NCBI GenBank assembly: GCA_965655095.1
Contig: OZ296649.1
Location: forward strand, 27,094,001-27,158,000
DNA from: Haplodiscus bocki
Taxonomy: Eukaryota
DNA: 64,000 bases
Direction: 5' to 3'
Shown: piece by piece, positions 1 through 64,000 of the stretch
Layout of the letters: the number at the start of each line of letters is the position of its first letter
How positions within the stretch are numbered: position 1 is the first letter of the stretch
The notes under the pieces: model-generated
Database searches by the model: none
Told to the model about the DNA's origin: nothing
What the model saw: only the letters and a program-made list of their open reading frames with translations
Translations under genes and position numbers: made by a program

Positions 1-760
1 GTATTGTTTTTGGTGCTCATTAACAATTTGCTTGATCTAATCTGGGACATTGACTACTACGCATTTCCTGACGACTTCAAAGTCATACTACGAACGAAAA
101 TGGACTGACAATCTACCGAATTACTTGATTGCTGTACCTCAAAAGAATCACTTCACAGAAAACTTACTTTCAGAAATTACAAACAACGGAAAGGGGAAAA
201 GACCTATAGGCGTGGATAATAACAACAGGCCTCTGGTGGACTGAAATTGCCCAAGGGTGGTTCTACACAGCGTTAAAAGCCCTCTCTGTAATAAAAATGA
301 TCAACTTCTGAAACTTACATCAATCTTCATGCATGCACTCGATATGTAATCCGTATACGCACGAAGGTTTTGCACTTGGAATCCAAATAAAACAGCATTT
401 GGGTACATTGAACGCCTACAGAATACGGCAATCGAATGGATTGTGAAAAGCACAACGCTTTATAAAAAAGACAAGACTAAATTTAAATTTCTACGCGTAT
501 CCCTTCACATTTAAATGGTTGAAGGGCTGTACATAAGCGACTTCGTAAACGGTAAATTTGACAAAGATCGAGACACCTATATTGAAAAAATGGAGATTGC
601 TATCACCAGATAAAAAATACGATGAAAAATCTGATCGAACAATTTAAAACACAAACTCCAACGAGCTTTCGACATTTTTTTTCTATTTAGTAGTACTTCT
701 ATTCAATATCATCAAGAGGAAACGGGACAGAGAAAACCCAGTATTGTCAATACAATTTAA
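1..760 (+). mobile_element. Decayed non-LTR (CR1/L2/Jockey-group) retrotransposon, RT C-terminal part
   Basis: Frame 1 from base 1 reads VLFLVLINNLLD...YAFPDDFKVI (cf. LFLIYINDL...FADD). Later frameshifted segments read TWNPNKTAFGYIERLQNTAIEWI and FVNGKFD, typical of the post-RT region of LINEs. Multiple stops. Confidence 0.7.
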
Positions 761-1439
761 CAGTACTCTTTATTGGGATTTTTCCTTACAATTATACTGT
801 CATGCGCTCCTGGACAGTACTGTGCAACTGTGGAAATTGTAACCCGGAAGCAATACTTTAATTAGATTCACCATGACCGGTGAAAAACCTTGTTTTGAAT
901 CCTGTCCAAAATTGTTACCTACTACTAATTACTACCAATAACAAATAATTTCCGTTTTATCCAGGAATTTGTCAAATTTTTGAAATATAGGGGCTTTCTG
1001 TAGTGATGAACGAACGAAAGTTTGTTCATATTATAAAGCTTTTCAGATTGTTTTGCATTTTTTGAAGCAAATTCAATCTTCCGCGAAATGTGTTCCTTTT
1101 CGAGTACAAATTGTTAGAAAATGGCAGAGCGTTGGAAAATGGCAAACGAAATGTTTAGTTGTGTGAAACCTGAAATAACAAACTGGTTTTTCGTGAAGAA
1201 CTTTGATGTAATAAGTTCAAGTGATGCACGTTTATGTAAAAATTACGTGGAAGTATTCACCGAAATTAAGTGAAAACAAATACATAAAAAGACGGCCAGT
1301 GTCGCAGTACACCTGCAAAGACTGCGGTCAACAACAGAAAAGACACCCTACCAACAGAAAAAACACCCCAATGCACAGTAAATTCAGTCTCTCATACTTT
1401 CATTTGAACTTTAAACCAAAACTTTTATACAAAATTATA

Positions 1440-2290
1440 ACTAGTGTACAGACATACGCGTACGTGTCTTATACGTATCTACAACCAATGTATATATATA
1501 TTGGAACTTATTTTATACGGAACTAAACTGATCCAGACTAAGACGGAACTGTTAAGGAATAAACGAGTATTCATAGAGTATTTTTACCTGAAAGGTGCTA
1601 TTTTTATATTAATATATTTATTTAATAAATAAATAAAAAATCCACATTTTTTGGTGAAATTAATTTGATTGATTGCAATAAGTGCTGTTCAATATATGGC
1701 TTATAAACAGATTGGTGCATTAAGCAGTTTGACCGATTTACTTTGTTTTGACTCTCGGACTGAAAATTTGTTCCGTACGTGTTCCGTCGCTAGTAGTCTG
1801 TTGACGTCACTTCCACTCTATTAACTATGTCGTTCTGCAGTGCTGTAGTGAATACGGAGTGACTCTGGATTCACTCCTCATTTGAGCACATCCTGCTTCA
1901 TTCTATTAAAATTACTAGTGAAAGCGGAATTATCCGGAAACCACTAGCCGCTACTAATATGAATGAGGAGTAAACTAGTAGTGCTACTAGTTTCTCTTCA
2001 TTTCTAAAGAGTAAAGACTTATGAACTAATTGATGACAAACTGTGCATGAAAGTGATGAATATTTATACTTTTCACTTTACTTTGTCATTTTGTAAACTA
2101 CTTAATGATACTTAATTTTTACTAAAGACAAGCATTGTGTATTTGTGTTTTTATTTTCTTGATTAAGGAAATATTTATTCTTTTACATTTATAGGTCATA
2201 CATTTATTTAGCTTGTAAATAAAATGTCGGCAGGGGAATATACAGCTTGATATCCATCTCTGACGGATTAGGTCTGTCCATTTTCTGCCG
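1440..2290 (+). repeat. Dispersed repeat family A, copy 1 (probably terminal/UTR part of a retrotransposon)
   Basis: tgttccgtacgtgttccgtcgctagtagtctgttgacgtcac (~1769-1810) and gacggattaggtctgtccattttc (~2262-2285) match the reverse complements of ~34417-34458 and ~34021-34044. Confidence 0.55.
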
Positions 2291-2689
2291 AAAGATGGAT
2301 AGGACGCGCCCTATGAGGGAAGAAACGGACGGAAAAGCTGTCTTTTTCCCGCCAGAGTTGGCATACCGACTTTGATTGACTAGTGATGTAACTACTTTTC
2401 TGTAATCGTACTGTGACTTGGCATGTCAACAATCATGTTTCCTTCCAATGAAGGGAACAAATTGAAAAAAAAAATTTATCATTTTTCGAGAGTTCGGACG
2501 ATAATAACCCCTATATTTTCACAACAATTATTGAAACTGTTAAAACAAGTTGATTTTCCTTCTTTAAAAAGACAATTCAGTATGAATCGCTGTTTATTCT
2601 TTTTCCCGTAGAACGTGGCAATTTTCAGAAACATTCGAAAACTTGCCGCCCTTAGCAAAGAAATTTGTGAGAAACATCCTAGGAGTAAC

Positions 2690-2992
2690 ATGGCACAAAA
2701 CTCAAATGTTCCCAGATGACAAGAGGACTATATAATTCAAGTTTCTGAGGAAATTGAGGGTAGAGTAACGAAGAAGCTGTCCCAGGAGTTCAGTTGAAGG
2801 GAGAGACGCATTTTAGGCGCACTACCTTGTCTCGATGACTTCTTTCTGAACCCGCTAATTCTGGGCTAATCCGGAGACGTCCCGGAACACACTAGGCACA
2901 AACCAAGGAACGAACCAGGATGACTCCGAGGGTGATCCTCATCCTGAAGCGAGTGTCTGTTAGAGTCAGATTACACGAAACTCTGGCCCAGA
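2690..2992 (+). mobile_element. Fragment of the 5' ORF of an LTR retrotransposon family (other copies at 33300-33720 and ~44540-44680, minus strand)
   Basis: Reads QEDYIIQVSEEIEGRVTKKLSQEFS..RRILGAL..LDDF. The minus-strand copy near 33600 reads PKINEEYITQVSEQI...RLLGAESKLDEF. Confidence 0.55.
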
Positions 2993-3000
2993 AAACACTT

Positions 3001-3845
3001 ACTACAACCGGCTACCACCGACATATTTTGCGCCTTCTCATTTTCGTAAAGAATGTTTTTAAAAGATGAAAACGTTGTTTTTCGAAAAAACATTATTTTT
3101 TCATCATAGTTTCTAATTTTTCCCAACGTTAAAAGATTTTTGATATTTTGCCAAAAAACATCATAAATAGGGCGGAAGACATTTTTAGGAAAAAAACATT
3201 TGGTTTGCATTGTACAGCAAATTTACCACCTTTAGCGATTTCGAATGAAATTCAAGTTTTGTTTTCGAGGAACCCATTTTTTTTTCAAAAAAGACCAAAT
3301 TTTTGTTTCAGCCGCGGCAATCTTGTCAATTTTGGCAATCTCGGCAGTATTGGAAATCTCGGCAATCTTGGCAATGTTGGAAATTTTAACCATTTTAGCC
3401 TTTTTGGCATTTTTGGCCATTTTGACTTTTTTGCCATTTTGGCTATTCAGGCCACTTTGGCCATTTTGGCCACTTTGGCCCTTTTCGCCATTCTGGCAGT
3501 TCTGCCCTTTTTGTCCATTTTGGCCATTTCGCTTTTTTGGCCATTCTGGCCATTTTGGCATTTTTGTCCATTTTTGCCATTTTGGCCATTTCGGCCTTTT
3601 TGGCCATGTTGGCCATTTTGGCCACTTTGGCCATTTTCGCCATTCTGGCCATTCTGGCATTTTTGGCCATTTTGGCCTTTTTGGCCATTTTGGCAATCTT
3701 GGCAAATAAATTTCACGACGACCCGAGTTAACATCGTTTTTAGCGCGAGCTCAAATGGCAAACATCGGGTAAGAAAACGCACCTATTTGAGAGGAAGATT
3801 TTGCTTTCCATATTCTAAAGAATATGTCGCAAAATAATAATAAGG
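3001..3845. mobile_element. Non-autonomous dispersed element (copy 1, with an internal 9-bp array); copy 2 at 35733-36242
   Basis: Shared left end ccggctaccaccg...ttttaaaagatgaaaacgtt and shared right end tggcaaacat.gggtaa.aaa..gcacctatttgaga...gcaaaata.taata with 35733-36242. Confidence 0.7.
3316..3705. repeat. 9-bp tandem array (TTTTGGCCA)n, about 43 units
   Basis: Directly visible. The unit has no stop in any frame, which produces the stacked WPF/GHF/LAI/NGQ/MAK/KWP ORFs in the ORF track. Confidence 0.95.
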
Positions 3846-4431
3846 AAAACTAGTGAGGGTAATAATTAACTGCTTGAAGACATGCATGTTTTCTAATATT
3901 TTGAATGTTCGTCGCGGTATAGTGAAAGGCAAAACAAAAGGAAATGTTCTTGTTTCTTACTGCACTCTTTGATGTTTTGAACGACTACGTGGCGGCTCTG
4001 GAGTTGATGACAACCTGGTTCTGCCTCCACTGCCAGCACGTTTTAAATTCTTCTTTAGTAGGATGTGCTATGTTGTATTAAACGACGCTTTTTTGAGCTG
4101 TAACACCTGCCTTCATACGAAATGTTTCTTCATTCTCCATTTTTTGTTTTCCACCTATTAGCCTTAGCAGCAGTGGATGCAGCCGTATAAACATTCAAAT
4201 CAGTTCTGGCTTCACTCCTTTTTAATTTTCAAACAATGCGAAATACTGTTGGTGTAATCTAGATCCAGTTACACTGTTACGCAATCTTATAGTGATTAAG
4301 CTGAAACTATAGAATGATTTCATAAACTGCTGCAGCATCGTGCCATTCATTGTTTCGAAATCCTTAGCATAGTTGTTGACTGTCCTGTATTCATTAATCA
4401 GTTATTTCATTACTAACATATACTTGACAAA

Positions 4432-4656
4432 ATGGCAGAAGCCGTTAAAGTTATCGTGCGGTGTCGACCGATGAACCAACGTGAGAAAAACTTGGGATGT
4501 GCCGAAATAGTTTGCATGACTTCAGGCATACAGTGTGCGATTGTCAACCCGGAAAGTCCAAACGACCCGCCCAAAGACTTCACTTTCGACGGTGCTTACT
4601 TCACTGACAGCACCACGGAACAGATTTATAATGACGTCTGTTTCGAACTTGTCGAG
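4432..4656 (+). CDS. KIF17: Kinesin-2 (KIF17/OSM-3-like) exon 1
   Basis: MAEAVKVIVRCRPMNQREK...PPKDFTFDGAY...TEQIYND..FELVE, then a phase-0 GT donor at 4657. Closely matches the KIF17 N-terminus. Confidence 0.93.
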
Positions 4657-5439
4657 GTAACTTTTCTTATTTCTATAAAGGGGGCTAATCATTATTAATT
4701 TTTTATAAAGACAAATTGGCTATTCCCTTCAGCCACCATGTCTTTTTTTCGAAAATTTTTCTTCATAGTGGAAATTAGAATTTCAAAAAAATAACTAAAA
4801 TATTAAATATCACATATTACAGATTCTGACTACCTTTTTATGTTGCTATTGAGAAACAACGCTTGGTAAATCTCAATACTCATAATAATCAGAAAATGGA
4901 GCCAATGAAGTCTTGTCAGAACTAATAGAAGGAAAAAAAACTTTCATTTTACTTGAAAAACACTGAATTACCTCAGATTTAAAAAAATCCTCTGGCGATG
5001 TGAAAAAGCAATATACAAATTACGTTACATTTGGCTGAAAAAAAAGAGTTTCTCGTGAGAAGGGTTTTCGTGAATGAGATCTTGTCCTTGAGTGTGCAGG
5101 GAATTTTTATGAAGTTTCGAAAAGATTAATGTTTTTTTTCCGCACCGTTTCATCGATAATTGTATCCTTAAGTGAATGAAGCAAAAGCCAAAGCTGCATC
5201 AGTTTCGGAGCGATTGAAAGAAGTCTGTCCACTAAGTGTTGTCAGAGACTGCACAGTTAGAAACTCAAATTTTTAAGAACTTTTATTGATTTTATACTGA
5301 ATAATTTCGTGTCCTCTATCTCTGTGGACATCCTGTCTGATCCGAAGATTGTGTATTGAAACCGGCCATGCCCAATTATATCCTGTGCAAACGTTGCATT
5401 TTTAACGTTACCAGTGTGTCAAAACAGTAGTGATTTTGA

Positions 5440-5694
5440 TTAAATGAAAGCCTGGGCAGAAATTCGACAACTTCTGAACTTATTTTCTCGAAGCACATTG
5501 GTTTTACCAGTAAAACAGTATAAATAGAAGGTTTTTAGAATTTCCATTCCAATAATATGGATATATACGATGCCGCGAAACCGAATGCCGGGTGAGTTGA
5601 CAAAAATTTCCTCCAGGCCCGGATTCGAACCTGTGCAGACGACGGGTTCGAAATCTTTCGCCAGACGCCTTATCCACCCGCCCACCGCTCACTC
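5440..5694 (-). mobile_element. tRNA(Ser/Leu-type)-derived SINE or tRNA pseudogene
   Basis: Minus strand has an A-box-like GTGGGCGGGTGGATAAGGCG and a perfect B box GGTTCGAATCC (5621-5631), with long variable-arm spacing. Acceptor and anticodon stems do not pair. An AT-rich body follows; the 3' end is uncertain. Confidence 0.6.
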
Positions 5695-7147
5695 GAAAAA
5701 TGCTACTGAAGTTGTATAGATTGTGTCAACTTTCGGAACAGTCATTTCTTGCAGTACAATTACAGAAAGACAGTTTGTAATAGTTCGAGTTCTCTTGGTT
5801 GCAACTTTAACTCTTCCCCTGGTAATTTGTGGTATTGCTTTCAGACCAGAATTTTTACATCGCGTCAAGGTTTTTTCTGACATCTGCTTCAGTGAATACT
5901 CGGATTTCAGAGACGTTAGTTGTTCGGAGAAATAAACAGGTTGTTGTTTGAACGAAGGAACCTGTTTTCATTCCGAAGACGCTGAAGTTCCTGCTTGCAT
6001 TTGCAAAGGAGCGTACCGAGTGGAAAGATTTGACAAGTACATGTGATAAATTTGACAAAGGTCCTTGAATTGTATAACGAACGCTCTGTAGAAAAACTGC
6101 AAAAGTTGGAACAGAAGGAACCACTTTCCCCATAAACTTACAGGAAGACCACAAAACAAAATTTCAAAACAACGTGTCAGCTTTATCGCAACATATAATT
6201 GTGAGAGAAGCTGATTCCTTCAACATGAAGCAAAGAAAGCCCGCTATTTATCTTCTCTATACAAGAATTTCAAAGTTTACCACTTGGCTAGATTCACTTA
6301 CGAATCAACACGATTAGTTGCTCAGCACAACAACAAAACTGAAAACGGAAGCAGTTCCGGGACTATTGTGTAATATCGTCAAATGGCATATTGTTTGATT
6401 TTTCTCTCTTGCATTGCGATTCAGACGCGCTTTCTCAGAAAATTTCGTTGAATTTGCCTGTTGCTTATTTATATCATTTCAACTATTTCCCAATCAGTTG
6501 GCGCCTCTGCTCATTCTGGACCAGTTCTCGAAATCTACAAATCTGGATTGAATTTTTGTCAGTTACGGTCAACTTTTTTTGCACAAAGGCACAAGAAGAA
6601 CTCTGCTTTTACTTTGTCACTAATATCATGATACAAAAATTTCTTCTCTTGATTATACTTAGGCTTTTGATTTTTGCATTCATGCAACTTCGAACCTATT
6701 AATACACTCCTTGTTTGAGGATCTGTCAATTAATTTTTTTCACAGAATTAAGTAACTGAATCTGACTGCATGCATAAGCAGATGCAGTTCAAAGACGCAG
6801 GCCATATCATTTTGGATATCATTTCTCAAGTACAACGTTCACCCCATTGATCCGAAAAACAAACTTGGATGAACAGCAAGTCAGTCATACTTGACTTGCC
6901 AGTTATTGATTTAGAAGTATCGCGACATAAAAAGCAACATTTTCTTGTCGAGGAATTGTTTGTTCACGGACACCACTACAACAAAACTATTTTGTTCCAA
7001 ACATTGTACAAATTACTTACTTAGCATTCATAATTTTGGTTGCTGGTTTTTTAAAAATGAGGCTCCATCCGCCGCATGTGAAGACCAAACAGTGTGGTTC
7101 TCGCTTTTCAGTGACACAGTTGGATGCATTTCACCAAATCTAGTATT

Positions 7148-7760
7148 ATGAACAAGAAAGATTTCATGACCAGCAGACTATTTATATCGTTGGTTAGTCC
7201 AGATGATTTTGAAAAGATTAAACTCCTAATGCAACGCTTGCGCCACCTACATTTTTGTACCCATCTATTGGCAAAACTTACTACTTCTATCTCTTTGTCC
7301 AATTATCACCGGATTGCACTTTGAAATGATTAAGAAACTAGAAACTGTCAACTTGTTTTTGATGATTCTTCCGAAGAAAAGTATCAGGAGAAAGAGTCTA
7401 TCAAGGTTACAGTTGCGGGTCGTCAAAAAAGCTCTTTCAATTTTTGTCAAACTTATTTTGTCCCACCAAAGGATTAGTCTCGAACCCTTGACCTAAGTAC
7501 AACTCATATTGCCTTGATCAAATGAACACGCGATGTTCGCCAGTTAGATTGTTTTGAGCGACAGCTGAATAAAGAGAACTTCAATAAAAGTTGTTACAAA
7601 AAGGCCACATCACAACCTCTTGGCCATTTCTCAATTGTCTTCGATCATTGGACAAGCGATTTTTCACGTTACCGTTCAATTGTTGTCGGTCATCACCCAA
7701 ATAACTTTTTTCCCTCATCGTTCACCAATGAAACGCTTTAAGCAAATGAGTGGGAAATCA
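7148..7760 (+). pseudogene. Polinton-type (A32/FtsK-like) packaging ATPase relic
   Basis: Across frameshifts: RLFISLVSPDDFEK (eroded Walker A), CQLVFDDSSEE (Walker B), VAGRQ, SRTLDLSTTHIALIK*TRDVRQL...KKATSQPLGHFSIVFD. Confidence 0.7.
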
Positions 7761-8689
7761 TTGCATTCACTAAAACATTGGCAAGGAAACAAGAAAAAGA
7801 ACCGACAACAATACGCATGATTGTTGCAAAAAGAGATAAAATTCCTTTGTGAATCGGCACCTAACTATAATAATGCTGACGTTTATTCAAAGCTGACAAA
7901 TTGATGAATTTCGTAAAGCATTTCAGAGTTTTCGCGCATCTACGACAGATACGCGGCGAAGGCATGCTTTGTCGTCAGTCAAAGGCATTGAGCTACTCCA
8001 TGGAAACAATCGCCTTTGCTTTTCTTAATTGTCACAATGACTGTAGAGAAGTTTGTTTGGATACAAAAAGAATTCTGTGGAATAAGATTAATAGCCAAAA
8101 GTATCAGAAAAAGTAGATCATCCAACTTTACCGCAAACAAATGCCCTCTGTTGCTCTTCTTCAACGACATTCTTCTACAGATAAAAAAACAGACGGAGAG
8201 GATGCAAAAACGAAAACACAAGACGTTGGAGAAGCAGCAGTTTCAAATAAAATGAGCGAAGTGTTTTGCCAGGTCTGTCAATGCTGCAATCTTTTGCGAT
8301 CGAAATGTCTAAACCGATGCAGGAAAATTTTCAGGAGAACCCATATAAGGTAATTGACAAGAAGGGTGTGCTGATGATTGGTGACTGTCCAACTTCACTT
8401 AAAGCAACAACTTTCCAATACATCCTGCAGCAAAACAGAAAACAGTTGGCCAATCCAGACTAGAAATTAATTTTAGAGAAACTTCACATTTTTCTCCAAC
8501 TAGTTGCAAACAGCAAGGCCAAGCAGATTGTCAAACCAAAACATGCCGAGACGAGAGTTTTGTCTCCACCAGAAACCACACTGTGGAAACCTACACCCAA
8601 AATGTCTCAGAAGGACGAACAGCAGCGTGGCGTAACTTCTGGAAACAAAAAAAGAACTTCGAAACAGAAAAAAGTAATCAAAAATTGAT

Positions 8690-9560
8690 GACAATAAAGA
8701 CCGCAGACAAATGTTCAGTGATCGAGAACCAGCTACACAACAAAATTTGAAAGGTCTACAGAAAGTTAGCACAGCCTCATGTGCCAAAATCGAGTCATAT
8801 CTCGGAGGAAAAATATACAAAAGATTTTTCAACAGTTCCGATGGAAATTTCCTCAAATCAAATTTTTTGCCCAGAACTTCAACGGAGTTGGTCGAAAGAT
8901 GTGGCCTACGTTGACAAACTGGCCAATTATTTTATTGGACTCAACTACTTGCTCGTTTCAGTCCATGTTTTGTCGCGTTATCTTGAGTGCAGCCAATGCC
9001 AAAAAAAGCGCTCATGATGCAGCTAAGGCATTGAGAAAAGTGAACGAGTGCAGTCGCAAAGTATGTGTGGTCCGATAGGCGAATAGATATCACGGAAAAT
9101 TTCAAAAATTTCCGTCACAAAAAGTGCACTGACACAAAGAAAACATTAGGTGAAAAGAAATTTGCATTGACTGAACTCAACTTGCGTACTTAAAATCATT
9201 ATATACAAACATTTGAAGAACAAATGGACCTAACATTACATATTAAGATTGTAATCTTTTGTCAAGATCATCAGTTCCTGATTTAACTGCGTTACTTGCG
9301 TAATGCCACACAAAATTACAAACCAGTACATTTAGAAACTCTTGTCTCTAGCTCCCGATTGGTTGACCAAAAATGTAAGCAATTCAAGATTCGCATTTGG
9401 TAATAGAGTTCTTAAACCCAAAGGAAAATTACCATTCAAAACAGGAAAGAACTAAACATTTCTAACGAAAGTTTGACATTCTCCGAAGTCGTCACGTTAA
9501 ACGATCCATCATAAAAGCTTGGAGACGAGATTGGGAGACTAACACGGAAAAACTCTGCGG
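8690..9560 (+). pseudogene. Polinton-type retroviral-like (rve) integrase relic
   Basis: WSKDVAYVDKLA...YLLVSVHVLSRYL, then VWSDR (second Asp), KKFALTELNLR (cf. AFAERNIR) and YKHLKNKWT, with frameshifts. Confidence 0.75.
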
Positions 9561-9594
9561 GCGCGAAACGAAGAATTCAACATTCACTGAGCCC

Positions 9595-10400
9595 ACAGTA
9601 TCAATGTTTTTTTACCCCGCAAATACAAAGGCTAATTCTGGCTAGTTAGTTCTTCATCCAATTCAACAAGAATGTGATTGAGGTGTTTCTTTGGCCAAAA
9701 TCATTTTCCTTTCCAGCGTTAAGAACATAAAAACAAACGAATGTTTTTTGTAAAGTTAAATTGTATTCAAAAATTTTTCCAAACCATAGTTTTTTGAATT
9801 TCAGGTATCACGCAAAAGCTGGAAAGGCGCTGCAGATGTCCTTTTTGGTGATTACAACAAAATGTAAGATATCTTGAGAGTAATTGAAAAGGGAACCCGT
9901 GTTATTTAACCAATTGAGTTGTGTTCAACCAGAATTAAAGAGCAAGTATCTCTTGTGGTTAAGGAAAAATATGATGTAAATTTCTAAAACCTCAGTATTC
10001 TACATCTGTTGGAGATCGAGGCGGATCCCAACAAGCACTGAAAAGGAACTTGTTTTGTGGGCAAGCCAGAAAGAAACAACACATTCCCAATGATCTCCCT
10101 CCAGATCCTAGAGCTGGTACAAACATTTAATAGCAAACACCAGATTCATTGAACAGAAACATGTTGCGGGCTCAAGTCACTTGTTGCGAATCTTTGATAA
10201 CCAAAGAGGGTGTCAAACGGTTTTCCATAAGTTGACTCAACCACATTTCATCAAATAATCTCCTAAATCCTTTTTTCAAAGCGGGTAATTCCATCACCAT
10301 TGAAGAATTCCAACCCCAACTTGTTACAGTACTGGTCTGACACTTCATTTTGTTTAATAACGCAAGTCTTGCATTGACAATGAAAGTCAAAAAGTCTTCC
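9595..10400 (+). pseudogene. Polinton minor capsid (penton-like) relic
   Basis: N-terminal FYPANTKANS...PIQQECD*GVSLAKIIF (cf. YP.NT...F...PI.L.G.W.VAL.EI.FP); C-terminal ...LALTMKVKK. Confidence 0.5.
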
Positions 10401-10449
10401 AAGTAGAACAAAAGTTCTCACAACAAGTCTTTTTACCTCGGTTCAATAG

Positions 10450-10750
10450 TCACACAAGACAAGAAGGCGTTGGTTTTGGTTCACTAGCAAGTTGTTGCTC
10501 GGACAGCTAAACCACGAAAAAAGTTTTTCTTCCTGGACTCGATTCAATTGGCAAAAAAACGTTTGCAGTGAGACTTCTAGAGATGGTTGAAACTGCATCA
10601 AAAAGAAAAGCAAGCAAAAAGGCTGCAAAATGCGAGTACGAAAAACTTCCATGAAGCAAGAAGTGGGATCAGCGAAAAGAAAACGCAGATTCCTCATATG
10701 CACAAACTTGTTTCGGACAAGTCGGTCAAATTCATTTTCAAGAATCAAAA
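10450..10750 (+). pseudogene. Polinton basic core-protein-like relic
   Basis: HTRQEGVGFGSLA (cf. RQ.G.GFG motif) followed by Lys-rich KRKASKKAAK; lies between the minor and major capsid relics. Confidence 0.5.
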
Positions 10751-10779
10751 ATTTGCCTAACTTGTTACATCTTTAAGCA

Positions 10780-12010
10780 TATCGCAGCTCAATCGATGTA
10801 ATCTGAAGACCCTTCTACTCATCACATATCACACACCACTTGAGTACAAAATTGGCCCTACTTTTGCTTCTAATGGACCAACACTGGAGTTCAAAATTGC
10901 AGAATGTCGAATCAGTTTTATTGATCTACAAGCCTTTTAGGTGGAAGTAAAATGTGAATTTACTAGACCAAGATGAAGAGAGTTGGCTAACGACGCTACA
11001 ATTTTTGCAAACAACAATTAATTTTTCCCTGATTTACACGCTCCTTTCTTTGTATCCTGAATGCAGTACAGTGGCGAAAAGAATAAAAATTTCATCTCCA
11101 AAAGAACTACCCACACACTGTTTTTATTGAAGCAAACTTGCCTAACAACAAGACGGCAAAAAACACTTGGTTGAAATCTCAGGAAAGCTCCATTAAATCG
11201 AGACCTAAAAACTTCACAATAGCAATTCAAAACAGCCAGAGTTGGAAACCATGAGTTCATAGGGGGTAACTTTTGTTGGAAACGTACGATCACTTGTTTT
11301 TTTGGTGACAAGCATCTCTTGAGTGTAGTTACTTTGCCAGTTGTTTGAAGAGGAACCCAGTATTCATCTTGATAGTCGACGATGATGCGAAAAATCTCAA
11401 AGTTGAAAAAATTTAAACAAATTCATATGTTCGCAGATTGATTGTTGCAGACAAAATTTACAACATCATCAAGACTACACTTATCACGATGCCAGCATTG
11501 TATCGTTAAAGTCAAACTCAAGCCAAAATTTTTGTAGTTTCAACAAATCTACAGTGCTCGGACCAAAAAAATGTTTCTGATATAGAGCTTATAAGAAAAA
11601 CCGTTTCTGTCTTGACAAACAATGCTCAAGTTATGGATGCTGAACAAACAAACCCATCTCACTGCAAAAAAAATGATTCGAACAAAATCACAATTTGTCG
11701 TAACCACTCCTAATTGCCGCTACAACTTTGATACCAACTTTGATGCATACAGAAAGATTTACTTGATTTCGTTGGAGGCTCCTGAGTTTGGGCATCATGG
11801 TCATGATATTCCTTGTCTCGAATATCCAAATCATTATCTGGTGGTGCTCAACCTTACCGCATTCGGCAGGCATCAAAGAAACACCATCATCCCAAACTGA
11901 CGAACGCTACAGTTTCAATCAGTTTACGCTATCCAGGACATACGCAAACAGTACGCAAAATTATTCCCCGGAAGGAAAAAACTTCAACGATTCAAACTGA
12001 TTCTGACTGA
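10780..12010 (+). pseudogene. Polinton major capsid protein relic
   Basis: YKIGPTFASNGPTLEFKI...SFIDLQAF*VEVKC; FFGDKHLLSVVTL; C-terminal GHHGHDIPCLEYPNHYLVVLNLT...PKLTNATVSISLRY. Confidence 0.7.
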
Positions 12011-14689
12011 CGAAATACACAAAAAACAATCTCGTTACAAAAATGTTATTCTGAAAAGGGATTGACGTAATTGTTTGGACGGGGCCTTTTGAAAAACACA
12101 GCCAATTAAAGTACAGTTTCTTTGGCGTTTATGCTGCTGACAGTCCTAGATTTGAAAACAATTAATTTTGTCATTTCAGGCCGAACTAACAGGCTCAGAA
12201 GTTATCGGCTACGAAAAAAGAAACAACTATTTGACAATCTCCTTGGTTTATCTTTAACGTTATCCAAAATATTTTGTGAGCGTTTTCCATATGCCGACTT
12301 CGGAGTATCTGAACTCATGAAAGGAGCATTGCGGAAACCATCCATTCTTTTTATGGACTCTTTTGTTTTTATTTTGCTCTACGTGATTCAGTCCGTACTA
12401 TTTCTCAGTCTCATACATCATTGAGTTACATTTGCCACTTTTCTCAAACATTTAACTCGAATAAATATTTAATTTTTACTTTGCCGACGAATCTTCTGAA
12501 GGAATTGAAAATGTTTTGGTAAAAACACCAGTTTAGAAACAAAGAAAAAAAATGAAAACGGATATAGATTAGAAACTTTGAGATTTTTTTTCAGACTGCA
12601 AGAAAAAGATAAAGTTTTTGCTCAGGTAGTAGGGGTCTGAGACATGTGTGAAAGTTACATACCTTTGTACATATTCACATTGCCATCATTGTCATAGACT
12701 CACTTGAGAGATGCGAATCAACCATTTTACTCTTTCCGTTTTGATTTTTTTCGATGCAGGTCGTTGACTTCAAATGGCGGCTGTTTTTGTGCTTGAATTT
12801 GTTTCGGTAGAATGTTTCCCTAGCAAGTTTTGTGGAAAGCGGTCATTTGAAGAAGATTTGTATAAAGAAACACATCTGGAAGGTCCAGTTTGAGCTTTGG
12901 TGAAAGGCACAACTGACACAAAAATGGACTTCCTTAAAATTGAGACTTGAGTTATTCCATAGTTCCGACAACAGAAGGAGTGACTATTGGTCTGAGTTAG
13001 ACGGGTCTTACAGTTGTTGACACAGCAGATTATGGTTTCTGATCATAATGAAAAGAAGGGACACATTATCAAAATCGACCCATTCAGGTGTGAAACTGAT
13101 GAAAGTAAAATCCGCGTTCAAACAAAACGGACCTTTTCATTGTCCAATATAAAACAGCTGCAGCTGCCAAAGCAAGTCTTCGATACCGCTAGAAATTGTG
13201 CTGAACCGACTTTTGATTGAAATTATTATACTTGGCCCAATTATAAAAAAGTGCCAGACAAAAAAATATCAGACAATTATCAATACCTGAGGTTCTGAAA
13301 CCAGTGAAATTCCAATTTGGGGTTTTTAATCAGTCATAACTGAGACTAAATCAGTCAGAATGAGGACATGTGACGTTTACAACCAAACTTTTGTCAATTA
13401 ATTGAGTTTGACAAAACACTGAAGAAATGTCCGCGTAGTTCCTCCCTACGCTCAGGTAATAGAAAGCACAAAATGCAATAAATTTGCACTCACGGTAGAC
13501 TTCATGACATATGAATTCAGCAAATGTTAAACCGAGATGGAAGTTTTGTGCAACTGTTGTGGACTAGGATATAACAACTAAGGGGAGTTCTACCAACATA
13601 TTGATAAAAAACACGATGTGCGTCTTCCAAAAGGTCTCAAGCGAGAACGAACACTGGCTATTGCATCAGCAATCAACGGTGCACTCCTCGTGTAGACTAT
13701 TTTTGGATAGATTGCAAAAGACTTCTTCCAAGTCATGACGGACACCGATTCTCAAATTGATAGCTTGGTATCGGAAAACGTAACTTTTACTTCTCCCAAG
13801 AGGCAGTTTTTGGCAAAAGCGGAGCTTTCACAGTCAACCAGGGAAGAACATATATCACTTTTTCTAAGATTAAACTTCCAGCCCGTGTATAAGTTCAGTA
13901 TCTCACAAACGAATTTTCTGGCAGTTGTAGACAAAATGTTCAACTTCACAGCCCTGGAAGTGGTTGGTTATTGGACAGCGTAGATGAGAATAGATTAAAC
14001 TTCCCTCACTCAACCACAAAAGAGGATAATGGTCTCCACCATCACCACCAATACTGGCTGCCTCACCGTTACTAATAAACATTCGTAACCGTCATGTCCA
14101 CAACTGTTTCCTTTAACGCTTCACTGCAGCAGGGAACTTGAAGGACGGACCATTAGTGTACGTTGCGAGCGGCAAATGAATGCGGAACTGACCGGAACCT
14201 AGCAAATACTCGAAACAAATCTGTTTACCAATTCAAGTGCTCTAAATATTTCACTTTTCGATGGATTTCGGTCAAATGCTTAGATTTGAAGGACTGAACC
14301 ATTGCCGGATATGTGTTTCCTGCTATATAGATAAAGAATTGACCCCTGAGAGTATCAAAAAACGCAGAAAATGACCTGGAAGTGGACTTAGTGCTAGTTA
14401 ACGATGGCAATGAGTATCAATATGTTCTAAATACAGACATCCTTAGACTTGTGGTCGTAGTTCAAAATACAGCAACATTTTTCGATAGGGTTTTGTGACG
14501 TAACTGTTTTCAAGTTTGCATGAAACAAGACATTTTTACCGTCATCGGGTTAGCTGAATGAACAGTGAGCACGCAATATCCAAACTGCCAAAGCGCAATA
14601 AAAATCGAATTCGAAAGCATGCCATAAAGTTGATTTGCTCCGTTAGGGTCGCCTTCCGCCGGACTACTACAACTCCAGAGACTTTTAAT

Positions 14690-17600
14690 GACTTTTCTTA
14701 ATTGACACCTCTCCAGAAAAAAATTCATGATCAAACACTGCAACTTCAGAGAAAAGAAAAAAGGATACTAAAATTCATGAATCGGATAAAGCGGAATTTT
14801 TGAAAAAAACTTTCATGGGAAAATTGTGTCCTAAATGTTGACCAAAAAAGGCAACTTGAGGATTTTCTGGTTGAATACCACGATGTGTTTGCCAAACAAT
14901 GCTTCGATGTGGGTTATAACATAGAGCTCAGATTCAGACGAACACCTGAACACCCACTTCCGGTGTATGTTCGAGGTCCACCAGCTCCATTCCACTTACG
15001 TAATGAAGTTTTGATTGAACTTGCATTGTTACAAAACTTTGACATTATAACAACGCTCTCACATTCCAAAGACTGTAGTCGGATACTTGTTTATCACAAA
15101 TCATCAGGTAAACTGAAAGTTCTTATTGACTTGCGTCACGTGAACCATCTCCTACGCCTTGAATTTTTAAATAGTAACTTTCCCATTTCAAATAAGACCG
15201 ATGCCACAAATCACTTCGCCGAAAAAACTTCGTTTTGTAAACTACATTGTTGACAAGCATACCATTGTGTTCAGATGACAGATGATCTTCAGTTCTTTTT
15301 TTGGCATTTAACTTCGCTTCTCGAACATTCGCGAAGGCTAAACAATTGTTTAGCTGAAGGCTTGAATAAATCTTTCACGGGATTTAGTTCCTTCGTCAAG
15401 CACTACCTTGACCCCTGCCTACAAGCGTTTGTTTGTACGCAATTCATGGGCGATATTGCTGCCGGGGCGCATGTTTTTGATGAAATGGTTCCAGCACTAC
15501 GCGAAACATTTGATTGTTTGAGAGATTCGGGTCTGAAGCTTTCAGCGCATAAATGTGAATTTGGCACGACGAAAATTGTTTACTTAGGTAGTACAATTAC
15601 TCCAAAGTAATATCACCCAAAATTGCAAAAATTGTGAAATTTTGGGCGAAATCAGAATGCCAAATACAGTAAAACAAGTCAAACGCCTAATTGGCTTCGT
15701 GCATTTCTTCCGAAATTTTATTCCTAATCTTAGACAGAAACTTTGGCCATTCTACAAACTTTTACGCAAAGAAAACGTTTTTACATTTACGAACGATCAT
15801 CAGGAAAAATTTGACACAATGAAAGATGACTTAACACGTGCTACAGATTCAACGTTACGTTTAGCTAAACCAGGCCTCCCCTCCAGTATATCATCCTTTG
15901 TGGTGCTAGTTTCCATGGCCATGCATTTGTGTTAATGATTGAAGATTACTTCACTGATCAAAAAAGTAAAACAAAGAAAACTTACGCCCCAGTATCTTTT
16001 GGTTTGAGAAATTTTACAAGAACTTAATTGGTTTTTTCAGTGTATTATAAAGAGTTTCTAGCTCCGTTTTTTGCCTTAGACCATTTTTTACACTTCATCT
16101 GGTCGCCACAAAAGCTGTTCTGGTTTTAACTGGCCATAGAATGTTGACGCATTCTTTTCAGTCTAAAAACATTCATCCATTCCAATGGAATTGCTTCGAT
16201 AGAGTTTTGTCTTTCAATATTTCACTTGCGCTTATTCCAGGGAAAGCAAACCCTGCTGCTTAATTTTTTTCACGGATGCAAACGGATCCCAACTTAACCT
16301 TACAGATAAAACTTATGGATCACGTCCCCATTCGTGAAATTGAAATAGAAACGGAAGCAAAAGCACCGAAAGTCTATTTGTCGAACATTAATGAAGTTGC
16401 GCCATTTTCTGAGGAACTACACCTTGTGGTCGATGAGCAATTCATCACTCAATTGAAGGCACACGGCCTCTAAGGCCAATTTATAGCAAAACAACCTCGC
16501 GACGACCCGGATAATCGTTTAACGGGCTTTTTCTTTCTTTCATCACTTCCGCAAGTAAACCTGATTGAAACTAACGAGTTTGAAGACTTTTTGAATGATT
16601 TACCGAATCGAACACAACCCTTTGACCTAATGCAAAAACAACAAAACGATGAAGTTATCCAAGAGGTGGTTTCATGGAAATATCGAGGTAACCCCGATGA
16701 ATCACCAAAATTACCGTCAGCATTACGGAAGTATCGAAAACAGTTTAACGGCCTAGTTGTTGAAAATAATTTTTTTCATCATTCATTCTATGATGACTGT
16801 GGTAAAGTAAAATACAAACAGTTCTGTTTACCAAAAACGCTTCGGCGTGAAGTTGTCTTCCGCCTCCATATTTCAAAAACTACCACACATTTTGGCATTG
16901 CCAAAACGTTGGAAGAGTCTTGAAAAAGATCCTAGTTTCCCAATTTCAACGATTTTTTCTATTTTTTTTTCAGTTAAAAACTGCCTTCTTCTTTTCAACT
17001 TAAACGCGTACCGTCAAAGTTTTTGAAAACACCTATACAGTTAGTATCGTCCCCACATTCGTATCCTGGCGAAACATTTCAAATTGATCTTGTTGGACCG
17101 TTGAAATCACCAGGTCACCGTTATGGGTTGACAGCTATTATTATATTTATAAAATGTTTGTTCGCTGTCCCTTTGACAAATGTCAGAGCAGACACAAGTG
17201 CGCGTGAACTTACGTCAATCTTTATCCCACATAGTTCAAAGTTATTTGCCAAACCAATTCTTTTCGACCTAGGATCTTCATTTGTTTCAGAACTTTTGCA
17301 TGAATTTCAACTAGACCATGCCAGTTTAGAACATCCACAAACTGTGGGTGTTGTTGAACGCTCTCATAGCGCTTTTAAACGTATTCTCAAATTGAATACT
17401 AATGAACAATGGAACGATCGATTCAAATACGTACAGTTAGCCACTCTTATCCACAACACTTCATATCACTCAGCATTTGGCTGTAGTCCTACAGTTTTTT
17501 TCCACGGGCGCCAACCAAAAAAACCATTAGACCTCAGATTCAAAAACACTTTAATTGAATGCTTTTCTCCGAATAGTGAATACGTTTTTGCCCTACAAGA

Positions 17601-17940
17601 TGCAATGAACAAGAAATTTAAGTAAACAAAAATCAAATTAACCGAAACGTACAATAAACACAGAGCTTATTATGATTGCAAAGCGTAAGCTAAGCTGTTA
17701 GCTCTTTCCACCAACTGTCTTTTACCTAATCCAAAACTGATGACACAGTCTGATTTTGCGAGTAAATCGTTGCTATTCTGGCTTCCCCTTTATCGTATTG
17801 AGAAAAGTGTGACAAACTCTAATTACTTCATTCGCAAAATTAGCACGAAGTACACAGAATGTGTCCACAGAATTCGCTCGAGACCTGTGACCCCACAAGG
17901 TCGCCTTGAAGATCTAACGGTCATTAATTTCAAAAAAATT
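14690..17940 (+). pseudogene. Gypsy pol: RT, RNase H, integrase
   Basis: GKLKVLIDLRHVN, FCKLHC, AEGL, TQFMGDI (eroded Y/FxDD), KCEFG...YLG, VKRLIGFVHFFRNFIP; RH YAPVSFG; INT QIDLVGPL / ILFDLGSSFVS / GVVERSH (D,D,E). Confidence 0.9.
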
Positions 17941-19039
17941 CCAAAAAGACCCATCGTTGGACCACTATCGTGATCAACCAACGTTGCTTGATGAAAGTTT
18001 TCCTTTTTTGTTGGAACCTCCCACCACAGTGGTTGCAACACAAAATGTGACGGGAGATCCACCACCTGTCACTGTTAGTCTTCGTCTTCCGATCAGTCCA
18101 ACGCCCGTACCAGTCGGACTGGCAGCGGCACCGACTCCAATACCTCTACCTGCTGTGGCAGCGGCCCCAGCTTTGGTGGCCCCTGACACCGCAGATGTTG
18201 AAGCACCCGAGCCGCAAGTTTTAGAGCGACCTTACCATCCTACTCAGGATGTTCGATGTTCTGCTAGCTCAGATGATTCGTCTATCAATGATCCTTCATT
18301 ACACGCTCGAACGCTACGGGACACTCCTACTTACATGAAATCAGGTGGGCAAAAACTACCAGCCGAGGCAATAACTACTGACCGGAAATCTCCACTGCGC
18401 CCTCTTTCACATTTGCAAAGTTCCCATGCAATTAGCAGCGCTGGTTCTGAAAGTTCTTTGAATGACTCCCCAAGAAACATTTCTAATGCATTTGAAGTTG
18501 AGCGAGGACCACTCCTGGAACCTCAATCTTCGGAGTTCATGCCCCCTGTTGATCAAGGCAACATAACAGTTTTCCCCAATCGTCTTAAATACAAGGCAGA
18601 TGGTGACAACTCAGTTGATATTACGCTTGAAAAATCCATGTACCTCCAAAATTCTTGTACTACTGTTACACCTGAAAGGCAACAGACGCAATCTTCTAGT
18701 ACAGCCTTGCCAAAATCTTATGATCTCCGCCCAGGCTACCACCTCGGGATTATCATGAGAAAGTGAATCAAAAGAAAATGACGCCTAAAATGCGCTGTAT
18801 TCCGATTAGAGAGTCGGCTGCCTCAGCAAATCAGCTGACCCAGAGTCAAAAACGAGACATAATTATTGATTCGTGTCAACGAACACGAAATGTTCAAAGT
18901 ATTTCTGATGTTCATGAAAAACCCATACATGCATAGTACTTACACCAATTTTAGACATTCGGCGCAGTCCACGCCACCATGGTATTCAGAACGCCAAAAG
19001 GAAGTAAAAAACGCAGTCACTGAATCAAATGTATACCCA

Positions 19040-19440
19040 AAATTTTGTTTTTCGCAGTCAAATATTCTCAGAGCCACTACACGCATAGCACACTGTGTTC
19101 CTTTGGATTTTGCTATGGGCAGAAGCTTAGCCTGCTGCTATCCTGAGCTTCAAGATCTGAGAAACTTAACAATTAATAACTTTCCAGCGGGCTCTTTAGT
19201 CACTGACTTTGGTGAACGACATCAACGTTTTATTTACAATTAGGTGAGAAAAGGACAACTTTTTCGCAAAACTCCCTGTTTTAAGGCAACACCTGACGCG
19301 CCATGATATTCATGAATTAGCAATTCCTAAACTTGGTGGTGGCTATGACCAAATACATTGGGCAGCATTTTTTTCGATTTTGTTCAAACTTCTTTTTCTG
19401 GTTCAAACCTTAAGATAACGATATTTCAACCTTCACGATA
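19040..19440 (+). pseudogene. TARG1/OARD1/Poa1p-like macrodomain at the pol C-terminus
   Basis: SNILRATTRIAHCVPLDFAMGRSLA...GSLV...RFIYN*VRK...LRQHLTRHDIHELAIPKLGGGYDQIHW...ILFKL. Matches the TARG1 pattern LAHCIS.D..MG.GIA...RYIYYLITK...L.MPRIGCGLD.L.W. Confidence 0.75.
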
Positions 19441-20826
19441 ACCTAACATGCCTCCTTAATGTTTGATTTGTAGACTTAGTTTGATTTGGCTGAAAAACTA
19501 CACAAACCTGATTTTGAGCTTCACAGGGAAACTCTCAAGGTCAAAAGGTCATAGCGACCTATCCTTGTGACAAATACTTTACAATTTGCTCTATAACATG
19601 AATATATGATCCGATAGTGGATCCGAAAATTTTTTTTCGCGTCCATCGACCACCTAATGAGTTTTCTAAAAATTCACTAAGATGACTCACTTTTCATGTC
19701 AAAAACCGCAGATTTTACAATAACTCTTGTGTAGACTCGTCCCTAGTGCGCCCCACTACTTGTCACTTCTGTATAAACCCTAGACAGTTCTCATACTTTA
19801 CCTTAGTCTCTGAAATTGAATGAATAATGATGCCAAATGGTGACTGAGTCTTTTTCACTTAACCTTGACCCCTGAGTTCCTTTTGATTACGACCATCGCG
19901 GCCAGGCACATTCAAACTCTTCATTTTTTGCCTCATGCGGTTTTTTATATGACTTGTCTTCCTTATAGTAGAAATATAGATTTCCCAGGTCAAAGCATCA
20001 TCATTTCAACACTTCTTACTCCTCAATGAGCCAATTGATCAGTGGCTCACAGTGAAAGGCTTTGTATTTTGCGGAAAGTACCTATTGCACAAGGAACGTC
20101 TCACCTCTCTTCATTCCTTTTCCTTCTGTTGATGCATATCGTATCCAACCGCACCCATTTTCGTTTTGTCAGAAGACCAAAAGATCGTATCCTAAGTACT
20201 CTGCGGTTCCCAACATCTAAATGGAATCCTGAAGTTTTACCTTGTCTGACCTTTGCTTTTGCCCGTATTCATCTTACTTACCCACGGCTCCCCGATTGAT
20301 GTTTTGGAATTACGCACTGCCTCAATCTCCCACGGCTTTATTGTATATCTTAATTGTTAGAGACATTCATCCTGAAATGTCTTTACCCTCATTTCGTATT
20401 TTCCCTAGATCACTGGCATTTTTTCCTTATCTATAGACACGTTTTCACTGTTGTCTGTCGTGTACGACTCTGCCTATAGTTTGGTATAGCGTTGTGGACT
20501 TGCCGCTGTTTTCCCCACCAACAGGTAGTAAATCGTTGAAAACCAAGACAAACGACTTCCCAGTGCCAACTCAGATTTACAGCCGACCTCTGGGGGCTCT
20601 CCAAGACCAACGATTTGGCTTCCAGTATAATCGTCCGGCACACGTACATGAGTCAGTCCTAGTTTACTACACAATCGTATCCGTGTCATTTTGGAGTCAC
20701 ATATTGATTGTTGCCATTGATGACCTTGATGGTCCAGCCAAAAACACTGAAGACATTTATATTTATACCTGAAAATCTTTCAAATACACCTTTCTACTCT
20801 CTTTATCAAACACATCGTACCAATAC

Positions 20827-21491
20827 TCACAACTTGCAGGCTCTTTCCTGTCCTACAAAGATCGGTGCTATCACGAAACCTAGATCACTCAGGGCTTTTC
20901 GTAAGACTTTTGTCGTCCTCACGTGTTTCTTCCCTTCGTATTGTATGGGTTCCAATACATTCTCCAGTTGCTCCATTGTCGGAACCTCAGACTCCTTCCA
21001 TAGCAGCCCACCATCTCCGCAGTTACTGTATTCACTAATGTGATATTGTCGGTAAATCATCTCTTCAGCTCTGAGGATCAGATTGTCAAGTGATTTTTCA
21101 GTCACCATTTTGCAAATGGCCTTGTACATCAAAGGTTCCTTGATTTCTAAAAGCGAAAAAACGAGAAAACCAAAAACATTCTTGTTGACCAATATCCAAC
21201 TTTCCTTCGTTGCTCCATTTTTCGGTCATACCTTTTTTCGTTTAGTTTATCATTCCAATTTTGATACCTAACCTCAACGCCATTTCGTTTTTGTTTTCTT
21301 ACATCGGACAGTGCACTTGCTAATTCAATCAAATTTAGTTCAGAACATAATGTTCCAACACCTATGTTTCTTTTCATACAAACTAACGTTTGTGCCAGAT
21401 AAATAACACACGCCTTTTTGTCTACATCAACGGTTTTACAAGATTTGGCTCCTTTTTCACTTTGCTGACACTTTTTGATCACACCTGTCAA
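20827..21491 (-). pseudogene. Antisense accessory ORF of unknown function inside the Gypsy element (two overlapping frames, probably one frameshifted gene)
   Basis: 114 aa and 121 aa overlapping minus-strand ORFs with protein-like composition, between the macrodomain and env. Confidence 0.4.
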
Positions 21492-22801
21492 TTTTGTTTG
21501 CAGGCAAGTTGCCTCATTTCATTTCTCCTTCTTCACGACAATACGACTTCTTTAACTATCTCATCAATTATGCTCATTGAATTGGAATTCGCAATCCATT
21601 TTCAATGGATATCTATGCACAATGCTCTTAGTTTAAATGTCATCCGTATCAAATACGATTCAGAAGGCAACCTGTTCATGACGCCTATCAATGGGGATCT
21701 TCTCACACTCTACGTGGTGCATGGTAAGTGGTTCGGGTTCACCAATCTTGTACACTCAAAAAGCTGTACAACCCCTAATTTTGACGGCATTAGAGGAATT
21801 ATCAACTTCCACAAAGTCAAACTGAAGTTGAAAAAAGTCTTCAAAAACCTTGAATAACTTTCCTGGCTTGAGTAAAGCTTTACACAATCTTCTTCGGATC
21901 GTTTTAATTAAAACCTATCGCCTATTCAAATCTTCAATCTAGTTTTTAGGCCTTATTAACGCATACCGAATCTCTACTCTAGTTTTTTTTGTCTACGTTT
22001 GAAGAGTACGCGGTTTTGTTGGCAAGTGTTCAACTACAAGTAATTTAAGAATCATAGAACAACAAAAAAAAACAAATGAGTTTTCCAGTTTTCGGTACGT
22101 GGAACTAATTAATTTGTGACTGCTCCATTCTGCTCTCTTTTCAACTAGTTTTCAATCTATCATATGTCACGTACGAAACGGTAAACGCAAAACGCAATAA
22201 CGTAATACAGGTGACAATCTATTCCAGCAATTGTTCCAAAAACTTTTGACACAATACTGGCCACTGACATTTCTTTCGTTGCATGCTCTGTTTGAATTGG
22301 CCCGCAAATAACAGGTTTCTTTTTTGTTCAGATTAATTTGCCAGGCCGACTCCGGATAGCGGAGCCATTCTGGCAGCATAACACTTCATGCTGCCTCCGG
22401 GCCTTTAACTCACAGACTATCTCCACTCCAATTATTGTCACCAAAATGACACATGCAAGGTGGCAAAATTTCATTTTGAGCTGAAAAACTTGAAATCAAC
22501 TTTAAGTTTTGTCAGAACGTTGAAAAAATGCCTTGAAGCTTCCATGGGCCCACTTTGATTTTTTTTGCAAACATTCGAGTCGAACATTTCTTCAAAAGCT
22601 ATGATCTTTTCAAAAAATGTGACATCCTGTTTAAATGTCACGGTATCTTTGATCAAATACTTATATCAACGACCTTTGGTAACAACGCTGAACCGGCGAC
22701 TTTTAGAAATTTTCGACGGTTCGTAAAATTTTTTGCTGACATTTTGGGTCCTTCTTTTCAATTCGAACTTGAAGTCGCTTCTGAATTATAAACTTTTGAT
22801 C

Positions 22802-25166
22802 CTGAAAACAAGCTCTTTTTTTCTTACTCCTCACTCTTGCTTCTGTTCAAACTGATTGGGCTTCTACCATCGAAGCCGCAACGAATGCCGACGATCTTTT
22901 TGAAAAAGGAATTTTATTCAATGAAGTCAGTAAAAACTTACTGACAGAAAAGTTTATTCGCGTAGTTTTCCTTGTACCATTTCCGACATAGGACTTTACA
23001 ATGAAGCTGGACGTTGAACGAATGATTCAACAACCTACCAGTATGAAGAAAACTCCTCTGCTTTTTTGCCCATTGAATTTATCAAGCCAATTTGCGACGA
23101 ACACTTCTGGACTCAATGTCCATTGGATGTTACATCAGATTGATAATGAAATTTCACAGCGCAACCAGATTTTGCGCTTATTCGTAACGAAACCACTATG
23201 TTCCTAAAGCAGCCTCAGCCTACTAAGTCTACTCGCCAACGTCGCGGCGCTGGTGCCGGTGTCGGCCTAGCTGCCCTTGCCACTGTTGGACTTCCCGGTG
23301 GGGGACTTTATGTAGGTGGTTCCGCTTCTTGTGGTTTGAAAGGGATTTTTGGTAATTGCCAAGAAAAATCCAAAACAAATGCGGGAAATGGCCGCTGCTT
23401 CGCCGATTTTCAAAATTCTCGTTCTGATTATGTTACGTAATTTATGACGAACACCGATGAAAAACTCTTTCTTGTCGAAAATAAACTAGCGGCTCTTAAC
23501 GCTATTCAATCCGAAATGGCCGCGACCCAAGAGAAGAATTGGGTCATCATTCAAGAGCAATTGGCTAATTAAGAACAATTTTTTCATATTTTACGTGACT
23601 GTGATCAACTTTTATTCGGTAACCAGCAACTTAACTTCAATTTTGATACCGTTTCTTCTTTACTTTATATGATTCATGCCAAGGTGGGAAATTACTGTTC
23701 TGCTTTGTTTGCTTTTCGCATGGACATTTTAAATTCGATTCCTGTTTTGCTCAAAGGACTTTTGCCGATATCGCTTATTACTATGGAGTGGCTCCTAGCG
23801 ATCATGGATGATGTCAGTCTTCGGAAACCAAAAGCTGAAGATCGCTTCACTGTTGCTCTACCGGCGAGTGATCTATTGTCCTATTTTGATTCTCGCTTGC
23901 TCGTTGACGCTATTACGGTATCAGAAGGACTCCTATTGACAATTAACATACCGCCTGCTTCGCAGCAAACTGTTTTTACACCTTTTGAAACAACACGTAT
24001 TCCGATGCTTTTTCCAGACGATCCTCAGACGGCTCTTACGTGGAACATCGAAGCTCCAAATTTAGCTCTTTCTGAAAACAAACTTGAATCGTCCGTCTTA
24101 TCTGAGGAACAGTTTGAGCACCGCCTCGGTTCGTCGAAGTACCGAATTTGCTCTGATGCTTTCCAACGCAGATAGGACACCCTTATTGCATTGGAGCAAT
24201 GTAGTTTTTTTAATCCTATTGATGCACTAGCTGTTTTTGAAACTACTGCTATCACCTTACCTAGTATTGAACAAGCTACGAATCATGGTTTTGCTAACTG
24301 GCTTATTACATCTGCAAATGCTGATTTCACGTTCCGTGGATCACCATCATTAGCAACATCATCCTCTTCAAGATCATTTGCTGGTTGTCATATTTGCAAC
24401 ATTACCTTTGCTTGTGGAATGCAAATTCACACGGGACATATAATCACAAGATAAGATCTTGCTTCATGTTCGACCATTCCGGCAATTAAATTGCAATTAT
24501 CTTTGCCGAATCTGCTTGAATCGTTGATCATGCAAGTCCCCCCGTTAGACGAACTACCCTTATATACATCGAAAGCAATATCAGGAGTGACTCTTGGAAA
24601 AGCGGTGCGAAAGAACCTTAGAAGCAGTGTAACCGTCCGCCAAGTCAATCAATTGGTGGAAATAAATCGTCCGTTCGCACAGGACATGAAACTTTTGAAA
24701 CCCTCACTGACCCGTGAATTTAATCAATATGTACCTTTCAAGATGTCTTGTAACTTGACAGTGATGGTTGGGTTTCATCGTCTCAACAGTGGTACACCTT
24801 GTTTTCTTGTATATTTATCACAGGTTTAATCTTAGAGACTGTTTTTTACCAAAATTGTTGACAAAAAATAGCACTATTAGACCGGTGCTTCAAGTTCCTG
24901 AGGAATGTCCACTCAACCTTTCACAAAAACCTTCAAGACGTTTTCTCCTGATTAGCCATAATCCAAAGTAAAAATCAGAGACACCTCCGAAAGTACCTCA
25001 AAAAACCTCTATTCAAGCCGCGTTATCTTTATCTGCTGCCTCCGAACCCTCTTATGCTAAAACACCACGGTTCGTTCTAACTGACACGACGCCCAAACAG
25101 GAAAATGTTTATGCATCAATTGATAAAAACCGTAACACCGAAACGATGACCATATGGTTGACTTGA
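22802..25166 (+). pseudogene. Envelope-like glycoprotein (class I fusion protein architecture)
   Basis: Signal-like KQALFFLLLTLASVQT; furin site RQRR (23234-23245) directly followed by GAGAGVGLAALATVGLPGGGLYVGG; heptad-like LFLVENKLAALNAIQSEMAATQEKNW; Cys-rich ectodomain; TM-like VMVGFIVSTVVHLVFLYIY; cytoplasmic tail. Several stops and frameshifts. Confidence 0.8.
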
Positions 25167-25868
25167 AGTCTCATGTTCACCATAATAAATGAAGTCATTG
25201 AAACCAAAACATGCATTGTTATCAAAATTTTTTGCTGTAACAAGTAAGTTAGAAATGTAGTAAATTTCTGGCTAAAAAAACGCCGCAAGACGAGATGAAT
25301 CGTCACTCTGGGACTGGCACAACAACTAAGTCACAAGATGATCACGTGACACGTTTTGGGCAATTGTAAAATTTGTTCTGGCTTTTTCTTCAACTTTTCT
25401 ATCTACTTATCTGGGAACGTTTCGGTTTCATTCTGTCTTTCTGTGAACTCATTTCCATTCATGGATATCACTGGATTCTTCCAATCGGATAATGGTCCTT
25501 TTTCCACAGGCCGGAAGAGTTTGAATAGAGGAAGTGTTTTACACTGAAACAGTGCCTCAGTCCGGGACAGATGAAATTGAAACTTAGATTCAGAATTTAT
25601 TGACAATTTTATAAACCTCAAACCTTTTTAACATTTTAAACTAACCCTATTATTGATTCATAATGTTTATTTCAAATTGATTGAGCTGACCACAAAAAAA
25701 ACTAAGAAGAGAAATAATTCAATTCTTTGAAAGGTGCTTCCAACTAACCAAAAAAAAATTGTGATCCACGCATCCAAGAATCTTGTCCGTTCACCAATAA
25801 GCTGCTGTCACCAATAGTGTAAAACAAAACTTAAACCTGAAAAAGAAGTTTACGACTTGAGTCGCTAG

Positions 25869-28586
25869 AAATTTCAGCATGAGGCAAAGTCTATGTTCAC
25901 AACAACATAACCACGGTGGTTTTCACTTGCGCACGCAACTCCAGGCTTTACAATCGGATGGTGAGTGGGCGCTGTTGGTATTCGTGTCAAGAGTCTAGTG
26001 CAGGTTTATCTTTCGCTATGTGGAGAGCCTCCGCGGTTAACAGCCATTTTTGGTTGTTGCTCGCCGCGAGTACATCAACTGTCAAATCTTGATTTCCGTT
26101 GCAGCCTTGAAGGTGTTCACCAACCGACGCCGATGTCTTTTGTTGCTCAGAGAGTCTTGTTGTAAGATGTCGTACCGTTTGGCCGACATAGCAGGAATTG
26201 CATCCCAAACACAATTTTTGCAAACAACCTTACTTCTGAGTTCCTTCGGAATCGGGGCCTCGAGAGTTGGCTAGGCTGTCTTAAGTTTCCTTGTCGTGAA
26301 AATAACTGAGCACGTAGCTTTTTTCTGAGTTTGGCGGAAGATTGATAAGATATTCGGCCTCGAATCACAAATAATTTTCTATTTGGACGCGCTTTTCCTT
26401 GGTGTTGCAATTTGGTGTCTGGCTGTGGCCTAGCCTCATCCAATAATATCTTCTCGATCGTGTTTCTGATAAGAGGGGAATAGAAGGATGGAGGATATTG
26501 GTTGGTTTCAATGCATCTGGTGAGCTTGTTTACAGCACTGTCAAATTTGGCCCAATTCGACGTAGTGTGGTGGATACGGTGGATTGCGCCCGGTGTATTA
26601 CGGTGGTACGATGTTTCGTTGTATATTTCGTGGGAGCACAAGCCTATTAGGATAGGTATACAACTGTGTCAGAGGGCTTTGTGTACAAGGATGTGCTCAA
26701 CTTGTTTTGGCTGCGGGTAACCAGCAAGTCGAGAAAAGCAAGTTCGATGTTTATATCGTGCTCGACTGTGACTGCAAGGTTCGGATGGAGCGCGTTAGCT
26801 GTTTTGAACAATTTCTCAACATCGTCGAGTTTTACTGACCGTATTGTGTCGGCCACAGAACGTGCAAGTAGCTTCGCTGGCTCAGAAGGAGGTTCGATCG
26901 TGTTCGAGTGGGGTGCTGTTTGCGACCATCCGCACGTCCATTCGCCTTCTTTTAATTTTTGAAGTTGAAATCGAGCGGCTGGTGCATTGGTGGTGAAACC
27001 AAACACGGCAACTGCAACATTGAACGGAATTACCGCAAAGTTTCCGCTGCATGCCCCGCATGGAGAAAGCACACCTGCCACGACTGGAAAAACTGTCCCG
27101 GGCCTATCACTCGGCATGAAATTTCTTCTTCTGCAGTTACATTTTCGAGCTGTTTCATCCTAATGTTTGCAAGGTAACTAGCAAGTTTTGACCCCATCGC
27201 TAATCCGTCCATTTGCCTGTACCAGGTTTCACGACAAAGTATGTCTACGTTTCTGACCGCTACGGACATGAGTTCAATAAATTTTTCCTTCGAGAAGTCA
27301 ACGGTGGTGGCCCTGGCGTACACCAAATCAGCAGTCATGCTTATGGATTCCTCAACCGGTACGCTTGTGTACAGCGATTTTACATCTAACGATATCAGCA
27401 CATCATCAACTTCCAGTGTTGTGGACACTAGCTCATCCGTAATCTTGCTTCAGGACGTTTCTATCTGTGCCGCAAGTAATTTCTACAACCATTCCGCAAG
27501 AGCATTAGTATGTGGCTCATCAATTTTTTTAGCCTGTTGTCGAACTTCTCTTCAATCTTGATTGTAATGGGCTTTCTCGTGGTGCCTGAAAGAGAAGTGT
27601 TTGGCTTTACAAACTACCGGTGAGTAAGTACTCTGTCACATCTCTTTAAAAAGTCATCCTCTGTCATAATGCAGTATCCGATGCCCTTATCAAGAGGTAC
27701 CGCATTCGAGCCATTATTCTTCTTGTAAGCCACTGTTTTGGTGAAGGCACGATCCGAGGACTGCCGTTCTGCCAATTGGACAAACCAGTTGGCAATATCA
27801 TTGAGATCGTTACATACGTCAGCATCCGTGTTCTGAGACAGGAAGTCCATGTCAGCTAAGATGTTCATATCATCAAGTTTGTCTCGAATAGGGTGTTTGG
27901 GACCGAACGACATTAGGTCCAATGCAGATTGAGGAGGGTTGATGTCACACATTATTCTCACAGTGCTCTTGATGTTCCGTAGCGGTTTTTCCTGTTTCGT
28001 AGCACGCTCCTGGAGTTTCTTCTGATGTCGTGAGGAAACCTCACCATTCGTAACACGACAGCGGTAGCGGATGAACAGGATGAAAGTTGGCAACAACAAA
28101 ACTGGACAGTTTTCCTTGAGTGCACTCCGAACGTCGTTAAGTCGGTTGGTTGCATGCTCAAATATTCTGCAAGCCTTGCCCAATTCAGCCTTCAAGAGGC
28201 GTCTCTGGAAGTCCTGCACAATAGCGGGCTCGAAACAGCTGTTTTCGGGGATCTGGAATCACAAATTTTTAGCTCACATTGTTGATTAAACACTTTTCCC
28301 GGAAAAGCGATGAGCAGCTCAGTAATTTGAGTCTTCTCGATGCACTTTCGGTATGCCAAGAAAAACTTCCACGCATTGTATAGGAGCAATGTCTTTTTCA
28401 GAAGTCGAAAGGCAAGGAATATTGACGGATGTTTACTTGAAGAACAATGTCAATGAAATTTTTTTGAGTTTACACTCATCATCAGCAAAACAGTCTGAAA
28501 ATACCCAAAAAAATCAAGCATGAAGTTAGTCAAATCAGTAGGGAAAAATTTTAGCATGAGGTGAAGTCTATGCTCACAACAACATA
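25869..28586 (-). mobile_element. Penelope-like element (RT plus C-terminal GIY-YIG endonuclease) bounded by a 41-bp direct repeat
   Basis: LMSFGPKHPIRD, VPLDKGIGYCIM, LISLDVKSLYTSVP, YRQMDGLAMGSKLASYLANI, ARSVADTI (eroded RYVDD), LAFLDLLV, LYTKPSDT, NQYPPSF; EN CLGCNSCYVGQTVRHLTTRLSE...EALHIAKDKPALD. 25869-25909 and 28546-28586 are 37/41 identical. Confidence 0.9.
26926..27063 (-). other. PHD finger inserted within the Penelope RT
   Basis: With two frameshifts reads PCGAC..-GNSVQCCSCRVWFHHQCTS..-LKEGEWTCG: C4HC3 spacing with the conserved W-x-C. Confidence 0.7.
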
Positions 28587-30410
28587 GCTATTCGTACGTG
28601 TGACACTTGTAATAAATTTTCTTGAGAATCAACTGAGTACTTCAAATTTGTGTTCAATTGTTTCTTCAGTAGTGTTTGTAGCGCCACGGCCCTTTTAAAA
28701 CCAGTCAGCCTTCTTCGATTTTCTCAAGTTTTCCTTCGGCGCAAGTGTTGCGAGTTTTAGCTTCGGCTCTGTGCTAATGATTTGAAATACGGAGTTTCCA
28801 AATTGTTGTTTAGCAAAAGAGAAGTTTTCGAAAACTAACCGTCGAATTGCGCGCGTTGCAAATTACTTTCTTTTCTTGGTACAAGAAATTTCGTTGCAGT
28901 GGCATTAAAAAACTATCCTATTTTTTCTGACGGATTTTTTTTGCTTCTTCCTTCGAAGTCGTTTCTCCCGGGATTTTACTGCATTTTTCTTACTGCAATG
29001 TGGGGACTTGTGCAGAGAGCGAGACGTGCCAGTTCTTACCTTCCATGCGAAGTTTCGTGACTTGTTTTTGAAATAAAAGAAATTACTTCGCGTCTTTTTT
29101 CGAAGCTGTTTTTCTCCACGACAACTGGTTGGATTGGGGCTCTCAAATGCTCATGAAAAATTCTCAAAAGGGTCGCCTGTAGAGACACTGGGATACCTTT
29201 GCTGTGATTTTTTTGTGCTTCATTCAATTTTCCTCAAGTATTTCACTTGCGTCCCTTTTTAGAGGTGATTATGTCAAAGAGTTGAAACCAGCAATGAAAT
29301 GCTTCACATGGGGATTCTGATAAAGAGCAGAGCCTCTTTTTTATAGGTTTCATGAAGATTGCGTAAAATATTTGTACTTGTTATTTCGAAATGAGAAAGT
29401 TTTTCTTTGCGTCCTTTTTCAAAGTTGTTTTTCGAAGACTAGTTTTTGGTTTGTGGCCGTCAAGTTTTCCTAATTCCGCGATCCAAATAAAAATTGAAGA
29501 AGAGCTGGAAAGACCTTTTTAAGCATGTTTTTCTGCATTGCCTTTTCAGTTGAATCTTTTTGTCTTTGTTTTTTTCTTTTCATATTGAAATTAACGACTT
29601 TCAAAACTTTTCTTCTGATGGATATTAGTCACTGCCCTTCCTCAACTTCGTCCTAAGTGTGTGGCAAGCGAAGCTTCCCCTCTGTATTCAAAATTATTTT
29701 TCCATTTCTCCAGAATTGCAATGGTGAAAAATGCTGAATTAGAGGGTCTCGAATTTTGGAGTTGTCCGGTTTCGATGAACCAAAAACTATTGTAATCTTA
29801 TCAAAAATCTCAGAGTTTTGCTTTTACAGTTTTTTTTCACCTGTTACTTATTGAGATTTTGAGCCTTGGAAACCTTGAGTAAACAGTCGAAAACCTTTTT
29901 TTGTCAGGAACTTTTTCATTTTCGGGTTGTTACTGTGCAGACTTCTAAAACATTGGGCAGAAAAATCGCATAACTTGAAAAGACATTTTTTACATATCAA
30001 ATTTTTGACGATCGGAGCCTGTGACAGAAATTTGCCTCAAGTGAAGGTTTTTTGGGATTCCCGATCTCACCAAAGAAGTTATAATGTGTTGCGAAATTTC
30101 GATTCGCGTCTGTGCTAAAATTATTTTCAGTTGAATTTTTCAGATGGCGTGAATTTCGCTTACTTTCTCTTTTTTGACGATGTTAGTTTTCGCGCTTTTG
30201 TGCCTGGTTTAGTTAATGCCGAAGTCCTTTTCGCCTTGCAGGGCTATGCTTTGTCTTGAAAATTTTATCTGGGAATTTTGCTAGAAAAAATTAAGGTAAG
30301 AATCTAGTCTTGCCCTAATATGATTGCCCTAATCACGGTGTCAAATAAAACATCAAAAAGCAGGAAGTATGATGAACTGGACTGATTTTCAGAAAAGTTG
30401 AAATTTCTAG

Positions 30411-30696
30411 AATGTTCTGGAAGGATACAATGGCACTGTGTTTGCGTATGGACAGACAGGGTGTGGGAAGTCGTTCTCCATGCAAGGCATTGTGGACCCG
30501 GCCACTCAGAGAGGCGTCATCCCTCGGGCGTTTGATCACATTTTCGAGGCTGTCTCAGTAACCAAAGACAAGAAGTATCTCGTGCACGCGTCCTACTTGG
30601 AGATTTACAACGAACAAGTGCGAGATCTCTTGTCTAAAGATGCTAAAAGACAGCTTGACTTGAAGGAACATCCTGACAAAGGTGTCTATGTCCATG
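30411..30696 (+). CDS. KIF17: KIF17-like exon 2 (P-loop)
   Basis: ttctag acceptor; NVLEGYNGTVFAYGQTGCGKSFSMQG...SYLEIYNEQVRDLL...LKEHPDKGVYVH; phase-1 donor gttagt. Confidence 0.95.
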
Positions 30697-31999
30697 GTTA
30701 GTACCTCATTTTCATCATCTCTCAAATTTAACTGTACCTAATATCGGTACTCTAATTTGTGACACCTAAACTAAATGCTGGCTGTATTGCCCTTAAAAGC
30801 GGTTCTTTCATTTCATCAAAAGTTTTGGTGAAGACTCAATGTTCAAGGGCCCAAGGGACATTTTAAAAAAAATAGAGCTTTCCGTTTGCTCATCGTATTT
30901 TCAAATTGGTCAGTGTGTATTTAGTCGGCGCTTTCATACAAAAAGACGACTCCTGTTGTGTCTTTGTTTTCAGGCTTAAAGTGGTAGCATTCGTCTGTCT
31001 AAGGTCATTTTTTGGTATCTCCCGGATACTATTACCGTTGAGTTCGTCTAATTTTGCGCATCAAGGTTTATATTTGCCTTCGTTCGCACGCGAGTGCCCT
31101 AGTTAGTTCAATCGAGTTTCGAGTGGCGGAACCTCGGTTATTCATGTCACCTTCGACTTGATGCATGCAAAGTGAATCAGCTCTTTCGGTGGATGCTGAG
31201 TCATTCAAATTTTCTCTGATGTTTTGTCAGTTTTCTTGCATGATTTGAACTCTCCCCAAAACTCTGCAGCTAAGCTAAACTTCAAGTGGAATTCCCTTCT
31301 TTTCAATATCGAAGGTGAAGATATTGTTAGAACGAGGTCATCCGATTTTTCAGGTTTGGTAAATGTGGTTATGATGTAAATCCACAACTGATAATACGTG
31401 TCATGAGTTGCGTGACAGTAATCTAACTGAGAGTTATATGGTTGATTGCCCAGCTGGGTTGCTTACTTTTTACTGTATTTTTGGTGAGACCGCTAAGGTG
31501 CTACATGAAATAGAGACTTTTTGTAACTACAGGAAAAGATTTGCTTTTCATTTTTTTTTCGTTTTTTGGCTACTTCAAAATTTATTTTGAGATTCTCTGA
31601 AGTTCTTTTTTGAAAAAGACCTTTCAGTGGAGTTGCCATTTCATCGATTTCCGCTTTTTATTGTCTCCAAAATCGTTTTCTCAGTTCTCAGTAACCACCA
31701 ATAAAAATTTGCGGATTGAGCGCTTCATCAAAATCAAGATGTATTTGTGATGGATCTTACGCAACAGATTTGAGCCTTCTACTACTTCAATTAAAAAATG
31801 ATTAGCTATACGAAAAAGTACAACGGTTGACTATGATCGACATTCAAAATTGTTTTCTTTGGCGACTTGCAATTCAATCTTCCTCCGTGAGTGCCCAATC
31901 AAATGATAAATAAATCGGAAAAGATCTCATAGATCAAATTTGGACCTTCTTTTTCCTCCGTTAATGAAAAAATGCTGATCAAAAATACCAAAAACACGA

Positions 32000-33250
32000 T
32001 ATTGCTTGACTATGATCAATTTTCTAGTCTTTCTGAGAGATAATCCTTTCAGTTCTGTTTTGTGACTGGGTTAATCAAAAACTAACTATATCTCGTGGAA
32101 CATTTATAGGCCTCCTTTTTTAAAAATTTGCATTTTTTTAGATCAAAAAGGTGCAACTGCATCCAAACACTACGTGTCCTAATTTGACTAGACAGTTGTG
32201 TTTTCGTAATCAAAGCTCACAAACTTTCGGAAAAAAATGCGAACTTAGCAATTTAAGCTTTATAATGGCCTAGCAAAAAATGTGGAAATCCGGCCTCTTC
32301 TCTCGATTTCGATCAATGTTTTCAAACAGAAAATATAGCTTAAAAGTTTGATAATTTGTAGGTTTTGTACTTTTTGAAAATTTGCATATAAGCAGGAATT
32401 TGCAGGAAAGCGGTGAACAAAACGCTACCTCGTTGAAAATTGTGATTGGGAAAAGCTATGACAAAAGCGTAAATAAACAGTAGAGACATTTACTCACCCG
32501 CTCGCTTGCCTCTGAAAAAAATGAAGGTCCTACAATAGGACATTGGGGAACTCTGTATTCTATCAATTTCATTAGATAAGGATACTTTTTAACGAAAAAC
32601 TCTGGTCTTTGACATAGATAGGAATGAATCCGTTCTAAAGCAACAACATGTTTGCTATGTCGTATGCTATGTCTCATCGAGTGGAATTTTATGGTTGATC
32701 AAATCAAAAGTTTTCTTTAGATCCAGCAATACACACCTAAAGTCATTAAGATGTTCCTTGTTATTCTTCTCAGTCCTTCCAGGGCCAGAGCATCAACGGC
32801 GCTGTGATGGGGACGGAATCCCAATTGTTTATCATGAAAAGGAATCAAAAAATTCATATGTGGTTGAAATACACTTTCTAGTACTTCACTGAGGAACTGT
32901 AATATGAAATTCGGGCGGTAATTATCGAGAGTCGATTTTAAACCGGAGCTGCAAATTGGAGAAATTTCTGAAATAGCTTTATTAATCGTTCAGAGATTGC
33001 ACTACGTTTGCAATGTCAAAATTCAGTTGCTGAATACAACATTGAAATATCATTGCAAAGTATTAATTAAATCCGCTGTACAGTTCGTATTTTTTTTCCA
33101 ATTTTATGGTAATAATGAAAGCCTTTGCTACGTCAATTGGTTCCACATTAAGTCCTCCAGAGTGATCTAAGATTGGGTAATCGATACCTTTCATCGTTCT
33201 TCTAGTCAATTTGCTGAGCTCTTCGAAAGAAAAGGAATCGGCTTGTTATT
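32000..33250 (-). mobile_element. Decayed LINE RT fragment
   Basis: Minus strand: DNYRP (~32920), DKQLGFRPHHSAVDAL, VLLDLKKTFDLINHKI, SYLCQR...RVPQCPIVGPSFF (cf. GVPQGSILGPLLF). Confidence 0.75.
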
Positions 33251-33299
33251 CAATTCCATCAGATTCTCACCAAGAAAATTTTTCGTATCATGATTGACC

Positions 33300-34020
33300 C
33301 AATTATGGACATGTGGAGTACAACATTCGGCTCAGTTATACTGTGTGAGGAGTCCTATTTTTTGTAACGTCCTATTGAGGACCAGGATCATTCTAGGAAC
33401 GCTCCTCTTCGAGTTCCTGGTTTCGCTTCCCAGTATCCCGGGAGGTCGTCGGAATGGGTCCGTAATTTACCAGAAATTGTGAGGTCAAAAGAAACTCGTC
33501 CAACTTCGACTCTGCACCTAGAAGTCTGTTTTTAGTCCTACTCGATTTCTGGGAGATCTTTCAGTCACCCGTCAATTTGCTCAATGAGTCAATTTGTTCA
33601 GAAACTTGAGTAATGTATTCTTCGTTGATCTTGGGAGCATTTGTCTCGAGACCCGGTCTTCCTCTTGCGTGTACCCCTTCACCGCTGTCAGCCTTCTGTT
33701 TTTCCTCAATGTTGCCTTTGTGGATACAAACCAATAATTTTGGACACTGAATTTTATGACAAAATAAAACTATCAAATAAGGTACAACTTTTTATGGATT
33801 TCTGAACAGTTCTGTTGTGTTCAGTACCTTCGTTTCTCCTATTTATACCCCCGGGAAAAATGTGTTTACACGCCAAGTCGAGATAGAAGGTACGGAAAAG
33901 TACTGAAAGTTGAGAAGCATCCAAAAGGTACGGAAAAGTACTGAAAGTTGAGAAGTATCCAAGTGGAAATGGACTCAGGCGGGAGATAATCTTCCATCCA
34001 TACCTTCCATAATAAGTCCC
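33300..34020 (-). mobile_element. Truncated LTR element: probable 5' LTR (~33770-34020) plus start of the first ORF
   Basis: Minus strand starts TGTTAAAATATC at 34020 and has a TATAAATAG box (~33838-33847). It is followed by the EEYITQVSE ORF also seen at 2690-2992. Confidence 0.5.
33887..33962. repeat. 38-bp tandem duplication within the putative LTR
   Basis: aaggtacggaaaagtactgaaagttgagaag(c/t)atccaa twice, 1 mismatch. Confidence 0.9.
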
Positions 34021-35640
34021 GTATCTTCGATATTTTAACAGAAATGGGACGGATCTAATCAGTCGGGAATGGAAAGAAAAGTAGTTATGCCCGCGCTGAC
34101 AATGTAGTCATCAACAAAGCTGTACTAAATATTGCCTTTTTCGGGGAAAATTGTCAGTATTTGCTGATCAACGAAATGAACGGTTACAGATAATTCTTGT
34201 GAAAAAAGTGGCAATTACCTTCGAAAAATGAGTTGAAACTAGGAGAGTTCCCAAGGGGCTCTTTATTTGTACTGAGATTTACCTGTATTGCTCCGGAGTT
34301 TTATTGTTTTCTAGAGGTGAAGGACTAGAATGATTGAGTAATGCAGCAGACTGAAGTAAGTACACTTTGGCGAATTTGCTTTCTTACCTCAATTTTTCAG
34401 AATGAGAATGAGTTAATGACGTCACCAGACTGGTAGTTACGGATCACGTACGGAGCAAATAATGATTCCATGAATTTTAATTGCTAAAATAAAACTGCTT
34501 TGCTTTTATAAATGAAAGGTCACATTTTGCAGTGAAATTTTGATAGTCGTAACAATCTCTTCATATTACTTTTAAGGGCTGATTCATGCAAAATTAACCA
34601 AAGTAAAATAAACAAAGCACATTTAATTTATGGAGAATTTAGATAAATACTAGTTTGCTGCGTACTTTTCCCGTCCATTCGGGATCAGTATAGTGAAAAA
34701 TTATACGTATATATATACACATATCATCAGGGATCGACAAATTTAATCGTGTTCTGATTTATGAGAGAGTTCATCAGTTCTTCTTGGGTTTCGCGGATGT
34801 TCCCTCTGCTGGAATTACTTGTCCTCAAGATTTGCTTCGACTTTCTCCCGTTTTCTAGGTAAAGACGTACCAGGGGTCAATCTTATCTTTCTTTGAAGAA
34901 GGTTTCTTGGGGAGAGAGAGGCTCGAAGAGACGGATGAGCTCCAGCATTCGTCTGTGTAGAGTGTACTAATGTCCGGTGATCTATACCGTGGGTCGGTGG
35001 AACTAGTAGTCATAGAGGGCATTGTTGTTTCTGTAACTTCCTCTGTGGTTGAAGATGCTGGTGATTGGGGACAGCTATCATGGGTTGGTTTAGCGATGTT
35101 GTCTTGGGTCGTTATTTGCGCAGGGACCACTGTATTGAATGGTTGGACAGGAAGTCGCTCTGGCTGGGGAACGATTGGTGTCGATCTCTTTGCTGTGTGA
35201 GGGTTTCCGACCCCAATGGTGTCCGACGGTAGGGTCACGAGTAGTGATTGCCGAGATGTTATGAATGATTTTATAGAGATCTCCATTCCCATCGTTCCCG
35301 GTGCAAACGTGAAGTTCAGGACTGGTCGCGGGTGTCTGCTCTTGTTTAAATGCCTGAATCAAAAGCACTTCGAAATCAATCAAAGAAAAATCACAAGAGT
35401 ACTTGCTGATACTTTTGACTTTTAATTTTAATTTGAATTTAGTTTTAAAAGTGGAGCTACTGAATTGGAGCTCAGGACTTGGTCGAGGAATTGAATAAAT
35501 ACTTGAATATTTGGTAGCCCCATAAGACGTGATTTTCCTATGTTGTTTTCGCGGTCAAAGTTAGGATTCATAACCTAAAGGGTTATCGGTGTGGCTTGAT
35601 GTTGATAGGATGTAAACAATGAAGGATGTGAACGTTTTGA
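34021..35640 (-). mobile_element. Repeat family A copy 2, with an upstream Ser/Thr/Pro-rich ORF tail (retrotransposon 3' region)
   Basis: Inverted homology to 1440-2290. ORF 34855-35292 is low-complexity, like post-integrase tails. Confidence 0.45.
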
Positions 35641-35732
35641 TTTGAGACTTTGAGTATCGTTCTTCAGTGTATCCCTGAAAAATCATGCTGACGCCATTGC
35701 TGGTGGACATATTCATTAGCATTTGAGATTTT

Positions 35733-36242
35733 AACAAGACGGCCGGCTACCACCGGTATATTTCGCGCCTTCCCAATTGGGAAAAGATGCAATTTTAAAA
35801 GATGAAAACGTTTTTTTCCTCGAAAAGAAACTTCTTCATGTTTCCTAATTTTTCTAACGTTCAAACTTTTCTGTTTTCTTTTTGCCAAAAAACCTCATAA
35901 GGTGTGCGGTAAAAAAACACTTTTGAGAAATTTTACCAAATGATAGGCATTCTAAACAAATTTACTACCTTCAGCGATTTTTTTTTAAAAAATCAAGATT
36001 TTCGAAAAACCCATCTTTTTCATCCCAATTGTCGAACGTTTTAGAAACTTACTATTTCAGTCGCATTCTACGTCAAATTTGCTACAACTTGATGGAAAAA
36101 ATTGACATTCAGACACGTGAACAACGGATGTCGTGAGCTCGTTTACGCGACCTCGATTGGCAAACATGGGGTAAAAAAGTGCACCTATTTGAGAAGATTT
36201 GGCTTTCCGTATTTTCAATATAGCGCAAAATAGTAATATAAT
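35733..36242. mobile_element. Non-autonomous dispersed element, copy 2 (no tandem array)
   Basis: Colinear with 3001-3845 at both ends; CCGG-ctacca-CCGG hairpin near the left end. Confidence 0.7.
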
Positions 36243-36279
36243 GAAGCCATATAAATCTACCAATTTTAAAACCACGTGG

Positions 36280-37450
36280 TCTCTCCTAATGAAGAGACAG
36301 ACTACGGGGCCTGGGAATGTCTGAAAATTAGTCAGTGGAAAGCAAAGTCTCCTTTTGCGGAGAGCGATTGGAGTACTAGAGAGGCTCTATCAATTCCGTA
36401 CAATTCCATTGTGTTTTCCAGTCGCCTTGAGCAATTAGAGCCGGAGAAAGTAGGATAAACCATGGATGGAGATGGTGACTTGACTGAGCTCCCCTAGTGA
36501 ATCGATGAAACTAGCGATGATGATGAATGAGATCGTTGGTGTGGTCGGGAAGATGTTTATATGGGTTTTAGTGGTCTATTTGGAGGTTTTCACGTTTGAG
36601 GAGGCTTTGAGGAAATCAAACGTCGATGTTCCCTTGGAGTTGGGGGGATTTTTGATACATCCGGACTGCCTACGTGTGAATGTTGTGATTTGTAATTTAC
36701 TCTAGTCGTTGGCTAGTATACACACATACTGGCCACTCTTTGCTTTTATACGGCTTGTTTTCGTACGCGCGCTGATTAACAAGGACTGCTTGAGAATTTT
36801 CGTTGTTCTAGTGTATGATTCGTCCGGTGAAGGTGTGGCTTGATCCGGGTGTTGCCAGAGTAGCCGCTACAGACTCTGAATTTGAAATTGGTAGAGCTAC
36901 CTTGAAAGAAAAGTAGTGCATGAGAATTGCTATAACAGGTTCTCTCACGGCATCTTCTTGTAGTTGGTGCGGGTCAAGTTTGCTGTTTATTCGGTGCTGT
37001 GTGATGTGTGTAACTTAGTGTATGTGATACCTTTCCAGTTGAGTTGCCAGAGCTTTCTGGAACTGATAACGTGTCTACCGGATTGGATACGGATGTTCAG
37101 CCGAAAAGTAAGGGGGCTACTGTAACTGAATGTTTGGTCTGTTAGCTGGTAATACCGCTGATGTTACGCCTCCTGTGAGTTCAAGTAATGACCGCAGCTG
37201 CGAGCTTCTTAAGCAAGTGTATGAGGTGGCTGTTACTATGTTTCAAGTGAACAGAGTTCTTGTTTTTACTTTTGTTTTTTTTGTAGCCCAGTTTCGTGCT
37301 AGTCTGGCTAACACTACAATCCGGGCCACTGTACATCATTTACTTAATATTTGTCCTTTAGTGATTGAGAAGTTGCGTGTTTTACATCTTGATGATCAGT
37401 TGGTGTCATTATCTCTAGTTGTACGTCCGTATGGTTTTCAAGACGTATTG
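36280..37450 (-). mobile_element. Highly decayed Gypsy-like integrase/3' region
   Basis: Only weak, frameshifted resemblance to integrase C-terminal segments. Confidence 0.3.
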
Positions 37451-37549
37451 TGTAGACAGACTTGAAGGAATTATTGAACAACTTGATCCAGGGACCTTCC
37501 CAGAGTGTGCAGCGGCTTATTGCCTGCCTATATCAGTGACGAGGAAATG

Positions 37550-38570
37550 GAGGCAAGCAGACTGAGGTAGAAGGATTGCTCGAAGAGAACTTACAAATTG
37601 AAGAAGTCTGGACATCAAATGAATTGACTCCATTTTTCGTAACCGGTCTGCCGAATCTTGCCTCAACGCTGAGCCACGTTGAATGTCAGACATGTGGGAA
37701 ATATGCTTATGCTGTGAAACACGGCTACTACGAGATCCTGAGACACTATCATGGGGCAAGACCTAGAGCAGCGTTTGCCGTTGAAGACACTTGGGTGCCA
37801 AGTGCTCTTATTCCGATACAAGTACCTTCCGGACAACCTCGAGAGTCAACGGGAGATTTTACGGGCGCCCTCCTTAGAAACGGTCAAATCGCTGTTGGTG
37901 CTAGAGTTGTTGACCCGATTCTGCCTGTCTTTGCTTAGTTGTTTTTTTTTTCAGTGGAAGTGCTTCATGGGGGGATTGGTTTTGGGGCTATGAACTCATC
38001 GAGCAGTCTTGTTTCAATGCATTTTGCTGGAAATGATATTTCCCCAGATGTTGATTTGTGTTCTGTGATGTTTTCAAACTCATGGCTGCGTTTCTGTCGA
38101 ATTTGACAAATTGTTTGAGGGTACATCAGTTTTGATCCATACCGGGATACGTTCCGGAGAGTCTGGTACTTTGTTTACGCTAAAAAGTTTTTTCTCTGAT
38201 TCTGGCGTAGGCAGGTTAATGGAGGTTTTGGCGATTTCTGAGAGCGTTGATGGCGAGCAGTCTCCCTGATCTCCGGCTCGCTGCACAAAATGTTGTCCGA
38301 TTGTGGTGGACGTGCAAACCTCTTTGGAGAATATGATCGCGCGGTTGAAGACTTGTAAGGATTCGAGTGAGCTGTGGTTTGGGGTGACAGCTGTAGAGTC
38401 CTCCATTGTAAACGAGAGTGCTGCGGGGACTGGAGTAAGAGTTCCGAATGTTGTTGAGGAGAGACATGTAGAGTACGTCTCTGATACTGTACATCACCCT
38501 GGCCTGGCTTGTGTCAGAGGGAGCTCTACTGTTGTCGGTGAGTTGGAAGCAAACCATCGTTGACTCGCTC
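37550..38570 (+). pseudogene. ORF relic with a BED/hAT-type zinc finger, antisense to the adjacent Gypsy pol
   Basis: FFVTG...SHVECQTCGKYAYAVKHGYYEILRHYHG (C-x2-C...HG..EI.RH), continued by frameshifted ORFs to ~38563. Confidence 0.5.
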
Positions 38571-38899
38571 GCCAATTGCTAGATGTTCACAGATCGCGTA
38601 TAGTCAGTCCCGCACCACTGCTCGGAAGCGGCCTTACTACAACCCTTGACTTAAAGGTGCCCTCAATCATCAGTTATCATATGCGTCTTTTGGGCGAAAT
38701 AGATTTTTAATCGTCAAGACTTTGTTTGAATGAATTGCGTCATTTTGACGCAATTCACTCATTCTGAAGTTCGCTCCATGTATATACTCGGTTTCGTATT
38801 CGTATTTCGCAGTTTGTTTTAGTTTAGTCAGCGCAATCGATTTTTGATGTAGTGACAGAGAGCAGGCAGTAATTTGACAGAGATCATCTTCATATTAGT

Positions 38900-41800
38900 G
38901 GGAATAATGCGTCGATTATTCGTACAAGGCGCGTAATGGAAAGGCAAAATTGTTACGTAGAACCTTTTTGGACAAACTAGAAAAATAGTGAGTATTGGAA
39001 TTTCAATATCTGTAGTCGGCATTGCAATTAAGCTCGGTTATGAGGTTTTAAACCTTGTTTTAGACTTCAGGGTTTGTTATATTTAGGGTTAGGTTGCTCC
39101 GAATTCGTTTCTGTTCTAGGGCTACTATCATGATTCTTTCACGTTCCGTCGCCTTTGCTTGGGGATAGTTGTCGGTAATTCTCTGGTGTTATCAGTGTCA
39201 TCGGTCGAGATCGATCCGTTGTTCCAAATGGAGTGGTAGGGTTAGGTTCATTTTGATCTTCGTCACAAATAGGCTTGTCATAATCAGACACCAAAGTTTG
39301 ACGTGTAAGTCGTATTCTTTCATGATGACTTCAGGGTCGTGTTGCCAATCTTTTGACGTGGTTTTTACACCCGGTATTGGATCTTTGGGCGTGAATGGAT
39401 GTAGTCTCGTGCGATGGAGAACTTGGGTTTTGTTAGTTTTCACTTTGTGTATCAAATATTTGTTGTTTGGTAAAGCGTTTTTGACATTGTAAGGACCAGC
39501 TCGTTGAAATTATCCTTGATGACGCCTGAATTCCTTGATATGGTTGCGCCTGTAAGACGTAGGCATAATCTTGTTCTCTCACCATTGGTTTTCCTGTCGT
39601 GCGATCTATATCTGAAGGACGCTCTACATCTAATGGCACTTTCGCGAACACCTTTGTGCATCGTTTTTGTCTGTTCAGGGACGTATTGAACAACGTATGT
39701 TGGGTGTGGGTTGTGTTTGTGTACGAGTAACGGGTTTCAAATCTAGCACAATGTAGAAAACGCGTCCGTGGGTCCTTCGGCTATGATCGCACTGTATGTT
39801 CTTGCGCTACGACTTGTAGTTAAGGATGGCAATGTTTGCATACTTGTGCCACATCTCCTTTAACCGGTTCCAGTTATCAATGCCTCTTTAATTGAGGTAA
39901 ATGTTTTCTCGAGCTTTTCAGTCGCTTGGGCATGTTTTGTCGTGGCGTGTTCTAGACTAACTTCTGGTATCTCTGCGACATCTTATCATCTTGAGGCTAA
40001 GGCTTGTGCTTTGTCGGGGGTGAATGTGGTCAGCAAATAAGATGGTTTGGTCTTAGTGCCTAATATGACTCTTGCCGTTGTTCTAGCATGTCGGCTTGTA
40101 GTTGGGTAGGCGAATAGGTACCTGGAGAATACTTCCATCGCTGTTACGTGTTTTCATAACCGCCGCCATGGAGGTTGGTATGGCGTCTTCGCTGAGGTTT
40201 TGCAGAGGTCTGTGAGTGGATATTGTGTCAAGTCAGGGTTCTTGACGCATTGCTCGCATGAAGTTACGGCTCGTCTGATTAGTTGTGCCTTTTGCTCTTA
40301 GTAGTATTTCTCTCTGTTGACAAGCTTTATCTTGCTGATTCCAGGTTGTATCCTATATTCCCGGTGTATATGCCCCAGCATTTTTCTTCTGTCCCGAAAA
40401 AAATTTTGGGAAGGAAAGGAACAACCGAACATACGTTGTTCAATACGTCCCTGAACAGACGATGCACAAAGGTTTTCGCGAAAGTGCCATTAGATGTAGA
40501 GCGTCGTTCAGATATAGATCGCACGACAGGAAAAGAAATGGTGAGAGAACAAGATTCAGTGAGCGGAGTTTTTACTGAAACTTCCCATCGCGCTGAAAGT
40601 TGTTGGTGTCTTGTATCATACATATGTCAGGTGTCAAAGCGGTTAAAAGTCCGGAGCTGGCAGGTTCAAACCTCGCTGTCGGTCATAGTTTTTACATGTT
40701 ATCAGACACTCGTTAACATATTCCTTTTCTTAATAGCAAAAAAACAGGCTTTTTTGACAAAATTTCGAGTTTTTTGATAACTGGGCTTTTTTCTCAGAAA
40801 ATAAGCCGTTTGGCGACGTACCTAAACTAAAGTTTCTTCCGGATATTTTTCAAATAAATCGGGAGAAATTTTTCGATTTTCCTGAAAAACCGATAAAAAA
40901 TAGTTGAAATCATAGATCTGTTAAAATTTCTCAACATAAAGGTACATAAATGAACATTCATTCTGTTTTATGGGATTCGTTTTTTCACGATCTCAGTCTC
41001 TCCGGGATCCGAAAAAGACGTTTTTTTTCGAAAACAGATCTGCTAGAGCATATCACTCTGGAATTCTCAGATTGAGGAAACCAAAAAGCGCAATTAGTAT
41101 TGCAATTTGTAGAAGTTGCCAGTCACTTTTCTCTAAAAACTACACGGTTCAGTTCTTTAATCCGGGTCTCTGTCGAAATGCTTCCACTTGTTTACGCTTT
41201 GTTTCAGTATAGGAATTCGAGAGTTTTCGACTTGTGCAGTTTTTGCCTTAGTTTTGTCGGTGCACTAGGCTTTTTCTGAAGATGCGATCATTCGCCGTGT
41301 AATTCTTGTACCTTTTGTTTTCATTGATGGAGTGTGTCATAACTGTTTACTTCGATCTTTGAAAGGTCTTTGAGATTTTCTTGAAAGAGGTTATTGCCTC
41401 GTTTGCTTGTCATTCTGCTGCGTTTTTCGAGACTGTCTTTATTTTTATGACTTGTTCTGTTCCATCATTTTTGTCTTGTGAGATATCCTTCGGAGGACGT
41501 TGTAACTCCCATTGGCTTGACCTCTATGATTTCCTGTAACTTGAACCGGAATTTTTCCGTAACTTCTTGTTCAGTTCTGGAAAGAATGTTGGCTGCTCTG
41601 TTATCTGAACCTACTATGTGCTGTCCTTATTTTGATATGTAGCACGCAGTGCTATTCGGTCCACAATGATGATGGATTTGTTTTTGTCGGGAAGAAAAGT
41701 GTGGCTCAATTGTTGTGGACGGTTGTCGGTTTGTTTGCCTCTCATAAGATGTGTGGGAACCCGCAGCATGCCATTTATATATCGACACAATCTTGAATTT

Positions 41801-42060
41801 CTTGATTTTTTGAGTTGGATATGTGAGAACACTTTTTAACCAAATGCAGTTGAAGCATAGGTCGTTTGTTTGGACTGGGTTTTCTGTTGTGTTTTCCTCA
41901 ATCATGAGGGCGTAACCGGCACTTCTGAATCTTGCCTCTGTCGTGAGTGCGATATGCTTTTTAGAGATTGGTTGTTTTGAGGAATATTCACAAGGATCCT
42001 TGAGTGCTTGGTCTACTGACTGAAATGATTCTTGCAATTCAGTTTTTTTACTAGTGTTCT
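38900..42060 (-). mobile_element. Decayed Gypsy pol (RNase H, integrase, C-terminal tail), interrupted at ~40430-41200
   Basis: RH: KQPISKKHIALTTEARFRSAGYALMIEE (cf. TDAS...GYAL). Post-integrase: TNKTQVLHRTRLHPFTP...DWQHDPEVIMKEYDL. Confidence 0.75.
39567..40556. repeat. Inverted duplication of ~130 bp (39567-39701 vs 40428-40556)
   Basis: The arms are reverse complements with one 6-nt indel and a few substitutions; also visible as near-identical peptides in ORFs 39433..39693(-) and 40283..40777(+). Confidence 0.92.
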
Positions 42061-42084
42061 TGGTTTCACAGTTTTTCAAACATT

Positions 42085-42340
42085 CTAGTATAGCGGTCGT
42101 CGCCGCTGTTAAGGAAGAATAACAGCGACGCGCCGCGCAGTTATGTCTGAGCTCAACGAGGCGCCAATAAGATAGAAGCGATTCTGTCAACAACACAAGG
42201 GACTTGTCCGAAACTCAAGTACCGTCAACTCGCCCTAAATAAAACAAACTCTACAAAACAAACAATTTTGTAATTTAATGAATATTTCAATCTCAATTTA
42301 TCTCACTTTTATTTCATGTTATCTACGGACTAGTCTAACA
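42085..42340 (+). mobile_element. Possible solo LTR
   Basis: GC-rich start with hairpin cgctgtta/taacagcg, an AATAAA, and end ...CTAACA; sits at the break of the Gypsy pol. Confidence 0.3.
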
Positions 42341-44768
42341 ATACTCCCCTAAAGGTATCCGTCTGTTTTGAATGTTATTCATTTGTCATACTCTCGTACT
42401 TTCAATTCTATGCAGTTTGAATTATACGCAGCTTCTTTTGTTATCTATTAGAAATTTAAAACCTTTGATATTCGTTCTCCTTCTGATGATCTTCGTTTTT
42501 TAAACATTTGCAAGAACCTGCCTTCCTTGTGTTTTAAACTTGTTGAAACGTTTGTTGCTTTCTTAATTGACTTTGCCCCTTTTTGCTTGCCTTCTCGACC
42601 AGTTTCACTCAATCATTCAACTTCTCAACAGCCCGACCGCTCAACAGTCCAATCACCCAGCTTAAAAACAGCAGTACAAAATTCAACTATGTACGTTTCT
42701 TTCTACCCTGTGTTAAAGTAACCTTCTTAATTTATTTCTTTGAAGTCTTTTAAATTTTCTGAACTGAGCAATCTAATGAAGAGAAAAGCACAATCAAGAG
42801 AGCCTTTCAAATCAACCGTCCGCGCATCCGAGGAAAAGAAAGAAAAGAATCCTTGTCATGGTTTGAACGGTAAAATCACGGTTGTTAAATTGGTGACAGG
42901 AGTGGGATTGCTCAAGTTTCTTCAAAAAAGTCAAACCATTCTTTTTAGCGTGAATTGGTTTCAACTTTTTCAAACTGCCTTATCCCCTTCTTCCCGGGAC
43001 TTTTCGCGCGCTAACGCTGTTTGTGCTCTCTGGTGAAAAATCACTGTAGACGGCAGATAGGGCCCATAGGCAAAGAAATTTCACTGTGAACGAGCAAATA
43101 AGCCATTTTTCGTTGAACCTTCTTCACAAAATGGTTGGTCTAGTTCTTTGAAATCCAAATGTAGACTTGAAAAATGATAATTTGTAGAATAATCACAAAC
43201 ATTCGTCTGTTATATAGCCTTTCCGGTCTATCAGCGGACTTTTGACCCCTTGGAAAAGTGATTTCTTCGCCTGTAATTTACCCCTTACCCTGCACAATTT
43301 TCCAAAACCACACTAACCAACTATCCCTTTACATTGTGAACCGTACCCCACCAAGCAATCTCCCTGCTCGGTACTCACAAACGTAACGGTTATGTCCCCG
43401 TTTAAACTCGAGTTACGTATGTTTTCCCTTGTTTTCGCGTACTGCATACTCGTATTAATTTTTTTGGTGGTTTTGGGCTAAATTCTCAGACTAACACATC
43501 TCGAAAAAGTTTCAGAGAGTTGTTCCACAGCGAGCCTCGCAAATTGAGGAGTGCCATCACGGAAAGACAACTTAGCGGTGTGATTGTTTTTAGAAATTTA
43601 GCTAAAGTAGCACTTGATTTTCACTTCTCATCTCGAACCAATCTCCGACGACCACCCGATGACTTCGGAAATCCTCGTTTTCTGACAAATTGAAGGCTTT
43701 GAGCTAACTCACCACTTCCACAAATCCCAGAGACTGCACGTAATTTCATGTCTACTCAGTTTTCTGGTTGATGGGAACATTCGCCCTAGTTGTGTCACTA
43801 TTACCAAAGGCACCAAATAGGTCATTGATTATCCCCTGTTATCATTGTCAGATAGCTTAATTTCGTTTCCCAGTAAAGCATCAAGTCCAATATAACCCAT
43901 TGCTTGCCCAAATAATTCAAAACTACTGTTACACCGAAAGCTTGAGGACTTCCACTACAACTATCATCCAAGTGAGATTCTTCGCAATTACACTCCTTCA
44001 GTTCCAAGTAGTACTTCTACAGCCGTACTTTCTGCCGCGTTTTTCACCAGGTTGGTTGAACTTTGGTTAGCAAACCTCGAATTATTTGGAACATTTCTCT
44101 CGTAGAATTCGGTACATCTGACGTTTCATTGACAACTCGTCTAAACTTCCTGTCCGAGCATCTGAAACTACATCAGACCCTTTGTGAGAGGTCGCAAAAC
44201 GCCTAATGCCACGTTATCAAAAGGACGACCGGTATTACGTCAGTTTTCTTTGGATCTCGCCAGGTAGCGGCATTCTGTACATAAACAAATTTGTTTGGAA
44301 CGGATACGGAGACCCTATTATAAACTTTCTAGGAACAATTCCCAAAACATCCCGCGAAGTGACATTTGTCTTGAAGTTTTTCCCACACGCCGAATTGGAC
44401 CAGTCTTCAGTGGCGTTTTAGTGAGTATCAGCATTCATATATCGACAACCCCGTCAACGAGCAAGTTTTTGGAAAATTGACTGAGGTTGAATCCGAAATG
44501 GAATAGCTGCAGCTGAGGAAAAAAGCTGCAGAGGCATCCAGTGAAGTATAGCATTAGGCTCAGGAATCACTGTGTGAGGAGTCTGTTTTTTCTGTACCTT
44601 CAACTGCAGGATGAGGATCTTTTTGGGAATGGGCCTAATCGAGTTCCTGGTCTCCTGGTATTAACCCGAGAAATCCCACCAGTATTCGCATAAAAATGTC
44701 GAAATGACTGAAACTGAAGACACACTGAGAGTGATTGGAGAACAACCTTGTCATGGAAACGGCTTCAA

Positions 44769-45250
44769 TCAAGCACATAGGTGAAGAACTGTCGGCTTCA
44801 GTTGTATGGTCAAGAGAACGACTGGGTAGCGAAGGAGAGCTGCTTTGATTATTGAGATTGACGGCAAATCGAGACGCAGAAATTGTTGAAAGTTTTTGAA
44901 TTTCATGAATTTTTCATTGACGGGCATCCAAAACGGTATCAAGTGACGGCGTTCAGATTTGATAATGAATTGTCGTTGTTTGCATTTTGTACATAACAAG
45001 TTGGAAGTTTTTGAATGAACGCAAGACTTCTGTTGTGCACGGGTATGCAGTGATAGTTGGATTAATAATTTAGGGATGTATTTGAAAAGAATTCGTACGA
45101 CTAGGGTTGTGCTTTGTGCGAAATATATCGTGATGAAATCTGGACCCTCCGTGCAAGATGCGATTCATCTGAAAAATTTCTGTGTCGGAAACTCTCACCT
45201 AATGTTGAAGTAAGATTTATCTTTTCTAGGGCCGAGATGAAATTTTCAAA
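44769..45250 (-). mobile_element. Mutator-like (MULE) transposase fragment
   Basis: ILFKYIPKLLIQLSLH (cf. DGTFK..PK.FYQL.T.H) and LDLPSISIIKAALLRYP...LHL (cf. DFE.A...A....FP...FH). Confidence 0.45.
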
Positions 45251-45628
45251 TATTGCCGTGGTAGCAATTTGTTTCCCATCTTAGCGGTCTATAATTTGAG
45301 CGCCTAATTTCACCCTGCTCATGCAGGTGATGGTTTGCTTGAGCATCGTCTTATTTTGCGGTCGATAGCATCTGAAATCTGTAAACGCTTTCACCTTCAA
45401 TAATTGATCGGTATTTTAAGCAGGTTCAATTTCTATCAAATTAAACTATATTTTCAGGAGTCAAAGATGAAATAGCACAACGCTCTGATTGTATCGGAAC
45501 AGTAAAAATTGAATAAATCCAAAAATTGCCATCCCAGTCAGAAGTGAAACATTTGATACGTAACTCGTTAATACGCTTGTAATAATTATGGCAAATTGCT
45601 ATATGAATTGAGAGTTTGTGTTGTGCAG

Positions 45629-45877
45629 GGTTGTCTCTGAACGAGGTTCGCAATGTGGATGAGTGTCAACTTCTGATGGCGAAGGGATGGAACAACAGAT
45701 CTGTGGGTGCCACTCTCATGAATGCCGACTCTTCCCGTTCTCATTCAATCTTCACTATAAACATTGAAATGATGGACAATGTCTCCGCTACTCCCAACCA
45801 AAGCAACAACGATCACATTTTGGCTGCGAAACTAAACTTGGTGGACTTGGCTGGCAGCGAAAGGCAATCAAAAACTG
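45629..45877 (+). CDS. KIF17: KIF17-like exon 3 (switch I/II)
   Basis: tgtgcag acceptor; GLSLNEV...NADSSRSHSIF...KLNLVDLAGSERQSKT; phase-1 donor. Confidence 0.95.
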
Positions 45878-46305
45878 GTTTGTAAGTTTTAATTAAATAC
45901 TGCCAACGCTGTTTGTCACGGTCGAAAGATAGACACGTTTTAAGGAGTTTGCACTGTGCGTTGACACTCCTATGAAAAAATGTTTTCATATTGATGTGCA
46001 TTAGTTAACGTTTGCAGAAATTGTTTCATGAATAAGCAAGACTCGAGCAGTTTTCTCTGATTTTCGAGTCGGCGCTTTTCGAATTATGCGTATATTGTCA
46101 TCGTTTGAATTATAAGGCTATCGAAATCAATGAAATTCTGAAGTTCGATGGAGACTTTAAGCTATTCTCAGCTTGTGGTTAACATCTTCTTTTTGTCATC
46201 ACTCGAGTAACCTTGCAATGTTTCACTGATTGTACCTCTGCAATGTTCATATAAGTATCTTTGCACTAATTGTTAAAATTTATTGATTGGCTGATGGCTT
46301 TCTAG

Positions 46306-46534
46306 GTGCATCTGGGGACCGGTTGAAGGAAGCGACAAAAATCAACTTGTCTTTGTCGGCGCTCGGAAATGTGATAAGTGCTTTGGTAGATGGCAAGTCA
46401 AAGCACATTCCCTACAGAGACTCCAAACTGACGAGACTGCTGCAAGACTCTTTGGGAGGAAACACGAAGACGTTGATGGTTGCTTGTTTATCTCCTGCCG
46501 GTGATAATTACGATGAGACTTTGAGCACGCTCAG
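46306..46534 (+). CDS. KIF17: KIF17-like exon 4
   Basis: ttctag acceptor; [27 protein letters not shown]...[20 protein letters not shown]...YDETLSTL; phase-2 donor gtgagg. Confidence 0.95.
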
Positions 46535-47725
46535 GTGAGGAGGGATTGAATTCTGTCTAATTTGCAGGTCTTAAATTGCATTGTATAATAAGCCACCTAG
46601 GCGCCACTTTTAAGGCAGTATCCTTTGTTTATGAGAAATTTCGGCTCCCGACAAAAAATAGTTGAAATCATTTTTTTTGTGGTAAATATGTTGTCACACA
46701 CTGCAAGTAATTTTGGGGACATTTTGATACGTTCTATACTGACTGAGAAAATCAGTGAATAACAGATTTGTTATATTGGTATATGTCTTCCAGAAATATG
46801 CTTTTTTGGTTTAAGTAAATGGAGGTATCGCAAAAAATTTTGAATTGAGATACCCAAGAGTTTTGCGATGACACTAAGTTGGGTGGATGGTGTTAACAGA
46901 GGTTCTGATTAGGAAAGCTTCTGAGTCCTCCAGTCCTCGATGTCAAAGGTGCCGTCGAAATAGAAAAAATGTTCAAAGTCCGAGGAGCCACGTCTCAAGC
47001 CGGAATATCCGACCTTTCCTAAGTAACGCCTGGGAACAGGATTCGACTGACTAAATACTAGTCAAGCATTTGTACCTGGAACTTGCCCCCTCCCCCTCAT
47101 TAACGGTTCTTGTTCATGTTAGTCGCATGTAGGGCTTGAAGTTTTGGTTGAAATCTATACTATATAAATTGGAGCTAGTGAACCGTGTCTCGGCTTCTCA
47201 GAAGTATCAGAATTTTTCTGACGTCTTTGCCAAAAGACCGGAACCAGCAAGTGAAAAAAAACGAGCCAATCAAAAGCGAGTGAATAGAACTCAGTGATAG
47301 TGTTTCGGTTATGACGTCATGATGATCATGCCGAGTGAAGAAAGTGCGAAAGTTCATCAAACTGTCCGCTAGTTTCACTCACCTGCTTCATTCATTCAGC
47401 GTGATAATTAATAGTGACTTCGGAGCCGAAAAAAACGTGAACGGATCTTGATGAAGATGTTGTCACAGATTGAAAATTTAATCTGCCGAACTGTCAGAAG
47501 GGTTTGCTGGTTAACAGAAATTGCGTCTGAACAGTTCGTCGAGTACACAGTGAGAAACCATTTCATGAAAAAAATTCACCGACGATGGATTGTGTTATTT
47601 TGATTCAGCATGCTTGTTGGTGTTAAGTACTCCCGTTTTGATTGAAAGAGATGCGTTTCTATGGGATGTTTATGTCATGCTTTAATTTAGTTAATTGATG
47701 TTATTGTTGAAATCTTCGTTCGCAG

Positions 47726-47880
47726 GTACGCCAACCGAGCTAAAAATATAAAGAACAAGCCGAAGATTAACGAAGATCCAAAGGACGCTTTGCTGCGACA
47801 GTACCAAGAAGAGATAACGCAGTTGAAAGCGCTTCTGCACGGCAAACCTATCTCTACGGCGGCTGTTGCGTCACCTAAGA
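47726..47880 (+). CDS. KIF17: KIF17-like exon 5 (neck linker/neck coil)
   Basis: cgcag acceptor; [38 protein letters not shown]; donor gtaagt. Not in the ORF track because it has no start codon. Confidence 0.93.
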
Positions 47881-48003
47881 GTAAGTGATTATACAATTAC
47901 GTCTTTTTTATTCTTACCTTTTAATACATCGTTTTTCGTACGATGCTTGATGGACAAAGGCATGTATGACATGTCAACATTTTGATTTCTATTCTATATT
48001 TAG

Positions 48004-48080
48004 AAAACAGTGTGCCATTGGCTTCAACAGCAAGAGACGAAGGGGGAAATTTGGAGATGGAAAAGGAGAAGATCAAAAAT
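48004..48080 (+). CDS. KIF17: KIF17-like exon 6
   Basis: tttag acceptor and gtaaga donor; KNSVPLASTARDEGGNLEMEKEKIKN; the phases (1 in, 0 out) join exons 5 and 7 exactly. Confidence 0.8.
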
Positions 48081-48280
48081 GTAAGAATGTTATATCTTTT
48101 CTATATGCTTCTATTAATGTAGTCAATGAGTTGCTATTTATATCCGTCTGTCTAACTTGTTAATACTTATCATGTCACTGAAAGAAAAAATAAGAAGGCT
48201 AGTCATCAGCTCTAGTTCCGTTATATTAGTTAGTTTGTCTAATTTTCCTTCAGAATTCTAAGTCTGGGCTCTATTTTCAG

Positions 48281-48457
48281 CAATATGAATCCCAGTTGCG
48301 CCAAATGGAACAGCAGATCGCGGATTTGAGCCAGGCTAAAAATATGGTGGAGCACGAACTGTCCGCTCTAAAAACGGCTGCAATTGCTACTAAAAAGAAA
48401 CAACCAGCATCATTAGACAAGAAACAACGGGACATGACCGAAGCTACGCCAGAGGAG
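48281..48457 (+). CDS. KIF17: KIF17-like exon 7 (coiled-coil stalk)
   Basis: ttttcag acceptor; QYESQLRQMEQQIADLSQAKNMVEHELSALK...; phase-0 donor gtacgg. Confidence 0.85.
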
Positions 48458-51400
48458 GTACGGTACAACCAGTGTTGTGCATTACTTTTAAAAATGTTTG
48501 TTCTAGAAGGTTTGTTTTTAAGGCTATTTGTTATCTCGCTGATGCAACAAACACAGACTTTTGCGAGTAAGCTGTGTCATGGTTGGATTTTTGGTGAAAA
48601 TGCACTGATAAAATTTTTTCAGATGAATGAAATAACTGCAAATGCATAATCGTTTTTTCAACGGAAAATATGCATCGAAAGTTTTCATGAGCTTTTTTGT
48701 TCTCATTTTTAGGCATTCAGTGAAACTTAATGCCTATAAATTTTGCCTTTTTGTCGTTTCTCGCACTTCGCAAATGTCTTCGTGATTGACCGACTATGCC
48801 AGGCTGATCTCGGAACAGGAATGGTCCCTGCTTATTATTTACTTTTATTTTTTTTCTATTTACTTTCTTCTTTCCCCCAAGCTAGAGCTATCGTCACTGT
48901 TATTTCTTAGATTCCACGTGCTTGTGGTAGTCAGAAGTTAGATTTAAATATTCAACTACTTAGATTCAAATATTCTCAAATTTGTCGCATTAATTGGCAT
49001 CTTGTTTTCCGCTTCTTCAAAATAGTATAGTCTAAAGTAGGTTGATTCCCAAAGCGTCGGAAATTTGCGAATTATTCAAATAGCAGAAATTGGCCAGTAG
49101 ACCATTGTATACTCCGAAATTTTCGACGCTTTGATTTGTCTGCAGTTTTTCGACGCGATGAGAAAGTTTTCAACGCTTTGATTGCAGTTTTTCGACGCGA
49201 TGGGAATTTTCCCCAGATTCTAATTCAGCTTTCCAAGTCGGGGCTTAAAAAATTGCTGACTATCTTAGTGACTTTGGTAAGACGCTCTTTCAACCGACCC
49301 TTTCTTCCGTAAAACTTTTCTTCCGTTCCCGGCTTTTCTGGGGAGCCAAATTTTGCAAAACACTGAAGGGTACTCCCTACGATGTTTTTCAGTACTGTGA
49401 GACTAATTTTGTCCATCAAAATCGTGAAACCCCCGTTTTGCATAAGACGGATTATGCTCATGCTCCGCAAACACGGAAAGTTTTCGTTGTACCCCCTTTT
49501 CGTTTTTCTGGAAACGCATCAAAAATTGCCCGGTTATCCCTCGATTATCAGTCTTTCGAATTTCATCCATTTTTTGCCGGTATGCTTTTTTGGTGGTAGT
49601 AATTGTCTGGCAAACTCGATTTCACACTTCTAACGTTTCATTGTACGAAATAAGTTTTTCGAACCCTGCCCCACTATCGATCTACGACTCCCGCGATTTC
49701 CCGCCCAAGCGTGCTGTGCGATGGTGGAAAATTGAGAGAATTTACCGTACGTATACTGCATTTCATGAAAAGAAAAATAAAAATTTTCTGGAAAATACAG
49801 AAATCAGAATGTTACATAATACCCACAGTTATTCTTTGATTATCCCTCGCTAGACTGTTGGCCATTTGCACCAAATTCCCGTCCATGCTCTCACACGAGT
49901 GAGCAAGCGAAGCGAAGTTTGTTACTGTTGGCTATCGTTTTTCGCACGTTTCCATCTAGCATTTTTTGTTAAATTCACGATCGTGCAGGATTACTTATGT
50001 GCTCCCGCTTTGCTGCAATTTTTTTCATGCCTCGTCTCAGGTTGTCAACAATTTCACGTGGCCGGTTGGGCTACGCCGTTTTAGTGAAAATTTCTTGTGG
50101 ATTTTATCTGTTTAAATTTCGGAAAACGTAGTTTTTCAGTTGCTTCCCGTGAAAACTGATTTTCTTGAAAGCTATCGGTCTAATTGCGTGCTTCCCGAAC
50201 TAATTCGTTTTCTCGTTGCTGTCCAAAGGTCTCGTGGGTTAGCAGGCAATAACTCATATACTTCTGGCCTGTTTTTACCTCCGACTTTTGTCGCCTGCTG
50301 GTCGTTTCGGGTCCACCCAGTGTTGATTTAACTACCGGCTGCATAAAGCTTCTGATGAGCTGCTGGCGTGGTCTAGTTTCAACTTCATTGGTAGAACATC
50401 TTGACTGGTGTTATGATGACTTTTTCAAAAATGTTTTCTTGATGAATACTTTTCGGGTTGGGTTCATCCAGTTCCTATTCAAATAATCGCTGCTTGTGGC
50501 TTCTGATGAGCAGCTGGGATATTCTATTTTCAACTTTTTTTGGATATCTTTACTGGTGCTTGAAAAAAATCGATTGTGTTGTTCTTAAGGATTATTGGCT
50601 GGATGTTGAGAAACTGGCTAAATCGACTATTGGCTGCCCGGAGATCCATTGAGGAGCAGCGATGGTCCGAATTATTCTTTTCTGGCACTATACTTTAGCT
50701 TGTAAGGCAAATCTACGGAGTTTTTGGAATTTCTTCAGTTTTCTCTCCGAAACTGTTCATCGAATTCGTTCATGTAAACTTTTTCCGATTTCTATAATTT
50801 ACATTTTCAGAGTCGAAAGTTGAAAAGCACTCTGAAGAGAGAGTGAAAAGGTCGTGAAACTGTGTTCATTTTTTTCGTCACATTAGTTCGATTTTCAGAG
50901 GACATGTGAAGATATGTGACGAGAAAAATGAACACAGCAACCCTGGCACTCTGAAAAACGTAACTTATAGAAATCGGAAAAATCTTCACATGTCCTCTGA
51001 AAATCGAACTATTTTTTTCTTGAGTCTTCTGCCATAAGTAATTTTCTTGCAATATGCCTCCTTTCTCGTCAAATTTTTTCTCGGTGACTTATGATTAGAT
51101 TATATGGGGCAATCAAATTTTGAAAGTTTTAATCACTAACCAGGATCTTCTGTTACTTTTGAATCTACAGTGATGTGAATGTCAAAGTTTGCTGGCTTTT
51201 GTTAGTTTTAGTGTAACCGGTGCGTCGAAGATTTTTTATAAACTTTCGCCTGGAAGTCTGTTTTATGTCGCGATTGTTTGCGGAGCACAGCTTCACCTCT
51301 GTGTCTAAGTTTTTTGGCTTTAATGCCTTGCACCCTTGGTGCCGATGTTTGAATCACTGTAGCTATTCAAAGTATTTCTTAGCATTTGAATTGAAATCCA

Positions 51401-51486
51401 CGAATATATTCTCAAGTATGTGGAAACTGAATGACATTTCAAGTCATGTATATGACGCCGTAAATGCAGAACATTGGTTTCAATAG

Positions 51487-51703
51487 CAAGAGATGGATGA
51501 CAGACATCATGAGCTGCAACGTTTTGAGGATGGGTGCAATGAAGATGAGGATGTGGAAGTTTTCGACGACAGTGCCATAGAGTTGTTGAGAGAAGAGGAA
51601 GAGGATGGAGAAGGAGTTAGAAGAGGCGCTAGTAAGTCTGACAATCGACTGGAAGTGAAGATGGACGATGGCGTGACCAGTGTGTGTAAAAGCCCTGAAC
51701 TTA
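51487..51703 (+). CDS. KIF17: Probable KIF17-like exon 8 (acidic low-complexity stalk)
   Basis: tttcaatag acceptor in phase 0, open frame QEMDDRHHELQRFEDG...EEEEDGEG...SPEL, strong gtaagt donor, purine-rich exon-like composition. No conserved motif to confirm it. Confidence 0.6.
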
Positions 51704-52771
51704 GTAAGTGTTGTTTGTGAGAAAAAAAACAGATTTTGATTTTATTTTCTTCCAAAAGGCAACCAAGCGTGAGAATACAGGAAACACCATACGGGCTATC
51801 AGAGTAGCGGTGAAAGCGCGCTAAAAGAAAAAAAATGATTTTTTTTTGTTTCCCAGTCAATATACTTGGATTTTCGTGCGACGTTTTGAATAAAATTCAA
51901 ATTGCCTCTTCACAACGCAGCAAAGTTGTGTTGGAATACCGGAGGGACATACCGAGCATCATGATAGCGGTGAAAGCGCACAATTGACAAAAGTTCAGGA
52001 TTTTGAAGTTCTGTTCGCCTTGGGCTGCTATATATGAAAATTATATCCAAACTGAGATGTTCTTCAAAAAATGTAGAAAGTGAATGGGATTACGAAAATT
52101 GAAAAATGTTTTAGCTTTCAGTATCTATATTTTGGAGAGGACAGGAGAGAAGGATTTGAGGACTCTGTATAATTCTAGCCCTTTAGATAATATAAAAAAT
52201 ATCGTTTTCAAATAAGTTTATTTGACAACCATATATTCCGTTCGTTTTTTTTCACTGAGCCTTGAATATAGTAATTATCAAACAATTACCTTTGAAAAGG
52301 CTGTTGGTGCAGTGGTGAGTCTGTTGGGCAGAACGGCGTTGACTAGAGAAATGCAGGATTTGCGGGAAAATGACATTTTCGAAAAAAAAATCAAATTCAG
52401 GAAATGCTGTCAAAAAACCGGATTTTTCGTGATGAAGAATTTAGCCTCTGAGTTGAATTCTTCGGCCACCTTCAGGAAGAACCTTTCACTTTAATCCAAC
52501 CTTTATGAAGGAAATTTTCAGACAACAGTGGAATTCGAGTAGCTCTGAATTGACTTTTCAAACTAAAAAAAAAACAGGTTATGTCGCACCTGGAAAATAT
52601 TTCTGCTGCTGACTCATGGATTCATAATGCTAGCTCACCTTGACATGAGCTGGTTAAATGTTGGACCGAAAATCAAGTGGAAAACAACAAACATTCACGG
52701 CAGAAATTCCTGGCACTAACGCGTCTTTTTGCAGATTCTTTTTGTCTCTGAACTATAGTATTAAAATTAAT

Positions 52772-52814
52772 TTAACAACATGTTTCGGTTGTCGAACAAC
52801 CATCATCAGGTCAA
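52772..52814 (-). ncRNA. Minimal type I hammerhead ribozyme (Penelope-type)
   Basis: Minus strand: TTGAC-CTGATGA-T-GGTTGT-TCG-ACAACC-GAAA-CATGT-T-GTTAA. Intact core, 6-bp stem II, 5-bp stem I (one G-U), palindromic ACATGT stem III, GUU cleavage triplet. Confidence 0.8.
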
Positions 52815-53802
52815 TAAATACATTGGAGGGGGCAAAAACAAGAGGCGCAGTGAAACTGCGATATTTTTCGTCAAAGCGGTGTAGAAATGAATGATCGAAC
52901 CTATAACAACTGGTTTTCGATTGAAACTTTGTCGGAAGAATTCAAGCCTCTGTTTTCTTCTTTGATTCTTTAATTTGTATATTTCTATGACAATCAGTTT
53001 CTGATGAAAATGTATTACACTTCCGCAAGGAGTGTTATATCGCAGAAAAGCTTTAGAAAATTTTGAGTTCGAAAATCGACAAAAAGCAATAGCAGTTGAA
53101 CTTTTCGGCATTTGTGGCGTATCATGATAATTCTGTTAATTGTGCAAAGCGAAGATGTGAAGCCAATAGTTATGGAATAATGAGAATTTGAATATAGGGA
53201 TATGTCAAAATTATTATCATTTTTTGGCATTTTTGGACTATCATGATTCCGACGCAAAGATCAATATTCAGCATTTTTCTAGAAGAGTCCTCGTTAAGTA
53301 GAGAGGTGTTGCTTCAGCCCTTGATGGAAGAATTCAAGTTCGTAGTTGTGAAGAAATATGATTTCGAAAATGTAGAGGTAAATATTGATTCCGGTCATGA
53401 ATCGCAAGGAAAGAAAAAAACATAGGTTTTAAGGGCTCAGTGCTAGGGTCAGGAGGGTCCCAAAAAAAACAAGGAAATCGTGCCTTCACTTTCTAGATGA
53501 AACCTCGGTGCTTCACGGTTTTGACATAAATCTACGCTTTTGGAAAGTAATCAAAATAGATCGATTTTATTGTTTTTCGGAAAAACCCATAAAAATTTCT
53601 GACTGCAACTAAAACATAGTTATGTAATACACTGGAGTGTTTGTTATTGCAATGCCAAATAGGCCTCATTTTCAAACCTTGCTTCCAGGATATGGGACTC
53701 AACACTCACAAAGCCTTCAAATTGCCAATAAGTCTCGAAATGAAATATTATCGCGTTTCTTGTAAATAAATGTAAAAGAGTTAATGGAATTTCTCTACAC
53801 AT

Positions 53803-54380
53803 GTTATCAGTAGTAATCGTAGTATCGTTGCCTCTTCAAAAATTAGTTATATTTAGTGGATTTGTTCACGTTGAGACAAGTGTTGCGAAGCCCCGCTTCG
53901 CCTCTGTGTTACATTTGCTCAAGCTATTGTTATACCATAGGATTCTTCGTACTTTTTCTTCCGATTCGTTGACAACTCGCATCTGGTCCTAGATTTTGAC
54001 CAAAGAGAGGAGGGAGTAGCGTAGTGTCGAACCTGGGACCGTTGTGCTGCAGTCGCATGTCTTAGTGACTGCGCTTGCCACCTGAGAGTCAGTATTTTAC
54101 TTTCAGATATCAATCGAACGAGATATTTAAGCGTTTCTTAAGTATAAATGTGGAAGAATTAACGAAGTTTCTAAACTTTTTATCAATAGTGTTCGTAGTA
54201 TGGTTGCCCCTTCAAAAGTCAGTTTTATTTAGTACATTTGTTCACTAGTATTCCTTTTGTGAAACTGCTGCGAGGCACAGCCTCACCTCTGTGTTACACT
54301 TGCACAAGCTAACGTTTGTCACAAGCTTCTGCGTTCTTTTTCTTCTGATCCGTTCATAACTCTAATCTGTTCCTAGGTTT
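53803..54380. repeat. Diverged ~195-bp direct repeat (53803-53998 vs 54180-54380), probably duplicated LINE 3' ends
   Basis: Shared blocks tcgtagtat.gttgcc.cttcaaaa, cctctgtgttaca.ttgc.caagcta and atctg.tcctag.tttt; adjacent to a minus-strand LINE RT. Confidence 0.65.
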
Positions 54381-54479
54381 TATTCCATGCGCTCTCGCTT
54401 TCTTGCAAAAGCGTGTTCATGCGCTCTCGTGGAGTTTCAAGAATTTGTTCTCTTGGCCTATTCTCCAGCGTGCGCGCTT

Positions 54480-55150
54480 GTTTTGAACATAAGTACTTGC
54501 TACTCTTAAATATAAGTTTCCGAGAAATAAATTAGTTGTTCAATCAGCAGCTTTCGTAGTAGCGTGACCATTTCGCCTCTGTGCAAAAGAGTTGTAATAG
54601 ATGAAGAGAAGATGCTTGAGGAAGAACTCTTAGTTTACAAATTAGACCACACTGTGGGCTCAATTTAGTACTTCTTGATGTGTTTGCTTCACTTGAAAGG
54701 ATTATCTAGTTCTATACTCAAATTATTCACTACCCTATCCACGTTTGTTGACTGATTGTTACTTCTTACTCCAAATTTACTCATTTATGATATCCATGAA
54801 AGACGTTCTTTAATATTCAGCCAGAAATTTTTGATATTCAGAGACAAGTTAGCCGACTGAGCCGTAAATTCAAGTGATTGACGTCCTTGCCAATGTGGGT
54901 TTAGCTTTTGCTTTTGTCACCCATAGAATACCTTTGTGTCATTCGCGAAAAGGAATAACTCAAGTTGTTGGCAAACTTGTTTGACATAGATGAGAAAGAT
55001 GAATTGACCCAATGCCGATTCCTCAGGAACCCCACATTGGAAATGTTGTGTTGAACCTAATTGATTCTTTTGTTAATACCGCCACCAATTGCGCAGATAA
55101 CTCTTGAACGTCTTTGGCAAATGCTCGTATTACGATCTTATTTAGTTTAT
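54480..55150 (-). mobile_element. Decayed LINE RT fragment
   Basis: Minus strand: CGVPEESALGQFIFLIYV...LFLFANDTKV (cf. GVPQGS.LGP.LFLIY...FADDT). Confidence 0.7.
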
Positions 55151-55169
55151 CAGAAAGAAAGAATGGAAT

Positions 55170-57190
55170 GGTTTATTAGGAATTCGGAAATTTTTGATTT
55201 ACGAAGTACTTAGTGCAGCTCTTTTTGTTTAACGCGCATTTTTACGACATTTTGCGACGTCGTTCGGAATGAGGAATTTCGTGCGACCTTTGGCAATTTT
55301 TCGATTTTTTTCTCAAAGCACAACAAAGCTGTGCGGGGGTACAGGAGTGCCCATACGGACCATCATAGCAGCGATAAGAGTACTCGAGTCAATATACATA
55401 TGAAAGTGGAAACCTCGGGAGCTTTTGGATTCTTTTATTCCAATTCGCGTAATAAGGGTTGAAGAATAGCCCTTAAATTTTCCGAAGTCCTTTTCGCTTT
55501 AGGCGGCTATGTTTTTCACCTCCAAGGAAATAGCACTGCAGAATTTGTTCAACTTCAAATCGTTGTTTTCGCTTATCTTTGAGATTGCATCTACTCAATT
55601 GCGGCGAGAACAGAAACCGAACTGTTTTCGACGAGCAATGTAATGTCGTTCCAAGTAATGCATGACCCATGAGAACATTGATTTTTCAGATTACTTACTC
55701 AGTGAAATTGGTAACGATGCCGGTTTGTAGGACGACAGATTATGTTCATTCACTCCCTTGAGAAATAGAACAACTTTCGAGAGTTTCTTCTAATCAGGAG
55801 CAACTCCAGTTTTGAAAGATTTAGTATATATACTGCGTCTGGTGGTAGTATTGATTTGAATTAGAACTGTTCAGATTTTCTGAGCAGACTTTTGTAGTAA
55901 AAAATCATTAACTTGCCAGCTCTTCTTTGTTCGCAGGTGGAAAAAAGTTCCGCAATCAACTAGAGCAATCGATTTGAACGGAGTTTTTCAAACGCCTTGT
56001 TCAAATTGGTTTTTCTATCATCTTATTTTGCGGTACTGAGATGGGCGGAATATTTTGGTCCACCAATCTTTCGTCTTGTAAAATCTCCCACTCACTAGTT
56101 CATTTTTTTAATCAAGTACCAAGTCATGTGTGCAAGTAGAACACGCGACAGTGAGAAATTTACGCTTCTAATCAAACCTTACTGAAACCAGGCATTGAAT
56201 GCTTTTGTTTTCATTGTAGAGCATCTTTTATACTTTTCAATACGTTTTATACAACTTTATACTGCGCATCGTCTCAAAAGTGTGTAAAAGAATCCTAATA
56301 AAAGCTATTTTGACAGTGCAAAGGTTTTTCGCATGAATACTTAAGACGAAGGAAAAAGAGGAAAGATCTGGAGAATTCTTGAACAAATAATTGTTTTCTC
56401 TTTCCACCTCTGTACACTAAATAGCACGTCAATCTTCGAAAGCACAGAATTTTATCCAGCGATTGATTAGATTTCGTAAAAGTAGCATTGACTGAGTACG
56501 TGCCGCTTCTAGCTCCGTCTTGCTTCAAATTGCGAGAGATAGAACGCGCGCAAAAGAGCATCTTCGAGAAGCGAAGCAATGATTTATGCATACTGAATTA
56601 ACGCCTTTCCCAGGGAGTTTATAATGTACCACCCAATCGTTCGTTTTCGTATATAACATTGGCATTTTTTATTCAAGTGTTAGGAATTCGGAAAATGTTA
56701 ATTTTGAGTACTTAGTGTTACTCAGGTTTGAGGCTTTTTTGTACGCTATTTGGTGACTTCGTCCGATACAAGGATTTTCGGTGGACAATGTGAAAAATCT
56801 AAGGGGCCATTATAGTAGCAGTGAGAGCGCGCAAATCAAGAAAGTTTGGATTTTTTTGTTCCTCAATCAATAATATACTTTGATTTTTTTGGGACATCGT
56901 AAAAAAATTCATTTTTTTTTCTCAAAATACAGCAAAGCTGCGTGTTTGTACACGGGGGAAAATATTGACAAACAGTAGCGGTGTGAGCGCGGAATTCAAC
57001 ACAGAATTTTTGAAAGTTTGTTTCTAGTTCCCCAATCTTTATACTTATAAAAGTGTAAACTCAAGGAAATTTTGAATTCATTTATGCTCAGTCGCGGGAA
57101 AACGGAAAATGAGTTCAGTGGGTACCCTTTTTTAATCTCAAAAAGTTTCCGAAGTCATATACGCCTTGGACGCCCATGTTTTTCCATGTT
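55170..57190 (+). repeat. Two copies (55170-55520, 56680-57190) of a dispersed non-coding repeat; a related copy at 51720-52000
   Basis: Shared ggaattcggaaa...gtacttagtg start, recurring tagc(a/g)gtga(a/g)agcgc motif and tttccgaagtc block. Confidence 0.55.
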
Positions 57191-57469
57191 TGCACTTTTT
57201 GATAACCAAAGAATCTAATAAATATCTTTCCGAGTATTTTTGCCTGGGCTCGTTCCCGGCTTGTTTCCAAGTTGCTTGAGTAATTTCAATTTTGGGTATC
57301 TGTTCAGTTTCCGGCTACAGTTAAAACTCGTCTGTGGCCTATGTGTTCCGTAGCCTGTATGAAGGGTTTCACTACATTTCGTCTTGAGCCATTTCAACCG
57401 CTTCAGTTACTGACTAATTTAATTACAGTAATTATGAATAAATGAAACGATTGCTTCATGAACTTGGTA

Positions 57470-58950
57470 TTTGAATCAAGACTCGACTCAAAGCTTCCTA
57501 TATTCCGGTTACAAAGACTTATACACCGATTATTGTAAATTAACACATCTAACGCCTACTCGTAGAGCCAACTGTTCAAAACCATTCAATCTTACAGTAT
57601 CAGTGCATATCAGACCTTCCAAATTGCAGTTTCGTCTTAGAGTCAGAGAAAAATTGCAGTGCATGACTATAAAAAAGTATCAACTGCATCCACTCACGCT
57701 GCACAAAATAATACAAGTTGAAACGTCCCAGTAGTTTCAGAAAATAACCCTGTCATTCAAACAAAAAGGACTCAAAAGCACTACGAACGACCCCAATGAA
57801 GTCAAAGCCAGAGACCTGGAGAACCAAATCATTAGAAGAGCTCCGAATTCAAATTGAGCCGTTGCGGTTTCCAACGTAATGCCTGAAATTACAGGTTTAG
57901 CTTGCAATGTCCAAAAAAGGCAACCTGCGAGCAGTGTTAAGGCAACGGCCAAAATGAGATGTTTCTTAACACCCCGGCGCCAGTTGAGGGACATTTTGAA
58001 GTCCATGAGGAATTTCACCCTTCCTTCTAAAAGACAGCAAAAAAGATAGTGAGCGATATCCAGATGGTAGAAGAAACAATGAAATCATTTTTGATGCCTA
58101 ATTCTTGGTCGGTTGATGGAGGAATATAAATTTGCGCCCGGTTACTATCAATTATACACTATCCATTTTGAGTTACAAAGTTTTGCAGTAGCCTGTATGT
58201 GTAATCCCACCGGACAAAGTAAAAAACTGACACCATGATTGAGTGAAGAAAGCGGCCCCATTCCCAGAAAAATAGTGACAGACCTGAGAAAGGCAACGGT
58301 AGACTATTTCTGATATTTTTCCGAAGGGAAATATTGTGCTGTTACTTCACCTGACGCAATCGCCCATTTCGAACATTATTGCAAACGATTGAAAGCCCAA
58401 TACCAAAATTTTGCGGGAAGTTTTTAAGAGCTGCGAATGTTACCTACCCTCGCCTTTGTTTCGCTGGCTAATGTTGAACGATTCGAGCTGGTTATTGAAG
58501 AGTGAGGTTATTAATTGTGAACAGTTCTAAAAAAGCATCGCGGAAAAAATATGAGCTCGGAATTTCTTCAGAAGTACCTCCATTGAGAACTCGATAACGA
58601 ATAAGAAGCTTGCTTCCCAATCGAAATTTTGAACCAGTACAACGCACCTGGGGATTATCGCGAAGCACAATTTGTGTAGGAGACTGGTATGCAAACATTT
58701 TTTAGTGCTTGAACGCTAATTATTCAATTTCTACGGAACTGGAAGATTCTAAAATGCAAAACTTCAAATATCTTAGGAAACTGCCGGTATTCTGTGCAGG
58801 ATAGTTTCATGTTAGGTTCGCGGGAAGTGCTTCTGAAACAGCAAGAAAAATGAGGCGTCAGCATTAAATGAGTCGTCGTTGCGTCGGATTTGATTATAAA
58901 GCTTAGGACTTCGAATCGGAATAGATTGCATTTTTAGCCTAGAAGCCTTC
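57470..58950 (+). mobile_element. Decayed Mutator-like (MULE) transposase
   Basis: WSVDG...FAPGYYQLYTIH, KIVTDLRKA, a HLTQS segment, LPTLAFV, RSTICVGDWY (cf. RTNN.VEGWH); possible FLYWCH-like N-terminus. Confidence 0.75.
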
Positions 58951-61900
58951 AAAAATGTTCTGAGTGCAAATGTAACAAATCTAGTATGTAGTGCATTGGG
59001 GTCTTTTCTTTCGACCTATGTGAACATGGCTTGTTCTTAAATTTATGTAGTAGGAGATAGGAATGAATTTCCGCCAAAAATTTTTAAAATGGATGATTTC
59101 AAAATTTTTTAAGCAAGAAAACGAATCGGAAAATTTTGGCATCGAAGTTAGCTCTTAGTGTCCAATAAAAATGTGTTGCTCAGACAGTGCCAATTTCAGA
59201 TACCTTGAAGGTCTACTACCGAAAATAAACTAATAAGATGTCAAAGTACGTTTAATGTAAGTCAAATAAGCTGAATTCCAAGTTCATTTCGCAAACGAAG
59301 TTATCGGAAAATTGTCGGTCCGCAACCAAATTTTAATGTGTGGTAGATTAGAGTATTGTTGTAATGTTCCTTCAAGAATGAGAGCAATCCGTCAAGTAAC
59401 GGATTTTGAGCTTGGATCACATATTTTCGACTTGACAGGGGAACTGGAATGAAATGCCTCTGAACTGCGTTCGCCTAAAACATTCAAAATAGCGGAAGTC
59501 GTTTTGAGTTCGGAATTATAGTGTATAGAACTTTTGTCAATAGACAAATTCATGTGAAAACCATCAAAAGTTCTCTACGTTAGTAACTTGGATGTGCAGT
59601 TTTTGATTTGATTCAATTCAGGTTTTGTGATTTCACTTTGGTGCAATTGTTCATCTTTGCTCTTTCTTTATCCAATTGTTTTTTTCCGAAAAACAAAGAT
59701 GAATGTGAAAGCTTTTGGATTTTTTTCGTGGGACCTCCTTGTAGCGTGGGACGGAAAAACACTTGGATTACTGGCTGGTTAATACTTTAGAAGAATGTTC
59801 AAAGCCGTTGACAAGAAATCAAAGTCCCTTCAAGGTTGTTGTAGTGAGATGCAAATTGCGTCTGGTTTCCTTTTATTGAAGTTTTGAATCAAATTTTTCA
59901 TTTTGGTAGCAATATTGATTTGTCCAATATGACCTTTGACAATTTTTTATGAAAAGGTCAAAAGACGTGGAGCCTTTTTGGGGGTAGTTCCTTCCATTCT
60001 TCAGGTCTTGTTCGATTTTGCATGGCTAGAACAAAGTTTTCCTTAATGTTCCTTTACGGACCGATTTATCGTTATAGCGTCTCATATTTGAGCCTTTTCA
60101 ATGACGTTAAATTGGCTCTTTCACATCACGCTCAGACAGTTTATGAACACTTAGTGGTGGAAAAGCCAACGATTGTATTCTGTTTCTGCACTTTTCTCAG
60201 TTTATGCACTGTTATTAAATATCGCAATGAATCACTAAATGTGAAAAAATTTTTGGCCTTTCAGAAAGGCTGTTATTAGCCAAGAGGTTCTGATAGTATG
60301 AGAATTTTTCAATCTCTATTGTCAAACATTCTGATTTGAGACTATTACTTGAAATGTCTCAGTGAACTTTGCAGACGTTTGTGCAAGTGTGTCTACACAA
60401 GTTCAATAATGCGTTTTTTCAACTCAAAGCGTTGTTTCAACTGGTAACGACATGTACAATCGGCCGCTTAGCGGTCTCAATGCACCTTTATTACCATTTT
60501 CGACCCCGCTTTTCGTTGAGACATCTTTTATAACTTCAATTGTTTTCAAATGGCTTGAAAAGAATGAAGGACGCTTGAACATAATAAAGTAGGTCAAATT
60601 TGCAGAGGTTGAATTTTCTAGCCGTCGAAAAGGCGAGGCGTTGAAAATGTGAACAGTCGAAATGGGTTATGACCGAATGACATGTAACCGAATGGAGACC
60701 ATGCGAAAATAATCCCTAGTTTCTTCTAAATACTGAACCTTATGAGAACCAAAAATTCCCCGGAAATAATCTGAAATCCTTACGTTCAAAATTTTTGCAT
60801 TTGAGTGCTAATTTTCAAAATCTTTTTGCGTTCTATTAGAAAATGGCTCTCATCCGTGAATAGTTACTCATTTATGTTTACTGAAAGTCGTTCTTAAAAA
60901 ACTTCTGATTTAATTGAGCGGGATTGTGGTTACTTGCAATGGGATGGTTTGAAAGATGATATATGATGCAGTGATTTGACCGGTTCTTAAAAGACGAGTA
61001 TTGTGTAATCAGTTGTTTCTGAGAACGAGATCTTATGCAGTGATACTGTATGTTCTTCATTATTTTTCCGGTTTCGGGTATGAAAATAAAATAAATGTCA
61101 ATTTAGTCCTTGCAGTTTAACGGTGTGTCATAACCATATATTGAGTTACTGGATGAAACAGATAAGGCCTTTTATGACCAGTTGATGCCGTTGCGGGACA
61201 TGATGATGCATATCAAAACATTCAAACAAAATTGCTGAAAATTCGAAGGAGTACCCTTTAGTGCTAATCGGTTGTTTAGCTGACCAGTTTTATTTTCTGT
61301 TTCGTTCATTGTATCGTACCTTTTCCCGTAATCTTTTACGGTACTTTTCCTTTATTTATCAGGTATTTGATGAATCTGATGTTGTTTCAGGACGAAAAAG
61401 CTCCAGGCCAAAGTCGACAGTCCCCAGTTTAATTTCAATTTCAGAAGCTGAGTTTGAAGCAGGTTAGTTGCAAAATGGCATTTTGAAAATTGACGCGAAA
61501 AACTTTGATGCGGACGTAATTTAGGCCGCGCGTCACTCTATAAATTTGCTACTTGATGGCGTTAAAAAGTCATATCCAATTTAACTTCAAATTTCTGCTC
61601 AGCTGGTAATGTGTAGAGTTCATGCTGCAGTTATGACAAGAGCCCAGATTGCTTCTTGGAGACGCATTTCGATAGGAGATTTGTTTTAACTTTTATGTTT
61701 TATGTATTTCGTTGTTCAGGTAGAAGGAGTCATGAACATATTTAATGTCAGCGGGGTGATTGGTATTGCGTCCCCGCTTCGATTTTTTGTTCCGCGCTTT
61801 CAGTCAAAAATTGAAGAGCATTGTTCCATTGTTTCCTTGAAGTTGAAAAGCATAACCAGGAAAGATTTGCAGTACTTGAGACAGGAGTAGTATACGTAGG

Positions 61901-63249
61901 ATGGGGAGGGGGGTTACCGCACAGTTTGATGCTCACTGACGTAATATTGCAAGTCCACATTAGAAAATCATCAAACTATCGAAGGTCAGCTGTTTCATTC
62001 CACGTTATTAATACACTGCGACTGCTTAGTTTACCATCATGAAAACTTTGACAGCTTGTCAAACATCGATATCAAGATGTCGCTCTACTTCAACTTTCGG
62101 ATGAAAATTGTATGTTTGGAAAAAAATATTCTTTGCTCAAGCTAAATCAACTTCTTAGTGAACTACCTGCCATGCTTGAACGTATTCCACCCTCAGAAAT
62201 TGATCGACTAGTTCGCTTCTATGAAAAATTGTTCTCTCCAAGTCCTGCAAAAAACTGATGCTCAATATGAAAACACTCGACTTCATGAAGACGTACAATA
62301 GAAAATCCCTAAGGCATTGCTGCTCATTCTTAAAATACAAGGTTTTTGAGCTGTATCCGGCTTGTCTGGTTTCCTAAACAATCGGAATAGACAATTTTAC
62401 TTCGACCAGTGTAATCGACCATTCTACTTTTTTGACCATCGGAATGGACGAAACTCTAAAAAGTCATTAAAGTTTAGTCCTACTGGACTTTCGGCCGTCT
62501 GGAAAAAGGCGACAAACCAGAGCAGCCGGAGAATCAATAAAACACAATAATTATCCTCGATTCATCATTTTCTCCGGGGCTTCAATATTGTTGATTAAGT
62601 AATATCATCTACAATGTTTCGTCAAGTGTAAAAGAAACATTGTTTCGAAAAAATTCAATTCTACTTCCAATAACCCAGACAGTTTGTATATGAATTGAGC
62701 ACTTCTTATATGTAGATTGTTGAAAAGACGTACTTCATCAATTTCAGTGGTCCGCAAGAATTTATGATTTTTGTTCAATTTGAGGATGTTAAAGATTTTT
62801 CCGACTGAATAATGCATCAAGTACAAACAATTAAAACTACAAAGATTCGAACGAATGTTTTACAACGGTAATTTGACTGTCTCAAGAAACCACCAACTTT
62901 ATCTTCTGGTTAAAGCTCTAGCAATCTTCTTTGAAAGTAATCACAAAACGACAAGGTTTTTTCCCAAGCAGTTCTCCACAAAATCTCCGTAATGTTTATC
63001 GTTAATGCTGGTCGGGCACAAAAGAAGCCAGTGCTGAACTGTCGGCGAGGAATTCAATTTTTGAAACGCGGTCAACTTGCTTGCAGCACCTCCTTCATTG
63101 CGCAATTTGTGAGCAGACTTTTTGATTTTCAACCCCTCCTGCCTTCATTAAAATTGTCGGTTGAACAAACGCCCCTGAAGATGTGCAATGTAGTGCTGCA
63201 GCTTCTTGTAATTTTTGTCAGAGACTTATGCATTAACCAACCAACAGGT

Positions 63250-64000
63250 TCTGGAAATATTCCTAGCAGAATCAATAAAAACTTGACTCACTCCTTTGTT
63301 AATGAAAAACAGCTCAATTGCGTAGTCAAGAGCTTTGGGAATGTGCAACTTTACAGTCAGGCTCTACGCGGTAAGCTCAGAAATCATTATCAAGCTGTTG
63401 CTAGATTTTCCGGTTGATCTTAGGTCGAAAATGAGGAAAGGATGGTTGTCTTGAAATTCTTCCAATTTCACTTCGTTTCCTTTTTTGGTAAACCCAAGAG
63501 CCGTAATTGTGTTGTGATAAAGCTTGACCTTGTTGCTGGTGTTGTTTGTCCGTGTAAGAGGAACGCGATTTCCACGTTGGATCTCGACCCGCTGTAGAAG
63601 CATCTTTTGGTGGGCGAACGGTTAATAGTTCAAAGGATAGTTCAAGGGTGTGCTGTGAGAAAAGGAGAGTTTACCGTACGCGAACGCAATCGTCGGGTTG
63701 ACTCCGGTAAAAACATTCTGGTTCAGAAAGGAGTTTTTCCAGCTTGATTTTCGAAACTCTTCCTGGCTCTTGATATAGGGCTAGATGGCAACACTCGCCA
63801 CCAGAGCCTTTGCCATTGACATTTTCACTCTGTAACTGCAATTTTTCTCACAGAAGGCGAAGCCCGTTCAATGACGGCTTTTACTTCTCCATCGAGCGCT
63901 TTCGACCTCATCGTCTTTTGCTTACATGCAAAGCAGGGTATTTTCATTCGATCGGAAGACGGAAGTGAAGTGTCCAGGCACGAATTGCTTCTCACGATCG
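63250..64000 (-). pseudogene. Second Polinton-like major capsid relic (runs off the window end)
   Basis: KAVIERASPSVRKIAVT, VKMSMAKALV...PYIKS, NSFLNQNVF, then VKLYHNTITALGFTKKGNEVKLEEFQDNHPFLIFDLRST...ELTA, parallel to the MCP C-terminus at 11750-11940. Confidence 0.65.

What the first reader, a model, noticed from the sequence alone, without database searches (positions are those of the whole stretch)
13700..25700. Complex retrovirus-like Gypsy: pol + macrodomain + accessory ORFs + env in one ~12 kb unit
Seen: colinear RT-RH-INT, Pro-rich linker, macrodomain, ~3.3 kb of unexplained ORFs, and an env-like gene, all similarly decayed and with no obvious insertion junctions. Known: env capture is established for insect errantiviruses and some nematode elements, and macrodomains counter ADP-ribosylation-based defence in RNA viruses. 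Inference: a lineage of potentially infectious invertebrate Gypsy 'retroviruses' combining an entry protein, a putative counter-defence enzyme and accessory genes. I do not know of this combination having been described. This is the best candidate for a new system in the window.
Basis: partly seen in the sequence, partly recalled or inferred. Interest (0 to 1): 0.82.

Follow-up and report, generated by a model that had tools for sequence, protein, structure and literature searches.

The report
Envelope retrotransposon carrying ADP-ribose eraser
A broken old copy of a retrovirus-like jumping gene in an animal genome carries a viral-type membrane-fusion gene and, on the end of its polymerase protein, an enzyme of a kind that strips ADP-ribose marks; the first is common, the pairing seems undescribed, and the claimed extra genes are unproven.

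Summary
Mostly real but over-read. Window 14,672-19,440 is a decayed Ty3/gypsy-type pol (RT-RH-INT-Pro/Ser linker) ending in a TARG1/OARD1/DarG-type macrodomain. Window 22,818-~25,140 is a decayed class I F-type env. In relatives the macrodomain is the C-terminal domain of Pol (P0109; P0117, 1,817 aa, 61 members). It keeps TARG1's catalytic Lys (22 of 23 readable) while the linker beside it no longer aligns. Pol and env carry similar damage (2-8 breaks/kb). 4 of 27 macrodomain hits share a contig length with one of 89 env hits (0.6-1.1 expected): indirect support for one element. Not confirmed: accessory ORFs (plus strand of the 3.4-kb spacer is no more open than chance; an antisense ORF is only a lead), and gag, protease and LTRs (none found; homology starts at 14,672, not 13,700). 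The copy lies in an intron of a host kinesin gene. Env-F Ty3/gypsy elements are known across animals, and macrodomain ORFs are reported in fish retroviruses. A Pol-fused TARG1-type domain in an env-bearing Ty3/gypsy did not turn up in ten literature searches. Verdict: new variant of a known kind.

The parts
14672..15662 (+). Reverse transcriptase, decayed (3 stops, 4 frameshifts); 5' limit of recognisable element
   Evidence: Pfam PF00078 E 2e-10; 56% identical to P0117; nothing upstream matches P0117's N-terminus
15657..16650 (+). RNase H and bridge region, decayed
   Evidence: Pfam PF17919/PF17917; 77% identical to P0109
16648..17959 (+). Integrase (H2C2 zinc-binding part, core, C-terminal module), decayed
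   Evidence: Pfam PF17921; 76% identical to P0109, which carries rve E 4e-10
17954..19033 (+). Pro/Ser-rich linker of Pol
   Evidence: 68% identical to P0092; does not align between subfamilies
19040..19440 (+). TARG1/OARD1/DarG-type macrodomain, C-terminal domain of Pol; decayed (1 stop, 2 frameshifts); residues matching TARG1 Lys84 and Asp125 still present
   Evidence: PDB C6orf130 E 6e-20; DarG E 4e-16
19450..22815 (.). 3.4-kb pol-env spacer, C/T-rich on +; coding status unresolved; at least 20,470-20,938 has a relative elsewhere
   Evidence: (P0121)
22818..25140 (+). F-type (class I fusion) env, decayed (5 stops, 4 frameshifts): signal peptide, basic RxRR cleavage site at 23,234-23,245, Gly/Ala-rich fusion peptide, long helices, transmembrane anchor near 24,770-24,820, cytoplasmic tail
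   Evidence: (P0070 Baculo_F E 4e-7); motif labels read by eye from the translation
25141..25844 (+). Probable 3' untranslated or partial LTR region, not delimited; followed by a Penelope-like insertion from 25,845
   Evidence: skew fades at 25.5 kb; no partner repeat upstream and no purine run of 11 or more before TG; direct repeat D7. Assignment is inference

Best explanation
One old, 5'-truncated insertion of an env-F-bearing Ty3/gypsy-type LTR retrotransposon (an 'errantivirus' in the operational sense of PMC13524379), lying in sense inside a ~26-kb intron of a host kinesin gene. This copy is dead. SHOWN: intact relatives make one Pol polyprotein RT-RH-INT-linker-macrodomain, with a protease-like and a dUTPase-like region in front (read by eye in P0117). 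The macrodomain is TARG1/DarG-type and has been kept while its linker drifted. Env is a class I F fusogen. INFERRED: Pol is packaged and cleaved, so the macrodomain, at the integrase end where chromoviruses carry a chromodomain, travels with the particle and pre-integration complex. There it most likely removes ADP-ribose from the element's RNA/cDNA ends or from proteins at the integration site, undoing PARP marking that would stall reverse transcription or integration (about 0.5, given one element). A binding-only targeting role or a general counter-immune role is less likely. Env is made from its own mRNA, probably from a promoter or splice acceptor in the largely non-coding spacer as in Oikopleura Tor4b, and lets particles pass from soma to germline as in Drosophila gypsy (by analogy only).
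For: Pol-macro fusion in single ORFs: P0109 (RH-INT-macro, 1,092 aa) and P0117 (1,817 aa, 61 members). Constraint: P0117 against the window's subfamily is 65% identical in INT and 45% in macro (E 6e-40), with no significant linker alignment (best E 3.5). Catalytic Lys kept in 22 of 23 and Asp in 16 of 16 relatives where the motif could be read, out of 30 examined. K84 is catalytic in TARG1, which reverses DNA ADP-ribosylation (PMC8501950, passages); TARG1 also cleans DNA/RNA termini (PMC11088682, passages). Env: model of P0001 (pLDDT 66) matches RSV/henipavirus/PIV5 F (best E 2e-6) and baculovirus F and invertebrate-virus glycoproteins (best E 6e-21). One unit: same strand, similar damage and 68-77% identity to closest relatives, continuous skew. 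4 of 27 macro hits share a contig length (40-183 kb) with an env hit, all four env partners in the window's own subfamily (55 of 89 hits); 0.56-1.13 expected from the same-contig rate within each list, P 0.003-0.03. Tor4b precedent for a pol-env space with an internal env promoter (PMC4402516, passages).
Against: No gag, protease, LTR, PBS, clear PPT or TSD in the window, so the unit is not bounded. Contig sharing shows neither adjacency nor orientation, and 23 of 27 macro hits show no shared length; under an assumed 200-Mb assembly 4 of 27 is not significant (P 0.26). The contigs of P0117, P0118 and P0119 are not among the env contig lengths. No enzyme, expression or infectivity data. The pol-env gap (3.4 kb) is far longer than the 1-kb prefilter of the published survey. 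The minus strand of the spacer is more open than chance, which a purely non-coding spacer does not explain.
Confidence: 0.7

Rival explanations
1. One reading: a complex retrovirus-like element whose spacer encodes real accessory proteins, in sense or as a decayed antisense ORF at about 20.0-21.9 kb.
For: Minus strand 20,000-21,900: three ORFs of 101-132 aa against 0.5 expected (2 of 100 simulations) and path cost 9.5 against 14.9/kb (0 of 100); minus-strand codon score above all 20 shuffles. Part of the spacer has a relative elsewhere (P0121). Extra ORFs between pol and env are known (PMC6431247, PMC5408684, passages). The minus strand was not covered by the large protein search.
Against: Plus strand not above null. 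1 of 4 control strand-tiles also reached 0 of 100, and both strands of one of the four control tiles beat their shuffles. Spacer ORFs on both strands have background codon and amino-acid scores. No significant Pfam, NCBIfam, PHROG or PDB match; Atlas best score 0.79, chance level; single-sequence fold pLDDT 36. A profile of the plus frames found 3 proteins among 1.84 billion, 2 of them the window's own ORFs, though it gave only about 0.8 bit per identical residue.
Confidence: 0.25
2. Two or more separate elements side by side: a macrodomain-bearing Gypsy pol remnant and an unrelated env-bearing remnant, with the spacer a nested or intervening repeat.
For: The intron is crowded with nested repeats. 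No LTR pair bounds the unit. No record seen here holds pol and env together. 23 of 27 macro hits show no shared contig length with env.
Against: Correct order and strand, matching damage and divergence, continuous skew, no internal repeat boundary found, excess contig sharing on short contigs.
Confidence: 0.12
3. One element, but the macrodomain is a reader rather than an eraser: it tethers integrase to ADP-ribosylated chromatin (damage or repair sites), as chromodomains tether chromoviruses.
For: Position at the C-terminus of integrase in P0109, P0117 and P0118; recruitment of chromatin readers by TEs is recurrent (10.1101/2021.11.30.470311, passages).
Against: Catalytic Lys and Asp positions are conserved across subfamilies. 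In P0119, a distant Gypsy (27-28% identical in RT and INT), the same kind of domain sits between RH and INT, so the terminal position is not required.
Confidence: 0.2

Closest known systems
F-type 'ancient errantiviruses' (env-carrying Ty3/gypsy of non-insect animals; Chary and Hayashi, PMC13524379)
   Same: Ty3/gypsy-type pol followed by an F-type env with signal peptide, furin-like site, fusion peptide and TM anchor; multi-copy with intact relatives.
   Different: Pol ends in a TARG1-type macrodomain ('macro' and 'ADP-ribos' occur 0 times in that paper's main text; no macrodomain label or motif hit in its supplements, whose long cells are cut and which lack full POL sequences). The pol-env gap is 3.4 kb, beyond the 1-kb and 10-kb prefilters of that survey.
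Tor4b elements of Oikopleura (PMC4402516)
   Same: Ty3/gypsy with env and a systematic space between pol and env, where env mRNA starts at an internal promoter.
   Different: No macrodomain mentioned (0 hits); phylogenetic relation to this element not tested.
Bdelloid rotifer LTR retrotransposons TelKA/Juno/Vesta (PMC5408684)
   Same: dUTPase-type region between protease and RT; paramyxovirus-like F env in TelKA; capture of enzymatic extra ORFs.
   Different: Their extra enzymes (GDSL esterase, DEDDy exonuclease) are separate ORF3s; no macrodomain mentioned (0 hits).
Epsilon-like fish endogenous retroviruses with macro domain ORFs (PMC4977317 citing Basta et al. 2009; original not held)
   Same: A retrovirus-type retroelement carrying a macrodomain.
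   Different: Retroviridae, not Ty3/gypsy; described as an additional ORF rather than a Pol domain; macrodomain subtype not checked.
TARG1/OARD1/C6orf130 and DarG ADP-ribosylhydrolases
   Same: Sequence similarity (E 6e-20 and 4e-16) and catalytic positions.
   Different: Fused to a retrotransposon Pol; activity untested.

Membership tests
Ty3/gypsy LTR retrotransposon (Metaviridae) | pol domain order RT-RH-INT with H2C2/DDE integrase | tested here: met
Ty3/gypsy LTR retrotransposon (Metaviridae) | gag and aspartic protease upstream of RT | tested here: not met
   Not detected in this copy at 11,500-14,670. A protease-like motif is visible by eye in relative P0117; no gag relative was obtained. 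This copy is therefore filed as a remnant, not as a complete member.
Ty3/gypsy LTR retrotransposon (Metaviridae) | flanking LTR pair, PBS, PPT, TSD | tested here: not met
   No LTR pair and no clear PPT in the window; other genomic copies could not be read.
Ty3/gypsy LTR retrotransposon (Metaviridae) | RT phylogeny within Ty3/gypsy and clade assignment | not testable with these tools
   No reference RT set was available. The RT active-site motif of P0117 reads F-M-D-D rather than Y-x-D-D.
F-type errantivirus (operational) | env with signal peptide, furin site, fusion peptide, TM anchor and class I F fold | tested here: met
F-type errantivirus (operational) | gag-pol-env in one LTR-bounded element in several copies | tested here: inconclusive
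   pol-env colinear here; 4 of 27 shared contig lengths; contig-level look-up unavailable
F-type errantivirus (operational) | infectious cell-to-cell transfer | not testable with these tools
   Shown only for Drosophila elements according to PMC13524379 (Discussion).
TARG1/OARD1/DarG-type macrodomain | sequence homology and catalytic Lys84/Asp125 positions | tested here: met
   K84 from PMC8501950; the D125 label is recalled and placed by counting in the alignment
TARG1/OARD1/DarG-type macrodomain | ADP-ribosylhydrolase activity | not testable with these tools
   needs an assay
'Complex retrovirus' organisation | conserved accessory ORFs between pol and env | tested here: inconclusive
   Plus strand not met; minus strand a weak lead with no identity.

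The most novel reading that the evidence does not exclude
A lineage of env-F Ty3/gypsy elements with a long pol-env gap, missed by published screens, that packages an active TARG1-type ADP-ribosylhydrolase to undo a host PARP defence aimed at retrotransposon nucleic acid, and also encodes an unidentified antisense accessory protein. The recurrence of this domain at a second Pol position in a distant Gypsy (P0119) would then mark ADP-ribosylation as an unrecognised anti-retrotransposon system in invertebrates.
Probability: 0.15. Interest if true: 0.78.

Novelty: new variant of a known kind. Interest (0 to 1): 0.45.

Why it matters
If the domain is an active hydrolase, it is direct evidence that ADP-ribosylation acts on LTR retrotransposon replication in invertebrates. 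TARG1's physiological role is called enigmatic in PMC8501950 (passages), and an intact 61-member Pol family (P0117) gives a small, assayable test domain. Two Pol positions in two distant Gypsy groups suggest repeated capture. The long pol-env gap also shows a class of env-carrying elements that the published pan-animal screen was set to miss. Env in an invertebrate Gypsy is not itself news.

Tried and rejected
LTR pair: repeat finder, self-BLAST and a permissive BLAST of the 3' flanks against 1-14,700 gave no credible pair (best E 0.03). Protease or gag at 13,500-14,680: a six-residue identity with P0117 near 13,900 looked suggestive, but frameshift-aware scores equal the null (54 of 100 simulations reach it); rejected. 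P-loop motif on the minus strand near 20,500: lies in a 41-aa ORF with no family match; treated as chance. tRNA pseudouridine synthase TruB match to minus 20,038-20,355: one PDB chain at E 0.33, then 0.055, no Pfam support, negative codon score; rejected. P0117 residues 214-278 matching env at E 5e-4 with composition statistics off: chance. Influenza HA2 matches to the env profile (E >= 0.17): not significant. Codon-model Viterbi: too weak, since control tiles also passed. Atlas search of the 156-aa plus ORF and single-sequence fold of the 132-aa minus ORF: uninformative. Rfam over 11-29 kb: 0 matches. Cluster-member look-up could not be made. Basta 2009 and Sharifi 2013 were not held. The host organism was not identified.
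Full report
Setting. The window is animal-like, repeat-rich DNA (about 38% GC). Pfam finds consecutive pieces of one kinesin motor at about 4,460 (profile 1-69), 30,411 (69-165), 45,607 (162-242) and 46,287 (244-319) (8 of 98 sequences had any family). The finding therefore lies in sense inside a ~26-kb intron. The host was not identified.

Pol. RT, RNase H and the integrase zinc-binding part are found by Pfam in frames read with X at stops. A search with the macrodomain region among longer proteins gave 27 hits of 176 candidates. P0109 holds RH-INT-linker-macro in one ORF. A second search with an intact macrodomain gave 4 hits of 285 candidates. P0117 (1,817 aa, 61 members) runs from a protease-like motif through a dUTPase-like stretch (both read by eye; labels recalled) to RT, RH, INT, linker and macro, and is 47% identical to the window. 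P0118 has the same layout. P0119 is a distant Gypsy (27% in RT, 28% in INT) with the domain between RH and INT. Homology in the window begins at 14,672. P0117 residues 1-321 find nothing upstream, and a mixed profile that included the three plus frames of 11,500-14,903 found there only the window's own ORF. The copy looks 5'-truncated, although the only protease-bearing probe is distant.

Macrodomain. P0102 matches human C6orf130/TARG1 structures at E 6e-20, and the next macrodomain class only at 6e-4 (8 sequences at E<=1). NCBIfam gives DarG (E 4e-16). The Atlas gives OARD1-like and Macro clusters at 0.95. The Lys matching TARG1 K84 is kept in 22 of 23 and the Asp matching D125 in 16 of 16 relatives where my pattern could read the motif; of 30 examined, 7 lacked the first match and 14 were not counted for the second. 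Both residues survive in the window. Between subfamilies INT is 65% and macro 45% identical, while the linker does not align. That is the pattern of a domain kept by selection. TARG1 removes ADP-ribose from Glu/Asp, from thymidine and from DNA/RNA termini (PMC8501950 and PMC11088682, passages).

Env. 89 homologs among 8,000 scored candidates, 34-82% identical, in several multi-member clusters (P0001 102 members, P0013 82, P0014 36). All were unnamed. P0070 matches Baculo_F (E 4e-7); 1 of 10 env relatives scanned did. A model of natural P0001 from 20 sequences (pLDDT 66, pTM 0.52) matches RSV, Hendra, Nipah and PIV5 F (128 matches at E<=0.001; TM-scores only 0.2-0.3) and baculovirus F and invertebrate-virus glycoproteins. 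The window copy aligns over 742 residues at 76% identity with 5 stops and 4 frameshifts.

One unit? For: order, strand, damage of 2-8 breaks/kb in all six parts, 68-77% identity to closest relatives (RT 56%, against a distant one), and continuous C>G skew. Contig context was not available, so I compared contig lengths: 4 of 27 macro hits equal an env-hit length (40, 96, 118, 183 kb), all with env of the window's subfamily (55 of 89). Within the two lists only 1-2 of 4,267 pairs share a contig, giving 0.56-1.13 expected (P 0.003-0.03). With assumed assembly sizes P runs from 0.26 (200 Mb) to 0.002 (1 Gb). This shows co-location, not adjacency. Against: no LTRs, PBS, PPT or TSD.

Spacer. On + it is no more open than composition-matched simulations, unlike pol and env. 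No ORF on either strand has an above-background codon or amino-acid score, against 86 background ORFs, and none has a significant family, structure or Atlas match. The plus-frame profile search returned 3 proteins: 2 are the window's own ORFs, and P0121 is a relative of 20,470-20,938 matching across two frames at 52-68%. That shows the DNA is repeated, not that it codes. Sensitivity was limited (a 97-aa identical ORF scored 78 bits). The minus strand at 20.0-21.9 kb is more open than chance (0 of 100), but 1 of 4 control strand-tiles was too, so an antisense ORF is a lead only. Tor4b elements have a pol-env space holding an env promoter (PMC4402516, passages), which is the simplest model.

Mechanism. 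Shown: architecture, domain type, conservation, fold. Inferred: packaging of the domain with Pol, removal of ADP-ribose from element nucleic acid or integration-site proteins (about 0.5), or tethering (about 0.2); env expression from the spacer; soma-to-germline transfer by analogy with Drosophila (PMC13524379, Discussion).

Literature seen. PMC13524379: abstract, Results parts 1-4 of 5, Methods part 1 of 3, Discussion part 1 of 2, term searches of main text and 7 supplements; long cells are cut and the authors' sequence repository was out of reach, so macrodomains among their 1,512 elements are not excluded. Passages only: PMC4977317, 10.1101/2021.11.30.470311 (26), PMC4695847, PMC8501950, PMC12859917, PMC6431247, PMC7729036, PMC5408684, PMC4402516, PMC11088682. 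Listing only: PMC11963269 (plant Retand elements). Ten full-text searches: macro domain+retrotransposon+gypsy; errantivirus+env+metazoa; macrodomain+retrotransposon+LTR; TARG1+retrotransposon; Appr-1+transposable element+reverse transcriptase; TARG1/macrodomain/evolution/retroelement/transposon/insect; LTR retrotransposon/ADP-ribose/additional domain/Repbase; macrodomain/endogenous retrovirus/fish/pol; macro domain/transposable element/ORF1/integrase; antisense ORF+gypsy+env+retrotransposon. None of the listed titles, abstract starts or passages read described a Pol-fused macrodomain in Ty3/gypsy. For the broad searches only the top 20-25 of up to thousands were listed, and the library lacks most subscription journals and Repbase Reports. 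From recall, with no call behind it: automatic domain annotation often shows Poa1p-like macrodomains in animal Gypsy polyproteins, so the fusion may be common but unremarked.

Verdict. Observation partly confirmed; interpretation partly supported. A decayed remnant that works like an F-type errantivirus, with a conserved TARG1-type Pol domain as its distinguishing trait. New variant of a known kind; interest 0.45.

Noticed in passing
window 4,460-4,660; 30,411-30,698; 45,607-45,882; 46,287-46,535; 48,230-48,646 (+): Exons of a host kinesin gene (motor domain, then coiled coil) with introns of about 26 and 15 kb filled with repeats.
   Followed up: partly
window 25,845-28,586 (-): Decayed retroelement with RT (Pfam RVT_1 E 7e-4) between 65-nt direct repeats; looks Penelope-like by recalled motifs; inserted just 3' of env.
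   Followed up: partly
window ~34,800-42,300 (-), integrase pieces at 39,327-40,147: A second, distant Gypsy remnant (31-39% identical to P0109/P0117 integrase) with a Pro/Ser/Thr-rich tail; no macrodomain or env match. A 139-bp inverted repeat pair (39,567-39,705 and 40,424-40,556, 92%) brackets part of its integrase.
   Followed up: partly
P0119 (unnamed, 1,189 aa, 22 members): A distant Gypsy Pol with a TARG1-type macrodomain between RNase H and integrase, suggesting an independent capture or relocation.
   Followed up: partly
P0117 RT active site; window ~15,440-15,460: RT motif reads F-M-D-D instead of Y-x-D-D in this family; the window copy is decayed there.
   Followed up: no
window 13,711-13,983 (+): 90-aa ORF with the second-highest protein-like amino-acid score of 86 background ORFs but no family match and no significant match to P0117; origin unexplained.
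   Followed up: partly
window 20,000-21,900 (-): Three ORFs of 101-132 aa and fewer stops than chance on the antisense strand of the spacer; unidentified.
   Followed up: partly
window ~3,000-3,850 and ~35,740-36,240: 9-bp tandem array whose flanks recur at 35.7-36.2 kb (71-80% identical): a dispersed repeat family.
   Followed up: no
window 37,540-37,938 (+): ORF with a Cys-x2-Cys...His pattern resembling a zinc finger (read by eye); no Pfam match.
   Followed up: no

Follow-up and report, generated by a model that had tools for sequence, protein, structure and literature searches.

A Pygopus-type PHD finger between reverse transcriptase motifs B and C in a lineage of animal-type Penelope-like elements

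A dead Penelope-like element (PLE) in the 64,000-nucleotide stretch of Haplodiscus bocki DNA analyzed here (the window) belongs to a lineage whose reverse transcriptase (RT) carries a Pygopus-type PHD finger, under selection, in the loop between motifs B and C. We propose, with a probability of roughly 60%, that this finger acts as a docking module for the tail of histone H3. A PHD finger between RT motifs B and C of PLEs is new within the literature that we searched, where PHD inserts in PLEs are described only for the algal Chlamys elements and at other positions (PMC8557442). The window copy alone, with its frameshifts and an eroded catalytic motif, gives an imperfect view of this architecture, and the argument below draws on a sister copy and on intact relatives.

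Results

The window element is a dead, internally deleted PLE copy with a C-terminal GIY-YIG endonuclease, and its parts, all in window coordinates, are the following.

28522-28586, minus strand: upstream copy of a 65-nt direct repeat, 77% identical to 25845-25909, 2677 bp away
27617-28219, minus strand: N-terminal PLE domain, 201 open codons, with the DKG motif PLDKGIGY at 27697-27674
27430-27616, minus strand: RT1-RT2 region, broken by stops and a 142-bp deletion (junction 27521/27520), from the DNA alignment with the sister copy L001
27132-27428, minus strand: RT fingers/palm piece, with motif A (LISLDVKSLYTSVP) at 27398-27357 and motif B with its helix
27209-27132, minus strand: motif B (DGLAMGSKLASYLANIRMKQLENVTA) and helix, by motif reading
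26650-26871, minus strand: motif C and motifs D-E, with AFLDLLV at 26739-26719 and YTKPSDT at 26685-26665
26859-26848, minus strand: eroded motif C, SVAD instead of YVDD, within LLARSVADTIRSV at 26871-26833
26229-26641, minus strand: RT thumb and linker region, in a different frame, with NQYPPSFY at 26503-26480
25990-26228, minus strand: C-terminal GIY-YIG endonuclease, VVCKNC, a frameshift, then CLGCNSCYVGQT, ending in EALHIAKDKPALDS
25845-25909, minus strand: downstream copy of the 65-nt direct repeat, paired with 28522-28586

The order of the RT motifs is kept (A, B, the eroded C, D, and E). The N-terminal domain, for which Pfam gave no family, is collinear with the N-terminal parts of the related proteins P0183, P0162, and P0307, and the thumb and linker region is collinear with P0003, P0009, and P0186. 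What the 142-bp deletion took out is, in L001, the coding sequence for the KVHK...PLRPV motifs; L001 and the relatives still have RT1-2, which the window copy has lost. With Pfam RVT_1, the window RT piece scores 19.7 bits (E 7.7e-4), below the cut-off, which is reached by relatives such as P0018 (30.4 bits). The GIY-YIG domain has two Cys inside its core, as part of the CCHH motif, and CLGCNSCYVGQT continues to ...EH. The 65-nt direct repeat around the element is likely a pseudo-LTR or the remnant of a partial tandem. No kinesin exon upstream of the one at 30411-30698 was recognizable between that exon and the element.

The first-pass annotation, made from the sequence of the window, had proposed an animal PLE with a C-terminal GIY-YIG endonuclease, and the window copy and its intact relatives agree in this animal-type layout. 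[quoted passage not shown] Intact relatives have VVYxIxCxGCxxxYVGQT at the C terminus; Pfam GIY-YIG gives 21.8 bits on the intact P0009, against a cut-off of 22.6, and precomputed matches to PF01541 are recorded for P0201 and for PHD-less relatives such as P0190. The predicted full-length structure matches the RTs of TERT, retrons, group II introns, R2, and LINE-1. By eye, no CX2-5CxxC linker finger precedes the GIY-YIG domain in P0186, P0009, P0307, or the window. Penelope/Poseidon elements are set apart from Neptune, Nematis, and Hydra by having no such linker finger and by the two core Cys of the CCHH motif (PMC8557442). Pseudo-LTRs are represented by 320-bp repeats in the related element L009, and the window shows only the 65-nt repeat at 77% identity. 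No Rfam hammerhead ribozyme reached the gathering score in the window, L001, L003, L004, or L006, and Rfam at E up to 1 gave nothing in window positions 25000-29500 or L009 positions 1700-6100, which is a weak negative because minimal PLE ribozymes may escape the Rfam models. A plain scan for CUGANGA...GAAA gave one unconvincing string, CUGACGA...GAAA in the L009 repeat, with no helices shown.

The insert that separates motif B from motif C in the window copy is made up as follows.

26866-27143, minus strand: whole insert (upstream linker, PHD finger, and downstream linker), lying after the motif B helix and before the motif C strand
26926-27060, minus strand: PHD finger proper, by family-profile score, Pfam PHD, and the Pygopus match
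27060-27058, 27051-27049, 27019-27017, and 27010-27008, minus strand: finger ligands C1, C2, C3, and C4
26995-26993, 26986-26984, and 26934-26932, minus strand: finger ligands H5, C6, and C7
26928-26926, minus strand: C8 position, now Trp (TGG; TGC in L001)

Between KQLE and ARSVADTI lie 278 nt, or about 92 codons, slightly more than the 88 or so first estimated. The Cys/His pattern runs over three frames, as PCGACSGNF (27063-27037), GNSVQCCSCRVWFHHQCTSRSI (27034-26969), and LQKLKEGEWTCGWSQ (26964-26920), and when read with X at the breaks it retains seven of the eight ligands of a C4HC3 set. Relative to L001, which is in frame, the window copy carries indels of -1 near 27132/27131, +2 near 27039, and -3 and -2 near 26969/26968, so that the insert has suffered three indels that shift the frame and a 3-bp deletion that does not. 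Their positions put two frameshifts within the finger, as the first-pass annotation had it, and a third in the upstream linker.

A pattern that needs frameshifts to be bridged, and whose single-frame piece scores under the Pfam PHD cut-off of 24 (19.7 bits, E 8.9e-4), could be a chance arrangement of Cys and His or a one-off capture in a single decayed copy. With a profile built from the fingers of other elements, however, the window read bridged with X reaches 41.9 bits (E 8.8e-12) and the single-frame piece 28.9 bits, compared with 9.0 for the runner-up among 2181 six-frame segments of the window and 6.6 for the best of 2000 shuffles; the Cys/His pattern in the window is far above chance. 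In the sister copy L001/P0002, motif B, the insert, and ARYVDDII all lie in one frame. The insert is likewise present, with its Cys/His ligands sharing a frame, in distant relatives, among them dozens of ORFs in other assemblies that are intact but diverged. The sister copy, the relatives found by HMMER, the shuffle scores, and the purifying selection on the finger described below refute the chance or one-off reading, to which we assign next to no probability. A feature search of the ESM Atlas with the insert region gave only scores below 0.8 and was uninformative.

The insert behaves as a lineage trait. Core spacing from motif B to motif C is 26 to 34 residues in PHD-less PLE relatives versus 94 to 108 in those that bear the insert, and alignment with PHD-less PLEs gives a clean insertion at the B-C loop, which runs from the helix that follows RT motif 4(B) to the motif 5(C) beta-strand. 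The finger takes up about 50 residues of the insert and the two linkers about 10 to 35 and 10 to 25 residues. An exhaustive HMMER search returned about 30 clusters (mutual identity of at most 50%) with the insert at the same site, and more than 50 distinct intact fingers occur there in proteins of other assemblies. In the profile search, full-length insert-bearing proteins had 826 to 891 aa and clusters had up to 242 members, with one cluster including a protein of the acoel Symsagittifera roscoffensis. A word-index protein search with a 156-aa piece of the window, restricted to a length window, gave two fragments, both from one assembly. Across 29 rows picked by HMMER and not by pattern, each of the eight ligand positions is retained in 23 to 29 rows; the frequency of the majority residue falls from 0.94 for the ligands to 0.45 for the rest of the finger and 0.29 for the upstream linker. 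In a tree built on the RT columns without the insert, the 23 PHD-bearing rows form one side of a branch with support of 97/93, the PHD-less rows being a sample only, so that later loss of the finger inside the clade is possible. Most simply, these sequences suggest that the lineage gained a Pygopus-type PHD finger once.

Comparison of coding sequences points to purifying selection on the finger that matches the RT core in strength, at an omega of about 0.05, a rough value because dS is near saturation. In the pair P0186/P0187, omega is 0.054 for the finger, 0.27 for the linkers, and 0.04 to 0.07 for the RT and endonuclease, and in the pair P0178/P0183 the dN of the finger is 0.09 versus 0.16 to 0.21 for the RT. 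Some finger-carrying families look recently active from their sequence identities. The 873-aa ORF P0307 is identical at four loci, in elements of 4147 bp that are 99.9% identical and have different flanks, and the 320-bp terminal direct repeats are 100% identical within L009 (the copy compared with itself) and 99.4 to 100% identical between copies. A 212-aa ORF upstream in a young element was considered as a tandem remnant of the main ORF and rejected, the local alignment score being only 34.

Several lines of comparison identify the finger as of the Pygopus type. The Pfam PHD check (PF00628, cut-off 24 bits) is passed by the family, with P0018 at 26.3 and P0024 at 24.3 bits, and not by the window fragment alone; P0009 and P0011 are also below, at about 19. 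When the finger profile was run against PDB sequences, the top nine matches were all Pygopus (E 3.6e-11 to 2e-9), followed by a plant PHD finger family protein (1we9, 1.1e-7) and Alfin-like 1 (1e-6), and precomputed PHD_Pygo (PF27108) matches are recorded. In an AlphaFold model of the finger (pLDDT 85.3), the predicted fold is that of a cross-braced zinc finger, and its top 12 Foldseek matches are Pygopus PHD fingers (TM 0.66 to 0.71, about 30% identity); among the 50 PDB matches listed, nearly all, including every high-probability one, are PHD fingers. The PLE fingers and those of PYGO1/2 and Drosophila Pygo (PDB 2vpe, 2xb1, and 3zpv; PMC2726290) share the frame PCGxC...V...[SA][IV]xC..C..W[FY]H..C...W.C. 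Unlike Pygopus, the PLE fingers are mostly basic, have a shorter loop 2, and are without the acidic EVND loop. Among 51 distinct finger cores, the final ligand pair is usually CxC (35) and not CxxC (16), and three cores end in His. They are also embedded in an enzyme, while the Pygopus finger is C-terminal in a transcription cofactor, and there is no sign of a BCL9/HD1 partner for them.

In the model of full-length P0186 (pLDDT 87.8), the finger has values of 82 to 88 and its flanks fall below 50 at residues 201-210 and 266-273, and the finger is thus predicted to be a separate module. The first-pass annotation had placed it next to the active site; this is correct for the sequence, and the AlphaFold model of this intact relative shows instead a separate module between low-confidence linkers. 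A structural or regulatory role within the enzyme, with no external ligand, could take the form of zinc-stabilized folding, PLE dimerization, or gating of the palm, and it would suit an insert that lies about 20 residues ahead of the catalytic Asp pair and whose downstream linker is under some constraint (omega 0.11 to 0.27). PLE hammerhead ribozymes are thought to work as dimers, which is compatible with a dimeric particle. Yet both linkers are variable in sequence and length, with disorder predicted for each, the conserved positions lie on the face that binds ligand in Pygopus and not on a hydrophobic packing face, and the PHD-less sister PLEs function without a finger, so we consider such a role improbable.

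Part of the putative pocket favors a peptide ligand. Mutation of W366, V350, or A356 in Pygo abolishes or strongly reduces H3K4me binding (PMC2726290). Their equivalents are kept in 49, 48, and 49, respectively, of the 51 distinct fingers, a set that is biased to intact fingers because it was selected by ligand pattern. The acidic lip of Pygo, on the other side, is not kept, with Asp in place of D352 in 4 of the 51 fingers and an aromatic residue in place of Y341 in 13, which counts against a histone-tail reader. We infer that the finger probably serves as a flexibly tethered dock for the histone H3 tail.

The net charge of the fingers has a median of +5 and a maximum of +10, and it is at least +3 in 30 of the 51. 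A basic finger sits poorly with binding of the basic H3 tail. This charge makes nucleic acid a serious rival ligand: the finger could hold template RNA, target DNA, or an acidic partner such as a host factor beside the palm during target-primed reverse transcription. The acidic loop of Pygopus (EVNDDQD) is usually replaced by a basic one in the PLE fingers (TRRGY or SRKV..., for example), 16 of 51 cores have Arg at the position of D352, and the window's own family is also basic. On the other hand, two peptide-pocket features of Pygopus, the Trp divider at the surface and the floor made of Val and a small residue, are nearly invariant, 7 of the 51 families are clearly acidic and Pygo-like, and the lip position is aromatic in 17 of 51 cores, which would suit a methyl-lysine cage. 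Canonical PHD fingers, moreover, rarely bind nucleic acid. We regard binding of nucleic acid or an acidic partner as unlikely overall, though clearly more credible than a purely structural role.

Discussion

Under the H3-tail docking reading that we prefer, the finger would loop out of the palm on its flexible linkers as an independent docking module. The Trp divider, the pocket floor formed by Val and a small residue, and a beta-strand edge would grip an extended peptide, most likely the N-terminal tail of histone H3. Such docking could keep the complex of RT, endonuclease, and RNA on nucleosomal DNA during nicking by the GIY-YIG domain, and the RT would prime from the nick while the complex stays docked, so that integration would be biased or stabilized. 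A further step, that an animal PLE clade picks or holds nucleosomal target sites by means of a histone-tail reader in the RT palm loop during target-primed reverse transcription, with acidic and basic fingers then reading different marks or ligands, is a tentative extrapolation from sequence whose odds we put below even.

The functional analogy behind this proposed mechanism is the chromodomain at the integrase C terminus of chromoviruses (Ty3/gypsy), a chromatin reader fused to the integration machinery for which targeting has been shown experimentally. It differs from the PLE finger in fold, enzyme, and class of element, and targeting by the PLE finger is only predicted. To our knowledge, a chromatin reader within the catalytic domain of a polymerase would be without parallel. 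PLE integration and target choice are poorly understood, and a selected reader-type domain within the RT offers a testable handle on them; the young copies, at 99.9% identity, are material for insertion-site maps that bear on the targeting idea. That the RT motif B-C loop tolerates insertion of a whole domain is relevant to RTs engineered with built-in targeting modules.

Lineage-specific insertion into the RT core has a parallel in the IFD, which lies within the RT core of TERT and of Naiad/Chlamys PLEs (PMC8557442). A helical element integrated into the RT, the IFD follows motif 3(A) and precedes motif 4(B), whereas the PLE finger appears autonomous on flexible linkers.

The first-pass annotation had mentioned PHD fingers in some green-algal PLEs and had found the present position unfamiliar. 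The precedent is correct: in Chlamys elements of Chlamydomonas (Craig et al. 2021, PMC8557442), PHD fingers are spliced into a catalytic domain of a single polyprotein, either in the RT2a-RT3(A) interval or within the endonuclease. No account of a PHD finger between motifs B and C of a PLE was found in the literature searched. Chlamys elements are algal, with a GIY-YIG that is N-terminal and lacks the CCHH motif and with a CxC motif and an IFD in addition, whereas the elements described here are of the animal type, with a C-terminal endonuclease that has two core Cys and with the PHD finger between RT4(B) and RT5(C). The end that carries the endonuclease and the position of the finger thus place the present elements outside Chlamys. 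The finger also marks a whole clade here, versus five families in Chlamys, and PHD capture by PLEs, known from a few families in algae, now includes a diversified clade associated with animals.

PHD fingers in ORF1 proteins of non-LTR (CR1-type) elements have been cited as a precedent (PMC8557442). They too are fingers carried by a retrotransposon, but they reside in a separate protein and not inside the RT. A LINE ORF1 finger is a candidate donor of the PLE finger, a domain too short for a dependable phylogeny. At one locus, L005, a LINE (endonuclease and RT, 1048 aa) adjoins a PHD-bearing PLE, and an upstream ORF there has a precomputed PHD_Pygo match. Two further proteins, P0055 and P0147, contain tandem fingers that are 45 to 47% identical to the PLE finger.

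A PHD finger inside the RT of Penelope-like elements

We identified a clade of canonical Penelope-like elements (PLEs) with a C-terminal endonuclease that is defined by a Pygopus-like PHD finger occupying a new position within the reverse transcriptase (RT). The position is considered new because the sole report of PHD fingers in PLEs in the literature searched concerns Chlamys of Chlamydomonas (Craig et al. 2021, PMC8557442), where the PHD inserts of five families are located between RT2a and RT3(A) or inside an endonuclease that, unlike the one described here, is N-terminal. CR1 and Rehavkus are cited there as further transposable elements with PHD fingers, and the paper makes no mention of PHD fingers in canonical animal PLEs. 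Judged by its criteria, the endonuclease of our elements looks Penelope/Poseidon-like, as it has two Cys in its core and no linker finger upstream.

The copy in the window is a decayed PLE on the minus strand, extending from ~28590 to 25845.

Features of the window PLE, from reading the three minus-strand frames
28219-27617, minus: N-terminal domain, 201 codons
27697-27674, minus: DKG motif, within the N-terminal domain
Between N-terminal domain and motif A, minus: RT1-RT2 stretch, broken
27398-27357, minus: RT motif A
27209-27132, minus: RT motif B and helix
Between motif B helix and motif C, minus: insert stretch (upstream linker, PHD finger, downstream linker)
26859-26848, minus: SVAD, eroded from YVDD of RT motif C; motifs D-E follow
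Between motifs D-E and GIY-YIG, minus: thumb and linker, in a different frame
26228-25990, minus: C-terminal GIY-YIG, two Cys in core

A 65-nt direct repeat (77% identity) lies on either side of the unit, and the window contains no N characters. The copy is dead by multiple lesions: DNA alignment with the sister copy L001 revealed a 142-bp deletion that takes out RT1-2 and four indels in the insert, along with several stops and the loss of the catalytic motif and of one zinc ligand.

The first-pass annotation had placed a PHD finger between motif B and the eroded motif C, readable once two frameshifts are bridged, and this observation is confirmed. The gap from KQLE to ARSVADTI is 278 nt (~92 codons); in the same search, the motif B-C core spacing was 26-34 residues in PHD-less PLE relatives versus 94-108 in insert-bearing ones. 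Both frameshifts lie within the finger, splitting its Cys/His pattern across three frame pieces, and an additional third lies in the upstream linker. Read through with X at its two breaks only, the finger scored 41.9 bits (E 8.8e-12) with an HMM derived from 17 other elements' fingers, and the single-frame piece scored 28.9 bits; the top scores of the other 2181 six-frame window segments and of 2000 shuffles were 9.0 and 6.6 bits, respectively. Seven of the eight zinc ligands (C4HC3) are kept, the last Cys being Trp (TGG) where L001 has TGC.

About 1.8 kb from the PLE, at 30411-30698 on the plus strand, is an exon for the kinesin motor P-loop region (…GYNGTVFAYGQTGCGKSF…). No upstream kinesin exons are recognizable between the two, and thus the PLE may sit within an intron or the upstream region of a kinesin gene.

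The insert is a conserved trait of a single lineage

The annotation had allowed for a one-off event after insertion, and this does not hold, as sister copies and relatives carry the insert in one frame. In the sister-copy ORF P0002, found by word-index search in the same assembly as L001 and 56% identical, the linker, the finger and ARYVDDII share one frame; on the DNA of L001, motif B shares this frame as well, with one stop codon separating it from the start of P0002. An exhaustive HMMER search gave 838 matches to P0002, among which ~30 clusters (mutual identity <=50%) bear an insert at the same site. Further searches recovered long intact ORFs in the order RT-finger-GIY-YIG (P0186, P0187, P0185, P0184, P0188, P0178 and P0154), and there are full-length proteins of 826-891 aa (P0196, P0197, P0200, P0202, P0203 and P0307) with clusters of up to 242 members. 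The alignment shows a clean insertion at the loop joining the post-motif-B helix to the strand leading into RYVDD.

Of 29 insert-bearing rows that were picked by HMMER score and not by pattern, 23-29 keep any given ligand; the Trp preceding His and the one preceding C7 are each kept in 28. The majority residue has a frequency of 0.94 at ligands, compared with 0.45 elsewhere in the finger and 0.29 in the upstream linker. Nei-Gojobori estimates for two pairs of natural ORFs gave an omega of 0.054 (finger), 0.27 (linkers) and 0.04-0.07 (RT/endonuclease) for P0186/P0187 and a dN of 0.09 (finger), 0.37 (linkers) and 0.16-0.21 (RT only) for P0178/P0183; because dS approaches saturation, the ratios are approximate, but the ordering of finger, linker and RT rates is clear. 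In a maximum-likelihood tree of 235 RT columns, with the insert excluded and seven short rows omitted (P0054, P0016, P0017, P0015, P0014, P0024 and P0042), a branch with 97/93 support separates all 23 insert-bearing rows from the rest; they are nested within PHD-less PLEs, and a single change is therefore enough.

Variants of the finger also occur. In P0197 and P0355 the final zinc-ligand pair is C-D-R-H instead of CxC or CxxC, which gives this family a C4HC2H variant of the finger. P0189, a 713-aa protein of the lineage, has apparently lost the first CxxC pair and retained the remainder, and its finger may be degenerating or re-purposed.

A Pygopus-like module with a candidate role in peptide docking

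The Pfam PHD cut-off is exceeded by P0018 and P0024, and other fingers and the window piece fall just under it. Searched against all PDB sequences, the finger profile gave Pygopus entries as its first nine matches (E 3.6e-11 to 2e-9), followed by a plant PHD finger family protein (1we9; 1.1e-7) and Alfin-like 1 (1e-6). When the finger was modeled by itself with AlphaFold (pLDDT 85.3), the first 12 Foldseek matches were all Pygopus PHD fingers (TM 0.66-0.71, rmsd 1.7-2.6 Å). The PLE finger may have been donated by Pygopus-like fingers of LINE ORF1 proteins.

P0186, modeled in full (pLDDT 87.8, pTM 0.79), has the right-hand shape of an RT, with matches to TERT, retron, group II intron, R2 and LINE-1 RTs. 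Its finger (~211-265, pLDDT 82-88) is bounded by two stretches below 50 (201-210 and 266-273) and so appears to be an independent unit tethered by flexible linkers; general RT architecture would put the loop on the exterior of the palm.

The K4me pocket of Pygo was described by Fiedler et al. (2008, PMC2726290), who found that W366E abolishes H3K4me binding and that V350E and A356E reduce it to <3% of wild type. We located the equivalent residues by counting from the ligands in 51 distinct PLE finger cores, a sample that favors intact fingers because it was chosen by ligand pattern.

Pygo pocket positions in 51 PLE finger cores
W366: Trp, 49/51
V350: Val, 48/51
A356: Ser, Gly or Ala, 49/51
I357: Ile or Val, 40/51
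Y341: aromatic, 13/51
D352: Asp, 4/51; Arg, 16/51; Tyr, Phe or Trp, 17/51

The best reading is that the finger would act as a tethered peptide-docking module, with the histone H3 tail as the most likely peptide. Binding of nucleic acid by the finger is a serious rival, since most fingers are basic: the net charge of the 51 cores has a median of +5, with >=+3 in 30 and <=-2 in 7. As a docking module, the finger could keep the particle of RT and endonuclease attached to chromatin while target-primed reverse transcription proceeds.

Young copies, hosts and neighboring elements

P0307 (873 aa), the ORF of a young family that looks recently active, has identical coding at four loci in two assemblies. 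Its PHD-bearing elements (4147 bp; L009:1801-5947 and also L010, L011 and L012) are 99.9% identical with unrelated flanks, and their 320-bp terminal direct repeats are identical within L009 (the copy compared to itself) and 99.4-100% identical between copies. They carry a 212-aa ORF upstream of the main ORF; in L009 it has no Pfam match, and its derivation from the main ORF was rejected. As to hosts, NCBI XP_063722202.1 from the acoel Symsagittifera roscoffensis belongs to the 220-member 90% cluster of P0199, and P0183 is encoded on a marine metagenome contig of Tara Oceans. The other sources are mostly ENA assemblies whose contigs measure hundreds of kilobases.

Rfam found no hammerhead ribozyme in the window or relatives, which is weak negative evidence, and no Rfam family reached gathering score across the 64-kb window, a candidate hammerhead site at 52772-52814 included. 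The L009 terminal repeat has a bare CUGACGA...GAAA string at 2062, yet no Rfam hammerhead.

L002:4001-4924 holds a copy of the same PLE family that is truncated at its 5' end and begins at RT motif D; a LINE fragment (Exo_endo_phos_2, RVT_1) follows downstream. At L005:2386-5569 (minus strand), a LINE (endonuclease and RT, 1048 aa) adjoins a PHD-bearing PLE, and for the ORF upstream of this LINE, whose 434 aa extend past the edge of the locus, both PHD and PHD_Pygo matches are precomputed. P0055 (L007:5207-5941) and P0147 each contain a tandem pair of Pygopus-like PHD fingers that share 45-47% identity with the finger of the PLEs; in P0055, a 2A-like ...GDVERNPGP motif immediately precedes the first finger, and L007 has an RNase H ORF ~4 kb downstream.
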